In this document: positions 1 to 64,000 of the stretch, one piece after another
Numbering within the stretch: the first letter of the stretch is position 1
Layout of the letters: each line of letters opens with the position of its first letter
NCBI GenBank assembly: GCA_022446825.1
Contig: JAKVBY010000043.1
Coordinates: 10,986-74,985 of the forward strand
DNA: 64,000 bases
DNA from: Pirellulaceae bacterium
GTDB lineage: Bacteria > Planctomycetota > Planctomycetia > Pirellulales > Pirellulaceae
Direction: 5' to 3'
Translations under genes and position numbers: made by a program
Notes under the pieces: generated by a model
Told to the model about the DNA's origin: nothing
Seen by the model: the letters and a program-made list of their open reading frames with translations, nothing else
The model's database searches: none

Positions 1-190
1 CACCAATCCGTTCAAAATCACCAATCGTACCGGCGTTATTCCACGTATCTTCGGCAGCCGTTTCATCAGCTGCATCTAGATCGACAAACAGTTCACCTGC
101 AACTTCAATATGCACTGACTCCGACGCGTTCGCTCCGCCAAGCAACAAACACACCAGGGAAGTAAATTGTATAATCGCGTTGGAACCCAT
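1..190 (-). CDS. Hypothetical exported protein; only the N-terminal 63 codons are present and the gene continues off the left edge
   Basis: The reverse complement from ATG (190..188) reads MGSNAIIQFTSLVCLLLGGANASESVHIEVAGELFVDLDAADETAAEDTWNNAGTIGDFERIG and stays open to position 1. It has a signal-peptide-like hydrophobic N-terminus and a GAGG about 11 nt upstream. It is absent from the ORF track because it has no stop inside the window. Confidence 0.45.
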   Translation of the reverse strand, partial: MGSNAIIQFTSLVCLLLGGANASESVHIEVAGELFVDLDAADETAAEDTWNNAGTIGDFERIG

Positions 191-493
191 TGCCGCATGA
201 ACCTCTGCTTGGTGGCGAATGAGAAATTCGTTTAGTGAAAACACCTGATGCGTCAGCCAATGACACATCGAAGTATGATAGTTGAAACTCAGACGAACTT
301 GGGGACCGTCGCAAAATTTTCCTTGACTAATCGACTCAAAGCGGGAATCTTTGCAGCTGTAGAGTCACGCATGAATTGCCTAGCCTGCGTATTTGGAGGC
401 ATCTGCACCAACTCAAAACCAAATCGCTCAGCAAGGCGAATACGGGAAGCAGCTTGGCACGAATCGGTAGCCCAATGAAAACTTTCACCAGAC

Positions 494-2464
494 CTAGCGA
501 GTCGTTGACGTTTGCTTGAAAGGAGTTGGCTCCCCGGATTCAGAAAGCTCTGGAGCAGCAAGAACGGGGATGCGAATTGCTCGAATCTCTTTTTTTCTAG
601 CCAATTTACTTTGACGAGAAAATGACGTTTCTGCCAGCGACACATTGGCGTATTCCAAAAAAGTTCCCCGCGCCAGATGAACATTTGTCAGGGCAAGATT
701 GTAATCGACTACAGATTGAAAAAAGGCAACATCCGCTTCCACACTGCGCCGTTCCGCATCCAGCACAATATTCAAGCTGACTTCACCGATATCATACTTG
801 GCACGGACTGCCTCGGTACGTTCGGCCGCAGCAACGCGCCGATCAACATTCGATCGCGATATCATAAATGCACGATCCAATTCAGCAAACGCCGCAGTCA
901 GTTCATGGGTCACACGAAGTTTTTGCTCCTTCATCAGGCTCTGCTGCCGCGCAAGGCCCAGCTTGGCATGATGAACTGCGACGTGGCCGATGCGGTTCCC
1001 AATCGGCATGCTGAATTCGAATCCCATGTGCCAATCATCAAGCCCATCCCCAAAAAGATCGGTAAACCTATTGGGGCGTGCCTGGCGAGTTCCTGCCAAA
1101 AGCTCGTCACCATAACCACTCAAACCGTAGCGTCCCACCAAGTCTAATTGAGGACGCACGAAGTTGCGCGCGGCAATGAGTTCAAGCTCTCGGCGTCGGA
1201 CCTGGGTCTTCTGCCGTCGCACTTCAATACGTCGCTCCTGGGCCATTGCTTCTGATTCCTGGCGATCGAAGACGACATCAATCCGTGTCAGTTTGTCGGC
1301 CGGAAAAATCAAACGTCCGTCACTTACTGGAATCCCCATCAAATAACGCAGTTTTCGTTCCGACGCGAGTAACCCACCCGCAAAGCCGGCCACCGCGATT
1401 TCGGTGGGCCGCGCTGTTGCCATAACGCGCGGCATCCCACTAATCGCATTCTGCAAGGCGATCTGTGCTGCAAAATATCGTTCCCGTGCCAAAGCTTCTT
1501 GCTCTCGGTCTGCCTCTCCCATTTCGTACTGCGTTTTGACAACTCGCCATACCTCTAAGGCAATGTCGCGTCCTTTCGTCTCCGCATCAACAATCCGATA
1601 GGCCAGATGTAACCGCCAATAGGCATTTTCCACTTGCCAAAGTAGATTGCGCACCGCTGTTTCAAATTCAGCTAATTCAATATCAGTATTTAAGCGTGCT
1701 AAAAGAAGTCCGCGATATCGTCCCGGAATCGCATTCGGTCCTGCAATCCGATTGAACTGGATCCCGGCACCGCGCAAGAGCGGGTGCCTGACTTCTGCGG
1801 CAACGGCCGTATCCCAAATGTGACTCTGAAAATTTCCTATCCCCCGCGGTCGCTGATACTCGGTAACGTTGCCGAGCGAAAAACGAGTCCCGGTAGCGGC
1901 AGTCTTACTGATCGCGAGATTAAGAATACCAAAGCGGCTACCTGCGTTGCTCGGATTCAAAACTCCATTGGTTCGTGACCTTGATTCGACGTTTCCGAGA
2001 AAAAGGCTCGTCGTAAATTGCGCGTCAAATTCGCTCAGTGCAGCGTGGGTACCGCGAATGGCGTTGGCGTCCTGCAAGGCAACGTCATACTTTGAGGCAA
2101 GCCCCTCTGGAGTCTCTAACAGCGTACCGCCAAGCTCTCGAATGACGCGGCTGTTTGCCAGTGTCAGTTCGATAGTTTCCTGTAGCGTGAGTGGCCAGGG
2201 AACACGTTCACTGGGATGCCGTATTGTGTCGGGAGGTGTCCATTCTGACGGACTCTGATTGTATTTTTCGACAACCGGGTAGGCTATTTCTGCAGCGCAC
2301 AATTTTAGATCGTAGGAAGCAGTTTCAAGCTGAGGTTCTTTCTCAAACTGTGCCGTTGCCAAGTCCATGTTTGCGGTCGAGCGACAACCAGCAACCAGTA
2401 GAAGCGCAATAACCAAAGGGAACGCGACAGGGAGAGCCAGTGGCAATATGCGGCAGGACATCAT
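494..2464 (-). CDS. Outer-membrane efflux protein, TolC/OEP family lipoprotein
   Basis: The ORF is 662 aa. The probable start is the ATG ATG at 2464, giving MMSCRILPLALPVAFPLVIALLLVAGC, a lipobox-type signal. It carries the OEP-family motif LTLQETIELTLANSRVIRE and two long coiled repeat halves typical of TolC/NodT proteins. Confidence 0.8.
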   Translation of the reverse strand: MMSCRILPLALPVAFPLVIALLLVAGCRSTANMDLATAQFEKEPQLETASYDLKLCAAEIAYPVVEKYNQSPSEWTPPDTIRHPSERVPWPLTLQETIELTLANSRVIRELGGTLLETPEGLASKYDVALQDANAIRGTHAALSEFDAQFTTSLFLGNVESRSRTNGVLNPSNAGSRFGILNLAISKTAATGTRFSLGNVTEYQRPRGIGNFQSHIWDTAVAAEVRHPLLRGAGIQFNRIAGPNAIPGRYRGLLLARLNTDIELAEFETAVRNLLWQVENAYWRLHLAYRIVDAETKGRDIALEVWRVVKTQYEMGEADREQEALARERYFAAQIALQNAISGMPRVMATARPTEIAVAGFAGGLLASERKLRYLMGIPVSDGRLIFPADKLTRIDVVFDRQESEAMAQERRIEVRRQKTQVRRRELELIAARNFVRPQLDLVGRYGLSGYGDELLAGTRQARPNRFTDLFGDGLDDWHMGFEFSMPIGNRIGHVAVHHAKLGLARQQSLMKEQKLRVTHELTAAFAELDRAFMISRSNVDRRVAAAERTEAVRAKYDIGEVSLNIVLDAERRSVEADVAFFQSVVDYNLALTNVHLARGTFLEYANVSLAETSFSRQSKLARKKEIRAIRIPVLAAPELSESGEPTPFKQTSTTR

Positions 2465-2806
2465 GAGCAAATAGCCGCGCAAAGACAGTAATTGTCGATG
2501 ACCTCAAACAAGCATGGCAGGCAGAATTCAGCTGCGTACCGATTTATTTTATCGGGTCGAAAATGACGTTATCGTGAGAATTACCGGAAGAAAAGAAATA
2601 ATCGCAACAACCGGAACACCTTGCCCTCGTGGGAGTTAAAGGATTTTGGACAGTGCTATCAGTATATGCCAAACAACCACCTGCCAAGTTCACCCACATT
2701 ACCAGAGGCCTTCTCAAGACGCGTTATTGAAGAAAAATCCCGGGCCAAAAAAACAGCACTGACCAGACTCAATCAGAATGCCATCGAGTTTTTTCAAGAA
2801 CTTCGC

Positions 2807-3328
2807 TCACCTGGCCGGCTCACTCGGCACTGGTTTACCGCGTGCTGGCTCACAGAGCGAAGGACAACCGGACATTTCCAAGAGGCGAAATGGCAGGGCA
2901 ATGATGTTCAATCCGAACCGTGTTGCGGAGACGACCGGTTGCAGCGACGGGGCTGCCGTGACCCCGTAACGTTCCAAGCTAGCTTCTTCAAAATAGAGTG
3001 GTGGGTGGCAAAATCGGGCTGTTTTCCAATCGTAAGATATCGCTGGCAAGGCTCGGTCCTGGAATAATTCCTGCTCAGAATTCGGTAATCTCACGAACAA
3101 ATTGTCCGCTTTGGACTGTGGCAAGGCACCTAGTGATGGTGATCCGCCGATCCGAATTTTTGCTAGTGGTTCGATGCCGACCGTTTCGCTCAGACCCTCG
3201 CTCAAACTTTGCCCGTTGAGCACCTTTGCTTGTGCGATCCTCACTTCACCCAAACTCTGCTGGACCGATAGAGTCGTAACGGTGAGAACAGTGAGGACCG
3301 CACACAACGTGAGTCGCTTTTGTGTCAT
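2807..3328 (-). CDS. Hypothetical secreted protein (conserved planctomycete-type)
   Basis: An internal ATG at 3328 is preceded by GGAGG 8 nt upstream. The N-terminus MTQKRLTLCAVLTVLTVTTLSV is signal-like. The HPPLYFEEASLERYG block looks conserved. I recognised no catalytic motif. Confidence 0.55.
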   Translation of the reverse strand: MTQKRLTLCAVLTVLTVTTLSVQQSLGEVRIAQAKVLNGQSLSEGLSETVGIEPLAKIRIGGSPSLGALPQSKADNLFVRLPNSEQELFQDRALPAISYDWKTARFCHPPLYFEEASLERYGVTAAPSLQPVVSATRFGLNIIALPFRLLEMSGCPSLCEPARGKPVPSEPAR

Positions 3329-4319
3329 GGCGCGCCCTCCGTATGACACTAAAAGCTTTCCTGCTAAGTCCATCTAATTTGCCTACTTGCCTACGGATCA
3401 AAGACACGATTTCCCTGATCAATAAAGTCGATAGCTGTTTGCCAAGTTTGACATCGACACGTTTAACGCAAGCAACCGCAAAAACTGGTGACGCCGTCAA
3501 AATCAAGCGGACCCCTGCAACCTCACCATCCTGCGCATTCATCGCAAACGCACCAAAGCATTCCTCGCGCGATCTATGGACCGTTCTGCGACTGCTTCCG
3601 AATCCCATTTACGGTATCTGACCCGAATGAACGACAACCTCTCAGTGGACCGTTGGCAAGGGAGGAGTTGCGAACGTCCTTCATGGCCCCGTGGCTTGAT
3701 TATCGGCTCGTTAAAGTTCTCTGACTTGATGCAACGTTAGGCCGACAATAAGGCTGACGACGGGTTGCCCAACGGATTTAACAAAGCGGTGATGCGGTAC
3801 GTTTCAGCACAAAGAACTCCCGAACCACACCTCGCTGAATTTAGCTACACCTGACATGCACGGTTGGCAAGTCCTTCTCATTAGCAAAAAGCCCGCTGCG
3901 CTAGCATCTGCACTTGGTGAAAACTCGGCAGCACCGCGTGTTTTTACACCATCAGAAAAACAGGTCTTCCTGGTCGTGCTGGCAACTTTGGCCTTCTCAC
4001 CAACTCGCCTCCAGGCAAAACAACCTTACGGCCCACCAATGCTGTCCTGGCCTCACCTCGCAGTAACATCGCCGGTAAGGCGCGGCCCCGATTCGTCAAA
4101 TTCATCTCAACACATCACTCGCTTTACTAGGCCTTCTTTTGAAAACTCGAGTAAGGAAGAGACACTACGGCAACCAAGCACGACACAAACGCAGCTGTGG
4201 CGGTGGAAACAAAACCAAGTCTCTCGTCTTGTCTGAATGAGGCTGCGTGATGGATGACTTAACAGAGAGCCAGGTCACACTTGCACTACTGAAAGAATTA
4301 CTGTGCAAATCGGGAGACA

Positions 4320-5615
4320 TCACTTGTCCGGTTTGTCAGTCTTCTCTCTTGTTTGATCTAGTACAGGTCGAGCAAGTAGGCTGTCGATCACTGCCTCCAT
4401 ACGATTCATCGTGATGCTGCCACGCGACTGCGTGAAGTACAGGACCATCAACTCTTGCGCAGGCCAAACCCAGGCATAAGTACCATCCGACCCGCTGTGA
4501 CCGAAGGCGACGACCTCACCATCTTTGTCATAGAGATGCATCAGCTGACCGTACGACGATCCGAGACCAGCAAACCCGGTTGGCATCGTTGACTTCGACA
4601 CCGGCGTGAGCATTCGTGTGATCGCGGCGCCGGATAATAGCCGTTGTTCATTTACGACACCGCCGTCCATCACCATACCGAGAAAACGCGCGTAATCGAT
4701 GGGCGTCGAGTAGAAACTCTGCGCGAACATCGGAAATGAGAAGTACGGCTTACCCTGCCAACGCCAAAATTGATACCAACGACCTCGGCCGCCGGCATGT
4801 TTTCCCGCAACACGGTCAACTCGCAAATCGCCTTCGCGCAACAACGCCATCGTGTCTCGCATGCCAAGCTTCTCAAACAGCCGTTGCTCGATAAGGGCCT
4901 CAGTGGGCTTACCGTTGGCAAGCTCGATGACTGCGCCGAGCGTGTCGACGTTGGCATCAGCATAGTGGTATCGTTCTCCCGGCGTGAAAAGTTGGGGACC
5001 GTGATCGCCCCAGTAGTCCGCAATCTGCCGGACGTTGCTGTAGCTCGAATAGTCCGACCAGAGTGTACCAGCCGACTTCATCGGGAAACCGCTTCGGTGC
5101 GTCAAAAGGTGTTCGATGGTCACCCCTCGCGACCGTTCGTTATCGAAAGAATCGAGATACTTCGCAACCGAGTCCGTGAGCTTCAAAACACCCTCGTCGA
5201 TCAACATTTGTGCTACAGCACCCGTCAGCGGCTTCGTCATCGAGCGGATACTGAAGATTGTGTTCTTCACCAACGCCTGCTGACTGCGACGATCATCGTA
5301 ACCGAATACCTCATGCATCACGGTGCGCCGGTTCTTAATGACCAACAGTTCCGCACCGACAATCTCTTCCGCCTCTACAAATCCGGTGACAAGTTCGGCC
5401 AGACGCTCAGTCACACCATTAGGAATCCCCTGGCTCTCCGCTGTCGCTGCGGGGAATGGGTCCTCACTCAAATCGAGCTGAACCGCGCTGCCACTTTCGG
5501 CTACCAAAGCATGTTGCCGCTGGCCTCCAGGCATTTTTTCTGCAGCACATACGTCTTGGTAGTGTGCCACGAGCGGGATGGCATTTAGCAAGATGCATAA
5601 ATAGTCGAGTTTCAT
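4320..5615 (-). CDS. Serine hydrolase, beta-lactamase/transpeptidase fold (class C-like esterase/PBP family)
   Basis: The ORF is 431 aa with an N-terminal signal. It has the SxxK active-site motif (FSIRSMTKPLTG) and the HLLTHRSGF block typical of the Beta-lactamase (PF00144-type) family. Confidence 0.85.
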   Translation of the reverse strand: MKLDYLCILLNAIPLVAHYQDVCAAEKMPGGQRQHALVAESGSAVQLDLSEDPFPAATAESQGIPNGVTERLAELVTGFVEAEEIVGAELLVIKNRRTVMHEVFGYDDRRSQQALVKNTIFSIRSMTKPLTGAVAQMLIDEGVLKLTDSVAKYLDSFDNERSRGVTIEHLLTHRSGFPMKSAGTLWSDYSSYSNVRQIADYWGDHGPQLFTPGERYHYADANVDTLGAVIELANGKPTEALIEQRLFEKLGMRDTMALLREGDLRVDRVAGKHAGGRGRWYQFWRWQGKPYFSFPMFAQSFYSTPIDYARFLGMVMDGGVVNEQRLLSGAAITRMLTPVSKSTMPTGFAGLGSSYGQLMHLYDKDGEVVAFGHSGSDGTYAWVWPAQELMVLYFTQSRGSITMNRMEAVIDSLLARPVLDQTREKTDKPDK

Positions 5616-5938
5616 TTTGTTCCTTAAGTTTGATTTAAAGTATCACCATTCTCTCATGCACGATAAAAACACTGCAGGTCAAAAGATCTGGGTTATCTCA
5701 TTGCCTCAAATTCTGCATCGCCAAAGGCAGCATTGACGTTCAGTTAAGACTGGAAGGTTTTCCGTAAATTCGGTTGCCTGCTGGTGAGTCTTCGCTCTTA
5801 TTCGCTTAATCACACCGACTATCCACGCCACTCTCCACGGTTTCGGGGAATTGCTAAGGGTCGTGTTTTAATCCTCAGGCTGCCGAAATCCTGCCATCGT
5901 CACAACACAGGGTATGTTGATTATTTCCCTTTTACTCG

Positions 5939-6931
5939 CTACTGAAAGATTTGCATTACCTCGTCATCTGACTGGCGAATGAACACGTCGAATTTTTTAT
6001 AGAAATCAGCAAGCGGCAAACCCATATGTTTCTTAAAGGCTACGGATTTGCCGAGGCGAGCAATGTCGTGATACCACTCTTTCAGGACCGTAACTTCATC
6101 CACGCCCTGCACATGAATCAAGTATGCAGTCGCCCAGGCTCCAAGCATGTAGTAGACCTGTGCGGAGCCACCTTGGTCCCAATAACTTTCATTATCCAAT
6201 TGCCACTCTTCCGTTTGAGCCAAGAACTCGTTGATGCTAGGCCGGCCAATGTTAGCTCCTGATTTTCGCAGTTCTAACATGTAGCCCTTGAAGTCAACTA
6301 GTCCCAGGTTTTCCATGAACTTTGCGGAACTATAGCTCGCCATTCCTTCAGCCATCCACGAGTTAATGTGCCTGTCGGAAGCTCGTTCTTGTTTGGTGTC
6401 ACAATGGGCCATCTGAAAAACGTGGTGATACTCGTGAAGCGCTCCCCATGTGTTTTCAATCGGATTCTGTTCTCTCTCCTTGGCGTTCGTCGTGACGTCC
6501 TCATAAAGAACTGGCGAGTCCTGAGTCCAGGTTAATCCACCTTCAGCCTTACCCGATAACACGGCCTTTATCTCGGTAACGACATTCGATCGCTTGAGAA
6601 ACTCATTTATCTGCTGTTGCGCGGAAGCAGCGGAATTCGGATCGACTCGGCTGAGAGCCCGCTGACGATAGATTTCACGGACGCTTTGCTCGCTGTCCGG
6701 TCCCAGTAAATAGACATAATACGGACCATAGTTCCCGAAGTACTCGATGGCATAGCGCAGCCCACGTTGATAATGTTCAACGAGAGAACCATCGTCATTC
6801 AGTCCAGCAGCGACAAGCAAAACCGGCGCGACATTTGACGTTGGCTTGTCTTTTTTTACTGCTTCTTCGCCATTCGCCAGCACGGCAATTGAACACGACA
6901 GTAAAAAAGTTAGCAATAAAGAAAGTCGCAT
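5939..6931 (-). CDS. Secreted putative zinc metallopeptidase, peptidase-MA-like
   Basis: The ATG at 6931 is preceded by GGAG. The signal peptide reads MRLSLLLTFLLSCSIAVLANG. It has an HExxH motif (LHEYHHVFQ) followed about 25 aa later by WMAEGMASY, a gluzincin-type third ligand (E) as in Peptidase_MA_2-like proteins. Confidence 0.65.
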   Translation of the reverse strand: MRLSLLLTFLLSCSIAVLANGEEAVKKDKPTSNVAPVLLVAAGLNDDGSLVEHYQRGLRYAIEYFGNYGPYYVYLLGPDSEQSVREIYRQRALSRVDPNSAASAQQQINEFLKRSNVVTEIKAVLSGKAEGGLTWTQDSPVLYEDVTTNAKEREQNPIENTWGALHEYHHVFQMAHCDTKQERASDRHINSWMAEGMASYSSAKFMENLGLVDFKGYMLELRKSGANIGRPSINEFLAQTEEWQLDNESYWDQGGSAQVYYMLGAWATAYLIHVQGVDEVTVLKEWYHDIARLGKSVAFKKHMGLPLADFYKKFDVFIRQSDDEVMQIFQ

Positions 6932-7206
6932 CGGGTAACTCCTAGAGTGCAAGATCTTTGCCGTATTGTATTGAACATCGCCGCCGAGAATTATCCAATG
7001 TTTTGACATCGATTCCAACCAAGAACAGAAAGAAACCTAAAGTGATCCAAAACGCTTACCACGAATTCAACATTAGAACGTCTTCAGGCAACTAAAGTCT
7101 TTTCGCCGCTTCGGTCTATTTTGGCGGATATCGAAATTGCCTTGACAAAACGGGCCCTTCACAACAATTCATTTTAAGCCTATTTTACTAGGGTCAAATT
7201 ACACAT

Positions 7207-7291
7207 GCGGATGTGGCGGAACTGGCAGACGCGCTAGATTCAGGTTCTAGTGTCCGTTAAGGACGTGGAGGTTCGAATCCTCTCATCCGCA
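7207..7291 (+). tRNA. tRNA-Leu (anticodon CAG), class II with long variable arm
   Basis: Hand-folded cloverleaf: acceptor GCGGATG/CATCCGC plus discriminator A; D arm GCGGAACTGGCAGACGC; anticodon stem CTAGA/TCTAG with loop TTCAGGT (CAG); variable arm TGTCCGTTAAGGACG; T arm GGAGGTTCGAATCCTCT. Confidence 0.9.
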
Positions 7292-7304
7292 CTGATAAAA
7301 CAAG

Positions 7305-7337
7305 GGTTTCTGGTCAATCGACTGGGAACCTTTTTTT
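7305..7337 (+). terminator. Possible rho-independent terminator after tRNA-Leu
   Basis: GGTTTC ... GGGAACC forms a 6-bp stem including one G-U pair, with a 13-nt loop, and is followed directly by TTTTTTT. Confidence 0.4.
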
Positions 7338-7807
7338 GTAGGCAGAAACCATTGTGGGCAGAAACCTAGTTCCCAAAAAACTCCCGATCTCAAGGCATTT
7401 AGGAAAGGACAACCATAACAAAATATGAATATAAAAGTTTGCAGTTGCCCCCTGCAGGATTCTCCTCCCGAATAGATGAAACGGACATGCAAGCCAAATT
7501 GTCTGATTTGGGGGAACAGGGCTAGGAGCTCGTTAGTACATTTGCCACAGCCATGGGTGGTGGAGGTACAACATCGGTTGTCTTTCTGTTCAAGCGGTCG
7601 CAATAATCATTTAGAGCATGACCAAACACGGGCATCGAATCGGCAAGGCTAATCTTTCTATACGGTACGCTGAGAAAGGCGCCAGCCAGCTGTACATAGT
7701 ACGGTACCAAGCCAGACCATTCCGTTCCGGTCTTGCCCATTTTTTTCCGGCGAAGGCCGAGCGTTGGAATTCACCATCGAGTTGATTCGCCCAAAAAGCA
7801 AAGAAGA

Positions 7808-8755
7808 TTAGTTCGCGGGTTTGTTTTGCTGAAAGTGCCGGGCCAGTTCAAGAACTGTTTTCCACACCGTGGCCAGGTCCCCCATGACGATATAGTTGTC
7901 AAAATAATAATCGCCAGGTGGGACGCCTGCAGAGTCCCGAATTCTAAATACACTGTTCCATTTAGTAACCTGGGCAGCAGGAAAACGAAATCTTCCGTAA
8001 CCTGCATTCTCGTAGCCTTTGCTAGGTTGCTGCGGGGAGAATACTCCCATCGCTAGAGACTTATCTGATCGTGCCAGAATCACCGGCAGTGCTTGTTCAC
8101 CAGGACCATCGTTAAGACCCACGAGTCTTTGGTTCTCGACATCGACGCCCCAAAAAGTGTCGAAACTAGCGGGCATATAACCTGTGACCGCTTCAAATTG
8201 AGCGTAGCGATGAAATTCTCCCACGGGTGTTGAAAACGTGGCCTCATAGCGAATGACGTTAGGCCATTGTTTAAATCCAAGGGTGATTCGTTTTGTCAAA
8301 AGGTGGTTTGACAACAGAGTGCGGTTTTTCGCAGGATTGCCGCCAGAGAATTGTTCTGGGGTTAACCAGAAAGCCATTTGAGAGGTGGTTTGCAATTGAG
8401 TTTTGGTGTGCGTCAAATGCAACAACTTGCTGGTACTTGTTGAACCGGCTCCATCTGCTCGAGAACCCGCTTCGGTTGGATTGAAAGTCTCGCCGCTGAA
8501 ACGTGAGCCAAAATCAAAATTACTGGCAGACTGTAGTTGCCTGCCGTGATCCTGGCTGTTGATGAATTCATGTCCACGCCATTGGATGCTATGAACAGCA
8601 CCTGCCAGTCGAGGAGTAATCATTAGCCGCAATTCACTCCCCAGAACATCTGCCGAAATCTGCAGAGGGGATCTGAAATCAGCCGGCTTCACCGCTGTCT
8701 GGCCTAAAAGAGGACCGGCCGGAAAGATCAATAAAATTAAAAACGGGATGCGCAT
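7808..8755 (-). CDS. Hypothetical secreted protein (unknown family)
   Basis: The ORF is 315 aa with a clear signal peptide, MRIPFLILLIFPAGPLLGQTA. The composition looks beta-rich and I recognised no motif. Confidence 0.65.
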   Translation of the reverse strand: MRIPFLILLIFPAGPLLGQTAVKPADFRSPLQISADVLGSELRLMITPRLAGAVHSIQWRGHEFINSQDHGRQLQSASNFDFGSRFSGETFNPTEAGSRADGAGSTSTSKLLHLTHTKTQLQTTSQMAFWLTPEQFSGGNPAKNRTLLSNHLLTKRITLGFKQWPNVIRYEATFSTPVGEFHRYAQFEAVTGYMPASFDTFWGVDVENQRLVGLNDGPGEQALPVILARSDKSLAMGVFSPQQPSKGYENAGYGRFRFPAAQVTKWNSVFRIRDSAGVPPGDYYFDNYIVMGDLATVWKTVLELARHFQQNKPAN

Positions 8756-9009
8756 GATGAATCAAGAACGAAAAATAGCTGCCCTTTATTATGCAGCAGG
8801 GTTACCAAGAAAATGATCTGTGACTAAGAGAAAATCGAAACCAGAATTAAAGTGCTTTGGTTTTGATATTCTTCCAAGGAACTTCCAACGAGACAGCTGA
8901 AACTCGCCACGATAATCAGAGCAGAGATTCGATTTTGCGATCATGGTCCCACAGACGAAAACATGCACTGCCTGGACAGGCCTGATCACGTCTGGCGCTG
9001 GCCCACTGG

Positions 9010-9822
9010 TTACCCAAGCTTGTCGAAGTCAAACTTCTGTGCCTTGATTGCTTCATCAATGAAGCGTTGATCTGCTTCGGAAAGAAACTCCGTATAACCT
9101 CCAATTTCACCTCTACGTGTCTTATAGGATTCCGGATCCTCGGGGTTTCTGGTCCGCAACGAGCTTTCCTTAAATCTGCCTTGCGCTTCTAACTTTCTCA
9201 GCTTGTCAAAAGCACAGTATTCCACACTTTGCTCCAGAGTGTTATCGTCAATGTCATTTTCACCAATAAAGTTAAGGACTCGGGCAAGGGTGGCCTGCGG
9301 ATTCTGATGCAACTGCTCATAGCGAATAAAGAGAAATGAGTCTGTCAAATGTCGAGTCCGCAACCAGATGTCATAAAATTCCAGTATTCTTAACACACCA
9401 AACCGGCGTGTTGCAATAAATTCTGAAATGGTACCCGTAAAAAGAAACGACCTTTTCGTCGCCTGAAAATATGAGGATACCAGGATATCTTTGACATCAC
9501 GTCCTAACAATATCACATGATTGTAGGACCGCTTGTGCCTGACACGCGAAAGGTCTTTGGGAGGTCCCACTGAATCACTACCCATTTCTGTTCCGGCATG
9601 AGTGAATGACACTTTTGGCAAACCACTTTTTGTCGTGATGCTCTCCGTTGACAAGATGAGATCCTCAGGAATTTCATATTTCAGTGACAGGTATTTCCCT
9701 ATCAAGGCTCGCAACCAGGTTCTTCCACTTTTCGGATATGAAACAATGTACACGTCCGACTCCGCAGAAGTCTTCGGCCTGCCCGATAGGGTGCGCAACA
9801 ACATCCTGATCGCTTGTTTCAT
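9010..9822 (-). CDS. Sulfotransferase (PAPS-dependent, Sulfotransfer_1-like)
   Basis: It carries the 5'-phosphosulfate-binding loop YPKSGRTWLRALIGKY (consensus PKSGTTW). The preferred start is ATG 9822 (MKQAIRML), with GGAG 5 nt upstream. The ORF-track start at 9885 is a GTG. Confidence 0.8.
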   Translation of the reverse strand: MKQAIRMLLRTLSGRPKTSAESDVYIVSYPKSGRTWLRALIGKYLSLKYEIPEDLILSTESITTKSGLPKVSFTHAGTEMGSDSVGPPKDLSRVRHKRSYNHVILLGRDVKDILVSSYFQATKRSFLFTGTISEFIATRRFGVLRILEFYDIWLRTRHLTDSFLFIRYEQLHQNPQATLARVLNFIGENDIDDNTLEQSVEYCAFDKLRKLEAQGRFKESSLRTRNPEDPESYKTRRGEIGGYTEFLSEADQRFIDEAIKAQKFDFDKLG

Positions 9823-9899
9823 CAAGTCTCCATCACAAAAATCTAGTTCAAAGCTGAGCGGCAACGAGCAAAAAACGGCCAGCACAACGCCCTAGCTCG

Positions 9900-10652
9900 C
9901 TAAGCTTTATGCCAGGCAGTTTCATATACTTCAAAATCCTGTGGGTAGATCTGCTCTATTTTCTGTATTTGAGATCGGCTCGGCGCGTACCTCTGTCTAT
10001 TCAATTTCTTCTTCCTAAATGGCTCATCACTAGATTCCAATCGCTGATCAATCCCGCACTCACAAAAAGCTCGATTAATCCCCTCAATTAACGCCTCCAA
10101 ACGGAACACTTCCTTAAGCAGGACATTTCCGTCCAAGTCTGTAATGTCCTCCCACATAGGTGCTGTATGGGTTGTAAAATGATTTCCAAGCGGTTGATAT
10201 ATAGAGTCACTTTGGCGCGCGCCATGTGCATAGTCCAAGAAGACGTCAAATGCATAGGATGTACTAGATACTCGTTTTCGAGTCATCAGTGAGTTCTTAA
10301 CGGAATGCAACATGGTTCTCAGGTGACCAACATCTTTACCGCGACTAAACAGATAATGGAACATACTAACGCATCTATCGATTGGCTCGCGGGAAAACGC
10401 AAACGAGTACATATCGTTCCACTGGTCAGGATAGAGATGGGTCTTAGCAAACAGGCTCCGCTTGAATTGGTAATCACCCAGGACAACTCGGTAGTTATTG
10501 AGAATGTCGTTGTATTCGTCGGGCGTTGCTTGAATAAAGTTTTTCGGTTTATTTTTCCGATCGACCTCTACATAATGTTGCTGCAATAAGGCACGCGTGC
10601 TGGTTCCTGCAGCTTTTTTGATGTGCAGCCAAAATAGTTTTTTGTTGTGCAT
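9900..10652 (-). CDS. Sulfotransferase family 2-like protein
   Basis: The N-terminal motif WLHIKKAAGTSTRALL matches the H-I-P-K-t-G-G-T-S type PAPS-binding loop of the Sulfotransfer_2 family. The preferred start is ATG 10652 (MHNKKLFW). The gene lies 78 nt upstream of the first sulfotransferase on the same strand. Confidence 0.7.
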   Translation of the reverse strand: MHNKKLFWLHIKKAAGTSTRALLQQHYVEVDRKNKPKNFIQATPDEYNDILNNYRVVLGDYQFKRSLFAKTHLYPDQWNDMYSFAFSREPIDRCVSMFHYLFSRGKDVGHLRTMLHSVKNSLMTRKRVSSTSYAFDVFLDYAHGARQSDSIYQPLGNHFTTHTAPMWEDITDLDGNVLLKEVFRLEALIEGINRAFCECGIDQRLESSDEPFRKKKLNRQRYAPSRSQIQKIEQIYPQDFEVYETAWHKA

Positions 10653-11422
10653 TATTTTACCTTGTCGATATTCGATCAAGCAACAACAAGTATATACCAG
10701 GAGCTGATGTGCTAATTCGATGTAGAGGTGCAGTGGTTAAATCAGCACACGCAACACAACCTGCTGCTCGTCAGGGAGGAGCCAAATTCCGCCACGTTTT
10801 CCTGCTAGAGCCACCGGCCAAGATAAGCCACAGCAGCCATTCACAAGACTTCTGTCGGCGAACAAAAACACTCTGCAAACAATCCGAAAGCGACATCATC
10901 GCGAATGGCATCAACCGTCGCACGCACGCTTAATTACGATACTGCGATTATGCTTGCTGCTGCAACCTGTTTTTCGGTCGGTGGAAAATCCAGGACAACA
11001 GGACGCGAAAAATGAACCGTCAGAAAAAACAGACGGCTGTCGCCAACAGAAGAAAGTCGGCCTTCAAAAAGGAAAGCCAAAACTACAAAAACGTCCCGTT
11101 AACGGAAAGAAAAGAAACCGCATAGAAAACACGCCAAACGCTTTGCCTACCCAACGCGGGAAACGATATTCCTTATCCGCTCGGTAAGACGTGGTCTCCA
11201 TGAAAGGAGAGGCCTGACGGGATGAATGCCCAAAAGTAAAGGCCGACAAAACCAAAGCAACAACCGACAAAGAAGTCTGTGGCATTTTTTCTTAGACTGA
11301 AAAAGTCTTTGCCATTTCCATGGCACCCAGCAGTTAGAAAGGATCACTCGATACCTGCGGGGAATGCGGTGAGGTAAAAACCACTAAAAAAGATGAGCGA
11401 AACATCGCAGGTCGCCTTTTGA

Positions 11423-12880
11423 TTAAACAAGCAATTCGCTGCAGACGCGTGCCCCGGTGACTTCGGGATCGGTCAGCCGCTCGTTTCGACCTTTATGCCG
11501 AAAAGCGAGTTTCGTGTGGTCTATGCCAAGCTGATTGAAAATGGTTGCGTGTAAATCCGGCACACTAACACGGTCTTCCACAGAGGCATAACCAAAGTCG
11601 TCTGTTTCGCCGTGTGTGTATCCAGATTTAAATCCACCACCGGCAATGAGTGTCGTAAAGGCATTTCGGTTGTGGTCTCGGCCATCGGCACCTTCAGTGA
11701 TTGGCAATCTGCCAAACTCACCGCTCCAAATCACTACTGTTTCGTCTAGTAATCCCCTGTTCTTTAAGTCTTGAATTAACGCGGCGGATGGCTTGTCCAC
11801 GTGACTGGCGATTGTCTCAATTCCGGACTTAAGCGCGCCATGCGAATCCCAGGGCTGAAAATTAGGTTTGAGCGGTGGAAACACCTGGACATATCGAACC
11901 CCCGACTCAATGAGGCGACGCGCCATCAGACAGCGTGTTCCGTAACTTGCGGTTGTCGGATTATCGATACCGTATCGCCGACGAGTCTCCTCTGTTTCTT
12001 GTGTGATATCAAGTAGATTTTCTGCGGCCAATTGCATCCGCGCGGCCAATTCAAAATTCCGAATTCGAGCTTCTAATTCAAATTCTCGTGGATGTTCGCC
12101 AAGATGTTTCTGATTCAGCGCGGCAAGTAGATCCAGGGACCTCTTTTCTGACTTTGTTGATCGCTTCACCGACGGTCGTAAATGATGTACCACATTTCCC
12201 TTGCTGCTGAACTCTGTTCCCTGATAGAGCGCGGGCATCCAACCGCTCGACCAAACCGCCTTACCGGAAGTGTTGTAGCCTTCCGGGTCACGAAGGACGA
12301 TATACCCAGGGAGGTCCTGATTTTCACTACCAAGTCCATAGGTGATCCATGAACCGAGTGCCGGATAACCAAAGAACGGCTTACCAGACTGGAACATGCT
12401 GATGGCAAATGGGTGGTTATTGTTTACCGTGTACATGGAGCGAATCATGCACCAGTCATCCGCGGTACTTGCCATGTGTGGCAAGGGAGAACCAAAATGC
12501 ATACCGCTTTCGCCATACTGGCTGATTTCAAACTGTGGTGGCAGAACGATATTCTTATTGCCCAGTTGAAAAGTCTCTACCTCCCCTGGATGTGGCTTAC
12601 CGGCAAATTTTTGCAAAGTAGGCTTCGGATCAAACAAGTCCATTTGCGATGGGCCGCCATTCTGAAAAAGCTGTATGACGGCTTTTGCCTTTGCCGGTTG
12701 ATGCGGCGCACGCGGCTTCATATCAAACGATGTACGCTGTTCGGAGACAGCTTCCGCATGCAGGAGGCCATGCAACGCAAGGCCTCCTAAGCTCATACTG
12801 CATGCGGTGAGAGCTTGGCGTCGCGAAATCGGCATGTCGTTTAAAGCATTATTCAAAAACATGGCTTGCTGATTACTCAA
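11423..12880 (-). CDS. DUF1501 domain protein (sulfatase/alkaline-phosphatase-like fold), Tat-signal
   Basis: The ORF is 485 aa. It has a twin-arginine-type N-terminus, SRRQALTACSMSLGGLAL. The characteristic C-terminal block reads WSGEFGRLP...GRDHN...GGGFK.G...GETDDFG. Its start overlaps the stop of the upstream DUF1553 gene by 8 nt. Confidence 0.9.
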   Translation of the reverse strand: MSNQQAMFLNNALNDMPISRRQALTACSMSLGGLALHGLLHAEAVSEQRTSFDMKPRAPHQPAKAKAVIQLFQNGGPSQMDLFDPKPTLQKFAGKPHPGEVETFQLGNKNIVLPPQFEISQYGESGMHFGSPLPHMASTADDWCMIRSMYTVNNNHPFAISMFQSGKPFFGYPALGSWITYGLGSENQDLPGYIVLRDPEGYNTSGKAVWSSGWMPALYQGTEFSSKGNVVHHLRPSVKRSTKSEKRSLDLLAALNQKHLGEHPREFELEARIRNFELAARMQLAAENLLDITQETEETRRRYGIDNPTTASYGTRCLMARRLIESGVRYVQVFPPLKPNFQPWDSHGALKSGIETIASHVDKPSAALIQDLKNRGLLDETVVIWSGEFGRLPITEGADGRDHNRNAFTTLIAGGGFKSGYTHGETDDFGYASVEDRVSVPDLHATIFNQLGIDHTKLAFRHKGRNERLTDPEVTGARVCSELLV

Positions 12881-15800
12881 TGTAAAGGAACTCGTTCATG
12901 CAGAGCAGCATGTGGCAAAGATCCGCCACTGCAAGTTGATATCCTTCACCTTCGTTCTCCGATTCAAAGGCGGTGAACTGTTCTGTGAGGTGTTGGATAC
13001 AAAGAGCAGCTTCGTCAAGGGCTGGCTTGCGCCCCAGAATCATGTTGAACGCATCACTTACCAGTGTTGGTGAATCTTGTTCTGGGACTCTCACTAGTAG
13101 TTGGCTTGCAGATGCCTTCGCAGCATTAATGACAAAATCACTGTTAAGCTGAGCAAACGACTGAAGGACCGTTGTTGAATTACTGCGTCGATTACAATTG
13201 ATGGCCATGATGGGAGCATCGAAGATCTCCATGAACTTGAGTGGGTAGACTCTGCGTGCAAAGACGTACACGCTGCGTCGCTGATGTTCGTGGCCCGATG
13301 CGCCAGGTTCAACCATGGACAGCCCAGATACTGGCTTTGTGATTCCCACGGGTGGGCCGAAGGAACGATAGTCGACTTGACCTGAAACAGCGAGCATGGA
13401 GTCACGTATGATCTCTGATTCAAGTCGTTGTAGGTTTTGTCGCCACAGCAGTATATTGTCGGGATCGAGGGATTCCGCTTGGCTCTCGGAGGCCGAGCGA
13501 CGGGAAGACTGTTTGTAGGCTCGCGAGTTGAGCAGAATGCGGTGCATGTGCTTTAGATCCCAACCGGAATCTTGAAACTCCACAGCAAGCCAATCAAGCA
13601 ACTCAGGGTGCGAGGGAAGAGCACCGCTGCGGCCCAGATTTTCAGGCGTCAAGACGATTGCTTCACCAAAGTGATGTAGCCAAAGTCGATTCATGACGAC
13701 GCGCGAAGTCATCGGGTTTTGACGTGATGTAATCCAACGGGCCAATTGAAGTCGGCGTCCCGAAGTGTACTTGGGTAGAGTAGGATCATCAGCAACTGGT
13801 TCGGCTCGGGCCGTCAGGTTGCGCCGGAACACTTCCGGGATCTCAGGTTTGACGGGTATACCCCGTTTGAAGTAATCACCTCGCCTGAATACGTTCGTGA
13901 CTGGAGGATCATTCACGTCAAACAGTGCTTGGATCTTGCCGTGGGATTGTTTTTGGCCACTGAGCGCCTGAATCTGTGCTTGAAGCTCTGCGATCTTTTC
14001 GTCATGACCGTTGTTGCCATTGTCGGCGTTCTCTTTTGTAAGTACCTCCACTTGTTGATTAAGTGGAGTAAGCTGCGCATCGATCTCTGCGTTATGGGCG
14101 TTTTGTCGCTCGACAGCCAGCGGGCCAATGTCCGGGATCCATCTATCTTGCGGCTTCAACCAGTTTCGCGGGTTATAGGACGACTCGAAATATGCGAGCA
14201 GGCTGTAATAATCGCGTTGCGTGATGGGGTCGAACTTGTGGTTGTGGCATCGCGAGCATTCAAACGTCATTCCGAGTAGGCTTGTAGATACCATCGACAT
14301 CAAGTCGTACATCACCTCGTAGCGTTTACCAATGCCATACTGTGCTTCCGATGTAGGATCTTCAATATTTCGCAGGTAGCCTGTCGCAACAACCTTGTCC
14401 ATCACTGCGGAGGACCAGTCGTCGGTTTGCTTCCAGTCTACGAGTTCGTCACCTGCCAATTGCTCATGGATGAATTGGTCGTATGGCTTTCCAGAGTTAA
14501 ATGACCGGATGATGTAATCACGGTATCTCCACATGCCTTCGTTGACATATACGGTTGTGCCGTCGCCATCATAAAGACGGACGTCGACGTACCCAACCGT
14601 GTCCATCCAATGGCGTCCCCACCGTTCTCCATAACGCGGTGAGGCAAGTAGGCGATCTACTAAGCGAGAATAAGCGTTCGGTGCCGCATCCGTTAGAAAA
14701 TCCCGTACTTCATCTGGTGTAGGAGGTAAACCGATAAGATCAAAGTACAGTCGGCGGACAAGCGTTTCGTTGGGGGCAACATCCGAATAGGACAGTGATT
14801 TTTCTTCCAGTGGTTGTAGAAGAAAATAATCAACAGGGGACTCACCCAACTCAGTGGCAGCAACAATTGGGAGGGAGTGTTTTTGAGGAAGCTTATATGA
14901 CCAGAATTGTCGGTCCTCATCATTAATGTAGGTGCGAGGTTTCATGCCTGACAGATCTTCGGAGGTGGCTGCACCCGACTTAATCCATCTAAAGATGATG
15001 GATTTCTCTCGGGCACTTAATGGTTCAGCATCCTCCGGTGGCATTTCCCCTTGCTGTATCATGGTCCAGAAATAACTTGAATCGGGGTTACCTGGCTCGA
15101 GTGCTGGTCCGTTTTCACCGCCGTAAATGATCTTGCTCACGGTGTCGAGTGCGAGATCGGCCTCCTGTGTGTCCGGGCCATGGCAGTCGAGGCAGCGAGA
15201 TGACAATATTGGCAGGACATCTTTCTCAAAGGTTGATGGCGCTGGGGGAGTGTATTTTTCTGAGGTAATGTCCAACTGGATAGTCGTGGCGTCGCCGTGA
15301 TGCGGTGCTTCCGAGCCATTAGGTCTGCAATCGACGATCAGGTAAATAAACATCCCTGCTTCAATATCGATGTCACGGATGTCGAATTCAGCAGGTCCGC
15401 CATTCTGGGCGTCCGAGATGCCATTAGCCAAAGTGACGGATGCTGAGGGTTTCTCAAGATTTGGCGCCGGGCCAAGCTCAAGATACCAATTGACTTGGGA
15501 GTTCTCACCACAGCAGAGTTGTCGATTATCTACGACGCCAGTGATGGTGAGTGTTGCATCGGAAGGGCAACGCCATCCCAGAACAACGGCATGTTCTGCT
15601 CCCGGAGCAACCAGGATTTCACCTTTATTCCAGACGACATCTGCCGTATAGGTTTGCAAGACCGATGCAATGAAAGGTGCCTTGTCATGTGGCGTTGTTT
15701 CAAAAATCGCACCGGAAAGTGGTTGGCCGAAGAGATTCTGCTTGATGTAATCAAGCGGCGCGTACATGCCGTCATGTTTCCATGTACGAGTTCCAACGGG

Positions 15801-15983
15801 CCCGGCAAAGTTGGTGGTTCGCAGAAGATGCCAAGTGGGCTGACCGAAAACGTCCGTAGCGACCACCGCATCACCGCGAATCACATCGGCATTCAGCGAC
15901 CAAGTATGTGACTTAGTCTCCTGCGCAAACGTGCTCTCAGCACATACCAGCAAAACAGTAAAAGATACAAAAAATCTCACCAT
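12873..15983 (-). CDS. PSCyt1/DUF1549/DUF1553 (planctomycete cytochrome-c domain) protein
   Basis: The ORF is 1036 aa with a signal peptide. It has a CxxCH haem-binding motif in the context LSSRCLDCHGPD (PSCyt1). It has DUF1549-like (FWSY..P....P) and DUF1553-like (ECSRCHNHKFDP) blocks. It is in the canonical pairing with a downstream DUF1501 gene. Confidence 0.9.
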   Translation of the reverse strand: MVRFFVSFTVLLVCAESTFAQETKSHTWSLNADVIRGDAVVATDVFGQPTWHLLRTTNFAGPVGTRTWKHDGMYAPLDYIKQNLFGQPLSGAIFETTPHDKAPFIASVLQTYTADVVWNKGEILVAPGAEHAVVLGWRCPSDATLTITGVVDNRQLCCGENSQVNWYLELGPAPNLEKPSASVTLANGISDAQNGGPAEFDIRDIDIEAGMFIYLIVDCRPNGSEAPHHGDATTIQLDITSEKYTPPAPSTFEKDVLPILSSRCLDCHGPDTQEADLALDTVSKIIYGGENGPALEPGNPDSSYFWTMIQQGEMPPEDAEPLSAREKSIIFRWIKSGAATSEDLSGMKPRTYINDEDRQFWSYKLPQKHSLPIVAATELGESPVDYFLLQPLEEKSLSYSDVAPNETLVRRLYFDLIGLPPTPDEVRDFLTDAAPNAYSRLVDRLLASPRYGERWGRHWMDTVGYVDVRLYDGDGTTVYVNEGMWRYRDYIIRSFNSGKPYDQFIHEQLAGDELVDWKQTDDWSSAVMDKVVATGYLRNIEDPTSEAQYGIGKRYEVMYDLMSMVSTSLLGMTFECSRCHNHKFDPITQRDYYSLLAYFESSYNPRNWLKPQDRWIPDIGPLAVERQNAHNAEIDAQLTPLNQQVEVLTKENADNGNNGHDEKIAELQAQIQALSGQKQSHGKIQALFDVNDPPVTNVFRRGDYFKRGIPVKPEIPEVFRRNLTARAEPVADDPTLPKYTSGRRLQLARWITSRQNPMTSRVVMNRLWLHHFGEAIVLTPENLGRSGALPSHPELLDWLAVEFQDSGWDLKHMHRILLNSRAYKQSSRRSASESQAESLDPDNILLWRQNLQRLESEIIRDSMLAVSGQVDYRSFGPPVGITKPVSGLSMVEPGASGHEHQRRSVYVFARRVYPLKFMEIFDAPIMAINCNRRSNSTTVLQSFAQLNSDFVINAAKASASQLLVRVPEQDSPTLVSDAFNMILGRKPALDEAALCIQHLTEQFTAFESENEGEGYQLAVADLCHMLLCMNEFLYIE

Positions 15984-16595
15984 CCTCGAATTATAACAGA
16001 TTAATGCCCCACCGGTCCGGCAGGTTCAAGCATGATCATGACAAAAAACATACTTCTCCAGAGGTGGTTCCAGATGTAAATCAACAGTCACGGAATCAGC
16101 AGTACAAGGAACATGCTGGGGAGGAACAATGTTGAGCGAAATTTCACCTTAACTTCGACATTCCTCAAGCTCAGACATGGTCATGTCCGCGGGGACTTGG
16201 GTTTTCCTTTGACCGGATACGGATCATGAAATCTGTAAAAACCCTGTACTGGCGGTGATTTTATCCGCTTTGGCTCGCTATGGGCCTCTGATGAAACAAC
16301 GGTAACTCTCATCGCAGCAATCTTATGATAGAAATGGTCGGCGTCTCAGAATGACATTTCAAAACCAAGTCCACTTCTTTTTTCTTTTTCCACGCATGCG
16401 AGTTTTGTGAGATCAATGGAAAGGAAAAGCCTGGCGTGGGACCGCCGCAGATAGGCGTTAGGTGCATGGTTCTCTGAAACTAACAACCCATTGCAACGTG
16501 TTGCGCGCATCCCAACCCTGGCGCTCTTAATGAGGAAGTCAAGGATGGGGGATTCAAGACAACGAAATTTCCGCGAGTAGGAATTACCCTTGACG

Positions 16596-18311
16596 TCAAA
16601 ACACGAAATACTTTTGTGCCAGAGGTAATCTTTCAGCCGGGTCGCATGTTAACGCTTGCCCATCCGCAGTCACCTCGTAGGTCTCTGGATCGACGTGAAT
16701 TTCGGGCGTGGCGTTATTCCAAACCATGTCTGCTTTGGTCACCGAACGACAACCGGCAACGGGCACGATCTGTTTCCGCAGTTCGTAGTCGCCAAGGTCC
16801 CCTTCCTGAACACTGATTTGACTAACAAAGGCCGCCGAAATCGGACTTGTCGCCTTGCCAAACGACCCAAACATGGGACGCATGAAGACGGGCTGGGGCG
16901 TGGGGATGGAGGCATTCGGATCTCCCATTTGAGACCAGGCAATGACACCGCCTTTAATCACCATTTCGGGCTTACTCCCAAAGAATGCTGGCTTCCAAAG
17001 GACCAAATCTGCAAGTTTCCCCACTTCTACAGAACCAACGATATGCGCGACGCCATGGGCCAGCGCCGGATTGATGGTGTATTTCGAGACATAGCGTTTA
17101 ATGCGGAGGTTGTCGTGATCAGCGGAATCTTCGCAAAGCGATCCACGCTGTTGTTTCATTTTGTCAGCGGTCTGCCAGGTACGCGTGATGACTTCCCCCA
17201 CACGGCCCATGGCTTGCGCATCCGAACCCATGATGCTGATCGCTCCGAGGTCGTGCAGGATATCTTCTGCAGCAATGGTTTCACCACGAATCCTACTTTC
17301 GGCAAAGGCCACATCCTCGGGTAGATTTTTGTCCAGGTGATGGCAGACCATCAACATGTCCAGGTGCTCGTCGATGGTGTTAATGGTGTAGGGCCGCGTC
17401 GGGTTGGTAGAACTTGGTAAGACATTGCGTTCACCACAGACTTTGATAATATCAGGCGCGTGCCCACCACCAGCACCTTCGCTGTGATAAGTATGAATTG
17501 TGCGATTCTTGAAAGCCGCAATCGACGTTTCCACAAATCCTGATTCATTCAACGTATCGGTGTGAATGGCGACCTGAACATCATACTTTTCTGCAATGTC
17601 GAGACAGCAATCAATGGCGGCCGGCGTGGTTCCCCAATCTTCGTGGAGTTTTAGACCCAAGGCACCCGCCACAATCTGCTCATCTAGACCTGCCGGTTTG
17701 GCCGAATTGCCCTTCGCAAGAAAACCAAAGTTAAGCGGCAAATCATCGGTTGCCTGCAGCATCATACGAATGTTATTTTTGCCCGGGGTACAAGTCGTCG
17801 CGCAGGTACCGGTGGCGGGACCGGTCCCTCCTCCAATCATCGTCGTCAACCCACTGGCAATGGCTTCATGAGCTTGCTGGGGGCAAATATAATGCACGTG
17901 GCTATCGAGCCCACCCGCGGTCAAAATCAATCCCTCGCCCGCAGTCACTTCGGTCGTTGGGCCCACAATCATCTTGGCATCAACACCTGCCATCACGTCT
18001 GGATTTCCAGCTTTGCCGATGCCGACGATCCTACCATCCTTAATCCCCACGTCGGCCTTAACAATCCCCGTGTAATCCACAATCAAGGCATTGGTGATCA
18101 AGAGATCAAGTGCTTCCTGGTTAGAAACTCCCGTTGCCTGCCCCATGCCTTCCCGGAGGACCTTACCACCACCAAACTTGCATTCATCGCCGTAAACGGT
18201 GTGATCTTTTTCCACTTGCAGAAAAAGGGAAGTATCGCCGAGACGTACGCGATCACCCGTTGTTGGTCCATAAATTTCTGCATATTCGTTACGTTTAATT
18301 TTGAATGGCAT
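16596..18311 (-). CDS. ureC: Urease subunit alpha
   Basis: The ORF is 571 aa. It begins [27 protein letters not shown] and contains [31 protein letters not shown] and the C-terminus LAQKYFVF. These are classical UreC nickel-site and flap regions. Confidence 0.97.
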
Positions 18312-18379
18312 AAGGTATTATCCCGTAAAACTCAGCCTGCTTCATGTTGATTGTTGGAGTTCTATAACGCCGTCTTGCA

Positions 18380-19138
18380 TCACATTTTCTTGTGGGCAAA
18401 ACCACCTGCTTGAACCTTCTCCAGCGTCGCCTGTCGGCCATCCTCATCGGCCACGCAGTCCGCAAGATTGTTTCCTCCCCGCATGACGCGATTTCCAGCA
18501 ATCTCAACAAGCGAAACAGATTTTGATTCGCCTGGCTCGAAACGTACCGCCGTTCCTGCCGGAATGTCGAGCCGTCTTCCAAAAGCTAAGGCCCGATCGA
18601 ACTCTAATTCGGCATTGGTCTCAACAAAGTGGTAGTGGCTCCCGACCTGAATGGGGCGATCGCCAAGGTTCGTCACCTTTACCTGAATGCTGTCGCGACC
18701 GTCATTAAGGACAAGTTCTTCCACTCCGGTAACGAATTCACCAGGAATTGGCGCCGCATCCGCTGCAGCAAAAACATCCAGTTCCGGAACAGGGAGAAAG
18801 CTTCCATAAAGCGCCAGAGTCAAATCACCATTCTCGGCAACGATTGGGTGGTGAACAGTGACCAGTTTGGTTCCGTCAGGAAAGGTACCTTCGACTTGGA
18901 CTTCTGCAATCATCTCTGGCACCCCCGGCATAGCCTGCCTACGGCCTAGGAATTGCCGTCCCAAGTCCATCAGCTCTGCAACGGATCTGCCGTCACGAAT
19001 GAATTCAAGTAATTGCGTCGCAATCAACGCCATCGATTCGGGATAGTTTAACCGGACACCCCGCGCCAAACGCTTTTGCGCGATAAACCCTACGTTGTGT
19101 AGGGTGAGCTTTTCTATTTCACGGGGCGTCAAGTGCAT
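18380..19138 (-). CDS. ureAB: Fused urease gamma-beta subunit (UreA-UreB fusion)
   Basis: The ORF is 252 aa. Residues 1-100 are UreA-like ([34 protein letters not shown]...). A linker of about 30 aa follows. Residues from about 131 onward are UreB-like (IPGEF...[33 protein letters not shown]). Confidence 0.93.
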
Positions 19139-19185
19139 GCTGCCAACCTTGCTTCGCTGGAAAATGAAATCACCAAATCAACATC

Positions 19186-19998
19186 TTACCATTTTCTAGA
19201 CCAGGGACCCTCACCAATCCAAGACAAGAGAAAATCGAGCCGCTCTTGCAGGACGTAGCTAACTTGTTCGGTTTCGCAACCCATGATCCTCAACACAATT
19301 CCTCCGGGAATTTCACTAACCGCCTGAATGAGGGGAATACCAGGTTCAATTGGTTGGTTGGAGATCTCACTCAAGATGGCCTCCGCTGCCTGCTGCACTA
19401 TGGGACCGACAAGAACCAACAAGGCCATGCAATGAAACTTACCTAGTCGATAGGGTGAATTCAAAGGTCCGTCTATGGGATCCAGCAAGAGCGATTCAAA
19501 GAAAATGCGTTGGTCCGCGCGTCGCAGGTCGATTTGGCTGGAATAACGCGAGAATTTCCAACATTCGTCGCGGGCTCGCCGTCCGCTCGTCAGCCAATCA
19601 ACCAATACTAAACTTGCCGTCTTCGCCAAGTCCAACCGCTGCTCCTGTTGATAACGAGAGCCGGCAAAACAGGTCATCGGATCTGGGGCAATGACCAGGA
19701 GCGCCTCCTCTCCAATTGCCACTTGAGTCGTCTGTCGCGTAGTCTGTCCTTGAGGGCACTTATAGACCTTGGTCGAAGATTGGGAAGTCAGGACACATGA
19801 AGTGCCGTCACCAATCTCGAGGTTTAAGTCAATGTGGTCACCCGCAACCAAGCCCCCGCCAAAAGTGGTGGTATAGACCCAGGCCGTTTGCGAACGCCGG
19901 GGGCAGAGGAGCTTGAGTGGATTAGACGCCTGGGCACGGATTATCTCCGTTCGGTCTGTGACCCATGCAGTTTTTAAGAAACCTTTTCCGACTACCAC
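19186..19998 (-). CDS. ureD: Urease accessory protein UreD/UreH
   Basis: The ORF is 270 aa with a GTG start. Its position is immediately upstream of the structural genes. It carries the TTFGGGLVAGD block typical of UreD. The start lies 6 nt after the urtE stop. Confidence 0.85.
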   Translation of the reverse strand: MVVGKGFLKTAWVTDRTEIIRAQASNPLKLLCPRRSQTAWVYTTTFGGGLVAGDHIDLNLEIGDGTSCVLTSQSSTKVYKCPQGQTTRQTTQVAIGEEALLVIAPDPMTCFAGSRYQQEQRLDLAKTASLVLVDWLTSGRRARDECWKFSRYSSQIDLRRADQRIFFESLLLDPIDGPLNSPYRLGKFHCMALLVLVGPIVQQAAEAILSEISNQPIEPGIPLIQAVSEIPGGIVLRIMGCETEQVSYVLQERLDFLLSWIGEGPWSRKW

Positions 19999-20004
19999 GC
20001 CCCA

Positions 20005-20700
20005 TCAGACCGACAAATGGGCTTGGACTAGATCCTCGCTCAATTGGCGTGTCTCCCCGCTTTCCACGACTTTCCCTCGGTCCATGATGTAGAAGTCATG
20101 ACCAAAATCCCGAACAAAATCGAGATATTGTTCTACCAGAACCACGGTCATCTCGCGAGACTCGACTAGGTCACGCAAGACATGTCCGATTTGTTGAATA
20201 ATGTTTGGCTGAATGCCCTCGGTCGGTTCGTCCAAGACTAACACGCTTGGGTTACCGACCAACGCCCTACCGATAGCCAGTTGCTGTTGCTGACCACCAG
20301 ATAAATCACCACCTCGACGTCTGCCCATTTCTTTCAACACCGGAAACAAATCATAGACTTCGTCGGGGATCGTCTTTTGATGATCATTTCTGGCCTGCAA
20401 ACCGACACGCAAATTTTCTTCCACCGTTAATTTCGAAAAGATCTGCCGACCTTGGGGTACAAATCCCAACCCCGCCACAGCCCGTTTATTCGCGGAAAGC
20501 GAGCTAATGTCCTGTTCATCGATGTGGACAACTCCCGTCGTGGGCCGTAACAATCCCATGATGTTCTTGAGTAATGTTGTCTTCCCAACACCATTCCTAC
20601 CAACCAGGCAGGTCACGCGAGCGGTCTCCATTCTCATGTCGATACCGTGCAAGATACCAACCGCACCATAGGCAAAGGAAAGATTTTCGACGGTCAACAC
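20005..20700 (-). CDS. urtE: Urea ABC transporter ATP-binding protein UrtE
   Basis: It has Walker A GRNGVGKTT, signature LSGGQQQQLAIGRAL and Walker B LVLDEPTEG. The start is uncertain. I prefer the GTG at 20700 (VLTVENLSF, with GGAG 8 nt upstream) over the ORF-track TTG at 20727. Confidence 0.88.
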   Translation of the reverse strand: MLTVENLSFAYGAVGILHGIDMRMETARVTCLVGRNGVGKTTLLKNIMGLLRPTTGVVHIDEQDISSLSANKRAVAGLGFVPQGRQIFSKLTVEENLRVGLQARNDHQKTIPDEVYDLFPVLKEMGRRRGGDLSGGQQQQLAIGRALVGNPSVLVLDEPTEGIQPNIIQQIGHVLRDLVESREMTVVLVEQYLDFVRDFGHDFYIMDRGKVVESGETRQLSEDLVQAHLSV

Positions 20701-20730
20701 AATAAGGCTCCAACTGTGTGTTCTCAACAG

Positions 20731-21528
20731 CTACCGACCGAGGTAAGCCTCGACGACTTCCGGATTCGCTTGAATATCTTCCATAAAACCCTCCGCCATG
20801 ATCTTGCCTTCGTTCAGGACGGTAACCCCGGCATCGAGACGGCGGACAAAATCCATGTCATGCTCGATGACAATGATCGAGTGCTGCCCCCGTAGCTCGA
20901 GAAGTAACTCCGCCATCAACCCAGTCTCTTCATCGGAAAGCCCGGCAGCTGGCTCATCCACCAGCAGTAAATCTGGCTCTGCGAGTACAAGCATGCTGAT
21001 TTCCAGACACTGTCTCTGACCATGGCTGAGAAATTTTGCCGGCGTCCCCGCATCACTTGTGAGGTGGACCCGCGTCATCAATTGGTGAATTTTCTCCTCT
21101 TCCTCGTGACTTGTTTTTCCCCACAGGTTCCGAAACAAATCTCGCTGACGATTGGGTAGCGCGAGTTCGAGATTCTCAAACACGGTCAAACTGTCGAATA
21201 CTGAGGGAGTTTGAAATTTCCGCCCCACGCCCAAACGCGACATGGCAATGTCGTGGACATTGGAGATTTCGTCTCCCTGCCAAAACATGTGCCCGCTGTT
21301 AATACTTGTTTTGCCACTAATGGCATCACACATCGTCGTTTTGCCAGCTCCGTTGGGCCCAATGACCACACGCAACTCATTGTGAAAAATCCCAAACTGT
21401 TCGATATCGAGAGCTTTGAACCCATCGAAGACCACCTGCACATCCTCGAGATAAACGAGAAAGGATGACAGCCTCCCATCACGGGAAAGTTCCTCCGGGC
21501 GCACGAACTGTTTTCTCTCCACACTCAA
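20731..21528 (-). CDS. urtD: Urea ABC transporter ATP-binding protein UrtD
   Basis: It has Walker A GPNGAGKTT, signature LSHGQRQCLEISM and Walker B LLLVDEPAAG. It is LivG-like, sits in the urt operon, and overlaps the urtC stop by 4 nt. Confidence 0.9.
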   Translation of the reverse strand: MSVERKQFVRPEELSRDGRLSSFLVYLEDVQVVFDGFKALDIEQFGIFHNELRVVIGPNGAGKTTMCDAISGKTSINSGHMFWQGDEISNVHDIAMSRLGVGRKFQTPSVFDSLTVFENLELALPNRQRDLFRNLWGKTSHEEEEKIHQLMTRVHLTSDAGTPAKFLSHGQRQCLEISMLVLAEPDLLLVDEPAAGLSDEETGLMAELLLELRGQHSIIVIEHDMDFVRRLDAGVTVLNEGKIMAEGFMEDIQANPEVVEAYLGR

Positions 21529-22718
21529 CCTGTCACCTCAGTCCGAGGATTAGACCAGCGACTCCAGAGACTGGCGATCCCGTCAGGTAAATAAAGCACA
21601 ACAATAATAAACAGGCCACCCAGCACAAACGGCCAGTAGTCAGGGGTCCACACCAGTTTCTCATACGTTGCCGGCGCTAAGTAATCTTCTAAAAACCAGA
21701 AGAACTCCTGTCGTGACGTCAAAAAGCTGTAAAACAAATTGACCAGCAAGGTCCCAGCAATCGCTCCGCCAAGCGTGCCTCGGCCACCTACTGCAACCCA
21801 AATCACCACTAAAATCGACTCCCGCACTTCCATGTTTGTGGGGGTGAAGATTCCCATCTGGGGAGCATAAAGCATCCCTCCCAAGCCAGCGATCATCGCC
21901 GAAACCGAAAAAATAAAGATCTTGAAAAGATGTGGCTTGTAGCCTGCGAAGCGGAGACGTGTTTCGTTATCTCGAATCGCCACCAACACACGTCCAAGCC
22001 GCGAGCGGATAATGAACGAACACATCCCATAGACAAGGGCCAATAATACAAGCGTGATGACATACAGCCCCAGTCGAGTCTTCGAATCGCTCAATTGAAA
22101 TCCCGCCATTCGGTCAAAACGCGTCAAACCATTCGTCCCACAAAGTTTCATGTCGTTCATACAAAAGACCAACCAAGCGGCCAGTGTGACAGCCTGGGTT
22201 AATACGGCAAAAAAGACGCCGCGCACACGACTTCGAAAGACGAAAAATCCGATAACAAAGGCCACAAATCCCGGAATTGCTAATCCTAAAAATAACGTTC
22301 CGGGAAGGGAAAAAAATGGTTTCCAAAACCAAGGTGTCAGGGCGTCTCCCGGCGCCTCCCCCACACCATAGGGATAAACCACGTACAGGCAGGCAGGAAT
22401 CTTCCACCCGCTGCTATCGACAATGCCCTCAGGCCCACCGTGGTGCGCAAGGTACATGCCCATCGCGTATCCGCCCAAGGCAAAGAAAAAGGACTGGCAA
22501 AGACAGAGCATACCGGTATAGCCCCACACCAAATCGAGGCTGATGGCGACCAGCGCCAAGGCTAAGTAGCGGCCCATCATATTGACCGTATCGATGCTGA
22601 CAAAACCGCCGAGATAGAGCAAGGGAATGGCAATCCCACACGCCAGCGCAATCCAGATTCCGTAATCCCTGCTGAGAAGCCGTGTTGAGATGAGAGCTCG
22701 ATTTGCTTGACTAAACAT
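21525..22718 (-). CDS. urtC: Urea ABC transporter permease UrtC
   Basis: It is a LivM-like polytopic permease. The real start is probably ATG 22718 (MFSQANRALIS), which overlaps the urtB stop as ATGTTTAG. The 63 upstream codons of the ORF-track call lie inside urtB. Confidence 0.88.
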   Translation of the reverse strand: MFSQANRALISTRLLSRDYGIWIALACGIAIPLLYLGGFVSIDTVNMMGRYLALALVAISLDLVWGYTGMLCLCQSFFFALGGYAMGMYLAHHGGPEGIVDSSGWKIPACLYVVYPYGVGEAPGDALTPWFWKPFFSLPGTLFLGLAIPGFVAFVIGFFVFRSRVRGVFFAVLTQAVTLAAWLVFCMNDMKLCGTNGLTRFDRMAGFQLSDSKTRLGLYVITLVLLALVYGMCSFIIRSRLGRVLVAIRDNETRLRFAGYKPHLFKIFIFSVSAMIAGLGGMLYAPQMGIFTPTNMEVRESILVVIWVAVGGRGTLGGAIAGTLLVNLFYSFLTSRQEFFWFLEDYLAPATYEKLVWTPDYWPFVLGGLFIIVVLYLPDGIASLWSRWSNPRTEVTG

Positions 22719-24387
22719 CTGCAAGCCTCCCCTTCGGCGGAAAGAGCCCTGCAGGTCGATACTGAATGAAAATGACGACGAAGGAGAGAATGAGAACCTT
22801 CCCCCAGATCGTGGAGAAAACGGGTTCCAACGTCTTGGTGAACACTCCCAGGCCCAGTCCAGCACAGACGACACCAACAATTTCTCCCACACCGCCCGTG
22901 ACGACAACTAAAAATGAGTCGACGATATAATTTTGTCCCATGTCCGGTGTGACTCCACCAATTAAGGTCAATGCACAGCCCGCCACACCGGCCAGTCCTG
23001 CTCCGAAAGCGAAGGTAAAACCGTCCTCATAGCGGGTATTCACACCAAGTGCGGAGGCCATTTCACGATTCTGCACCGTGGCGCGCACCAGCAAACCCCG
23101 TTTAGTATGGTTCATCAACCAATAAACAAAAACAACACACCCAGCCGTCAGCCCAATGATAAACAGCCGATTGTACGGCACCTGAAAATCTGGAATGACT
23201 TCCGAACCTCCGACGAGCCAGGTGGGACTGCTCACTCCAATGTTGTCGCCGTAACAAATGCGGACCGCTTGAATCAGTATTAGCCCCACGCCCCAGGTGG
23301 CTAACAACGTCTCAAGTGGGCGCCCATAGAGCCGACGAACGATGAGCCTTTCCATAACCAACCCGACGAATGAGGCAGCCAGAAAGGAAACGGGGAGAGC
23401 TACCAGAAAAAATGCGTTGGCCGGATGATCCGGCATCGAATGGCCAAAGGCCTCTTGAATTTCATAGGTTGCATAAGCGCCAATCATCATCAACTCGCCG
23501 TGCGCCATGTTGATGACACCCATTTGACCAAAGATGATCGATAAACCGAGTGCCATCAGGATCAGCACCGAACCGAGTGACAAACCACTGAAGATATAAC
23601 CAAGAATGCGCACTCGCCGTTGGTAAGAATTGATACTATCTAAGGCCGTTTGGCATACCGCACGGGTTTGTTCATCAAGTGGAGTTGCCTCCGCTGCCAA
23701 CAACGCCTTAATGGGAGCCGTTGCGCGAGCACTCCCCATTTCACCCAGTTCCGTCACCACAGCTCGGCGGTCTTCCACCGAGACAGCACCGTCCATCAAG
23801 CGTATCAAAGCGATACTTTCCTGGGCTCGATATTGGATTTGAGAGTCTTGTTCGCTGGTAAGCAATTCTTCGAGTTCGTCAAGGTATTCCGTGTTCCGCA
23901 GGTCCCCCAGTTTTTTCACTGCGGAGAGCCGCTCGAACTGGTCAAGTGAATAAAGCTGCAGCACGCGGATGGCGTTGACCACATCTCGGCGTTCTTTGCG
24001 CGAGGCAACCAAGCTGCGCAGATCGGCTTTGGCCGCGCGGACCGCAAGGCCATCCTGCATAATTAGCTCGCCCGTCAGCGCATCTCGAAGCTGCAACAAA
24101 TCGGGGCTATCAGCCACCGTTTCTGACATTACCGCGCGCTCTTGCCAGAGCTGGAGACTACCCAAGCGGTACGCTTCTAACGTCTCTGCCACGCGGCCAT
24201 CTTTGCTGGTCGCCAGCGAACTAATCGCCGCCATGCGAACGTCGCTCTGGGCATCGGCGAGTTTTAGAATTCGGGCACGAATGGCTGCTTCTTCAGGTGG
24301 GGCCGCAGTCTGACCCACCGCTTCAAACCACAATAGAAACACCAACACCCAACACGCCAACGCGAACTCACGGAACCCTGCACGCAT
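22711..24387 (-). CDS. urtB: Urea ABC transporter permease UrtB, long form with an N-terminal extracytoplasmic helical-repeat domain of about 260 aa
   Basis: The C-terminal roughly 295 aa form a LivH-like permease (GLSLGSVLILMALGLSIIFGQMGVINMAHGE...). The N-terminal part has one TM/signal segment followed by HEAT-like helical repeats (DVRMAAISSLATSKDGRVAETLE; ERLSAVKKLGDLRNTEYLDELEELL; RRAVVTELGEMGSARATAPIKALL). Confidence 0.88.
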   Translation of the reverse strand: MRAGFREFALACWVLVFLLWFEAVGQTAAPPEEAAIRARILKLADAQSDVRMAAISSLATSKDGRVAETLEAYRLGSLQLWQERAVMSETVADSPDLLQLRDALTGELIMQDGLAVRAAKADLRSLVASRKERRDVVNAIRVLQLYSLDQFERLSAVKKLGDLRNTEYLDELEELLTSEQDSQIQYRAQESIALIRLMDGAVSVEDRRAVVTELGEMGSARATAPIKALLAAEATPLDEQTRAVCQTALDSINSYQRRVRILGYIFSGLSLGSVLILMALGLSIIFGQMGVINMAHGELMMIGAYATYEIQEAFGHSMPDHPANAFFLVALPVSFLAASFVGLVMERLIVRRLYGRPLETLLATWGVGLILIQAVRICYGDNIGVSSPTWLVGGSEVIPDFQVPYNRLFIIGLTAGCVVFVYWLMNHTKRGLLVRATVQNREMASALGVNTRYEDGFTFAFGAGLAGVAGCALTLIGGVTPDMGQNYIVDSFLVVVTGGVGEIVGVVCAGLGLGVFTKTLEPVFSTIWGKVLILSFVVIFIQYRPAGLFPPKGRLADV

Positions 24388-24525
24388 GAAATCCGCCGCC
24401 TTCTGGTTCGCTTCGCCCTTATCACTTTAACGAGCAAGCTATCCCTATCCTGACCGAAACAGAATCAAAGTAGATCTTCTTAACGGCACAGAAACCGCCG
24501 CACAAAAACCGAAATCATAGCCGCT

Positions 24526-24573
24526 TTGCCGCCCACCGACTACCGCCGCAGCAGTAGTCGTGCAAGGCGGCAA
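24526..24573 (-). promoter_or_regulatory. Intercistronic stem-loop between urtA and urtB
   Basis: The sequence is TTGCCGCC-cac-CGACTAC-(10 nt loop)-GTAGTCG-tgcaa-GGCGGCAA. It gives 8 + 7 bp of perfect pairing inside the 220-nt urtA-urtB spacer. No adjacent U-tract is present. It is typical of mRNA-stabiliser or partial-attenuator hairpins that follow ABC binding-protein genes. Confidence 0.45.
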
Positions 24574-24607
24574 GCAACAACAAATCCAACCTGAAAAAGG
24601 TAAGCGT

Positions 24608-25975
24608 TTAGGGACCCCCGGTGGGCGCAGGAAAATCACCATCCGGGTGCAGATAACTGCTGTAGGAGTCTGGAGAAACCAAACCTTCCGTTTGGTTGAT
24701 GATCGAAAACTGACCGTCCGCTAAGATCTCGCCGATATAGACGGGCTTCAGCGTGTGCTGGTTATCGGCATGCATTTCTTTGGGGCCACCAGGAGCATCA
24801 AATTTTAATCCGTACACCGCTTGGCGAACCTGATCGACATCAAAACTACCCGCCTTTTCCACTGCGGCTTTCCAAACATAAACTCCAAAATAAGCCGCTT
24901 CGATCGGATCATCAGTCACGCGTTCACTACCACCTGGCAAACCTTCTTCGGCGCAATAGGCTTTGAAATCAGCAACAAACTTCTGGTTTTCAGGAGTGTC
25001 GATGCTTTGGAAATAATTCCAGGCTGCCAAGTGGCCAACAAGTGGCGGAACGTCCATGGCACGCAGTTCATCTTCAGCAACGGAAAATGCCATGATCGGA
25101 CAATCGGTGGAAGTCAGGCCTTGGTTGGCAAATTCCTTGTAGAAAGGAACATTGCTATCGCCGTTGATCGTCGACAAAATACAGGCGTCGCCACTGCTGG
25201 CAAATTCCTTCACCTTACCCACAATGGTCTGATAGTCCTGGTGATGGAAGGGCGTGTACTCTTCCATAATGTTCTCTTCAGGAACCCCATTTGCCAGCAA
25301 AAATGCTTTGAGCACTTTGTTGGCCGTGCGGGGGAAAACATAGTCGGTGCCCAGCAAGTAGAACTTTTTGCACGCCCCACCCTCTTCACTCATCAAATAT
25401 TCTGCGGCCGGAATGAGCTGTTGGTTCGGACTCGCACCGGTATAGAAAACATTCAGTGACTGTTCCTCTCCCTCATACTGAACAGGGTAGAAGAGCAAAG
25501 CGTTGTTCTCTTCGTAAACCGGCAAGACCGATTTGCGACTGACCGACGTCCAGCAACCAAAGGTGACGGCAACCTCTTCCGTTTTGATTAAATCCTTGGC
25601 TTTTTCCGCAAACAGATCCCAATCACTCGCTGGATCGACCACCACCGGCTCAATTGGCTGTCCCAGAACCCCGCCTGCCGCGTTGATTTCGTCTACGGCC
25701 ATCAGTACGACGTCCCGCAGCGACGTTTCGGAAATGGCCATCGTGCCGGAAAGAGAATGCAGGACACCAATCTTCACCGTTTCTGCAGAACCACTGCCAG
25801 TATCGGAGGCTGGCGCAGCTCCCTCATCGGCAGATGGCGTTGCAACTGCGTCGCTCGAAGCTGAAGAAGCCCCTGCCGGTGCTGCACCGGACCCACCATC
25901 CGCTCCCCCCGAGCATCCAATCATCGTCAGTGGCAGCACCGCCATACAGAGCAGAGAAAAAAGTCGTTTCATCAC
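24608..25975 (-). CDS. urtA: Urea ABC transporter substrate-binding lipoprotein UrtA
   Basis: The ORF is 455 aa. It has the lipobox LTMIGCSGG and a low-complexity A/S/G linker. The body is a LivK/amide-binding fold (IKIGVLHSLSGTMAISE... FGCWTSVSRKSVLPV...), as in UrtA/FmdD proteins. Confidence 0.9.
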   Translation of the reverse strand: MMKRLFSLLCMAVLPLTMIGCSGGADGGSGAAPAGASSASSDAVATPSADEGAAPASDTGSGSAETVKIGVLHSLSGTMAISETSLRDVVLMAVDEINAAGGVLGQPIEPVVVDPASDWDLFAEKAKDLIKTEEVAVTFGCWTSVSRKSVLPVYEENNALLFYPVQYEGEEQSLNVFYTGASPNQQLIPAAEYLMSEEGGACKKFYLLGTDYVFPRTANKVLKAFLLANGVPEENIMEEYTPFHHQDYQTIVGKVKEFASSGDACILSTINGDSNVPFYKEFANQGLTSTDCPIMAFSVAEDELRAMDVPPLVGHLAAWNYFQSIDTPENQKFVADFKAYCAEEGLPGGSERVTDDPIEAAYFGVYVWKAAVEKAGSFDVDQVRQAVYGLKFDAPGGPKEMHADNQHTLKPVYIGEILADGQFSIINQTEGLVSPDSYSSYLHPDGDFPAPTGGP

Positions 25976-26025
25976 ACCCGCCTTTATTCTTGAGGACTAC
26001 AAAAAGTGAAAGCACGCAAGTGCAT

Positions 26026-26040
26026 GCAAATTCAATGCCA
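26026..26040 (-). promoter_or_regulatory. Putative sigma-54 (-24/-12) promoter of the urtA...ureC unit
   Basis: The minus strand reads TGGCAT-TGAAT-TTGCA, against the consensus TGGCAC-N5-TTGCW. The spacing is exact and there is one mismatch. The -12 GC lies about 50 nt upstream of the urtA ATG, and AAGG precedes the ATG. Confidence 0.5.
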
Positions 26041-26498
26041 GAGGCCCAAAGATGTGCTAGCAAGGGAGCTTTTACCGTAGAGCGCCCCCTAGATGCCCAA
26101 AAAAGTTGCACGCCCTGCCCAGAGGAGATGCGATCTCCACCAACAAACCGTGTGCCGGGAAGCAGCAGGCAACCACCTGTTGCCGAGCGGCGCTGACGAA
26201 TCGCTTTCGAGCCTGGATTTCTTGCCCACAGGGTCACTGAAGCGAATCTTTAAACCCGATTGTCGCGCACAGGGCTGCTCAAGAGGGTCCGGTCATGACC
26301 GCTGGTTGATTTTGAATTTCTCCCCCGGCCTTCCCGGCCTTCCCGGCGCACTCACCGGCCAAGAAAGGCCTCTCTGCCAGGGGTACTACTCGGGGACGCT
26401 TTTCTGGGCCCCTCGAATGGTTACCTCGGATGGTTCCCGCGGGGATCAACCAAAACGCTGCCGTTTTTTGATCCGTCCGAGTGTTTCCAGCAGTCCAT

Positions 26499-26530
26499 AA
26501 AAAAACTGGCGGGGCTCCAGGCCCCGCCAG
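26499..26530 (-). terminator. Rho-independent terminator of the porin gene
   Basis: The minus strand reads CTGGCGGGGC-CTGGA-GCCCCGCCAG followed by TTTTTTT. This is a 10-bp GC-rich perfect stem about 50 nt downstream of the porin stop. Confidence 0.8.
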
Positions 26531-26578
26531 TCAAGGAAAACTCAAAACTGTTCTCAGTCCGTCTTAGATCAATCCGTC

Positions 26579-27901
26579 TTAGAATTGGACCTGAGCACCG
26601 AGTGTGAAGGCATTCACATCGCTTGCACCCGGCGTGTCGAGGTGTGACCAAACGCCAGAAAGCCGAGCATTGTGACCGAACATGATATAGTTCAACTGCA
26701 TGTCGAACTGATCATCCGTGCCACCCGCAGCTGCCACGTGGTCGCGATTGTAGTTCTGATAGCGTCCCATGACCTGGAACTTGCCAGGCATGTTGAAAAT
26801 GCAGAACTCGCGAGGAAACAGATAACTCGACAGCAGGAAGTAGCTATGTCCCTGACGGGGACCACCGGACGGTGGCAATATGACGACGGATCCAGAACCA
26901 TCCACACCATCATTGTCGTCAAAGTTGTAGTACGCACCTTCCAGGGTAACCACACCACAATTGGAAAGTTTACGTTCGAAAAGGGCATCAATGCTCCACC
27001 CGGTATAATCTGCTTGGCCCGGGCCAGCTACAGCATCTAGTGCATCGTGACGATGCATCAGCGTCGCACCAATTGCCAAAATGTCTTTTTCGCCGTAATA
27101 GGTACTTGCATTATAGTAACCGGGTTCTGGATCAAGCAGGTTGACCACCACGCGGCCACTGAACATCAAGTTGTCCGCACCGTTGCTGGGTGGAAGGTTA
27201 CCAGGACCGCCAGAGCTTTCACCTTCGAAAGCACCAACTTGCCACTTGAAAACACCCCCCCCATATTCACCCCAAAGTGCCGCACCATCATCACGACCTT
27301 GGAAGATGTTCGGATAGCCGAATTGAGCAAAGGGAAAATTCCAGGCGTTGAGGTAAAAGGGACCATCAAGGTTCGAGCGGTCACTCGGTGGCAAAAACCG
27401 ACCCATCCACAGATGGAGTGTATCGGTTAATTGAAATTTCAGGATCGCATCCAAGACCATCATTTGATGGTCGTCAAAATCGTTGAAACCCCAATTTTGA
27501 GCATTGGTGATGTCGGTGTTGAATTCAAACCCAATGCGTTTGTGCCCTTGGCCGTTAAAATAGAGCCGTGCGTTGTTGACACTGAAATCTTGGCGAGTGC
27601 CACCGTTGCCATTGGCATTGGCGCCTTCCATGGCCGTATAGCTGGTACGAATTCCCGCGCCAACGCTCAACCAAGTATCTTTTCCCCAAGAAAAACACTT
27701 GCCACAGCTTCCCGCCTTGCTTGTACCAACATGGTGCCGGCCCGAAGCATTCGAAAATTCGAAGGAGACTGGTTGTACAATCTCAGCCAATTCTTGATCA
27801 TGAAGGGAAACATTCGTATTTGTGTCAATACCTTGCCCATGTGCGAATATCGCCTGAGCAAAAATGGCCACGCTAAGAAATAAGGCTTGTCGCAGTTTCA
27901 T
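26579..27901 (-). CDS. Outer-membrane beta-barrel porin (unknown subfamily) adjacent to the urea transporter
   Basis: The start ATG 27901 is preceded by AAGGAGG. The signal peptide reads MKLRQALFLSVAIFAQAIFAHG. The body has alternating amphipathic beta-strand character and is rich in G/N/Y/F/D. The C-terminal residue is Phe (...LGAQVQF), the classical OMP sorting signature. Confidence 0.7.
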   Translation of the reverse strand: MKLRQALFLSVAIFAQAIFAHGQGIDTNTNVSLHDQELAEIVQPVSFEFSNASGRHHVGTSKAGSCGKCFSWGKDTWLSVGAGIRTSYTAMEGANANGNGGTRQDFSVNNARLYFNGQGHKRIGFEFNTDITNAQNWGFNDFDDHQMMVLDAILKFQLTDTLHLWMGRFLPPSDRSNLDGPFYLNAWNFPFAQFGYPNIFQGRDDGAALWGEYGGGVFKWQVGAFEGESSGGPGNLPPSNGADNLMFSGRVVVNLLDPEPGYYNASTYYGEKDILAIGATLMHRHDALDAVAGPGQADYTGWSIDALFERKLSNCGVVTLEGAYYNFDDNDGVDGSGSVVILPPSGGPRQGHSYFLLSSYLFPREFCIFNMPGKFQVMGRYQNYNRDHVAAAGGTDDQFDMQLNYIMFGHNARLSGVWSHLDTPGASDVNAFTLGAQVQF

Positions 27902-28187
27902 TGAATCCTCCTTTAGAACTCGACCGTCGCGCGAATGATCTAGCACCGCCCATGCTAAATACTGCATGCGGTTGCCGGAGAGCTTGCGGGCTATTGCGGA
28001 TCGCCTCACGAACTAGAATCCTTCTAGTCGTTCACAACAGCACATGTCCTATTTTTCGGTTGCTCTACCGCCCCACATCGCTTTGAATCAATCCAGCTGC
28101 CAAGACGCCTCACATTACCTACATTAACGTCCTTTTCTCCCACGGAAGATTACCCCAGCTGGAAGCTTACAGAGGGCATTAGCGCTT

Positions 28188-28898
28188 ATGCCGATTTTGA
28201 CGCCGCCACTTCAAGTCGCTCCGCCGTTACAACAACAATCCAAGCCGTTGTTGATTCTCCAAATCGCAGACTCTGCCTTTCCGATTGGCGGCTTCGCCCA
28301 CAGCAATGGTCTGGAAGCAGCCATGAAATGGGGCCACGTGACTAACCCTTACGACTTGAAACGCTTTGCCCAAGATAGCCTCATGCAAATAGCACGCGGG
28401 AGCCTACCTTTCGTGAGAGACGCGCATCGCGGCCAAGCTTTTGAGGAACTGGATGCACTTTGCAACGCGTTCCTGAATAGTCACATCGCGAATCAGGCCA
28501 GCCGCCGCCAAGGACGAACGCTCTTGAATACGGCAGCCACCGTTTTTGAACTACCGGATCTCGCGTCGTTGCTAGACCTCGTGCAAGACCGGAAGCTCGC
28601 CTGCCATCTAGCTCCCGTATTTGGTCACTTCACACACTGCCTGGATCTGCAGGAACAGGAATCCCTCCAGTTGTTTCTCTTCATGACATTACGTAGCTTG
28701 GTGTCTAGTGCCGTTCGACTCAGCTTGGTCGGTCCCCTCCGAGGGCAAACCATCCAACATGAGTTGAGTAACTATGTAGAAGAGCTTGTGACAAATTTTT
28801 CAGCTGGGAAAATGGCCTCTGTATTTCAAACCGCACCGTTGATTGATTTAATGCAGGCCACACACGACCGCGCCTACTCCCGGCTTTTTCAGAGTTAA
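28188..28898 (+). CDS. ureF: Urease accessory protein UreF
   Basis: The ORF is 236 aa. The motif LLILQIADSAFPIGGFAHSNGLEA matches the UreF N-terminal signature (LQL.DS.FP.G.F.hS.GLE). It is divergent from the porin/urt unit and sits directly upstream of ureG. Confidence 0.85.
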   Translation: MPILTPPLQVAPPLQQQSKPLLILQIADSAFPIGGFAHSNGLEAAMKWGHVTNPYDLKRFAQDSLMQIARGSLPFVRDAHRGQAFEELDALCNAFLNSHIANQASRRQGRTLLNTAATVFELPDLASLLDLVQDRKLACHLAPVFGHFTHCLDLQEQESLQLFLFMTLRSLVSSAVRLSLVGPLRGQTIQHELSNYVEELVTNFSAGKMASVFQTAPLIDLMQATHDRAYSRLFQS

Positions 28899-28910
28899 GA
28901 AGGACATCGC

Positions 28911-29675
28911 ATGCACAACCCCACCGATCATAGCCACGATCACGACCACAGTCACGATCACGACCACGGCCACACGCACGAGCATCTTGAGCATCCTGGC
29001 CGCTTCGCCGAGCGACAACCGATGCTCCCCACCCGAGACTTCGGACAACGCGCTTTTACCGTGGGAATCGGGGGTCCGGTCGGGACTGGTAAAACGGCCT
29101 TGATGCTTTCGCTTTGTCGAGCCCTACGCGACACCTACAACATTGCCGTCGTGACGAATGATATTTTTACGAATGAGGACGCTGAATTTTTGACCACCCA
29201 TGAAGCACTACCCCAAGAACGCATTTCTGCCGTTGAAACCGGCGGGTGCCCGCATGCCGCCATTCGAGAAGATATCTCTGCCAATCTTTTGGCGTTGACA
29301 GAATTGACCGACACCTTTCAGCCACAATTGCTGCTGCTTGAATCGGGCGGTGATAACCTAGCTGCCGACTTTAGTCGTGAATTAGCGGATTATACGATCT
29401 ATGTCATTGACGTCGCCGGTGGTGATAAGATTCCGCGCAAAGGGGGTCCTGGCATCACGCAGTCAGACTTGCTCTTGATCAACAAAATTGATCTAGCCGA
29501 AGCGGTCGGCGCCGATTTGTCGGTCATGGACCGGGATAGCAAAAAAATGCGCGGCGACGGGCCCACTATTTTTGCCCAAATTAAAGCGGACCAAGGGACC
29601 GAGGACGTGGTGAAGCATGTTCTGAAAGCTTGGCAAAAGTCCACGACAGGAGTCGCCGATCCTTCAGCGCTTTGA
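28911..29675 (+). CDS. ureG: Urease accessory GTPase UreG with a His-rich N-terminal extension
   Basis: It has the P-loop GGPVGTGKT, the metal-binding CPH motif ([13 protein letters not shown]), ESGGDNL and the NKIDL G4 motif. The N-terminus is [30 protein letters not shown]. Confidence 0.95.
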
Positions 29676-29896
29676 CACCTGCCCCAGCAACAGCGGCAGA
29701 GCACCGGAGACAAAACGTGGTGAAGCCACAAGCGCACCCATGTGAAACTGTCCAATGCGAAATGTCTTTTCCTATCTTCTGGAAAACTCGCTGGTCTTCG
29801 GGTAAACCCACTGGCAAACCCAAGCTTCCGTCAGAATCAATCATTATCTCCACCGTAGCACTGCACTCATGGAGAGATCAGCGATATCATAGTGGG

Positions 29897-30193
29897 ATGT
29901 TGGTCACACGCTTCTCCCCATTGATTCGTCACTGTTTTAAAAATCGATTTAGTGAGCTGACCGAGCCACAACGACGTGGTTGGCCATCCATCGCTACGAG
30001 CCGTGACAAACTGATTGTTATTCTTTCCAGATTGGAAAAAACACGGGCAGTATTTCTCGCCTGCCTGGAGCAGCTTTGTCGAAATTGTCTGAAGGATGAG
30101 TTGAAGCGTGAGAGTCAAATCATCTATATGCCGCCACTGCAGGCGCTGAGTACCGGCATTGAAGACAATCTGCAAACACCGCTTCATGGATGA
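29897..30193 (+). pseudogene. Relic of the N-terminus of an Lhr-type DEAD/DEAH-box helicase (about 98 codons, Walker A destroyed, truncated)
   Basis: MLVTRFSPLIRHCFKNRFSELTEPQRRGWPSIATSRDKLIVILSRLEKTRAVFLACLEQL...IIYMPPLQALSTGIEDNLQTPLHG* is colinear with the start of Lhr-like helicases. From memory, the E. coli Lhr sequence is FSPATRDWF..F..PT.VQ...W......ALVIAPTGSGKTLAAFL.ALDRL...ILYISPIKALGTDVQRNLQIPLKG. The P-loop APTGSGKT is replaced by LSRLEKT, and the frame ends after about 100 of an expected 1,400 or more residues. Confidence 0.55.
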
Positions 30194-30279
30194 CCACCAT
30201 GACCGCATTACTGGCCAATGATTTTGTATGACATTCAATCCAACTGATGAATGTGGCGAAGTCCGTAAGGAACAAAACC

Positions 30280-33200
30280 ATGTCGAACATCTTCGTTTCG
30301 ATCGTTTTTTGTACCCTGTTGCTCGATCAAACAGATGCCAATCAGAAGACCGATCGCCCCATCACTGTGGCAGCCGAACAACAGAAGCAGATCGACGACG
30401 CTATCAAACAGTTAGGCAGCCGCCGATTTGCCGAACGACAAAAAGCGTTTCGCTTTCTACAAAACGCGGGTATCTCCGCTGAGCCATCCCTTAAGAACGC
30501 TGCTCAGAGCAACGACCCCGAAATTCGCGCGCGTGTGAAACAACTACTGTCTGACCTGCGTTATGGGATTAGCCCTAAAACTAAACCAGAGATCGCTGCC
30601 CTCATCCGACGTTACCGCGACGGCACTCCGAAAGAACGCGACGTAGCATTCGATCGCCTCTTGAAAAAACAAGAGTTCAAAATTTTGCAGCGCATTATCC
30701 AACTGGAAGAGCAACCAGAGATTCGCCGTCAATTGGTAGAGCGACTCTTTAAAGACGAGCTTGTCGTTGACCGATTCATTGAACTCAATGCAATTCGCAG
30801 CTTAGTCGACACCATTGGACGGGATGCCGATCCTCGCTGGCGGCGGGAAATGATCGCTCGGGTATTATTTTCACCTCGCATGTTGAAGGCTCTCATCGAC
30901 AAAGAACAACTTGGCACGATCGAACAATTTTTACTCAACGAAGAATCAGAAACAACACGCGCAGAACTGCTGTCATTACTTTTTCAGAATCAGGCCGCCT
31001 TGGGTACGATCATAACAAGTGGCCAAGTTGATTTTGCGATTCAATTAGTAACTTCCTTTGAGGCCGATAAAAGCCGCGAGCGTTTTGCGCAACAGCTCTT
31101 GGGAGTTGCCGTCTTTCCCGCCACGATGGTTAAAGCAAAGCGTCTCGATGACTTATTCCACTTTGTGGAACGCAACCTAACCAAGGAAACAAGGCCAATC
31201 GTACTCGAGACCTTGTTCACGCAGTCCGAATTCACCAAGGCAATTTTAGAAACCCATGGTTTGGAAAAACTAATTGCCTTAATCCAACGAGAAAAAGATC
31301 CTACAACTCGCGGGAAGCTATTCGGTCGCATTGCGGTTGGCACCACCGTTCGAACGCATCTTTCAAAGCAAGGAAATACCTCTGCGCCCATTGAGTGGGC
31401 TCGTGCTGAAAAAGACCTTGTTGCCCGTCGGGCGTTCCTGGATGTACTGTTTCAACAACGTTTCTTTATGCGCATGCGCCACGACGCCGGTGTTCTACAA
31501 GCCATGTGGAAAATCATCGAAGAGGACGAAAACATTAAATGGCAAGCCTCTGCATTAGCGCAGGTTCTGCCACACGTCCGCACCGCAAATCTGTTTCAGG
31601 ACGAGAATTCGATTCAATGGATTCTACGTTTAATTCGCGATGTCAATCCCCAAGATCGCAGCTCGCTCCTGAGTCAGATCGTGGCAAATCAATATCTAAG
31701 AAGCCAGCTGTTGGTGCTCGGGAAATTCGAAGACATCTTAACCCTCGCTCGCAAAGAACCGGTCGGAACACGTGGGACAACGCTACGGTCCTTGATGTCG
31801 GACCCGCGCATTGCCCAGTTACTTCAGGCAAAAGGCAACCTCCAACAGTTACTTACAATCGCCCGTGAAGAAACAGATGCCAAATCGCGTCAAGACTACT
31901 TGATGGGTATATTCCAGAACCCATCGATCATGAGAGCGTTGGTCGCAGCCAAACACTTTGATGCCATCAAGGAACTGATCAGTGAGACCACAGACACGGG
32001 GGACCATGCGTTGCTGTACGCAACCTTCCTGTCGACTCAAGCCATTGCGGACGAAATGCACAATCGAGGCCAACTCGATTCACTCATTAGCTATGCTCAA
32101 ATGCTCGATGACTTAGACGCTCGTCGAACCTACCTACAACAACTGTTTCGCAATTATCACGCCGTCCGTCTTTTAGTCGACCGGGAACACTTTGACACCC
32201 TGTTGAAAATGTCGAACAGTGATCCGGAGGCTGCACAACGATTACAGCTCAAAAACTCACTCTTGGTAAACCCTCGAGTGCTAGACCATCTAACCACGGA
32301 AAAACAAATTGCAACGTTGATTACCTTTGTCACCCAAGAAGCTACCAACAACATGCGTTCGACATTCCTGCAACGCATCATGAATCACCCCGGTGTGATG
32401 GAGGCCATTGTCAAGGAAAACTATTTTGACGACTTGGTCGAAATCGTAGCCGGAGAGGTGCAATCGTATCGACGTGCAGCGCTCGTTGCTGCGCTGATCC
32501 GCAATGTGACTTTAACAAAGCACCTCTCCCAACAAAAACAACTTTCCCGACTCATTCAACTGACCACTTCGGAGCTCGATCAAAACGCGCGTCGGCAAAT
32601 GCTAAACGCCTTTGTCTCCAACCCAGAAACCCTGGCGATTTGGATTAAAACAGGCAAGCTTGACGTGTTATGGGAATTATTTGCCTCACAAAAACCATTG
32701 TCGGCACGCGCACAGTTGCTCGGACAATTACTTACTCGAGTCGAGGTTCTGCAAAAACTATCGGAAGAAAATCGCCTCGAGGTGGTTCTCACATCCTTTT
32801 CAAATCCAGCCAACAAAACCGCTCGTGACCTCTTTGCCCAACAACTCTTCGGAAATCCCCAGGCCGTCTCCTACTTAATTGAAAAAGGACACTTTGCGGC
32901 CCTGTTAGAAAGCGCCGAATCGGCCTCCACCTCTCAAATGCGTGCACATTTAACCGCACGCCTGCTAAGTGTTCCCCAAGCGATTGACTTACTGGTAGAA
33001 CGCGGCGTCTTAGTCGAATTTATGAATCGAATCGGCCAAGACAGTGAGCTCAAAGCCCGTCGCCAGTTCGTGTCATCGTTAATGGGCAACCAGCATCTAC
33101 TCAAGGTTTTGGCGGATCACCAACAATTACAGCGAGTCTTCGACTTAATCGCTGCTGACAAAGATATCTCCTGGCGACGGCAACAGTTGATGCAATTGAT

Positions 33201-36200
33201 GGTGCGACCCAGCGGCCTGCGATACTTGCTTAAAAACAACCAGTTTGAAAGCACACTCGACTTGGCAATTTCTGAACCGGACACCAATCGACAGCAGCAA
33301 TTTTTTCGACAACTCTTTAATGACTCGCAAATTGTCAACGTATTGGCACAGCAAGGGCTCATCGACACATTACTCAGGCGATTAAAAAAAGAGCCTAACC
33401 AAAAATACTTTCGCGATTTTTTAATGGCGATTGCCACATCGTCAGAGGCTTCTCATTGGCTCCTGAAGCAGAACCGTTTCGCCTTGTTAATGGATACTCT
33501 AGAAAGCAATTCCAACCAAGCACAACGCACGCAGTACCTGCGGCGCATCATTTATCAACGCAATGTCATTTCCGAGGCGGTCTCTGCGGGGCATCTTGAT
33601 CGCTTACTAACACTCGTCCAAAACGTCGCCGATCCTCAGCAACGTGTTCAGATCCTGACTTATTTCATCGCCATCCCTGAGGTGCTACGGTTACTGGAAA
33701 CAAACCATGGTAAGGAGGACGCTCTCCAACGGCTTCTCGGTAAGGAAAGTGAGCAGTTACGCAGTTTTCTCGTCCAGCAACTCGCTCAAAACTCAATTGC
33801 GACACGGGAACTTATGAATCGAGGGTTATTCGAAATTCTTGTTAAAAAGTTACTCGAAGAGCAGGAGGTGGTCGTGCGATCACGGAATCTCGGCCAGCTC
33901 TTTGCATCATCAATGATTGCCCACGGTCGTGCGCGTGCGCAACAGCTCGATTGGTATGTGGAGTTTGCCAAAGTCGAAAATCAAATTGCCCGCCGAGAGT
34001 ACCTCAAATTGGCGCTACAAAACTCGACAGCTTTGAATGCTCTCAGCAAAAACAAACGCCTCCATGAAATCATTGCACTCTGGCATAGTGAAACAGATCC
34101 TCTGGCTTGGCGACTTCAATTATCTCATTTGTTGCTTGCACCTGCAGTCATCGAAGCGTTCTCCGAGAACGGCGTACTTCAAATGCACACCGACCGCCTC
34201 TTTCGAGAGGCAACGCTGACCGAAAAACGCGATTTCATAAACCGTTTACTCAGTCACACAGAACCCCTAAATGCATTAATTCAAAAAGGCTACTACCTGC
34301 AAATTTGCAGGGTGATCGAGGCAGAAACGAATGTGCGATCGCGACAATATCTGTGGACACGGTTTCTAAGTTCTGAGTCTGCAATTCGACATACCCTAGA
34401 GCACAAAGATGGCGATATTCTGGACCAATTAGTGGGAAGTGATTCGGATCTAAGCATGCGATCCCAACAAATTCGCAACCTCCTCTATCAGCCAGTTACC
34501 ATTCAAACCATTGCTCAGTACGGGAAAATTGAGGTGGTCATTAAAGCAATCCTGGATTTACCTAGAAAAAAAGACCAAGTCGACCTAATGGTGCGCACTC
34601 TCGCAACTCCCGAAGTGCTCACTCATTTAGAACAAGATGAAAATCCAGCAGGATTGCTTCCACGACTGGTAGACTTTTTTGATGATGGCGTGGCTGCTTT
34701 GTTTGTTGAGCAACTTACGGAGAACACACAAACGAGACAATTCTTAACCAAACACGATCACTTAGTCGCGTTGCTAACTATATCCGCTGCCATCAACTCG
34801 TCGAGGACGCGCTCGCAAGCTGTCGGGAACCTGCTGGCCGATCCAACCGTCACACAAACGCTCGACGAGAATCAAGTTCTGGACCTCTTTCGACAATTTG
34901 CCAAGCAGGACGACGGTAGCGCACGCCGAGCTTTTCTTCAACGTGCATTGAGCAATCACCATATGCTCATGGTGCTAAAACAAAACGCAGAGCTCACCGA
35001 TGTTCTTGCCTTTAGCCTGCGGGAATCTCAGGCTGGCTGGCGAGCTAGTCTCTTACGTGAGTTGCTCATTTCCCCAACGGTGGTTGAACATTTCGGTCAA
35101 AAACAAGTGCTTCAAACGCAATTTGAGTCGGCCATCGAAAAAAGCCTGGCCGCGGACCAAGCAAGTTTTTTAGAGAATCTCATCAGCCAACCCACAACCA
35201 TTCGCGCCTACCTGAAATATGGAATGTTCGAGTCACTTGTGACGACTATCAAGGCATTCCCTGATGCCTCTCGAGGTCGCCCACTTTTGGCGCAAATCAT
35301 TTCTCTGCCCGAAAGCACCGACTATCTTCCGATTCCACGCATGGCAGCCATTTTCACTGCTTTACTGACCGAAGAACCAAACCCGTCCCAACGCATGCTG
35401 ATCATTCGCGCCGTACTTATGAACTCCGAGATACTGGAAATGTTGCTACAGCAAGGTGCCTGCGATCGCTTTCTCGACACGTTCCAAAAGGTTGATGGGA
35501 CTTCAGATATTTCTGAAATGGCAACTTTCTTAGTCCACCCCGTCACACTCAGACATCTCGCAAGCGAGCAAAAAGTAGACGTTGTTTATCAGTTGGCGAT
35601 CGAGACTTCGAACTCCTCCACTCGAGCACGCCTTGTCGGAGAACTTTTGGGGAATCCACGTGTCGTTACCTTTTGCGCCAACCATGGATTAGCCCATCAA
35701 ATACCGCGTTTGATTCAAAGTGGTCTGGATGAGAGGGAACGCGAGAACTTTGCTCGGAGAGCACTGCTCAATCCAACCTTGCATCAAGAACTCGCGACCC
35801 GAAACGAAAGTAATGCCTTACTGAAACTTTTGGAAATTCCTGGGAACGAGGATATTCGCCAACACGCACGGCAACAAATTCTGTACGCTTCAACCGGAAT
35901 CATTCCATCCTTGCTGAGCGAGGATGGTGGAATCGAACGCGCGAAAAATCTGCTTGACAAATATGCTACCGATGATCTCGGACGTGCACGGTTGGCTGCC
36001 TTTCTTCTACTCACTGGCGAGATTGACGCACGCATTCAAGCAATTCAGCAGCAGCTAAAGACAGAGGAGAATGCAGACCAATTTAGACTCTTAACCTACC
36101 TGTTACGTGCCAAATCAGATCATCCGGGAACACTTGCAGCTGCGCGCAAATCACTGGATACCATCCTCCTAAGAGCGGTTTTAACCGAGCAGGGCGGTTG

Positions 36201-38205
36201 GTCCGAAGCGGCGGCAACAGGGCTGGACGACTTTAGTCAGTTGCCTGTTAAAATCCCGCGATTTTCGTCATCATCCCAAGCTTATCCCCAAATTGAACGA
36301 TTGGGTTACAACGCCTCTTTTTGCCGACTCGCCAAACAGAACGATCCGTTCGCTGCAAGCATCGCACAAATCAGCGCCCTGGCCGATTCAAATCCCACAG
36401 ACAAACAGCTTGTCTTCCATTGTGCCGAAGCGTTATTGATCAATGGAGAAGTCGACAAAGCGATCCAAATACTTGATCACAACGACCCCTGTCGTGCATT
36501 CGCGATCTGGCGTGATCAACTAAAATTCGAGCAGGCGTTGGCATTAATCGACTGGCAAGACGCGTCCACTATTTCTCGAACGTGGTACAACAAGCTACCT
36601 GTGCTATCAGAAAAAACTAACGGCCCGGTAGTGGGTAAATTCCGATTTGCCTTACAGGTCACAGCGTTGCTGCGCCAGATGGGCCAGGAAGAGGATGCCG
36701 AAAAACTGTTAGACTTCCTTGAACTTCACCTACCTAATTTGCCTCTGGACACACACAACCGAGATGTCCGTACCATCTGCTGGGGACATCTCTGCAAACA
36801 CCTAGTCGGTCGGGGCGAATTTGAACGAGCTTTTAAGGCAGCTTCCCGTAGTATCACCAACAGGAAGGTCATCCCATCGGTACTCTTCAATCTCTATGGA
36901 AATCGTGGCTGGGAAAACGCATCAACTCAATATCGTGAAGCCTCTGCATGGTGGCTTTTCTTTCAACAACATACGCCGGAAATTTCGCTCGACACAACTT
37001 TGCGCAAAATTCACGATATTTTGACCCCGCAGATCGTGAAAAAGGACGCCCCTGATTGGTTGAATTTTCATGACCTCGCGGCACAAGCAGTCCAGCTTGC
37101 CGATACCTTAAAGGAATCTCAACACGACTCCTATCTCTTCGGCATCGGCGCCACCTGTGCCAAGCGAAATGAGAACGAATTGGCGGAACAGGCTTTGCGG
37201 GCTGCCACGGCAACAATTCCGGACGCTTACTATCTACTCGGAGACTTGCTTGGCCAGAACGGTCGCTGGTTAGCAGCGGCAGAAATCTACGGTCGTTTAT
37301 GGAAGATCTCACATGCTGAGCTGCCTGCCCTATATCTACAAGGGCACGCTTTAGAGAAGGCGGAACAAAACAAAACCGGAAAACGCTTAAAACAAAAGGC
37401 TAGTCTTTGGGCGATTCATTCCATGTCGCGACATCAGTTGGCGCTCAAACTTTGGCAACTCGGGATGGTCGAAGATGCCACAGCACAATGGGAACTGCTC
37501 CTAAAAACATCACCCTTTGAGCACCGAGAGTTGAATCTGGCAACACGTTTTTGGGCACTCGCGAATGAAGCAACGGCGGACAATTCCACCCTCGCTCAAC
37601 ACTGGGATTTATATCTATTGGGAATTCATCGAACAACCTTCAATTTCAGGGAAGAAAGCAGCTATCTCCAAATACCGGCGTTTCCCCATCGATTCCGTGC
37701 AGCCTCCGCAATCCAGCGCGGTGACATGGAGACCGCCACAGGAGAAATCAGACGGTGTCTGAATTTCACACCCCTGAATTCTGATTTAGGCGTCTTTTTT
37801 GTTACCACACTCGAGGCAGCTGGCCAGTCAGATGTCGCCACACAAATCTATCAAAGTATGTGGCAGGCCTTAACTCAACAATGCGACAAATATCCCCGAT
37901 CCGCAATCCTTCATAACCACGCTGCTTGGCTAGCAGCACGTTGCCGTCGCGATCTGGACATGGCACTCCACCACGCCCAGCGTGCAACCGCTTTAACACC
38001 GGAAAGACCCGCCTTTCTCGATACGCTTGCAGAGGTACACTTTCAACGCGGTGACCGTGGAACGGCAGTGCAGGTAGCCAAAGCAGTCTTAAAAATTGTG
38101 CCTCAAAACAAAAAGTTCAAGCAGCGATTGCAACACTTCGAGCATGACGAGTTACCTCCGAGCATCGATCCCGAGTCTGCCACACCATCTCCACTAAATA
38201 ATTAA
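30280..38205 (+). CDS. Giant exported alpha-solenoid protein (2,641 aa): N-terminal HEAT-like unit, about 45 x 39-aa ARM/HEAT-like repeats, TPR-like C-terminal region
   Basis: It is an uninterrupted 7.9-kb ORF. The likely start is ATG 30280, with AAGGA about 10 nt upstream; the ORF-track start is 30247. The signal-like N-terminus reads MSNIFVSIVFCTLLLDQTDA. The repeat array is described in the repeat feature. The C-terminus has TPR-like hairpins (e.g. AYYLLGDLLGQNGRWLAAAEIYGRL; RPAFLDTLAEVHFQRGDRGTAVQVAKAVLKIVPQN). Confidence 0.85.
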   Translation: MSNIFVSIVFCTLLLDQTDANQKTDRPITVAAEQQKQIDDAIKQLGSRRFAERQKAFRFLQNAGISAEPSLKNAAQSNDPEIRARVKQLLSDLRYGISPKTKPEIAALIRRYRDGTPKERDVAFDRLLKKQEFKILQRIIQLEEQPEIRRQLVERLFKDELVVDRFIELNAIRSLVDTIGRDADPRWRREMIARVLFSPRMLKALIDKEQLGTIEQFLLNEESETTRAELLSLLFQNQAALGTIITSGQVDFAIQLVTSFEADKSRERFAQQLLGVAVFPATMVKAKRLDDLFHFVERNLTKETRPIVLETLFTQSEFTKAILETHGLEKLIALIQREKDPTTRGKLFGRIAVGTTVRTHLSKQGNTSAPIEWARAEKDLVARRAFLDVLFQQRFFMRMRHDAGVLQAMWKIIEEDENIKWQASALAQVLPHVRTANLFQDENSIQWILRLIRDVNPQDRSSLLSQIVANQYLRSQLLVLGKFEDILTLARKEPVGTRGTTLRSLMSDPRIAQLLQAKGNLQQLLTIAREETDAKSRQDYLMGIFQNPSIMRALVAAKHFDAIKELISETTDTGDHALLYATFLSTQAIADEMHNRGQLDSLISYAQMLDDLDARRTYLQQLFRNYHAVRLLVDREHFDTLLKMSNSDPEAAQRLQLKNSLLVNPRVLDHLTTEKQIATLITFVTQEATNNMRSTFLQRIMNHPGVMEAIVKENYFDDLVEIVAGEVQSYRRAALVAALIRNVTLTKHLSQQKQLSRLIQLTTSELDQNARRQMLNAFVSNPETLAIWIKTGKLDVLWELFASQKPLSARAQLLGQLLTRVEVLQKLSEENRLEVVLTSFSNPANKTARDLFAQQLFGNPQAVSYLIEKGHFAALLESAESASTSQMRAHLTARLLSVPQAIDLLVERGVLVEFMNRIGQDSELKARRQFVSSLMGNQHLLKVLADHQQLQRVFDLIAADKDISWRRQQLMQLMVRPSGLRYLLKNNQFESTLDLAISEPDTNRQQQFFRQLFNDSQIVNVLAQQGLIDTLLRRLKKEPNQKYFRDFLMAIATSSEASHWLLKQNRFALLMDTLESNSNQAQRTQYLRRIIYQRNVISEAVSAGHLDRLLTLVQNVADPQQRVQILTYFIAIPEVLRLLETNHGKEDALQRLLGKESEQLRSFLVQQLAQNSIATRELMNRGLFEILVKKLLEEQEVVVRSRNLGQLFASSMIAHGRARAQQLDWYVEFAKVENQIARREYLKLALQNSTALNALSKNKRLHEIIALWHSETDPLAWRLQLSHLLLAPAVIEAFSENGVLQMHTDRLFREATLTEKRDFINRLLSHTEPLNALIQKGYYLQICRVIEAETNVRSRQYLWTRFLSSESAIRHTLEHKDGDILDQLVGSDSDLSMRSQQIRNLLYQPVTIQTIAQYGKIEVVIKAILDLPRKKDQVDLMVRTLATPEVLTHLEQDENPAGLLPRLVDFFDDGVAALFVEQLTENTQTRQFLTKHDHLVALLTISAAINSSRTRSQAVGNLLADPTVTQTLDENQVLDLFRQFAKQDDGSARRAFLQRALSNHHMLMVLKQNAELTDVLAFSLRESQAGWRASLLRELLISPTVVEHFGQKQVLQTQFESAIEKSLAADQASFLENLISQPTTIRAYLKYGMFESLVTTIKAFPDASRGRPLLAQIISLPESTDYLPIPRMAAIFTALLTEEPNPSQRMLIIRAVLMNSEILEMLLQQGACDRFLDTFQKVDGTSDISEMATFLVHPVTLRHLASEQKVDVVYQLAIETSNSSTRARLVGELLGNPRVVTFCANHGLAHQIPRLIQSGLDERERENFARRALLNPTLHQELATRNESNALLKLLEIPGNEDIRQHARQQILYASTGIIPSLLSEDGGIERAKNLLDKYATDDLGRARLAAFLLLTGEIDARIQAIQQQLKTEENADQFRLLTYLLRAKSDHPGTLAAARKSLDTILLRAVLTEQGGWSEAAATGLDDFSQLPVKIPRFSSSSQAYPQIERLGYNASFCRLAKQNDPFAASIAQISALADSNPTDKQLVFHCAEALLINGEVDKAIQILDHNDPCRAFAIWRDQLKFEQALALIDWQDASTISRTWYNKLPVLSEKTNGPVVGKFRFALQVTALLRQMGQEEDAEKLLDFLELHLPNLPLDTHNRDVRTICWGHLCKHLVGRGEFERAFKAASRSITNRKVIPSVLFNLYGNRGWENASTQYREASAWWLFFQQHTPEISLDTTLRKIHDILTPQIVKKDAPDWLNFHDLAAQAVQLADTLKESQHDSYLFGIGATCAKRNENELAEQALRAATATIPDAYYLLGDLLGQNGRWLAAAEIYGRLWKISHAELPALYLQGHALEKAEQNKTGKRLKQKASLWAIHSMSRHQLALKLWQLGMVEDATAQWELLLKTSPFEHRELNLATRFWALANEATADNSTLAQHWDLYLLGIHRTTFNFREESSYLQIPAFPHRFRAASAIQRGDMETATGEIRRCLNFTPLNSDLGVFFVTTLEAAGQSDVATQIYQSMWQALTQQCDKYPRSAILHNHAAWLAARCRRDLDMALHHAQRATALTPERPAFLDTLAEVHFQRGDRGTAVQVAKAVLKIVPQNKKFKQRLQHFEHDELPPSIDPESATPSPLNN
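30721..35970 (+). repeat. Protein-level tandem array: about 45 units of about 39 aa (117 nt) inside the giant gene
   Basis: Hand alignment starts at residue 159 of the ORF (IRRQLVERLF...) and the 45th unit starts at residue 1870 (IRQHARQQIL...). The mean period is 38.9 aa. The consensus is roughly x-R-x-x-F/L-L-x-x-L-F/L-x-N-P-x-x-hydrophobic-x-x-L-hydrophobic-x-x-G-x-F/L-D-x-L-L-x-L-hydrophobic-x-x-E-x-D-x-x. The units are strongly diverged at nucleotide level. Confidence 0.8.
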
Positions 38206-38443
38206 AAGGCGATGCGAGAAGCGATTGCTCTGCCAAAGCGCAGAAGGCGTTAACAGAGCGTTTTATGCATTTCTGACAACTTGGCCTGTCCCTCACGGAC
38301 ACGCTTCATCCCATAAAGCATAGTGACATGGCGACCATCGAAATCGAGGAGTTGCCTAGATAGACGAAAAAGCAGCCGTTCATGAGTCTATCCTGCAAAT
38401 TCCGCAGGCCAATCCACTTGCCGACTTCTGATAGCCGACTCGG

Positions 38444-39448
38444 TTAACCAATGTCTGGGCGAATCACGCGCCAGTGGACGTTTTTTTTCATCATCGCCTC
38501 GCAGAGTTGCCTGTACATCTCATCGTCTTGAATAGTACCCACGATGGCGCCACCCGACCCCGCAAACTTGGCAGATGCACCCACACTACGCGCAGTCGTT
38601 ACCATCTCGCGATAGGCCGGTTTGATGTCATACAATTTAGCTCGCAAATCAAAATTCTTGTCTAATAATGCATGTAATGCTGCAGCATCTTGCTCTTCCA
38701 ACGCAACGAGCGCTTGCGGGACTAACGCAGCGATCTCATCCATCGTTTCGCGTAAATCGTCGCGATCGGCAACACGCGTTCTCAGCGGCCCATGCACCGA
38801 CGCGGATGTTTTTGAAGCTTCTTCGTCGTAGGCGATGTAGATCGGTGGAAGATTTTTCGAATCCAGCTTTGCATAGTCACCAAATTCATAACCATGGCTA
38901 GGCTGCATCGTTCCAAAATCCATGTACACCAAACCACCATAGACCTGAACGACGCGATCTTGATAGCCACACGCGATGTCTAATTCATCGTTTTCCACTG
39001 ATCTCACAATAGACGGCTGGATCTCCAGTGGAATCGACACATCATAAAATCTCATCAATCCTTTGAGAGTTGCAGTTATAATCGCACTCGATCCAGAGAG
39101 TCCAACACCTCGCGGAATATTGGTTTCATAACGAATCGAAAATGGGGTCGAGTGAAGTTCAATAGCTTGGCTACGGCAAAAATCGGCAAAGCGGCGAATC
39201 GTCGCTTTGACCAATCGTACACCTCCGTAATATCCGTGCTGATTCACGTCATTGACTAAATCATCAATACTATCGAAACGATTTTTATCTTCCTGAGACC
39301 ACAGGATCTCGAGCCTCTCCCAAGGGTACATAACGATATTGGCAGCGCAGTTACGCAGCGTGAAGGAAATGGTTTTTCCGCCATATCCATCGGATGGATT
39401 ACCAATCAAACCGGCCCGCGCATATGCCGACTGTCGGATAACTTTCAT
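38444..39448 (-). CDS. GHMP-family sugar kinase, glucuronokinase-like
   Basis: It has the GHMP motif PRGVGLSGSSAIITATL. It also has YARAGLIGNPSDGYGGKTISF, GYYGGVRL, GYQDRVVQVYGGLVYMDF and AKFAGSGGAIVG. From memory, these mirror the plant glucuronokinase (GlcAK) signature blocks. The start ATG overlaps the upstream gene's stop (ATGA). Confidence 0.8.
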   Translation of the reverse strand: MKVIRQSAYARAGLIGNPSDGYGGKTISFTLRNCAANIVMYPWERLEILWSQEDKNRFDSIDDLVNDVNQHGYYGGVRLVKATIRRFADFCRSQAIELHSTPFSIRYETNIPRGVGLSGSSAIITATLKGLMRFYDVSIPLEIQPSIVRSVENDELDIACGYQDRVVQVYGGLVYMDFGTMQPSHGYEFGDYAKLDSKNLPPIYIAYDEEASKTSASVHGPLRTRVADRDDLRETMDEIAALVPQALVALEEQDAAALHALLDKNFDLRAKLYDIKPAYREMVTTARSVGASAKFAGSGGAIVGTIQDDEMYRQLCEAMMKKNVHWRVIRPDIG

Positions 39449-40350
39449 TCGTGCGTGTCCATCTCGTGTAATCGCTCGCGAGCGAACTTGGAAAACATTT
39501 GTCCGTACTGAGGATCTTGAATTGCAAACTCAAAGAATGCCCGAAAATAGCTAGGGAAGTTTCCAATATCGAATCGCCGCTCACCGGTCGCTAGAGGAAT
39601 TCCCAGTACGCGCCCACCGTCCCGGATCATAGCACTTATGGCATCGGTTAACTGGATTTCGTTTCCCTTACCGGCATCTGTCTTACTTAAATAGTCGAAG
39701 ATCGACGCTCGGAAAACATATCTTGCCGCGACTGCTAATCGGCTCGGAGACTCTGCGACCGACGGCTTTTCGATCAAATCAGCTAACTCAAACCAATCCT
39801 CATGATTGGTACGGACATCAGCAATTCCATAACGCACGACTTCTTCTCGAGGCACCGTTTCAAAAGCGATCACACCATCAGCCTTTTCCGAGTCAAAAAG
39901 CTGAATCAAGTCTTTTACAATTTGTGATTGCGCGTGGACTCCAATGATGGAGTCACCCAAAGCAACCACAAACGACTGCTCACCGACCACCGGTCGTGCA
40001 CAAAGGATTGCGTGCCCCAGACCTAACTGCCGGCCTTGCCGGGTATAGATGTAGTCGACATCCATCCGTTCAAAATCAAGTGACTCCAGCAAATCTTCCT
40101 GGCCATACTCGCGCAGCGCCGTAATCAGTTCGGTATCCGGGTCGAAATGATTTTCGATCGCCTGTTTGCCAGGCCCCGTCACAAAAACCATCCGATTAAT
40201 ACCCGATTGTTCGAGCTCTTCCGCAACGTACTGGGTCACCGGTTTTGCACCGACCGCCAACATTTCTTTCGGCTGACTTTTCGTCAGTGGCAACAAACGC
40301 GTCCCACGACCAGCCACTGGAACAACAGCAAGATCAACAGACATTGACAA
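39445..40350 (-). CDS. UTP--sugar-1-phosphate uridylyltransferase (GalU-type nucleotidyltransferase)
   Basis: The N-terminal motif AVVPVAGRGTRLLPLTKSQPKEMLAV corresponds to the GalU consensus (A)V(I)P(V)AG.GTR.LP.TK..PKEML. It is followed by ENHFD and the VALGDSI block. Confidence 0.88.
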   Translation of the reverse strand: MSMSVDLAVVPVAGRGTRLLPLTKSQPKEMLAVGAKPVTQYVAEELEQSGINRMVFVTGPGKQAIENHFDPDTELITALREYGQEDLLESLDFERMDVDYIYTRQGRQLGLGHAILCARPVVGEQSFVVALGDSIIGVHAQSQIVKDLIQLFDSEKADGVIAFETVPREEVVRYGIADVRTNHEDWFELADLIEKPSVAESPSRLAVAARYVFRASIFDYLSKTDAGKGNEIQLTDAISAMIRDGGRVLGIPLATGERRFDIGNFPSYFRAFFEFAIQDPQYGQMFSKFARERLHEMDTHE

Positions 40351-41092
40351 CTCCGCAACTCTCCAAAAGCACTATTATGTTGTTAACAGCGGACTGTTTC
40401 TAGGTAGATGTTTCGAAAAGCAGTCACCAAAACTCTCAAGGCGACGACAACCTTACCAAGCATTCTTCTAGTAAACATACAACTTTTAGCCCGTCACATG
40501 TCGCACGACCGCTGAAATAGCAGGCCCGCATCAAGTCTGCCATTGAACGTCTGGTGATAATACCAACTCGTCTGAAATTTGATGATTCGTGTTGGCACCA
40601 AGGCCTGCGCTGTTCACAAGATGCGTTCGTGGGGCCATTGGCTGTGAACCAAACCTGAGATCACGAGAGACAATGACAAAAGTAAAACTTACGTCAGCTA
40701 GTGAATGCTTAGGAAACACATCCTCGATCGTTCACACAAAAAACCCACACGCCTCTCATTTTACCTACCCAGGACGATGTTTACCGTCAAACTGGAAAAC
40801 GCAGCTTGCTTCACAACACCAGATCATCTCACCCCGCCTGACGCCAACGACGATCCTTCATCCAATGTTGCATGAAACAACTCTTTTAAGACCATTCATC
40901 GAGATCACTCTTTTCTCTGTTATCAGACCCCCTGATCTACAAATAGACTCACTGGTTTCATAAACTCATTGGCTTTTTAGCTACCAGTGTTCAATACGCG
41001 ATCTATTTCGCTATCGAAAGCTTGACCTCCTACACCTACCCGGCCATACCAGTGTATCCTCTGAGGTAAATTGCACTTAGTGGAGAGAGACC

Positions 41093-42199
41093 ATGACGCA
41101 TGCCAACACCTCCCGTGTGGACGCTACTTGGGAGCGACTGCAAAGCTGGCACTCCAACGGCCATTGCCACGCATTAGCTGCAGAAACTGGCTCCGTTACC
41201 GGAGAAACATACTCGTTTTCCGCCGGACAACTGGCACCAGAGAATGCCACAGCAGTAACCAGCGAGAGCATTTTTCTCATCGCATCCCCAACAAAACCGT
41301 TTGTTGCAATCGCGGCGATGATGTTACTCGAACAAGGCAAACTACAATTAGACCAGCTGGTGCAGCGTTATTTGCCGGAGTTTCGCAGCGGAGGAAAGGA
41401 GACCATCCGGCTGATTCATTTGTTAACCCATACTTCGGGCCTGCCAGACATGCTGCCGAACAATGAGCAATTGCGCCAGGCACACGCACCCTTGTCCGAA
41501 TTCATGAAACATGTCTACAAAGTTGACCTTATAGCTGCCCCCGGGACTTGTGTCCACTATCAAAGCAAGGGCATTTTGGCCTTAGCTGTGATTATCGAAA
41601 AGATTACGGGAATGCCTCTCTCCGAATATCTCGAAACCCAAATTTTCGCGCCGCTGAATATGGCGAACACTGCGTTAGGGATACCGGATTCCTGGCATTC
41701 CACAGGGCAGTTGGACAAAATGACTTGGTCTCAAGTTGATGAGCATTCCGCCGCAACCGATTGGGGGTGGAATAGTCTCTATTGGCGTCGCTTAGGTGCC
41801 CCTTGGGGAGGCCTCCTGTCATCAGCTCACGATCTTGGTAGCTTCTGTCAACATCTCTTGGAGATTAATCAAGGACGTCAGGGCATTATCTCTCCACAGT
41901 CCTTGTCGGCTATGACCTCCAATCAACTCACCAACTTTCCAGCCTTAACGGAATCAGTCGTGCGGACGACACCTTGGGGCTTGGGCTGGCAACTCAATTG
42001 GCCTGGACACCCACGCGGTTTTGGAAGCTTGCTACCCAGGGAGGTTTTTGGACATTGGGGAGCAACGGGGACCATGCTTTGGCTCGATCCAACGCGGAAT
42101 GTTTATGGCGTTGTCCTCACGACAGAACCGATTAAGCAAGAAGACCGACGACAAATTCTTTTTGGAAATCTTTCCTCATTGGTTTGGCAACCACATTAA
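41093..42199 (+). CDS. Serine hydrolase, beta-lactamase fold
   Basis: It has the SxxK motif in FLIASPTKPFVAIAAMMLLEQG and the HLLTHTSGLPD block. The ORF is 368 aa with no obvious signal peptide. Confidence 0.85.
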   Translation: MTHANTSRVDATWERLQSWHSNGHCHALAAETGSVTGETYSFSAGQLAPENATAVTSESIFLIASPTKPFVAIAAMMLLEQGKLQLDQLVQRYLPEFRSGGKETIRLIHLLTHTSGLPDMLPNNEQLRQAHAPLSEFMKHVYKVDLIAAPGTCVHYQSKGILALAVIIEKITGMPLSEYLETQIFAPLNMANTALGIPDSWHSTGQLDKMTWSQVDEHSAATDWGWNSLYWRRLGAPWGGLLSSAHDLGSFCQHLLEINQGRQGIISPQSLSAMTSNQLTNFPALTESVVRTTPWGLGWQLNWPGHPRGFGSLLPREVFGHWGATGTMLWLDPTRNVYGVVLTTEPIKQEDRRQILFGNLSSLVWQPH

Positions 42200-42299
42200 A
42201 CACGGGTTGTCATTGACATCAAATTCTTCGGGAAAATACAATTGAAGGTAACCATCCAAGCGATGTTTTTGCCATTGTCTTCCCCAAACAAGTGCTCAG

Positions 42300-43646
42300 A
42301 TGCTCGGGTTTAATTTCCCCACTGAATCTATTGGTCTTGATGTCGTGTCACGACGAGGTTTCTTACGCGCTGGAGCAATGGCATTTGGGGGCCTTGGGCT
42401 CAGTTCGGTGATGCAGTTGCAAGCCGAGTCCTTGAAACGCAAGACAGGCAAATCTGTCATCATGTTTTTTTTATCGGGCGGCCCCTCGCACATTGACATG
42501 TATGACTTGAAGCCGAAAGCTCCGTCAGAATATCGCGGCGAATTCCAACCTATCCGCACCAATGTGCCCGGAATTGAGATCTGCGAACTCATGCCAATGC
42601 AGGCAAAGATCGCCGACAAGTTCACAATTATTCGTGGTTACCAGGGAAATAATCTCCACTCCGGTCATGAGTTCTTTTGTGGACGACCGTGGCAGGAATC
42701 CCCACGTGTCCCCGCTCCCAATGAAGCGCAACGGCCCTGCGTCGGTTCCGTAGCGAGCGCCTTTGATGATTCTGAAAATCCTGTCCCACCGTTTGTGTCG
42801 ATTCGTGGACAACATCAGTGGGAACGATCCTATTACTTGGGGCAAGAACATGAACCGCTGCGCATTGCAGAAAACAGCGGTGCCATTGGGGCGGAAGCAC
42901 TCAAGAACATGAGCCGCACCGAGACAGTTTCGAAACATCGTATTTCTTCACGCAGAGATTTACTAAACGCACTCGAGAAGACACAGAGGCGGATAGATCG
43001 CTTCACTGAATCGCAGGCGTTGGACAAATTTCAAGAACGTGCGTTCAATATTATTTCATCAACCGCTGTGCGCAACGCCTTTGACATCACACTTGAGCCT
43101 GCGTCCATACGAGATCGATACGGTCTCCACGTTTCCAGTAACTTTCAGGAACCCGGTAAATGGCTATTGATGGCGCGTCGGTTGGTAGAGGCAGGTGTTT
43201 CTGTTGTCAGCGTCTGCAGTTATTCGTGGGATACACATAGGACAAATTTTGCTTCCCTGCGGGAGTTGCTTCCGGGGCATGACGTTGCCATCCACGCGCT
43301 GATCACTGATCTCGACGAACGTGGCTTATTAAACGACACCATCGTCTTAGTCGGTGGCGAATTTGGTCGCACACCACGCATCGGCGACCAGACACCGGAT
43401 GGTCGTGGTCACTGGCCACCCGCCGGCTTCATGTGGATTGCTGGAGGCAACATTAAAACCGGTCAGGTCATTGGTGAAACAGACTCCAAAGCAGAAGCTC
43501 CAACAAATCGGCCCTATTTCATGTCCAACATTTTGACTTCGGTTTACGATCACTTAGGCATTGATCCCGCTGCCACCTTCCTGGATCATAACGGGCGACC
43601 ACAGTATTTGCTTGATGACCGAGAGTCGATCGCCGGCCTCTCTTAA
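42300..43646 (+). CDS. DUF1501 domain protein (orphan, no adjacent DUF1549/1553 partner)
   Basis: It has the Tat-like N-terminus SRRGFLRAGAMAFGGLGL. The C-terminal block reads VGGEFGRTPRI......GRGHWP...MWIAGGNIKTGQVIGETD. Confidence 0.9.
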   Translation: MLGFNFPTESIGLDVVSRRGFLRAGAMAFGGLGLSSVMQLQAESLKRKTGKSVIMFFLSGGPSHIDMYDLKPKAPSEYRGEFQPIRTNVPGIEICELMPMQAKIADKFTIIRGYQGNNLHSGHEFFCGRPWQESPRVPAPNEAQRPCVGSVASAFDDSENPVPPFVSIRGQHQWERSYYLGQEHEPLRIAENSGAIGAEALKNMSRTETVSKHRISSRRDLLNALEKTQRRIDRFTESQALDKFQERAFNIISSTAVRNAFDITLEPASIRDRYGLHVSSNFQEPGKWLLMARRLVEAGVSVVSVCSYSWDTHRTNFASLRELLPGHDVAIHALITDLDERGLLNDTIVLVGGEFGRTPRIGDQTPDGRGHWPPAGFMWIAGGNIKTGQVIGETDSKAEAPTNRPYFMSNILTSVYDHLGIDPAATFLDHNGRPQYLLDDRESIAGLS

Positions 43647-43733
43647 GCAACATAGCAGTGTTCCGCGACAACGCTTCCCCTTTCCTCCTAACATGCTAGT
43701 GGCTTATTTCACGGATCCCCGCAAACCGACCTT

Positions 43734-45191
43734 ATGACGAGCTATCCAAAAATCGCGCAGCTAAAAACTGTCGAGGCTTTGCGCGCGCGATTAAGTGAAC
43801 TTGACTTAAAAGTTGTCGTCGATGATCACGTTTTATCTGCCGCCGCTGGCTCACCTTTAGCCAAGCCGCTCGAGGTTGGTAGCTTCCAAATCGGAAATCG
43901 CTGGTGTATCCATCCGATGGAAGGCTGGGACGCTAATCAAGATGGCTCCCCTTCCGAATTAACACTGCGCCGGTGGCACAACTTTGGCCGGAGCGGCGCA
44001 AAATTGATTTGGGGAGGCGAAGCAGCCGCCGTACAACGCGACGGGCGTGCAAATCCACACCAAACCTTGGCTATCCCTGAAAACCGAGACGGCTTGCGAA
44101 CCTTGTTGACAACGCTGCGTTCCGCTCATCTCGATTGTTTTGGCACGACGGACGACTTATTGGTTGGGTTACAACTAACGCATTCTGGGAGGTTCTGTCG
44201 CCCCAATTCAAAGTCATTAGAGCCTCGAATTGCATATCACCATCCATTACTAGATGAAAAATTTGGGATTGAGCCAACTGACGAAGGCCTTGTTTGGACC
44301 GACGATGACCTGCACCGGCTGATCGACAATTATGTTTTGGGGGCACGACTAGCCCAAGAAGTTGGTTTTCAATTCGTTGACATCAAAGCATGCCATGGTT
44401 ATCTACTGCACGAATTTCTTAGCTCTCGCATCCGTCCAGGTGAGTTTGGTGGCGATTTTGATGGACGCACAAAATTATTACGAACCATTGTAGCTCGTAT
44501 CCGTGATGAGATTCCTGCTCTAATGATTGGTGTTCGCCTGAGCGTGTTTGATACCCCACCCTATCAAACGGGCCACGCCATTGGTCAACCCATGAACTTT
44601 CAAGATCTATTGCCCTACAAGTTCGGGTTCGGTGTCGATGAAAACAATCCTCTCTGTATGGATTTGACAGAACCGCTGCTGTTAATTCGACAACTCGTCC
44701 AGTTAGGTGTTGTCGCCATCAACGTTTCCTGTGGCAGTCCTTACTACAATCCACACGCACAACGCCCCGCTATTTTTCCACCGAGTGATGGCTACTTGCC
44801 GCCCGAAGACCCTCTCGTCGGAGTGGTCAGACAATTGCAGGCAACGCAGCAATGTAAAGAAGCGTTTCCTGCGCTTCCAATCATTGGTTCCGGTTATTCC
44901 TACTTACAAGACTTTTTGCCACATGTCGCACAAAGTGCCGTTCGCCAAGGCTGGGTGGATGCCGTAGGAATCGGGCGGATGGTCTTATCGTATCCAGAAC
45001 TTCCAGACGATTGCCTCAAGGGACGCAAGTTACAACGAAAACAGATCTGTCGAACATTTAGTGAGTGTACGACTGCACCACGTCATGGACTCGTTTCGGG
45101 TTGTTTTCCATTAGATACCCACTACAAACAACTTCCCCAGGCCAACGAACTAAAAGTTATCAAGCGGCACACAAAAGACACCCCGTCCTAA
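43734..45191 (+). CDS. NADH:flavin oxidoreductase, Old Yellow Enzyme family
   Basis: It has an OYE TIM-barrel signature (HPMEGWD; KACHGYLLHEFLSSRIRPGEFGGDF..R). A C-terminal Cys-containing tail (CRTFSECT...GC) is reminiscent of the Fe-S linker of 2,4-dienoyl-CoA-reductase-like members. Confidence 0.8.
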   Translation: MTSYPKIAQLKTVEALRARLSELDLKVVVDDHVLSAAAGSPLAKPLEVGSFQIGNRWCIHPMEGWDANQDGSPSELTLRRWHNFGRSGAKLIWGGEAAAVQRDGRANPHQTLAIPENRDGLRTLLTTLRSAHLDCFGTTDDLLVGLQLTHSGRFCRPNSKSLEPRIAYHHPLLDEKFGIEPTDEGLVWTDDDLHRLIDNYVLGARLAQEVGFQFVDIKACHGYLLHEFLSSRIRPGEFGGDFDGRTKLLRTIVARIRDEIPALMIGVRLSVFDTPPYQTGHAIGQPMNFQDLLPYKFGFGVDENNPLCMDLTEPLLLIRQLVQLGVVAINVSCGSPYYNPHAQRPAIFPPSDGYLPPEDPLVGVVRQLQATQQCKEAFPALPIIGSGYSYLQDFLPHVAQSAVRQGWVDAVGIGRMVLSYPELPDDCLKGRKLQRKQICRTFSECTTAPRHGLVSGCFPLDTHYKQLPQANELKVIKRHTKDTPS

Positions 45192-45629
45192 AGAAACGGC
45201 TCGACGAGCGTGTTTATGGATACCGCTGTGAGAATGTTTCTCGGGAACCGTATTTTGAGCCCCGAAAATAGGGGCTTCTCTTCAGTGGCCAAGGTTAGCG
45301 TCTCGTAAACTCCGAAAGCAAACGTATTTCCCAGCTCTTTCCCACGCAAAAGCATATTGCTGTTCATCGACCACTCCACAGGGCGTTTCGTAAATACGAG
45401 ATCACCAGCGGCCAGACTCGAAGAACGTCATAGTAGTTACCACATCGGCCAGCTGCGTCACAAGTATTCTGAAGCCCAGCAGCGCACAAGGTTTTGAGAA
45501 AACCTTGTGGAAAGGATGTTTCCACAAAGTAAAGCGGGCATTGCCTGAGGTCTTCTAAACGCAAAACCCAGCTTCGCTTTGCTTACTTTTGAAGCCTCCA
45601 CAGCGCTTTGATTCATTTACCAATGGCCT

Positions 45630-48600
45630 GTGACGAAATCAAATCGGTCGATCTGTTCCTGTGCGGACGGGTCCACTAGAATCCTGTCTCCTCTATCACT
45701 GGCATCGGGCTTAATGCATGTAATGGCAATAGGACCATTCCGGGAAATGCCTCGTGGCCTTGAATCGGCGCCCGGCTTCGCCGAAATCGTCACAGCCCTG
45801 CGGGATCAGCAGGCAGCGACGGTCGACGGAGCCTGGGGTGCTTTGTGCGCATTGTTAACTGCAGCGGTGCGAAACCAAATCTCCTCTCCAATCGTCCTGG
45901 TTTGTCCTAAACCGGATGACATCGACCTCCTTTGCGGCGACTTAGAGATCTTTTCGTCCGGTCCCGCAACACGGTTTCCAGCTTGGGAATCCAATTTTGG
46001 CGAACAAGCCATTCACGACGAGATTTTTGGAGAACGATTACGCGCTTTGAAACAACTGGCAATCAATGAACTTCAAGAGGCTGCTGTACCCCATGAATCG
46101 CCTTTACTGGTAACAAGCATCCAAAGTCTACTTCAGCCAGTTCCTGGCCCAAAAACCGTACGCCAAAGTACCCGCACACTACGGGTAGGAGAATCGCTTG
46201 AGATCGATGCCTGTCTACGTTGGCTCGTCGAACATGATTTCCACAACACGAGCGCTGTGGAACTTCCTGGCGAATTCTCCCAGCGGGGCGGAATAATCGA
46301 CCTTTTTGCCCCAGATTGGACCACACCGGTTCGCATTGAACTGTTTGATGATGAAATTGAATCAATCCGGCGATTTGATCTTACATCACAAAGAAGTACA
46401 GAACATTTATCAGAAATCGAGATCACAGCCCTACCCCCATCCACACGAAATGATGGTCAATTCGCGGACTTTTTACCAGCTGACAGCTGCTTCATTTTCC
46501 TAGAACCAGAGCAGATTGAAACGCAAGGCCAACAATTTCTAGCGCGACTCGAACGACCGCAAGATTTTTTTTCGGTCGCCGATGTCAAGAAAGCGACCGT
46601 CTCTTTTGCCAACCTGAGCGTCTATGGAATTTCCCCTGGAAGCTTCGGGCCAGCATGCCATTTGTCATTCGAATCCGTGGAGCGATTTAGCGGCGAGATT
46701 GGGCGAGTTCGGGACGAACTTGATCGAATTGGTGAAGGTCATGACGTTTATGTTGTCTCGCCCACGGAAGCCGAAATAGAACGGCTGGGCGAACTTTTGG
46801 CAAACACCAACCTAGCGGGTCGCGGGAACTTACACTTCGGCATCGGTAACTTGAGCGCGGGGTTCCGTTTTCCTGCAACAAAAACGGTTGTCGTTACGAG
46901 CCATGAATTGTTTCACCGCGGAGAGCTTCGTCGCATCCCACGACGGCGACTCGGTAAGGCGATCGATAGTTTCCTTGACCTCCAAGAGGGTAATCTTGTG
47001 GTCCATTTGGCCCACGGAATCGGTAGATACCGTGGCTTGGAATTACTGAACAAAGACGGGGTTGTCGAAGAACATTTGGTGATTGAATTCCACGGTGGCA
47101 CCTGCATCTATGTTCCGGCAACTCGCATTGATTTAGTGCAAAAATATGTCGGGGGTGCCAAAAGTCGCCCTGCGTTAGCTCGCATCGGAGGCAAAGCCTG
47201 GCTGAAGCAAAAGAAAGCTGCGGAAGCGGCGGTAGCAGACTTGGCAGCAGAAATGCTGGAACTACAAGCAGCGAGGGTCGCGCGACCCGGCATTAGCTTT
47301 GCCGTTGAGTCTGATTGGCAACAAGAATTTGACTCTTCCTTTCCTTACCAAGAAACCACCGATCAGTTGACCGCCATCGATGCAATTCGCAATGACATGT
47401 TAGCCTCTCGCCCAATGGATCGCTTACTCTGTGGAGATGTCGGCTTTGGAAAAACGGAGCTTGCCATGCGAGCATCTTTTAAAGCCGTCGACAACGGTTA
47501 TCAAGTGGCCGTACTTGTACCTACAACGATCCTAGCGGAACAGCATTTCCGCACGTTTCGCGACCGCATGGCCGAGTTCCCCTTTGACATCGCAAAACTA
47601 AGTCGATTTTGCTCGACAAAGGAACAGAAGGACGTCGCCGAAGGCCTTGCTCTGGGGCGCATTGACATTGTCGTCGGAACCCATCGCTTAGCATCAAAAG
47701 ACATCGAATTCTTCAACCTTGGCCTTGTCATCATTGATGAAGAACAAAGATTCGGCGTAGAAGTCAAGGAACGACTTAAATCTTTGCGATCCACTGTGGA
47801 TATCCTCACGATGAGTGCAACGCCGATTCCACGCACACTCCACATGTCACTCGTCGGCGTTCGGGACATCTCAAACTTAGAAACACCACCCGAAGATCGC
47901 ATTGCCGTCGAGACGCGTGTTACGCGTTGGGACAACGAGTTGATACGTCGAGCGGTATTACGAGAATTGAATCGTGGCGGGCAGATCTACTTCGTACACA
48001 ATCGAGTCAACGATCTCCACGTAGTGGAACAGAAGCTAAAACAGATTGTCCCCGAAGCTCGCATTCAAATAGGTCACGGGCAAATGCCGGAGTCGCAACT
48101 TGAGCAAGTCATGGTCGATTTTGTCTCGCATCGATTTGATCTACTCCTAGCTACAACCATCGTCGAAAGTGGTCTCGACATTCCCAACGCAAACACCATC
48201 TTCATCGATGAAGCGGATCGCTACGGCCTTGCAGACCTGCACCAACTTCGCGGACGCGTCGGTCGTTATAAGCATCGTGCTTTTTGCTATCTCATGATCG
48301 ACCCAAACCGACATATATCGCCAACTGCAAGCAAACGATTACGCGCTATTGAGGAATTCAGTGATATGGGAGCCGGCTTTGCGATTGCCATGCGCGACCT
48401 AGAAATTCGTGGCGCCGGTAATCTTCTGGGAACACAACAAAGCGGACACATTTCTGCAGTCGGCTACGAGTTGTATTGCCAACTCCTGGAATCCTCGGTT
48501 CGGTCGCTGCAGCAATTACCCGCCCATATCCGTCTTGAAATCGACATTGACCTGCCCGGTGAGGCATTTTTAACCGATGGCTATGTACCGGACATGCGAA

Positions 48601-48956
48601 CCAAAATTGATATCTACCGGCGACTCAGTCGCGTAGATGATTACGATAAACTGAGCCACTTACGTATGGAACTCGTGGATCGTTTCGGCGCACTTCCCGC
48701 TGCGACAGAACGGCTCTTCGAACTAACCGAATTAAAGTTGGACGCAGCTGTCTGGCAAATTGCGGCAATCTACCTGGAAGATAACTTTCTAGCCTTCCAC
48801 TACACAAACCGCCCCCGAATTGAACAACTGGCTCGACAAAGAAAGAAGTCGTTACGAATTGTCGATGACCGAATGGCGTATCTCAAGTTAACCAAAGAGG
48901 TTAAAGCAAATGAAGACTTATTGAAGACCGTCAAATCGCTGTTGCAGCCTAACTGA
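45630..48956 (+). CDS. mfd: Transcription-repair coupling factor Mfd
   Basis: The ORF is 1108 aa. It has an RNAP-interacting (CarD-like) region (LQEGNLVVHLAHGIGRYRGL) and SF2 helicase motifs (GDVGFGKTELAMRA, IIDEEQRFGV, TMSATPIPRTL, QLRGRVGR). It also has a TRG motif region and a C-terminal D7 domain. The start is uncertain: GTG at 45630, or internal ATGs at 45714 or 45723. Confidence 0.93.
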   Translation: MTKSNRSICSCADGSTRILSPLSLASGLMHVMAIGPFREMPRGLESAPGFAEIVTALRDQQAATVDGAWGALCALLTAAVRNQISSPIVLVCPKPDDIDLLCGDLEIFSSGPATRFPAWESNFGEQAIHDEIFGERLRALKQLAINELQEAAVPHESPLLVTSIQSLLQPVPGPKTVRQSTRTLRVGESLEIDACLRWLVEHDFHNTSAVELPGEFSQRGGIIDLFAPDWTTPVRIELFDDEIESIRRFDLTSQRSTEHLSEIEITALPPSTRNDGQFADFLPADSCFIFLEPEQIETQGQQFLARLERPQDFFSVADVKKATVSFANLSVYGISPGSFGPACHLSFESVERFSGEIGRVRDELDRIGEGHDVYVVSPTEAEIERLGELLANTNLAGRGNLHFGIGNLSAGFRFPATKTVVVTSHELFHRGELRRIPRRRLGKAIDSFLDLQEGNLVVHLAHGIGRYRGLELLNKDGVVEEHLVIEFHGGTCIYVPATRIDLVQKYVGGAKSRPALARIGGKAWLKQKKAAEAAVADLAAEMLELQAARVARPGISFAVESDWQQEFDSSFPYQETTDQLTAIDAIRNDMLASRPMDRLLCGDVGFGKTELAMRASFKAVDNGYQVAVLVPTTILAEQHFRTFRDRMAEFPFDIAKLSRFCSTKEQKDVAEGLALGRIDIVVGTHRLASKDIEFFNLGLVIIDEEQRFGVEVKERLKSLRSTVDILTMSATPIPRTLHMSLVGVRDISNLETPPEDRIAVETRVTRWDNELIRRAVLRELNRGGQIYFVHNRVNDLHVVEQKLKQIVPEARIQIGHGQMPESQLEQVMVDFVSHRFDLLLATTIVESGLDIPNANTIFIDEADRYGLADLHQLRGRVGRYKHRAFCYLMIDPNRHISPTASKRLRAIEEFSDMGAGFAIAMRDLEIRGAGNLLGTQQSGHISAVGYELYCQLLESSVRSLQQLPAHIRLEIDIDLPGEAFLTDGYVPDMRTKIDIYRRLSRVDDYDKLSHLRMELVDRFGALPAATERLFELTELKLDAAVWQIAAIYLEDNFLAFHYTNRPRIEQLARQRKKSLRIVDDRMAYLKLTKEVKANEDLLKTVKSLLQPN

Positions 48957-49174
48957 ATTCATCGATATACTTCTGCCCCGCACAAGCAGGTCACAAGCGG
49001 ATTTGTTCTGAATTTGTTTGCAACTCATCACGGGTTAACACCTCTTGGCGGTATTGCCTCCGAGGTATTTGCAGCTTTGATTTTAAGGTTCTGACCACTT
49101 TTCCGAAGGACGGTTAGCCGAACTAACGCCAATCCTTACTTTTTGTTTGCTTCGGTCCACTCGAAAACATTTTC

Positions 49175-50692
49175 ATGTTACGCCGTTCCCCTCAAATAGT
49201 ATTTCCCCTGGTCGTTTTCGCCAGTAGCTTGTTTCCCATTGAGGATTTGAGCGCGCAATTTGATTCTGCGGATCCTTATTTCCAGCCGCCCCTCAAGTCC
49301 TCCATGATCTCAACGTCTCCTCAAAGCACGCCCGACTGGCGCAGTGCTTACCAATTTCAGGTGGATCCCAAACGCCAACAGAACGGCGGTTTATTAGAAC
49401 TTCAGATGCCCGGCAACTTGGCAGCTCAAGCACAGGCTCCGACTCGCGTGGCTAGGAACCCGCAAGCGCCGCCCGCCCGAGTGCCACTATCCCGCCTACC
49501 TGGCCAAACGATCTCCGAGGAATCAAATCCTCTCACACAACGTGGGAGGCAATTCAACAATTCCTTCCCACAGCAAGGCGCTACAGGTTTTGTAAATCCG
49601 AGACAACGCCCAACAGCATTTCACCAGGGTACGCCAAACCAAACCGTTAACTGGTCAACAACAAATCTGTTCCAACCGGCCCAAATTTTGGCAAAGGTAG
49701 GAGAAGAAACCATCTTCTACGGCGACATCTCGCCACAAGTCGAACAGGCAATCCATGGCTACCTCAAGGATCTCTCCGAGGAAGAAAAGGCCAAATTCAC
49801 AGAAGATGAACTTAACCGCCAGCGGGAAATGCTCATTAAGCAACTGTTGCCTAATGCTGTGGAAACAAAAATGCTCTATGTCGCATTCTTGAATGACGCC
49901 AAGCGATCTGCTCCAGCTGACAAACTTGAAGAAGCCCTTAGTAACGTCCATGATCGCGCCAAAGAGTCCTTCGACGAAACCGAGCTACCGCAAGCACTGG
50001 AACGCGCCAAGGTCACCACATCTCGGGAACTCGACACACACCTACGTCAGTTCGGTTCCTCGCTGGAAAAACAGCGTGAAATGTATGCAGAGCAAATGCT
50101 CGGACGCTCCATCGTCGGACAAAATATCGATCGCGACAAGGAAGTTACCTTTGATGAACTCTTGTCCTATTACCATCAAAACGCTGAGAAATACGCAATC
50201 GAACCAAGGGCCCGTTGGGAACAACTAACAGTACTCCATGATCGCTTTGAATCAAAAGCGGCCGCCTGGCGAGCAATTGCATTCATGGGCAACGAAGTCC
50301 TCCGAGGCGCGCCGTTTGGAGCGGTCGCAAGTCGTAGTTCTCAAGCCTCCAATGCCGATGAAGGGGGCCTTCGTGAAGCCACACAAGGAAGTCTCGTCTC
50401 AGAACCAATTGACAGAGCAGTTTTCCATCTACCCACAGGACAACTCAGCCGCATCATCGAAGATAATCGAGGATTCCATATTGTTCGAGTCCTGGAACGT
50501 AATCGAGCAGGTCGAGTTCCCTTCGAGGAAGTGCAGCCCGAAATAAAAAAAGACATTCAAAAAGTAAGAATGCGCGATCAAATTTCCGCATTTCTTACCA
50601 AGCTGAGAGAAGAGATTCCAATCTCGACCATTTTCGAACAGACGCATCACGCCGATGAGAGCAGCCGCAACGACTTCACGATTCCACGCTGA
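49175..50692 (+). CDS. Secreted parvulin-type peptidyl-prolyl isomerase / SurA-PrsA-like chaperone
   Basis: It has a signal peptide and a Q/P-rich spacer, followed by a SurA-N-like helical region. The C-terminal PpiC-type block reads ...EPIDRAVFHLPTGQLSRIIEDNRGFHIVRVLER. Confidence 0.7.
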   Translation: MLRRSPQIVFPLVVFASSLFPIEDLSAQFDSADPYFQPPLKSSMISTSPQSTPDWRSAYQFQVDPKRQQNGGLLELQMPGNLAAQAQAPTRVARNPQAPPARVPLSRLPGQTISEESNPLTQRGRQFNNSFPQQGATGFVNPRQRPTAFHQGTPNQTVNWSTTNLFQPAQILAKVGEETIFYGDISPQVEQAIHGYLKDLSEEEKAKFTEDELNRQREMLIKQLLPNAVETKMLYVAFLNDAKRSAPADKLEEALSNVHDRAKESFDETELPQALERAKVTTSRELDTHLRQFGSSLEKQREMYAEQMLGRSIVGQNIDRDKEVTFDELLSYYHQNAEKYAIEPRARWEQLTVLHDRFESKAAAWRAIAFMGNEVLRGAPFGAVASRSSQASNADEGGLREATQGSLVSEPIDRAVFHLPTGQLSRIIEDNRGFHIVRVLERNRAGRVPFEEVQPEIKKDIQKVRMRDQISAFLTKLREEIPISTIFEQTHHADESSRNDFTIPR

Positions 50693-50751
50693 ACTTCAGG
50701 TGCTCCCAGCATTTCCATTTTCGACTGAGAAAATAGATAAGGAATCCGCGC

Positions 50752-51279
50752 ATGCGGCCGCGCTCCAACATCGAACTCAAAGCACGCATTGATTCCGTCT
50801 CCGTTGTGCAGAAGTTAGTCAGCAAGATGACCACGACTCGATTAGATGATGAGCATCAGGTCGATACTTATTTTCACTGCCCTCATGGGCGTTTAAAGCT
50901 GCGTGAAATCAATGGCAACCAAGCTACCCTGATTTCCTATGAGCGTCCCGATACGGTCACTGCCAAGCAATCCACCTATCAACTTGTTCCGATCGACAAA
51001 CCAGTCCTACTCAAGTCTGCCTTAGCCCAGACGTTGGGAATACGCGCCGTAGTCGATAAAGTGCGGCAGATCTTCCTTTTCAAGAATGTGCGCATCCATT
51101 TGGACAAAGTACGTGAACTGGGCGAGTTTCTCGAATTTGAGGCCGTCCTCGATGAAAACCACACCGCAGAAGAAGGCCAAAAACATGTGCGTTATTTAAT
51201 GAAAGCGCTCGCTGTCACAAAAATGGACCTCTTGACAGGATCCTATGGTGAGATGATCGCGGCAAAAACGCAGCGGTAA
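50752..51279 (+). CDS. CYTH-domain protein (class IV adenylate cyclase / triphosphatase-like)
   Basis: The ORF is 175 aa. IELKARI...QVDTYF.CPHGRLKLRE....ATLISYERPD...VRIHLD.V..LG.FLEFE matches the CyaB/CYTH beta-tunnel pattern, including the N-terminal ExK motif. Confidence 0.75.
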   Translation: MRPRSNIELKARIDSVSVVQKLVSKMTTTRLDDEHQVDTYFHCPHGRLKLREINGNQATLISYERPDTVTAKQSTYQLVPIDKPVLLKSALAQTLGIRAVVDKVRQIFLFKNVRIHLDKVRELGEFLEFEAVLDENHTAEEGQKHVRYLMKALAVTKMDLLTGSYGEMIAAKTQR

Positions 51280-51578
51280 GCCGTGTTTCAAGCTACCGCA
51301 GACGTGCAGCTACACGTGTAACGGTTGAAATCCAAGATCTACAGCCATTTTGGCGGGCGATTGGGTCGGTTTTAGCGTCTAGAGGCAACGACTCTAGAAT
51401 CACAAATGGTGACAGAGTGGACAAATCGCTTTTTTTTCAGAACTTTTGTTTCGATGAATTCCGGCACTATTGCGTCGGGTGAATTGTGAAACGTCACCCA
51501 GGTCGTTAAACTGCTGAGGAAATTTCTATCGTGTCAATTCTTAAGTAGTCTCACACTGCACCCGGGAGCAGCCGTCAG

Positions 51579-52895
51579 ATGAGTTCGGTTGTGGAGAAGG
51601 AACTGATGTCGCAAGTTGCCAAACTGAGTATCGATAATCAAGAACTCGACCTAAACATTGTTGAAGGATCTGAGGGGGAACGCGCACTCGATATCTCAAA
51701 ACTACGTGCACAGACCGGCTGTGTGACGCTAGATGAGGGATACGTTAACACCGGATCAACGCCAAGTTCAATTACTTTTCTCAATGGGGAAGAGGGTATT
51801 CTGCGTTATCGTGGTTATCCGATCGAGCAGCTTTGCGAAAATTGTGATTTTGTCGAAGTCAGCTACTTATTGATTTATGGGGAATTGCCATCCGAACAAC
51901 AGCTACATGATTTTCGCATGTCCATTCGCCGACACACGATGCTTCATGAAGACGTGCGGTCTTTTTACAACGGTTTTCCCCGCGACGCCCATCCGATGGC
52001 GATCTTGTCATCCGTGGTCAGTGCGTTGTCCACTTTTTACCAGGATGCTTTGGACCCGAACGACGAAGAACAAATCCAATTGTCTGTATTGCGATTGATG
52101 GCAAAACTACCAACAATTGCGGCCTATAGTTACAAAAAATCATTCGGACAACCTTTCATCTACCCTAAAAACGACCTTACTTATTGTGAGAATTTTTTAC
52201 GGATGATGTTTGCTGTTCCGAGTGAACCTTACGAGGCAGATCCTGATTTCATTAGTGCTCTCAATCTCTTGCTGATCGTACACGCTGACCACGAACAGAA
52301 TTGCAGCACCTCAACCGTGCGCATGGTAGGCTCTTCCAATGCCAATCTCTTTGCCTCAATCGCTGCTGGTATTTGCGCCTTGTGGGGGCCATCTCACGGA
52401 GGAGCGAACGAAGCGGTTGTGAATATGCTCAACCAAATTCTTCTCGATGGTGGCGGTGTTAAGAACTTTGTTACCAAAGTTAAAGATAAAACAAGTGGCA
52501 TCCGGTTAATGGGATTCGGTCACCGTGTTTATAAAAATTACGATCCACGGGCCCGTATCATCAAAATTGCCTGCGATAAGCTGTTAGCAAAACTGGACAT
52601 CGACGACCCATTATTCGAAATAGCCCAAGAGTTGGAAGAAGTTGCTCTGAAAGATGAATACTTTGTGTCACGCAAACTCTATCCCAATGTCGATTTCTAC
52701 TCCGGTGTGGTCTATCGCGCACTCGGAATTCCAGTGCAAATGTTTACCGTCCTGTTCGCCATTGGACGCCTGCCTGGCTGGGTCGCTCATTGGATGGAAA
52801 TGCACAAGTCACCGAACTTCCGTATCTGCCGACCACGGCAAGTCTATACGGGAGAAAATGCTCGTGATTTTGTGCCGCTCGAAGAGCGAAGCTAA
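51579..52895 (+). CDS. gltA: Citrate synthase (type II, hexameric-type length)
   Basis: The ORF is 438 aa. It has LLIVHADHEQNCSTSTVR, GPSHGGANE and MGFGHRVYKNYDPRA, the catalytic His/His/Asp signature blocks of GltA. Confidence 0.95.
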   Translation: MSSVVEKELMSQVAKLSIDNQELDLNIVEGSEGERALDISKLRAQTGCVTLDEGYVNTGSTPSSITFLNGEEGILRYRGYPIEQLCENCDFVEVSYLLIYGELPSEQQLHDFRMSIRRHTMLHEDVRSFYNGFPRDAHPMAILSSVVSALSTFYQDALDPNDEEQIQLSVLRLMAKLPTIAAYSYKKSFGQPFIYPKNDLTYCENFLRMMFAVPSEPYEADPDFISALNLLLIVHADHEQNCSTSTVRMVGSSNANLFASIAAGICALWGPSHGGANEAVVNMLNQILLDGGGVKNFVTKVKDKTSGIRLMGFGHRVYKNYDPRARIIKIACDKLLAKLDIDDPLFEIAQELEEVALKDEYFVSRKLYPNVDFYSGVVYRALGIPVQMFTVLFAIGRLPGWVAHWMEMHKSPNFRICRPRQVYTGENARDFVPLEERS

Positions 52896-53126
52896 TCGCT
52901 AATTGAAAACACTCGTCTGAGAGACCAATCCTTTCTTTTCCCAACGACTGGTATGTGGTTCATTCCATTTTAAAATGGGTGTTGTCAAGTCACGAACTTC
53001 CCTGCAACAGGGCTCTAGCCGAATGCTCTTGGTCCACTACTCTTGGCCGTTGGATCGACTAGAATACGAGCAGTTTACGTCGGTACGGCGCATGCTTGTC
53101 ACACAAGACTTTTTAGGATCGTCATC

Positions 53127-54305
53127 ATGAATCGATGTCACCAATTTCGATTTTTTGTCACGGCAACCTTTCTGGCTGGTTTTGTCACAACGGCAGCAGC
53201 ACAGAAAAGCTCACCAGACAACGCAGTCGCATCGCATCTGCAGGCCCTGCAGGCGGTTGGAAAAAAAGGTGAGGGTCACCGAGCAGCTACAGCAGCCTGG
53301 AAACACCTCTCCCAGACCGATGCTACCCAAATCACCGAAGTACTCGCCGGCATGGATGGCGCCAATGAATTGGCAACAAATTGGATTCGTGCAGCAGTCG
53401 ATGCCATCGCTGAACGTCAGTTACGAAGTGGTGGAAAGTTGCCCACAGACTCCTTAGAAGAATTTCTCATCGACACGAAACATGCACCCCGGGCACGCCG
53501 GGCGGCTTACGAATGGCTGCGGCGTGTTGATGCTTCAGCCGAAGGGCGATTGATACCTGAGCTGATGAATGACCCCAGTGCCGAACTCCGGCGCGACGCC
53601 GTCGAAATGACCACAAACAACGCTGCGGAACTACTCCAAACGGAAAAAAAAGAAGATGCGATCCTTGCCTACCGCAGCGCTTTTCGCGCCGCACGGGATA
53701 TTGACCAAATTCAAGACATTGCCGACACGTTAAAAGATTTAGAGCAAACGGTTAACTTACCTCGTCATTTCGGGTTCCTGTTGAACTGGCACTTAATCGC
53801 TCCCTTCGACAACAGCGGAATGAGCGGCTTTGATTCAGTTTACCCACCAGAAGAAAAAGTTGACCTTCAAGCTGAATATCAGGGTAAGGGTGAAGTCACA
53901 ACGTGGGCACCGCATACGACCGACGATGAATTTGGAACCGTTGACCTGAATGCGACACTTGGAAAAATTAAAGGCGCTATCGCTTATGCCTATACAGAAT
54001 TTTCCTCAGCTGAGTCGCGCAATGTCGACCTACGCTTAGGTTGCATCAACGGTAATAAAATTTGGCTGAATGGTGAATTGGTAATGTCAAATCACGTCTA
54101 CCATGCCAGCACAGCGATCGATCAATACAAAGTGAAAGTAAAACTCAAGAAAGGATCCAATGCGATCCTGGTCAAGATTGCGCAAAACGAACAAGAAGAA
54201 GGTTGGGCGCAACGTTGGCAATTTCAATTGCGTGTTTGCGACCAATATGGCACAGCCGTCTTATCGACGGATCGCGAGAAAAACAAGACAGCCCTTCTTG
54301 ACTAA
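53127..54305 (+). CDS. Hypothetical secreted protein (N-terminal helical repeats plus C-terminal jelly-roll-like domain)
   Basis: The start ATG 53127 gives MNRCHQFRFFVTATFLAGFVTTAAAQ, a signal peptide. The C-terminal half (WHLIAPFDN...IWLNGELV...ILVKI) resembles galactose-binding-like beta-sandwich domains common in planctomycete proteins. Confidence 0.6.
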   Translation: MNRCHQFRFFVTATFLAGFVTTAAAQKSSPDNAVASHLQALQAVGKKGEGHRAATAAWKHLSQTDATQITEVLAGMDGANELATNWIRAAVDAIAERQLRSGGKLPTDSLEEFLIDTKHAPRARRAAYEWLRRVDASAEGRLIPELMNDPSAELRRDAVEMTTNNAAELLQTEKKEDAILAYRSAFRAARDIDQIQDIADTLKDLEQTVNLPRHFGFLLNWHLIAPFDNSGMSGFDSVYPPEEKVDLQAEYQGKGEVTTWAPHTTDDEFGTVDLNATLGKIKGAIAYAYTEFSSAESRNVDLRLGCINGNKIWLNGELVMSNHVYHASTAIDQYKVKVKLKKGSNAILVKIAQNEQEEGWAQRWQFQLRVCDQYGTAVLSTDREKNKTALLD

Positions 54306-54338
54306 TAAAAACAACTGAAATTTCTGACAGGTCATATC

Positions 54339-55544
54339 ATGAAAAATCTGCTCCCTTTCTTTGCTATTGTTTTTTTGGTTACGGTTTCGACGGGTGCCGA
54401 CTGGCGGCAGTTTCGTGGTACTTTGGGGAATAGTGTGGCCGCAGATGCCAACTTGCCCATCGAATGGAACGAAGACAAAAATATCGCCTGGACTGCCGAT
54501 CTTGTTGGCAGGGGGCCATCGAGTCCCATCGTTGTGGATGGCCGCGTCATCGTCACAGCAAGTGGCGGCGTGAGACAAGATCGTCTTTACGTCTTGGCAT
54601 TCGATGCAGATTCTGGAGAATCCCTTTGGCGGCGAGAATTCTGGGCGACTGGTCGCACTCTCACCCATCCCGAAAGCGCCGTTGCTGCCCCAACCCCAGC
54701 CAGTGATGGAAAACGTATTTTTGCTTTCTATTCCTCGAATGACTTAATCTGTCTCGATTTGGATGGAAATCTCCTCTGGTATCGTGGTTTGGCACACGAC
54801 TATCCCAAGGCGGGCAACGATGTGGGGATGTCAGCATCTCCGGTTGTGGTCGACGAAACTGTCATCGTCCAACTCGAAAATCAAGGAGATTCTTTCGCTA
54901 CTGGGATTGATGTCGTGACAGGAGAAGAACGCTGGCGAATCGACCGTGATGCCCGGGCAAACTGGACCTCACCCGTCGGTCTCGAAATCAATGGCCAAAA
55001 CGTTGTCTTGCTCCAATCGCCTGCAACCGGCATCTCTGCACACAATCCGCTCACCGGCGAAACAATCTGGACCTTTAAAGCCAATTCGGGTGGCATTGCT
55101 TCACCCATCGCAAATGACGGACGCGTCTTTTTTGCCTCGAAGGGCATCACAGCGTTAAACGTGGCAACTGGTTCGGTCGAGCCGAGCGTCGAATGGGATT
55201 CCAATCAATTAAATCCCAGCTCGGCGAGCCCCCTTTTGTTCGCTGGGCGGATCTACACCATGAATCGCGGTGGCATTCTCACTTGTGGGAGCGCAGACGA
55301 TGGAAAAAAACTTTGGCAACTCCGCTTGGGAGGAACGCATTGGGCAACTCCTGTCATCGCAGGTGAACACATTTACTGCGTCAGCTTTGAAGGCGAAGTA
55401 AAAGTAGTTTCCCTGGGTGAAAAAGGGGAGGTTGTTGCTACCAATCAATTTCCAGAAAAAATTCAAGGAACGCCCGCAGTCGTGGGCGATGCAATGTATA
55501 TCAAAAGCGATCAACATCTCTGGAAGATTGCTTCCGAGAAATGA
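54339..55544 (+). CDS. PQQ-like beta-propeller repeat protein (BamB-like fold)
   Basis: It has a signal peptide and the WRQFRG start. It has repeated GxxxW/ssPvv.dg.v.v units (PSSPIVVDGRVIVTA; ASPVVVDETVIVQ; ATPVIAGEHIYCVS; GTPAVVGDAMYIKS). Confidence 0.8.
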   Translation: MKNLLPFFAIVFLVTVSTGADWRQFRGTLGNSVAADANLPIEWNEDKNIAWTADLVGRGPSSPIVVDGRVIVTASGGVRQDRLYVLAFDADSGESLWRREFWATGRTLTHPESAVAAPTPASDGKRIFAFYSSNDLICLDLDGNLLWYRGLAHDYPKAGNDVGMSASPVVVDETVIVQLENQGDSFATGIDVVTGEERWRIDRDARANWTSPVGLEINGQNVVLLQSPATGISAHNPLTGETIWTFKANSGGIASPIANDGRVFFASKGITALNVATGSVEPSVEWDSNQLNPSSASPLLFAGRIYTMNRGGILTCGSADDGKKLWQLRLGGTHWATPVIAGEHIYCVSFEGEVKVVSLGEKGEVVATNQFPEKIQGTPAVVGDAMYIKSDQHLWKIASEK

Positions 55545-55631
55545 TCTAATTATCTCTCGCAAGCATCAAGCCAGCGTCACAAGCTCATCACTTGCCTGGC
55601 GAGATGGCTCTACCAGGAGCGAATCTCATTC

Positions 55632-56918
55632 GTGGACAACTGGATTGAAATTCAACCTTGCGGACCACTAGAGGCTGAGATTCAGCCACCGGGTTCGAAG
55701 AGTATCACTAATCGAGTGCTCGTGTGTGCGGCGTTTGCCAATGGCACTTCCGTTCTGACCGGTGCGCTCGATAGCGAAGACACCCGCGTGATGATCTCGT
55801 CTTTACGGCAATTAGGAATTGAGATTGCGATCGATCAAGGTGGAACACGTTTACGAGTTAAGGGATGTAATGGCATTCCACCGACCAAGCAAGCCTCGCT
55901 CTTTGTAGCCAACAGTGGCACTACGATGCGTTTTCTAACAGCGATGCTAGGAACTATTGACGGTACTTTTCGCATTGACGGCATTGAGCGGATGCGTGTA
56001 CGACCGATTGCCGATTTATTGGAATCACTTGTATTACTTGGTGCGTCCACGCACTCTGAAAACAACGATGGTTGTCCACCGATCTGTATCAACGGTGGCG
56101 GGATGCGTGGGGGGACAGCAAACATTCGTGGGGACATTTCGAGTCAATTTCTAAGCGGCTTGCTACTGGCGGCTCCCAACTCAAAAGCCGCAATTAAGCT
56201 ACTGGTTGATGGCTCCCTGGTCTCAACACCTTACATCGACATGACGATCCGAGTCATGGAAGCTTTCGGCGTACAAATCGATCAAAACCAACACGACACC
56301 TTTCAAATCACACCGCAGCAGTATGCGAGCACAGATTTTTTAATAGAACCCGATGCCTCAGCGGCCAGCTATTTTTGGGCAGCTGCAGCGATTGCCGGTG
56401 GAGCAGTTACGGTAAGAGGACTGCGGCGCGATGCCTTGCAAGGGGACGTTGCCTTCTGTGATTGCTTACAGCGCATGGGTTGTCGAGTCGAAAATAATCA
56501 AAATGGGATCACCGTTTTGAGCGGAACCTTGCGTGGCATTGAAGTCGATATGAATAATATTAGCGACACGGTCCAAACGCTCGCAGCCGTCGCTTTGTTT
56601 GCGGATGGCCCAACAACCATCACAGGTGTAGCTCATATCCGCCACAAGGAAACCGACCGCATTACGGATCTCGCGCGCGAGTTGCGAAAGTTTGGTGCCG
56701 ACGTCGAGGAAAACACTGATGGCCTGCGGATTACACCGCAAAAACTTCGACCGGCTGAAATAGAAACCTATAACGACCACCGCATGGCTATGAGTCTTGC
56801 ATTAGTCGGACTCAAAATCCCCAAGGTCGTGATCCAAAACCCGGACTGCACTCAGAAGACCTATCCAGCCTTCTTTGATGACCTGAATTCTGTCTGCAAC
56901 ACAAACCGTGATTCTTAA
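55632..56918 (+). CDS. aroA: 3-phosphoshikimate 1-carboxyvinyltransferase (EPSP synthase)
   Basis: The start is a GTG. It has PGSKSITNRVLVCAAFANG, LFVANSGTTMRFL, RMRVRPI and HDHRMAMSLAL, all AroA signature blocks. Confidence 0.93.
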   Translation: MDNWIEIQPCGPLEAEIQPPGSKSITNRVLVCAAFANGTSVLTGALDSEDTRVMISSLRQLGIEIAIDQGGTRLRVKGCNGIPPTKQASLFVANSGTTMRFLTAMLGTIDGTFRIDGIERMRVRPIADLLESLVLLGASTHSENNDGCPPICINGGGMRGGTANIRGDISSQFLSGLLLAAPNSKAAIKLLVDGSLVSTPYIDMTIRVMEAFGVQIDQNQHDTFQITPQQYASTDFLIEPDASAASYFWAAAAIAGGAVTVRGLRRDALQGDVAFCDCLQRMGCRVENNQNGITVLSGTLRGIEVDMNNISDTVQTLAAVALFADGPTTITGVAHIRHKETDRITDLARELRKFGADVEENTDGLRITPQKLRPAEIETYNDHRMAMSLALVGLKIPKVVIQNPDCTQKTYPAFFDDLNSVCNTNRDS

Positions 56919-56921
56919 GTC

Positions 56922-57149
56922 CTATCGCGGTCTTTTCGGCGTTTCCACCGACGCCGCAAGCAATTCGTCGGCTCGCGACAAAATGGTATTATCGCAACTG
57001 GGCACTGCAGCCTCGTTGGATAAATCGGTTGCTGCAAACTTACCATGACAGTGTTGGCACTTCACGAGTTTCCCTAGGAACTCCACGCGAACTTCCAACC
57101 TGCGCCCACAAGTGGGGCATTCTTGTACAAAATAGGTGGCGCCAGACAT
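56922..57149 (-). CDS. Small zinc-ribbon protein (75 aa)
   Basis: CPTCGRRL...CQHCHGKF gives two CxxC knuckles 17 residues apart. It is convergent with aroA, with a 3-nt gap. Confidence 0.55.
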   Translation of the reverse strand: MSGATYFVQECPTCGRRLEVRVEFLGKLVKCQHCHGKFAATDLSNEAAVPSCDNTILSRADELLAASVETPKRPR

Positions 57150-57525
57150 GTCGGCATCTCCTGCTACCGTGAGCCACGAAACAGAAATGATCTCAAGACG
57201 ACTATCTTAGGTTGAATGTGCCTGTTTGTGCAATTCTCAATTGCTCGCGAAACCCTCGCGGACGGAAAACTCGACGTGCGTATTAAAGTTCTAAGTTTCC
57301 CCAGTCCAAACTAACGAAAACGCCACGTAAACTACTGCAAATAAATACCTTACGACCATATCGGATGATTTTACACCAACGTTTCTCCTGAAAACACTTT
57401 GACGTAAGTCCAATAAATTTGTGCAGACGTTTGGTTTAGGAAAACACCGATTCCCTTACTTTTTTCACCTCGCTGGAAGTGAATCGCGGCGCTTAAAATC
57501 AACTGAAACGACTTCACGACACAAA

Positions 57526-58266
57526 TCACCGCTCGACGTTACGGATTGACTCGATGATCACTGGCACTGCCGGTGTACTCTGAAAGTCACCGTCATCCAC
57601 AACAGGAACAGCGGCAATCTGTTCCACGATCTCGATACCTTCGACCACTTCACCAAAGACACAGTATCCGGTGACAAGACCGTCTTCGTTCTCTTGATGG
57701 TCCAGGTGAGAATTATCAGAAAGGTTGATAAAGAATTGCGACTTCGCGCTGTCGGAAAACTCTGCATCTCGCGCCATGGCAATTGTTCCGCGTCGATTGG
57801 ACAAACCATTGTGCGCTTCGTTGCGAATCGAAGTTAACGTTGGCTTTGACTCGCGAGTGACAGAAAATCCTCCGCCGGCAATCATATGTTTAGTATCTAC
57901 ATAATGAAAAATCGTTTGCGAATAGAACCCTCGATTGACATAATTTTCCAGAAAGTTTTCGACGGTTTTGGGGGATTTTTCACCGTTAAGTCGCAGGCGA
58001 AATTCTCCCATCGAAGTCTGCACAAGAACTTCTGGAAACAGATCTAAACCTACTTGAGCTGGTGAATCCGTCGCCGGTTCACTCGCCGAAAGTTGCACCG
58101 GTTCCACGTAACCTTTGCTGGTGATCTTGGCTTCTGATTGGTCGGAGCCATCACTACTGATACTGGCAGTCGGTGCGTCGATTTCCGCTCCACACCCCGC
58201 CAAAGTTAACGCCACAAAACAAAAGAAAATCAGATTAAACATTCGTCTCTGATTGCAACAGAACAT
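57526..58266 (-). CDS. Cyclophilin-type peptidyl-prolyl cis-trans isomerase, lipoprotein
   Basis: The cyclophilin blocks are FHYVD..HMIAGGGF, RGTIAMAR, SQFFINL and FGEVVEGIEIV. The preferred start is ATG 58266, with AGGAGG 7 nt upstream. This gives MFCCNQRRMFNLIFFCFVALTLAGC, which contains a lipobox. Confidence 0.88.
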   Translation of the reverse strand: MFCCNQRRMFNLIFFCFVALTLAGCGAEIDAPTASISSDGSDQSEAKITSKGYVEPVQLSASEPATDSPAQVGLDLFPEVLVQTSMGEFRLRLNGEKSPKTVENFLENYVNRGFYSQTIFHYVDTKHMIAGGGFSVTRESKPTLTSIRNEAHNGLSNRRGTIAMARDAEFSDSAKSQFFINLSDNSHLDHQENEDGLVTGYCVFGEVVEGIEIVEQIAAVPVVDDGDFQSTPAVPVIIESIRNVER

Positions 58267-58594
58267 GCCCATGCCTCCTTGCACGGCGGATGATGCGACC
58301 ATTGCATGATCGATTTTGCAAAAGTTCGCTTCGGCAGAAAACGCCATAATGGGCTGCGCAGCCGGTTTCTGCAATGGCGGTTTCTCGAAATGTCGGTCGC
58401 CAGCCAATTGCCTGCTGAATTCGCGTCATGTCAGCTTGGCAAAGGTGAACGCTCCTAGAGTATTCGGAGGCAAGAATCTGCACTCGTTGTCGGCCGAAGT
58501 GCTAGCAAGTGTTTGTTTAGAAACTACTCTTTCACCCACCGTTTTATTTGCTCCATGGCCCACCAAATTGTCATTTTCTTTTTTTCAATAACCC

Positions 58595-60196
58595 TTAGGA
58601 GAGGAGCTGAAGATAACGCAAATAGTCATACAACCAAGGGTGTGACCAAGGGTTGCCAGCAGCATACATGGCGGAGGCGCTACTAAGGCACAATACGACC
58701 AAACCAACACCTCGTAAAACACGGTTCGAGGCGAGCCAATCAGCAACCGGAAGGAGACAAATCAACCACAACGGTGTGAACCAAAACATCCAGCGAAACG
58801 CACAACTAACGCCGCCATAGTTTCGATCTTCGATATCTCGGAAAAAAATGTAGAAAACCAGGCAAACAACGGTCAACGTCGTAACCATAGCGGCAAAGCC
58901 ACGAAGTTTTCGCTCGCGAGCAACGAGCAATATCATCATCCCAATCAGACTGAAACCCCACAATGGAGTGAGCGAGAGAATCCCGTGGTGGCCGATGAGC
59001 ACATGGAAGGCATAGTCGGCTCGCAACGACTCACCTTGATCAATGCCTACCTTTTTTCCGCTTGTCCAATAACTTCCATCATAACGATACCAATTGTCCC
59101 AGCGGCGAATTTCTAGCTGTGAACCACTTTCGACCACGGCAAAACGCTTGCCAGTCTCGGGGTCATCAATCACCCAGCGACCAGCCTCATGCTCTGCTTT
59201 TAGTGTCGCATTCGACGACAAGGTTTCATTATGATCTGCCAAGTCAGGCCGAATCTTGTTGAGAATCGCAAGACCACCGTTCGCCTTGGACATATTCTTT
59301 TCGACCTGGGTCAGGATGCTGCCGTCTTGACGGTGAGCGTATGGCGGCCACCAATCGTTGTGGGCCAGATGATTTGTATAAAAGAAACCGGCAACAACCA
59401 GTGCCGCGCCAGGGAAAAATCCAAGTAAGGCGCGGAGGGGTGACCGGATCAACATCGCTCCCGTCAAAACGATCAGAAAAGAGAGAGCCGGCAGTTCGTT
59501 GGCTGCCGCGAAGGCAGAAAACACACCGGCTACGATGAATCGTGGCAGACTGCGGGCTCCATCTTGCCAAATGGGCAATGCTGCATGGATTGCGATGAGC
59601 ACGCTGATCGCTGCAGGCAAATGGTTATTTAAGGTCACGGCGAAGGTCGTCAGAAATGTCCCCCACGTTGCAGCGGCCACGGCAAACATCCGTCCCCAGT
59701 CAGAACTACCCAGTCTTTCCACTAAACGCACCAGCAAAATAAAGTAGATCGCCAGCGGGATGACGTTGGTAACTCCGATCATCAGACGTTGGACATAAAA
59801 TGTGTCCTGGTCAAGATCAACGCCGACATACGTCTTCAGTGCCCAATATTCCCAGGCCAGTAGTGTCGGGAACAAGGCTGGCTTACTCGAGTAATAGTGC
59901 TGCCGGTCGTCCTTACCTTGATGGCGTACCATATCAATCGTGTACCAATGACGCCGCTTGGTTTCTGGATGACGGAGTTGCACCACGTTATCGATTTCAT
60001 AAGTGCCTTCGTCACCCAACGCTCGAATCGTACACCAGCGACTACGATCATTTGCGCTGAGCATGGCGGTCTCACCAGTACTCGCCGTAATAGAAGCAAT
60101 GCGGCCGATCATCACGCCAATCGACGAGGCAATCAGCACAAAATACACCGTGTTGCGCATTTGTTTGCGAGTCAAAAGAGTGTTCGTTGCGACCAT
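58595..60196 (-). CDS. Polytopic membrane glycosyltransferase, GT-C fold (ArnT/PMT-like)
   Basis: The ORF is 533 aa with about 11-12 predicted TM segments. The first extracytoplasmic loop has acidic residues and a YYSSKPALFPTLLA block, resembling the (D/E)KPPL loop of GT-C enzymes. Its ATG overlaps the stop of the upstream GT2 gene (TAATG). Confidence 0.65.
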   Translation of the reverse strand: MVATNTLLTRKQMRNTVYFVLIASSIGVMIGRIASITASTGETAMLSANDRSRWCTIRALGDEGTYEIDNVVQLRHPETKRRHWYTIDMVRHQGKDDRQHYYSSKPALFPTLLAWEYWALKTYVGVDLDQDTFYVQRLMIGVTNVIPLAIYFILLVRLVERLGSSDWGRMFAVAAATWGTFLTTFAVTLNNHLPAAISVLIAIHAALPIWQDGARSLPRFIVAGVFSAFAAANELPALSFLIVLTGAMLIRSPLRALLGFFPGAALVVAGFFYTNHLAHNDWWPPYAHRQDGSILTQVEKNMSKANGGLAILNKIRPDLADHNETLSSNATLKAEHEAGRWVIDDPETGKRFAVVESGSQLEIRRWDNWYRYDGSYWTSGKKVGIDQGESLRADYAFHVLIGHHGILSLTPLWGFSLIGMMILLVARERKLRGFAAMVTTLTVVCLVFYIFFRDIEDRNYGGVSCAFRWMFWFTPLWLICLLPVADWLASNRVLRGVGLVVLCLSSASAMYAAGNPWSHPWLYDYLRYLQLLS

Positions 60197-61251
60197 TAGC
60201 TTGCCGGGGGTTTGTCAAAATTTTCTTTAGCCATGGATGACTCAAGACGGGAACTTATAGGCACAATCGTTTCGCCAGTTTGGCCCTCCACTGCCCCTAA
60301 GTCAATCGAATCTTGGATCGAGTAAGCCGGTTTTTGAGTTGCCTGAAACGCCGTGATTAACTCTGCCAGAAAACCAATCGACATGAATTGACCGCCAAGT
60401 AGTACCGCGACGATAGAGTAATAAAACACCGCTCTTTCGTGCAGGTGCAAGTCATCCACTGGATTTTCATTCCAGCGTGTCAATCCCCAAGCGACCGTTA
60501 AAATCGTCAGCCCTGCTCCACCAATCGTGAACGCGAATAGTCCCAAGGTCCCCAACAAATGTTGGGGGCGATGGCCAAATCCAGTCAGAAAATAAACCGT
60601 TAACAGATCAAGGAAGCCTTTGACGAGACGACGGATGCCATATTTCGAATGGCCAAATTTTCGGGCCCGGTGATTGACCACCATCTCACCAACACGAAAA
60701 CCACGCGCAGCAGCCAAGACTGGCACGAAACGATGCAATTCGCCATAGACCTGCACTTCCTCAAAGACGGCGCGGCGATAGCATTTGAATCCGCAATTGT
60801 GATCATGCAGCTTGACCCCTGTCAGCCGACCAACCAACCAATTGAACATTTTTGAGGGAAGAACTTTGTGCCAAGGATCGTGACGCACCTGTTTCCAACC
60901 GCTGACAACATCCAACTCCTCTGCGATTACCTCGAGAAACCGTGGAATCTCGTGGGGATCATCTTGAAGGTCCGCGTCAAGGGTGAAGATAAAATCACCT
61001 TTGGCAACTTGAAAACCAGCGTCCAAAGCAGCGGCTTTACCAAAATTTCTCCGAAAGCGAATTGCTCGGACGCGTGAATCCGTCTCAGCAAGCGCTTGAA
61101 TTACCTGCCATGAGCCGTCATTGGAACCATCGTCCACGAATACCATCTCGATTTCATAGCCATTGTCTTGCGCGACACGGGCAATTTCACCGTGTAACTC
61201 CGGGAGACTCTGCTCCTCGTTGAAAACCGGAATGATGGTTGAGAGTTTCAA
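60196..61251 (-). CDS. GT2-family polyprenyl-phosphate glycosyltransferase (ArnC/GtrB/DPM1-like)
   Basis: It has IIPVFNEEQSLPEL...VFVDDGSNDGS...DADLQDDP, the GT-A DxD region. The C-terminus has 2-4 TM helices, as in ArnC/GtrB-type enzymes. Confidence 0.9.
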   Translation of the reverse strand: MKLSTIIPVFNEEQSLPELHGEIARVAQDNGYEIEMVFVDDGSNDGSWQVIQALAETDSRVRAIRFRRNFGKAAALDAGFQVAKGDFIFTLDADLQDDPHEIPRFLEVIAEELDVVSGWKQVRHDPWHKVLPSKMFNWLVGRLTGVKLHDHNCGFKCYRRAVFEEVQVYGELHRFVPVLAAARGFRVGEMVVNHRARKFGHSKYGIRRLVKGFLDLLTVYFLTGFGHRPQHLLGTLGLFAFTIGGAGLTILTVAWGLTRWNENPVDDLHLHERAVFYYSIVAVLLGGQFMSIGFLAELITAFQATQKPAYSIQDSIDLGAVEGQTGETIVPISSRLESSMAKENFDKPPAS

Positions 61252-61303
61252 AAGCGAACCAACATGCGACTGGGTTGGACGGTGGCACCAAGCGGTATCT
61301 AAG

Positions 61304-62314
61304 TTAATCAGAAGCCGCGTCTGGTTTGGCAGCGGCCAAAGTCGGCCGTCGGCGAAACCCCAAGTATAGAATAATCGAAATGATCGCTTCTGACACTATC
61401 CAAGAGATGCGCAGCAGCGCAGCAGCGGTCACCGCTACAGTCAACCCAAACTGTGGTTGCAAGAGAGGAACGACAACTAACTCACGTGCGCCCACTCCTC
61501 CCGGCAAAAGTGAAAGAAATCCAGCTACCATACTCAAAGAAACGGCTGCGACGAGTAGAGGAAAATGCGCCGTAAACCCTAAATCTAACGGTTCCGCAAT
61601 CGCAGGTGACACTGCCTCCAAAGTCGCCCAAAGGCTCATTCCCATCAAACACCATCCGATGGTAATCGTCGACCAACCATAGACCATCAATTTCCAGTCA
61701 ACTCGCTGTAAGCATTGCTCAATTTCGGGATTAAATCGCTTCACGCCCACGATCCGAACGATCTGACGAAAAATGGGCGGGACTGTTGGTATGCCAGAAC
61801 AAAGCATGAGGCCTAAGGCCAAGCCTATGAGCCACCACTGACGATCAAAACAAAATGGCAGGAGTCCAGCTGCTAAACACCCACCAACAGCCATCATCGT
61901 CAGCGTTTCGATGAAAACACCAAGCGCCGCGACAGAAGCATCAACCCTTTCATTCTTTACCAACCCCGTGCGGAGAACGACAACAAGAACTTTTCCCGGC
62001 ACATATTTCCCCAGATTTCCAACAAAGAAAGCACGGAATGAATCTAACAATCTTGGCTGCTGCCGCATCGCTTGCATGACACGATGCCAAAATAGCCAAG
62101 ACGGTAAGAGTGCGGACAAATAAAGCACACCTCCAATCGCCAACCAGACACAGTCAACCTCTGCAAAAGATAAAGACTGTTCTTTCAATTCATCAGTAAC
62201 CTGACCGACAACACGCCAGCCTCCCCAGAACACTATAGACAGCATGAAGATCTGTAGTGTGATCTTGAGGCGAGGCAAGCTCCGTACGCGCTGTTCCGTG
62301 GTATTACCAAGCAC
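61304..62314 (-). CDS. UPF0104 / lysyl-phosphatidylglycerol-synthase-TM-like (flippase-like) membrane protein
   Basis: The ORF is 336 aa with about 8 TM segments. The motif FFVGNLGKYVPGKV is typical of the LPG_synthase_TM/UPF0104 family. The start is a GTG. It sits directly upstream of the GT2 gene. Confidence 0.65.
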   Translation of the reverse strand: MLGNTTEQRVRSLPRLKITLQIFMLSIVFWGGWRVVGQVTDELKEQSLSFAEVDCVWLAIGGVLYLSALLPSWLFWHRVMQAMRQQPRLLDSFRAFFVGNLGKYVPGKVLVVVLRTGLVKNERVDASVAALGVFIETLTMMAVGGCLAAGLLPFCFDRQWWLIGLALGLMLCSGIPTVPPIFRQIVRIVGVKRFNPEIEQCLQRVDWKLMVYGWSTITIGWCLMGMSLWATLEAVSPAIAEPLDLGFTAHFPLLVAAVSLSMVAGFLSLLPGGVGARELVVVPLLQPQFGLTVAVTAAALLRISWIVSEAIISIILYLGFRRRPTLAAAKPDAASD

Positions 62315-62545
62315 TTGCAGAAATTCTCAGAGGTCAACAGAAATCACAGATGTGATTTAACGAAAGTAATTTCTTTTGTCGAGCCGGTTCACCACAAGCA
62401 TCCCTCAAATCCAGCATAACTGCCCACCGAAATACTCGGACTGCTGCCACCAGCAGGCAAAGGTCTGTTACAATGCCCGCCTGCTACAATGTCTCGCCGG
62501 CGATGACGATAATAACGAACTCGCGAATTCACTGGAACTCTTGTC

Positions 62546-64000
62546 ATGTCGCGAATTGTTTCTTTTTTGGTGTTGATTGGCGTAATCGCTGTCATCAGTG
62601 TGCTGTTCTACCATGTGATGGCTGGGTTTCTTTTGCCCCTCTTTTTAGCCCTCACCATGGTTGTAGTGTTTCGACCACTCCACCTGTGGTTTATCGCGAA
62701 GTGCCACGGCCGAGATCGTTTAGCTGCAGGCCTTACAACGGCCACTGCCATGTCCATTGTATTTTTCCCCGCGGTTCTCACCATCACCTTGGCAATCGAT
62801 GAAGCGCGCGATGTGACGGTCACCTACTTTCGCGACACCAAAATAACCACTCAAGCCAAGCAAACAAATGAGAACAACAAGGGATCGACTAGTCGTCTTG
62901 ACGGGTTACGAAGACGATTAGGACTCACCATACCCCAACGGCAGCAAATCCAAACGATCGAGCTGACTCTGGGAACTTGGCTAGAAAAGACAAATCTGAC
63001 AGCCAGCAAAAAACGCATTCACTTTCAAAAGGCATCTATCAAGGCGTTTCAAAACAGTGCACAAGAACTAGGAAAGTACGTCCAAGACCAATCTCCAAAT
63101 AATACAAATGTCGCAGCGGAAGCATCAGACAACAAAGTCCAGACCAAATGGCACCATTGTGAGCTTCGCTTTGAAAAGATCTTTACCCAATTGAGAAAAC
63201 TCCAAACCAAGTATCATCCCAACGACACGAACAGGGCAAATGACGATCCGGATCGACATCAAGAAAGAGATGTAATTTTTTTCCTGAGTGACCTCGATGA
63301 TATCAATCTGACTCTCGGGGATGACATTCATCTTGCTCTTGAGGAGATGCGCAGTTTCAAAACGGAGCTATTTGGCGGCACAATGCTGGCGCGCTTCAAA
63401 GAATTTGCTAATCCAGACCCACAACAATTGTGGGCTTTCGGTCGGAGAGTTTTCGAAGAGATTCGTCCCAAACTGGTCTCGGTGGGTGGTGAGGCCGTCG
63501 TATTTGCCTGGCGACTGATCATGGGGACGATCATCATGACTGTCAGCATGTATTTCTTTTTGGCTGACGGACGTGGCATGGTAAACACGGTCATGCGATT
63601 GTCACCGCTCTCCGATGCCTACGAAGAGGAACTGATCGGAGAATTTGACCGGATCAGCCGCGCCGTCGTGGTAGCCACCCTATTGTCAGCTATCGCACAA
63701 GGCATACTCGCTGGGATTGGCTATTTCTTTGCCGGTGTCGAGTCTCTCTTCTTGTGGACACTGATCACCATGGTCATGGCAATGGTGCCTTTCCTCGGCG
63801 CCGCCTCGGTGTGGCTACCCATCAGCTTGTGGCTCTGTTTCGTAAACGACCAATGGTTTGCTGGCGTACTTCTGGCGGTCTACGGTAGTCTCGTGGTGTC
63901 AATGGCCGACAATCTGATTAAACCATGGGTATTGCATGGGCAGTCCAACCTGCACCCACTCTTAGCTCTGCTGAGTGTCTTGGGCGGTGTCTCCGCAATG
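62546..64000 (+). CDS. AI-2E family transporter (PerM/UPF0118), 3'-partial, with a long hydrophilic insertion
   Basis: It is not in the ORF track because there is no stop inside the window. My translation from ATG 62546 gives MSRIVSFLVLIGVIAVISVLFYHVMAGFLLPLFLALTMVVVFRPLH...YFFLADGRGM...RAVVVATLLSAIAQGILAGIGYFFAGV...PFLGAASVWLPISLWL...SMADNLIKPWVLHGQSNLHPLLALLSVLGGV. These are canonical AI-2E blocks, and the frame is open for 485 codons to position 64000. Confidence 0.85.
   Translation, partial: MSRIVSFLVLIGVIAVISVLFYHVMAGFLLPLFLALTMVVVFRPLHLWFIAKCHGRDRLAAGLTTATAMSIVFFPAVLTITLAIDEARDVTVTYFRDTKITTQAKQTNENNKGSTSRLDGLRRRLGLTIPQRQQIQTIELTLGTWLEKTNLTASKKRIHFQKASIKAFQNSAQELGKYVQDQSPNNTNVAAEASDNKVQTKWHHCELRFEKIFTQLRKLQTKYHPNDTNRANDDPDRHQERDVIFFLSDLDDINLTLGDDIHLALEEMRSFKTELFGGTMLARFKEFANPDPQQLWAFGRRVFEEIRPKLVSVGGEAVVFAWRLIMGTIIMTVSMYFFLADGRGMVNTVMRLSPLSDAYEEELIGEFDRISRAVVVATLLSAIAQGILAGIGYFFAGVESLFLWTLITMVMAMVPFLGAASVWLPISLWLCFVNDQWFAGVLLAVYGSLVVSMADNLIKPWVLHGQSNLHPLLALLSVLGGVSAM

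What the first reader, a model, noticed from the sequence alone, without database searches (positions are those of the whole stretch)
30247..38205. Giant exported protein made of about 45 strictly in-register 39-residue repeats, with no recognisable catalytic domain
One 7.9-kb ORF encodes about 2,641 aa with a signal-like N-terminus.

From residue 159 to about residue 1908 the sequence can be written out by hand as 45 consecutive rows with a mean period of 38.9 aa. Consecutive examples:
- ARRQMLNAFVSNPETLAIWIKTGKLDVLWELFASQKPLS
- ARAQLLGQLLTRVEVLQKLSEENRLEVVLTSFSNPANKT
- ARDLFAQQLFGNPQAVSYLIEKGHFAALLESAESASTSQ
- MRAHLTARLLSVPQAIDLLVERGVLVEFMNRIGQDSELK
- ARRQFVSSLMGNQHLLKVLADHQQLQRVFDLIAADKDIS

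Nearly every unit keeps an Arg at position 2, Leu/Phe at positions 5-6 and 9-10, and N/P around positions 12-13. The register almost never slips over about 1,750 residues, yet the units are highly diverged at DNA level. That argues for an old array under selection for geometry (a very long rigid superhelix), not recent replication slippage.

The three-helix 39-aa pattern looks ARM/HEAT-like. The last roughly 740 aa read as TPR-like hairpins. The first roughly 100 aa contain a PBS-lyase/HEAT-like unit (RRFAERQKAFRFLQNAG...SNDPEIRARVKQLL).

A secreted ARM-type solenoid of this size has no assigned function that I know of. It could be an envelope scaffold, ruler or docking platform. It also sits where a helicase gene appears to have been destroyed (next finding).
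Basis: seen in the sequence. Interest (0 to 1): 0.75.

Follow-up and report, generated by a model that had tools for sequence, protein, structure and literature searches.

The report
Giant exported ARM-like repeat scaffold protein
This 2,652-residue planctomycete protein is an all-helical scaffold with no enzyme domain, made when one helical unit of a widespread ~900-residue protein of Planctomycetes and relatives was amplified into 45 in-register 39-residue repeats; its function is untested.

Summary
ORF 30247-38205 (+) encodes 2,652 aa. Residues 160-1909 form 45 consecutive units of 39 aa (five are 38 aa). Periodicity is z≈20, units are about 16% identical to each other, and there is no DNA-level repeat.

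AlphaFold2 gives three helices per unit (pLDDT 90.5). The closest solved folds are armadillo (ARM) proteins. No Pfam or NCBIfam repeat family matches the array. The C-terminal ~740 aa is a long TPR superhelix. The N-terminus is a Sec-type signal followed by a weak HEAT-like module. No catalytic domain was found.

New here: the protein belongs to an uncharacterised family spread across Planctomycetota, Verrucomicrobiota and Lentisphaerales. Most members are 850-1,000 aa, built as signal + HEAT-like module + TPR module. The short form carries about 1.4 units at the junction of the two modules (hhalign 94.8%). One clade with Pirellulaceae/Planctomycetaceae labels amplified that element to about 19-48 units, with modes near 28, 38 and 45-48.

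The array is under purifying selection (dN/dS 0.10) and shows a 4/8-unit higher-order structure. Conserved unit positions are core or capping residues, not a surface groove. No gene neighbour is conserved.

Best reading: a rigid extension that separates two conserved interaction modules in the cell envelope. This function is inferred, not shown.

The parts
30247..38205 (+). Whole gene: 2,652 codons plus stop. The alternative start M12 at 30280 gives 2,641 aa.
   Evidence: An in-frame stop lies just upstream of M1. The segment MN[VM]AKS[VA]RNKT is conserved in the ortholog contig L084.
30247..30339 (+). Predicted Sec-type signal peptide, residues 1-31. The n-region has K5, R8 and K10; the h-region is IFVSIVFCTLLL; the c-region is DQTDA, possibly cleaved before N32.
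   Evidence: Read from the sequence. All 20 family members examined have a 12-14 aa hydrophobic N-terminal segment. No SignalP run was possible.
30379..30723 (+). N-terminal HEAT-like module, residues ~45-159: RRFAERQKAFRFLQNAG...DPEIRARVKQLL...YGI.P. It is the most conserved part across the long-array clade (identity 0.41).
   Evidence: Pfam HEAT_2 is sub-threshold (E 1.8e-3, 18.9 bits against a cut-off of 27.7). A homologue scores 25 bits. Three of the family sequences scanned match at E<=0.01. Conservation.
30724..35973 (+). Array of 45 ARM-like three-helix units of 39 aa (five of 38 aa), residues 160-1909.
   Evidence: periodicity and register; AF2 and Foldseek; dN/dS 0.10; unit lags 4, 8 and 16 significant, 0 of 2,000 permutations.
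35974..38202 (+). C-terminal TPR superhelix module, residues 1910-2652, shared with the ~900-aa short forms. It ends in the family motif QLxRF...P.
   Evidence: Pfam TPR_16 at 2027-2076, ANAPC3 at 2312-2375, TPR_2 at 2590-2621. Alignments A7-A10. AF2 and Foldseek of short homologue P0148.

Best explanation
The gene encodes a non-enzymatic, all-alpha solenoid that is most likely exported by the Sec pathway. It has a signal peptide, a HEAT-like N-module, 45 ARM-like three-helix units and a roughly 740-aa TPR superhelix.

It is a long-array member of an uncharacterised family found in Planctomycetota, Verrucomicrobiota and Lentisphaerales. The usual form of that family is about 900 aa: signal + HEAT-like module + TPR module. 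In one clade with Pirellulaceae/Planctomycetaceae labels, the helical element that joins the two modules was amplified to about 19-48 copies, partly by duplication of 4- and 8-unit blocks.

Shown: the anatomy, the fold class, the family relationship, purifying selection on the array, and the strict 39-aa unit length.

Inferred: the array acts as a rigid extension (arm or spacer) that holds the two conserved end modules apart. From general knowledge of ARM solenoids (about 1 nm rise per repeat), that would be roughly 40 nm for 45 units. The end modules, above all the TPR superhelix, would bind as yet unknown envelope or periplasmic partners.
For: Periodicity and register. Over 30 long proteins, 803 unit-to-unit offsets are 80% exactly 39 and 96% within 38-40.

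Fold: AF2 of residues 626-1054 gives pLDDT 90.5, pTM 0.81 and three helices per unit. Foldseek places ARM proteins on top, E 8.5e-6.

No enzyme domain.

Family: an exhaustive HMMER search finds 143 proteins at E<=1e-3, with about 22-48 units by array span between constant ends. Of 274 relatives found in one genome per GTDB species, 79 loci were kept, and most encode 850-1,000 aa proteins with 0-1 unit.

The short-form junction is homologous to about 1.4 units: hhalign 94.8%, E 5e-8.

The clean-array proteins form one clade in a tree of the C-module. In that tree, arrays of 43 or more units appear in three places and arrays of 35-40 units in three places.

Selection: dN/dS is 0.10 in the array, with no indel against the 91% ortholog.

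Conserved unit positions are hydrophobic core, helix caps (N11, P12, D36) and a turn (G22). Surface positions are not conserved among orthologs, at 0.08-0.2 identity. Over deep divergence the end modules are more conserved than the array: 0.41 and 0.33 against 0.27.

A signal-like N-terminus is present family-wide.
Against: No experiment, localisation data or partner is known. No gene neighbour is conserved in 83 loci, so the function rests on architecture alone.

Between close orthologs the array has a lower dN/dS (0.10) than the end modules (0.18-0.19). An inert spacer would not be expected to behave this way, so the result is compatible with many unit-specific contacts.

TM-scores to ARM proteins are only about 0.4.

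The signal peptide was judged by eye only.
Confidence: 0.5

Rival explanations
1. Multivalent binding platform. As in importin-alpha or beta-catenin, the concave face of the ARM-like array binds extended peptides or many different partner proteins along its length. The array is then the functional surface, not a spacer.
For: ARM-type fold. Purifying selection on the array is stronger than on the end modules between close orthologs (dN/dS 0.10 against 0.18-0.19). Each unit is distinct, and the first ~19 units are collinear between orthologs.
Against: No conserved polar ladder was found on helix 3 or on any other surface position. Conservation among orthologs sits at core positions. Unit number changes freely within the clade, from 19 to 48, which is hard to reconcile with a fixed set of unit-specific partners. 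No pairwise mean identity of orthologous units stands out (0.19-0.37).
Confidence: 0.25
2. Cytoplasmic or membrane-anchored scaffold. The N-terminal hydrophobic segment is not a cleaved signal. Either the solenoid works inside the cell, or it is tethered to the cytoplasmic membrane by an uncleaved signal anchor.
For: Several homologues as called lack a positively charged n-region. Long TPR and ARM scaffolds in the PDB are mostly intracellular eukaryotic proteins.
Against: The hydrophobic stretch is only 12-14 aa, lies at the extreme N-terminus in every member, and in the window is preceded by K5, R8 and K10 and followed by a small-residue motif (T-D-A). There are only 3 Cys in 1,750 array residues. 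This is all weak evidence.
Confidence: 0.15
3. Code-type polymer binder. As in PPR, OPR, PUF or TALE arrays, each unit reads one element of a nucleic acid or other linear polymer.
For: The unit profile hits designed PPR proteins in the PDB (5i9d, E 2e-22). The period of 39 aa is close to the 35-40 aa of PPR and OPR repeats.
Against: No single stretch in those hits is significant; the score is the sum of identical consensus repeats, and designed ARM proteins score similarly. The units have three helices, not two. The array is electrically neutral: 207 K+R against 206 D+E. There are no hypervariable specificity positions on an otherwise conserved repeat, since the units are about 16% identical throughout. 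A signal peptide is present.
Confidence: 0.03
4. Non-functional or decaying ORF, or a runaway selfish repeat expansion without function.
For: No annotated function and no conserved neighbours. The gene sits next to a truncated helicase gene.
Against: The ORF is intact over 7.9 kb. dN/dS is 0.13 overall with dS 0.33, and there is no indel against the ortholog. The same gene order is found in 14 metagenome contigs. The family is conserved across 143 cluster representatives. No DNA-level repeats are present.
Confidence: 0.02

Closest known systems
Armadillo (ARM) repeat proteins: importin-alpha, beta-catenin, PF16/SPAG6, designed ArmRPs (PDB 4rv1, 8fzk, 7sqc, 5mfl)
   Same: Tandem units of about 40 aa, each with three helices, stacked into a continuous solenoid. 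These are the best Foldseek matches to the 11-unit model (E 8.5e-6 to 4e-4, probability 1.00). Designed ARM proteins are also hit by the unit profile.
   Different: No match to Pfam Arm or any other repeat model. TM-score is only about 0.4 and rmsd about 10 A, so the curvature differs. Helix 1 is the longest helix here (about 12 aa against 9 and 9-11), whereas from general knowledge canonical ARM has a short H1 and a long H3. There is no conserved Asn/Trp ladder on H3. The array has 45 units, against 10-12 in the classical proteins, and the protein is bacterial with a signal peptide.
Long TPR superhelical scaffolds: OGT TPR domain, Ctr9, TTC7B, Ski3, IFT-A TTC21B, Naa15
   Same: The C-module has Pfam TPR hits. 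The AF2 model of short homologue P0148 is an all-alpha superhelix of about 48 helices, and its best Foldseek matches are these scaffolds (E ~2e-8).
   Different: TM-scores are 0.14-0.27, so only the generic TPR architecture is shared. Those proteins are eukaryotic and intracellular. No enzyme domain is attached here.
Bacterial periplasm-spanning TPR/helical connectors and length-setting proteins: LpoA, BcsC/PelB/AlgK TPR regions, Lpp, injectisome and phage tape-measure rulers (from general knowledge, not tested here)
   Same: Exported helical proteins whose length matters for bridging or setting a distance. This family shows a natural length series between constant ends: 0-1, then about 19-48 units.
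   Different: No homology was detected. There is no associated synthase, porin or secretion-system gene. The ruler role is entirely inferred.
Membrane-coat-like proteins of the PVC (Planctomycetes-Verrucomicrobia-Chlamydiae) superphylum, with a beta-propeller plus an alpha-solenoid (PMC2799638); alpha-solenoid enrichment in Planctomycetes (PMC3837014)
   Same: A large alpha-solenoid protein in a planctomycete. Alpha-solenoids are reported to be unusually frequent in this phylum.
   Different: No beta-propeller: both models are all-alpha. A signal peptide is present. The repeat type is different.

Membership tests
Armadillo repeat (Pfam PF00514 / ARM fold) | Tandem ~40-aa units, each of three alpha-helices, forming a solenoid | tested here: met
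   The AF2 model has 33 helices in 11 units, with pLDDT 90.5 and pTM 0.81.
Armadillo repeat (Pfam PF00514 / ARM fold) | Sequence match to the Arm profile | tested here: not met
   hmmscan of the whole protein (E<=1) and of an 11-unit tile (E<=10) lists no Arm or HEAT family in the array.
Armadillo repeat (Pfam PF00514 / ARM fold) | Structural superposition on solved ARM proteins | tested here: inconclusive
   ARM proteins are the top Foldseek hits (probability 1.00, E 8.5e-6), but TM-score is 0.35-0.43 and rmsd about 10 A. The local fold is shared; the global curvature differs.
Armadillo repeat (importin-alpha type cargo binder) | Conserved polar (Asn/Trp) ladder on the helix-3 surface that binds extended peptides | tested here: not met
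   The conserved unit positions are hydrophobic core, N11/P12/D36 caps, the G22 turn and R1. Helix-3 surface positions show 0.13-0.19 identity among orthologs.
Tetratricopeptide repeat (TPR) | Match to TPR profiles above the curated cut-off, and a helical-hairpin superhelix | tested here: met
   In the C-module, TPR_16 scores 33.2 bits (cut-off 32.7) and ANAPC3 27.5 bits (cut-off 27.2). TPR_14 matches 8 of the 11 family sequences scanned and TPR_2 matches 7. The homologue model is all-alpha and its closest folds are OGT and Ctr9 TPR scaffolds.
HEAT / PBS-lyase HEAT-like repeat | Match to HEAT_2 or HEAT_PBS profiles above the cut-off in the N-module | tested here: inconclusive
   The window N-terminus scores HEAT_2 E 1.8e-3, 18.9 bits, below the 27.7 cut-off. 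Homologue L063 scores 25 bits. Three family sequences match at E<=0.01.
PPR / OPR / TALE-type modular nucleic-acid binders | Two-helix units, basic binding surface, near-identical repeats with a few specificity positions | tested here: not met
   Units have three helices. Net array charge is +1 over 1,750 aa. Units are 16% identical. The PDB PPR hits have no individually significant stretch.
PVC membrane-coat-like proteins | N-terminal beta-propeller followed by an alpha-solenoid | tested here: not met
   No beta structure appears in either model, and there is no WD40 or propeller Pfam hit.
Sec-exported protein (signal peptidase I substrate) | Positively charged n-region, 7-15 aa h-region, small residues at -3 and -1 | tested here: inconclusive
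   Residues 1-31 fit by inspection: K5/R8/K10, IFVSIVFCTLLL, T-D-A. A comparable hydrophobic segment is present in all 20 members checked. No signal-peptide predictor was available.
Uncharacterised PVC-wide 'signal + HEAT-like + TPR' family (defined here) | Collinear homology of both the N-module and the ~740-aa C-module | tested here: met
   Alignments A8-A10 show 22-39% identity to their first sequence. tblastn of the last 330 aa gives E 2e-64 to 2e-34 in the 79 loci kept. The profile search with the C-module recovers short forms P0148-P0152 at E 4e-235 to 2e-115.

The most novel reading that the evidence does not exclude
The family is a natural length series of an envelope 'ruler' or strut. 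The same two end modules are separated by 0-1, about 20, about 28, about 38 or about 45-48 rigid 39-aa units. Unit number is adjusted by block duplication and sets a physical distance in the unusually wide and variable cell envelope of Planctomycetes, for example between two membranes or between a membrane and a surface structure. This window carries one of the longest versions, near 40 nm.
Probability: 0.15. Interest if true: 0.75.

Novelty: new variant of a known kind. Interest (0 to 1): 0.45.

Why it matters
The result defines a previously undescribed 39-aa, three-helix repeat type. It also links a set of 1,700-2,770-aa 'hypothetical proteins' to a conserved ~900-aa family of exported TPR proteins in Planctomycetota, Verrucomicrobiota and Lentisphaerales, for which no function is annotated.

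For protein evolution it is a clean case. An ancient array (about 16% identity between units, no DNA repeats) has kept its unit length almost invariant: 80% of 803 offsets are exactly 39. It also still shows a 4/8-unit duplication hierarchy, and its copy number has changed repeatedly between constant ends.

If the array is a spacer, the family offers a natural length series to test how envelope dimensions are set in planctomycetes. If it is a binding platform, it would be one of the largest bacterial ARM-type platforms. Either way the present evidence is architectural only.

Tried and rejected
- A pseudo-alignment of 57 overlapping 16-unit windows failed. MAFFT staggered the identical overlaps (A2, 1,768 columns). 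I replaced it with 11 non-overlapping in-phase tiles (A4).
I shifted that row by one codon.
- The search for related loci with the 21-protein full-length alignment A6 found no stretch conserved enough to search with. I replaced it with the C-terminal alignment A7.
- The three word-indexed homology searches were swamped by their 8,000-candidate limit. They returned only 4, 3 and 5 true relatives. Only the exhaustive HMMER search and the genome scan showed the real family size.
- The gene-neighbourhood analysis of 83 loci was negative. The most frequent neighbour clusters occur in at most 10 loci. The two largest include genes with PSCyt/PSD1 and DUF1501 annotations, which from general knowledge are multi-copy planctomycete families.
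- Promoter and terminator scans at both gene ends gave nothing above shuffles.
- The exact window protein is not on record in the assembly index. The organism is known only from metagenome contigs.
- The PPR similarity seen in the PDB profile search was considered and rejected, for the reasons given in the rival explanations.
- 'Putative anonymous antigen-1' (8c4a, 8bt6; E 0.004) is an apicomplexan protein and a weak chance-level hit.
- I considered whether unit number changes in steps of exactly 8. I did not claim it: the modes are about 28, 38 and 45-48, so the steps are about 10 and 7-10.


Full report
**Observation.** The ORF 30247..38205 on the + strand is real and encodes 2,652 aa from the first ATG. 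An in-frame stop lies just before M1. The 11 extra residues (MNVAKSVRNKT) are conserved, with K/R retained, in a 91%-identical ortholog contig. I therefore keep 30247 as the start.

BLOSUM62 autocorrelation of residues 150-1910 peaks at lags 39 (z 19.6) and 78 (z 20.1), with harmonics up to 234. The last 740 aa and the first 160 aa show no periodicity. A unit HMM finds 45 units starting at residues 160 to 1871. Of the 44 offsets, 39 are exactly 39 residues and five are 38. Units are only 16% identical on average, 39% at most. Tandem Repeats Finder reports nothing in the gene, and the direct-repeat search reports only one 27-nt, two-copy family at 70% identity.

**Fold of the unit.** I ran AlphaFold2 on residues 626-1054 (11 units) with an in-phase alignment of non-overlapping tiles from this protein and three homologues. 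The model has pLDDT 90.5, pTM 0.81 and 33 helices, which is three per unit. In unit numbering, H1 runs from position 37 of the previous unit to position 10, H2 covers positions 12-20, and H3 covers positions 24-34.

The conserved polar or special residues sit at structural positions. N11-P12 is the H1/H2 break. G22 is the H2/H3 turn. D36 is a helix cap. R1 (present in 78% of units) lies in the first turns of H1. The other conserved positions are hydrophobic.

Foldseek against the PDB places ARM proteins on top: designed ARM protein OR497 (4rv1, E 8.5e-6), importin-alpha, the ciliary ARM proteins PF16/SPAG6 and designed ArmRPs. TM-scores are only about 0.4 and rmsd about 10 A, so the local fold is ARM-like but the curvature differs.

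At sequence level, no Pfam or NCBIfam repeat family matches the array. The unit profile hits designed PPR and designed ARM proteins in the PDB, but only through summed weak matches to identical consensus repeats, with no individually significant stretch.

**The ends.** Pfam TPR_16 and ANAPC3 pass their cut-offs in the C-terminal 740 aa. The N-terminal module gives only sub-threshold HEAT_2 hits. Residues 1-31 look like a Sec signal: K5/R8/K10, then IFVSIVFCTLLL, then T-D-A. Every one of the 20 family members I checked has a comparable 12-14 aa hydrophobic N-terminal segment. No predictor was available, so export remains an inference.

**The family.** The word-indexed searches gave only a handful of relatives. 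An exhaustive HMMER search of 1.84 billion cluster representatives with the single-unit profile found 143 proteins at E<=1e-3, and 41 at E<=1e-30. Full-length members have a constant N-module and a constant 700-830-aa C-module. Between them lie about 22-30, 38-40 or 44-48 units by array span.

A scan of one genome per GTDB species with the last 330 aa found 274 relatives. The 79 loci kept carry labels of Pirellulaceae, Gemmataceae, Thermoguttaceae, Phycisphaerales, Tepidisphaeraceae, Verrucomicrobiota and Lentisphaerales, plus a few odd bin labels. When I reconstructed the ORFs, most were 850-1,000 aa with 0-1 detectable unit. Only 11 were 1.95-2.74 kaa with 20-45 units, and all of these come from bins labelled Pirellulaceae, Planctomycetaceae, Planctomycetales, Planctomycetota or just 'bacterium'.

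The short form has the same signal, the same HEAT-like module and the same TPR module joined directly. Sources name these proteins 'hypothetical protein' or 'TPR repeat protein'.

AF2 of a short form (P0148, 899 aa) gives an all-alpha protein of about 48 helices with pLDDT 87.6 and pTM 0.82. Its closest PDB folds are long TPR scaffolds such as the OGT TPR domain, Ctr9, TTC7B, Ski3, IFT-A TTC21B and Naa15, at low TM-scores. No catalytic domain is present anywhere.

**Origin of the array.** A profile of 1.4 array units (H3-H1-H2-H3) aligns to the junction region of 29 short forms over 51 columns, with hhalign probability 94.8% and E 5e-8. The single-unit profile alone gave 64%. The unit HMM gives one weak hit just after the N-module in many short forms. 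The array is therefore best read as an amplification of an element already present once in the short form.

In a neighbour-joining tree of the C-module, the clean-array proteins form one clade, next to short forms that have 1-2 units. Within that clade, arrays of 43 or more units appear in three places and arrays of 35-40 units in three places, so copy number has changed repeatedly. A second, more divergent group of long proteins includes the only named hit, Rubripirellula obstinata LF1_29970. It also has 39-aa periodicity, but weaker (z 4-9).

Inside the window protein, unit similarity is significantly raised at unit lags 4, 8 and 16 (0 of 2,000 permutations) and depressed at lag 1. This points to an alternating two-unit pattern and to growth by 4- and 8-unit block duplications. 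The first ~19 units are collinear with those of the 28-unit homologues. The extra units lie in the distal half.

**Selection.** Against the 91%-identical ortholog (L084) there is no indel in 2,641 codons. dS is 0.33. dN/dS is 0.10 in the array, 0.175 in the N-module and 0.19 in the C-module. Across 30 long proteins, 803 adjacent unit offsets are 80% exactly 39 and 96% within 38-40. Unit length and sequence are therefore both constrained, which rules out a decaying ORF and recent slippage.

Across the whole long clade the order reverses. The N-module (identity 0.41) and the C-module (0.33) are more conserved than units 1-19 (0.27). Within units, ortholog conservation sits at core positions, while exposed positions are at 0.08-0.2. 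The array is electrically neutral, with 207 K+R against 206 D+E.

**Context.** No gene neighbour is conserved around family members in 83 loci. In the window the gene follows ureF, ureG and a 187-codon ORF. Residues 83-186 of that ORF match only the first ~110 positions of Lhr-type helicases (E 8.7e-15). The same ureF-ureG-fragment-giant order is found on 14 metagenome contigs. Downstream of the stop codon, the window and the ortholog contig share no similarity.

**Interpretation.** What is shown:
- an intact, selected, all-alpha protein made of a signal, a HEAT-like module, 45 ARM-like units and a TPR superhelix;
- membership of a widespread but uncharacterised family in Planctomycetota, Verrucomicrobiota and Lentisphaerales;
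- a lineage-specific, repeatedly resized array between constant ends.

What is inferred: the array is a rigid extension that separates two interaction modules in the envelope. That would be roughly 40 nm for 45 units, if the rise per unit is like that of ARM proteins. This figure comes from general knowledge and was not measured here.

The main rival is that the array is itself a multivalent binding surface. The low dN/dS of the array between close orthologs fits this rival. The lack of any conserved surface positions and the free variation in unit number argue against it. A PPR/TALE-like code reader and a pseudogene are effectively excluded.

**Novelty and score.** Alpha-solenoids are known to be frequent in Planctomycetes (PMC3837014), and large genes are common there. 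A large helical repeat protein is therefore not surprising in itself. What is new is the repeat type, the family assignment, and the natural length series with near-invariant unit length. I rate it a new variant of a known kind, with interest 0.45.

Noticed in passing
window 29630-30193 (+); homology in ~29876-30190: This ORF matches only the first ~110 of ~877 positions of Lhr-type ATP-dependent helicases (NCBIfam PRK13767, E 8.7e-15). It stops 54 nt before the giant gene, so the rest of the helicase is absent. The fragment is called as a 158-aa gene in the four contigs shown of the 14 metagenome contigs that carry the identical UreG protein, all with the same gene order. Its last 97 nt are conserved in L084.
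   Followed up: partly
window 22711-24387 (-), with 24608-25975 (-), 26579-28009 (-), 28188-29675 (+): An ABC permease (BPD_transp_2) carries N-terminal HEAT_PBS/HEAT_2 repeats at residues 153-231. It sits beside a Peripla_BP_5 binding protein, a porin O/P-like gene and ureF/ureG. From the gene content this looks like a urea or amide uptake and urease-maturation cluster, with an unusual HEAT-permease fusion.
   Followed up: no
P0005 (ENA contig of 1,342 nt): This 313-aa protein is identical to the window protein from M12 for 261 residues. It then continues into a nucleoside-diphosphate-kinase-like tail (PF00334). This is probably an assembly chimera.
   Followed up: partly
window 38203-38320 against L084 8020-8138: The window and the 91% ortholog contig lose all similarity immediately after the stop codon. 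L084 carries a short tandem motif there (GCCAGAGCAAAGCG-like).
   Followed up: no
extreme C-terminus of family members (window residues ~2626-2640; alignments A7, A9): A motif Q-L-x-R-F-x-x-x-P-L-P lies at or near the C-terminal end in most long and short forms. It could be the last helix cap or a recognition tail.
   Followed up: no
L016 + L020 (JAWKTM01), L010 + L028 (PBSM01): Two metagenome-assembled genomes (MAGs) carry both a short form (916 and 938 aa) and a repeat-bearing form (2,008 aa, and a 549-aa ORF with 7 units). The short copies fall in a different C-module clade, so there appear to be at least two paralogous lineages.
   Followed up: partly
L004 17979-25034 (Rubripirellula obstinata): A gene called as 8,275 aa with no Pfam hit on record lies 3 kb downstream of the family member P0004.
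   Followed up: no
P0007 (478 aa, WD40 Pfam hits) and P0006 (613 aa): The HEAT-like N-module also occurs at the N-terminus of a WD40 protein (42% identity over ~57 aa) and of a 613-aa helical protein that ends in the same ...YLDTL... TPR motif. The N-module may be a mobile module in planctomycete proteins.
   Followed up: no
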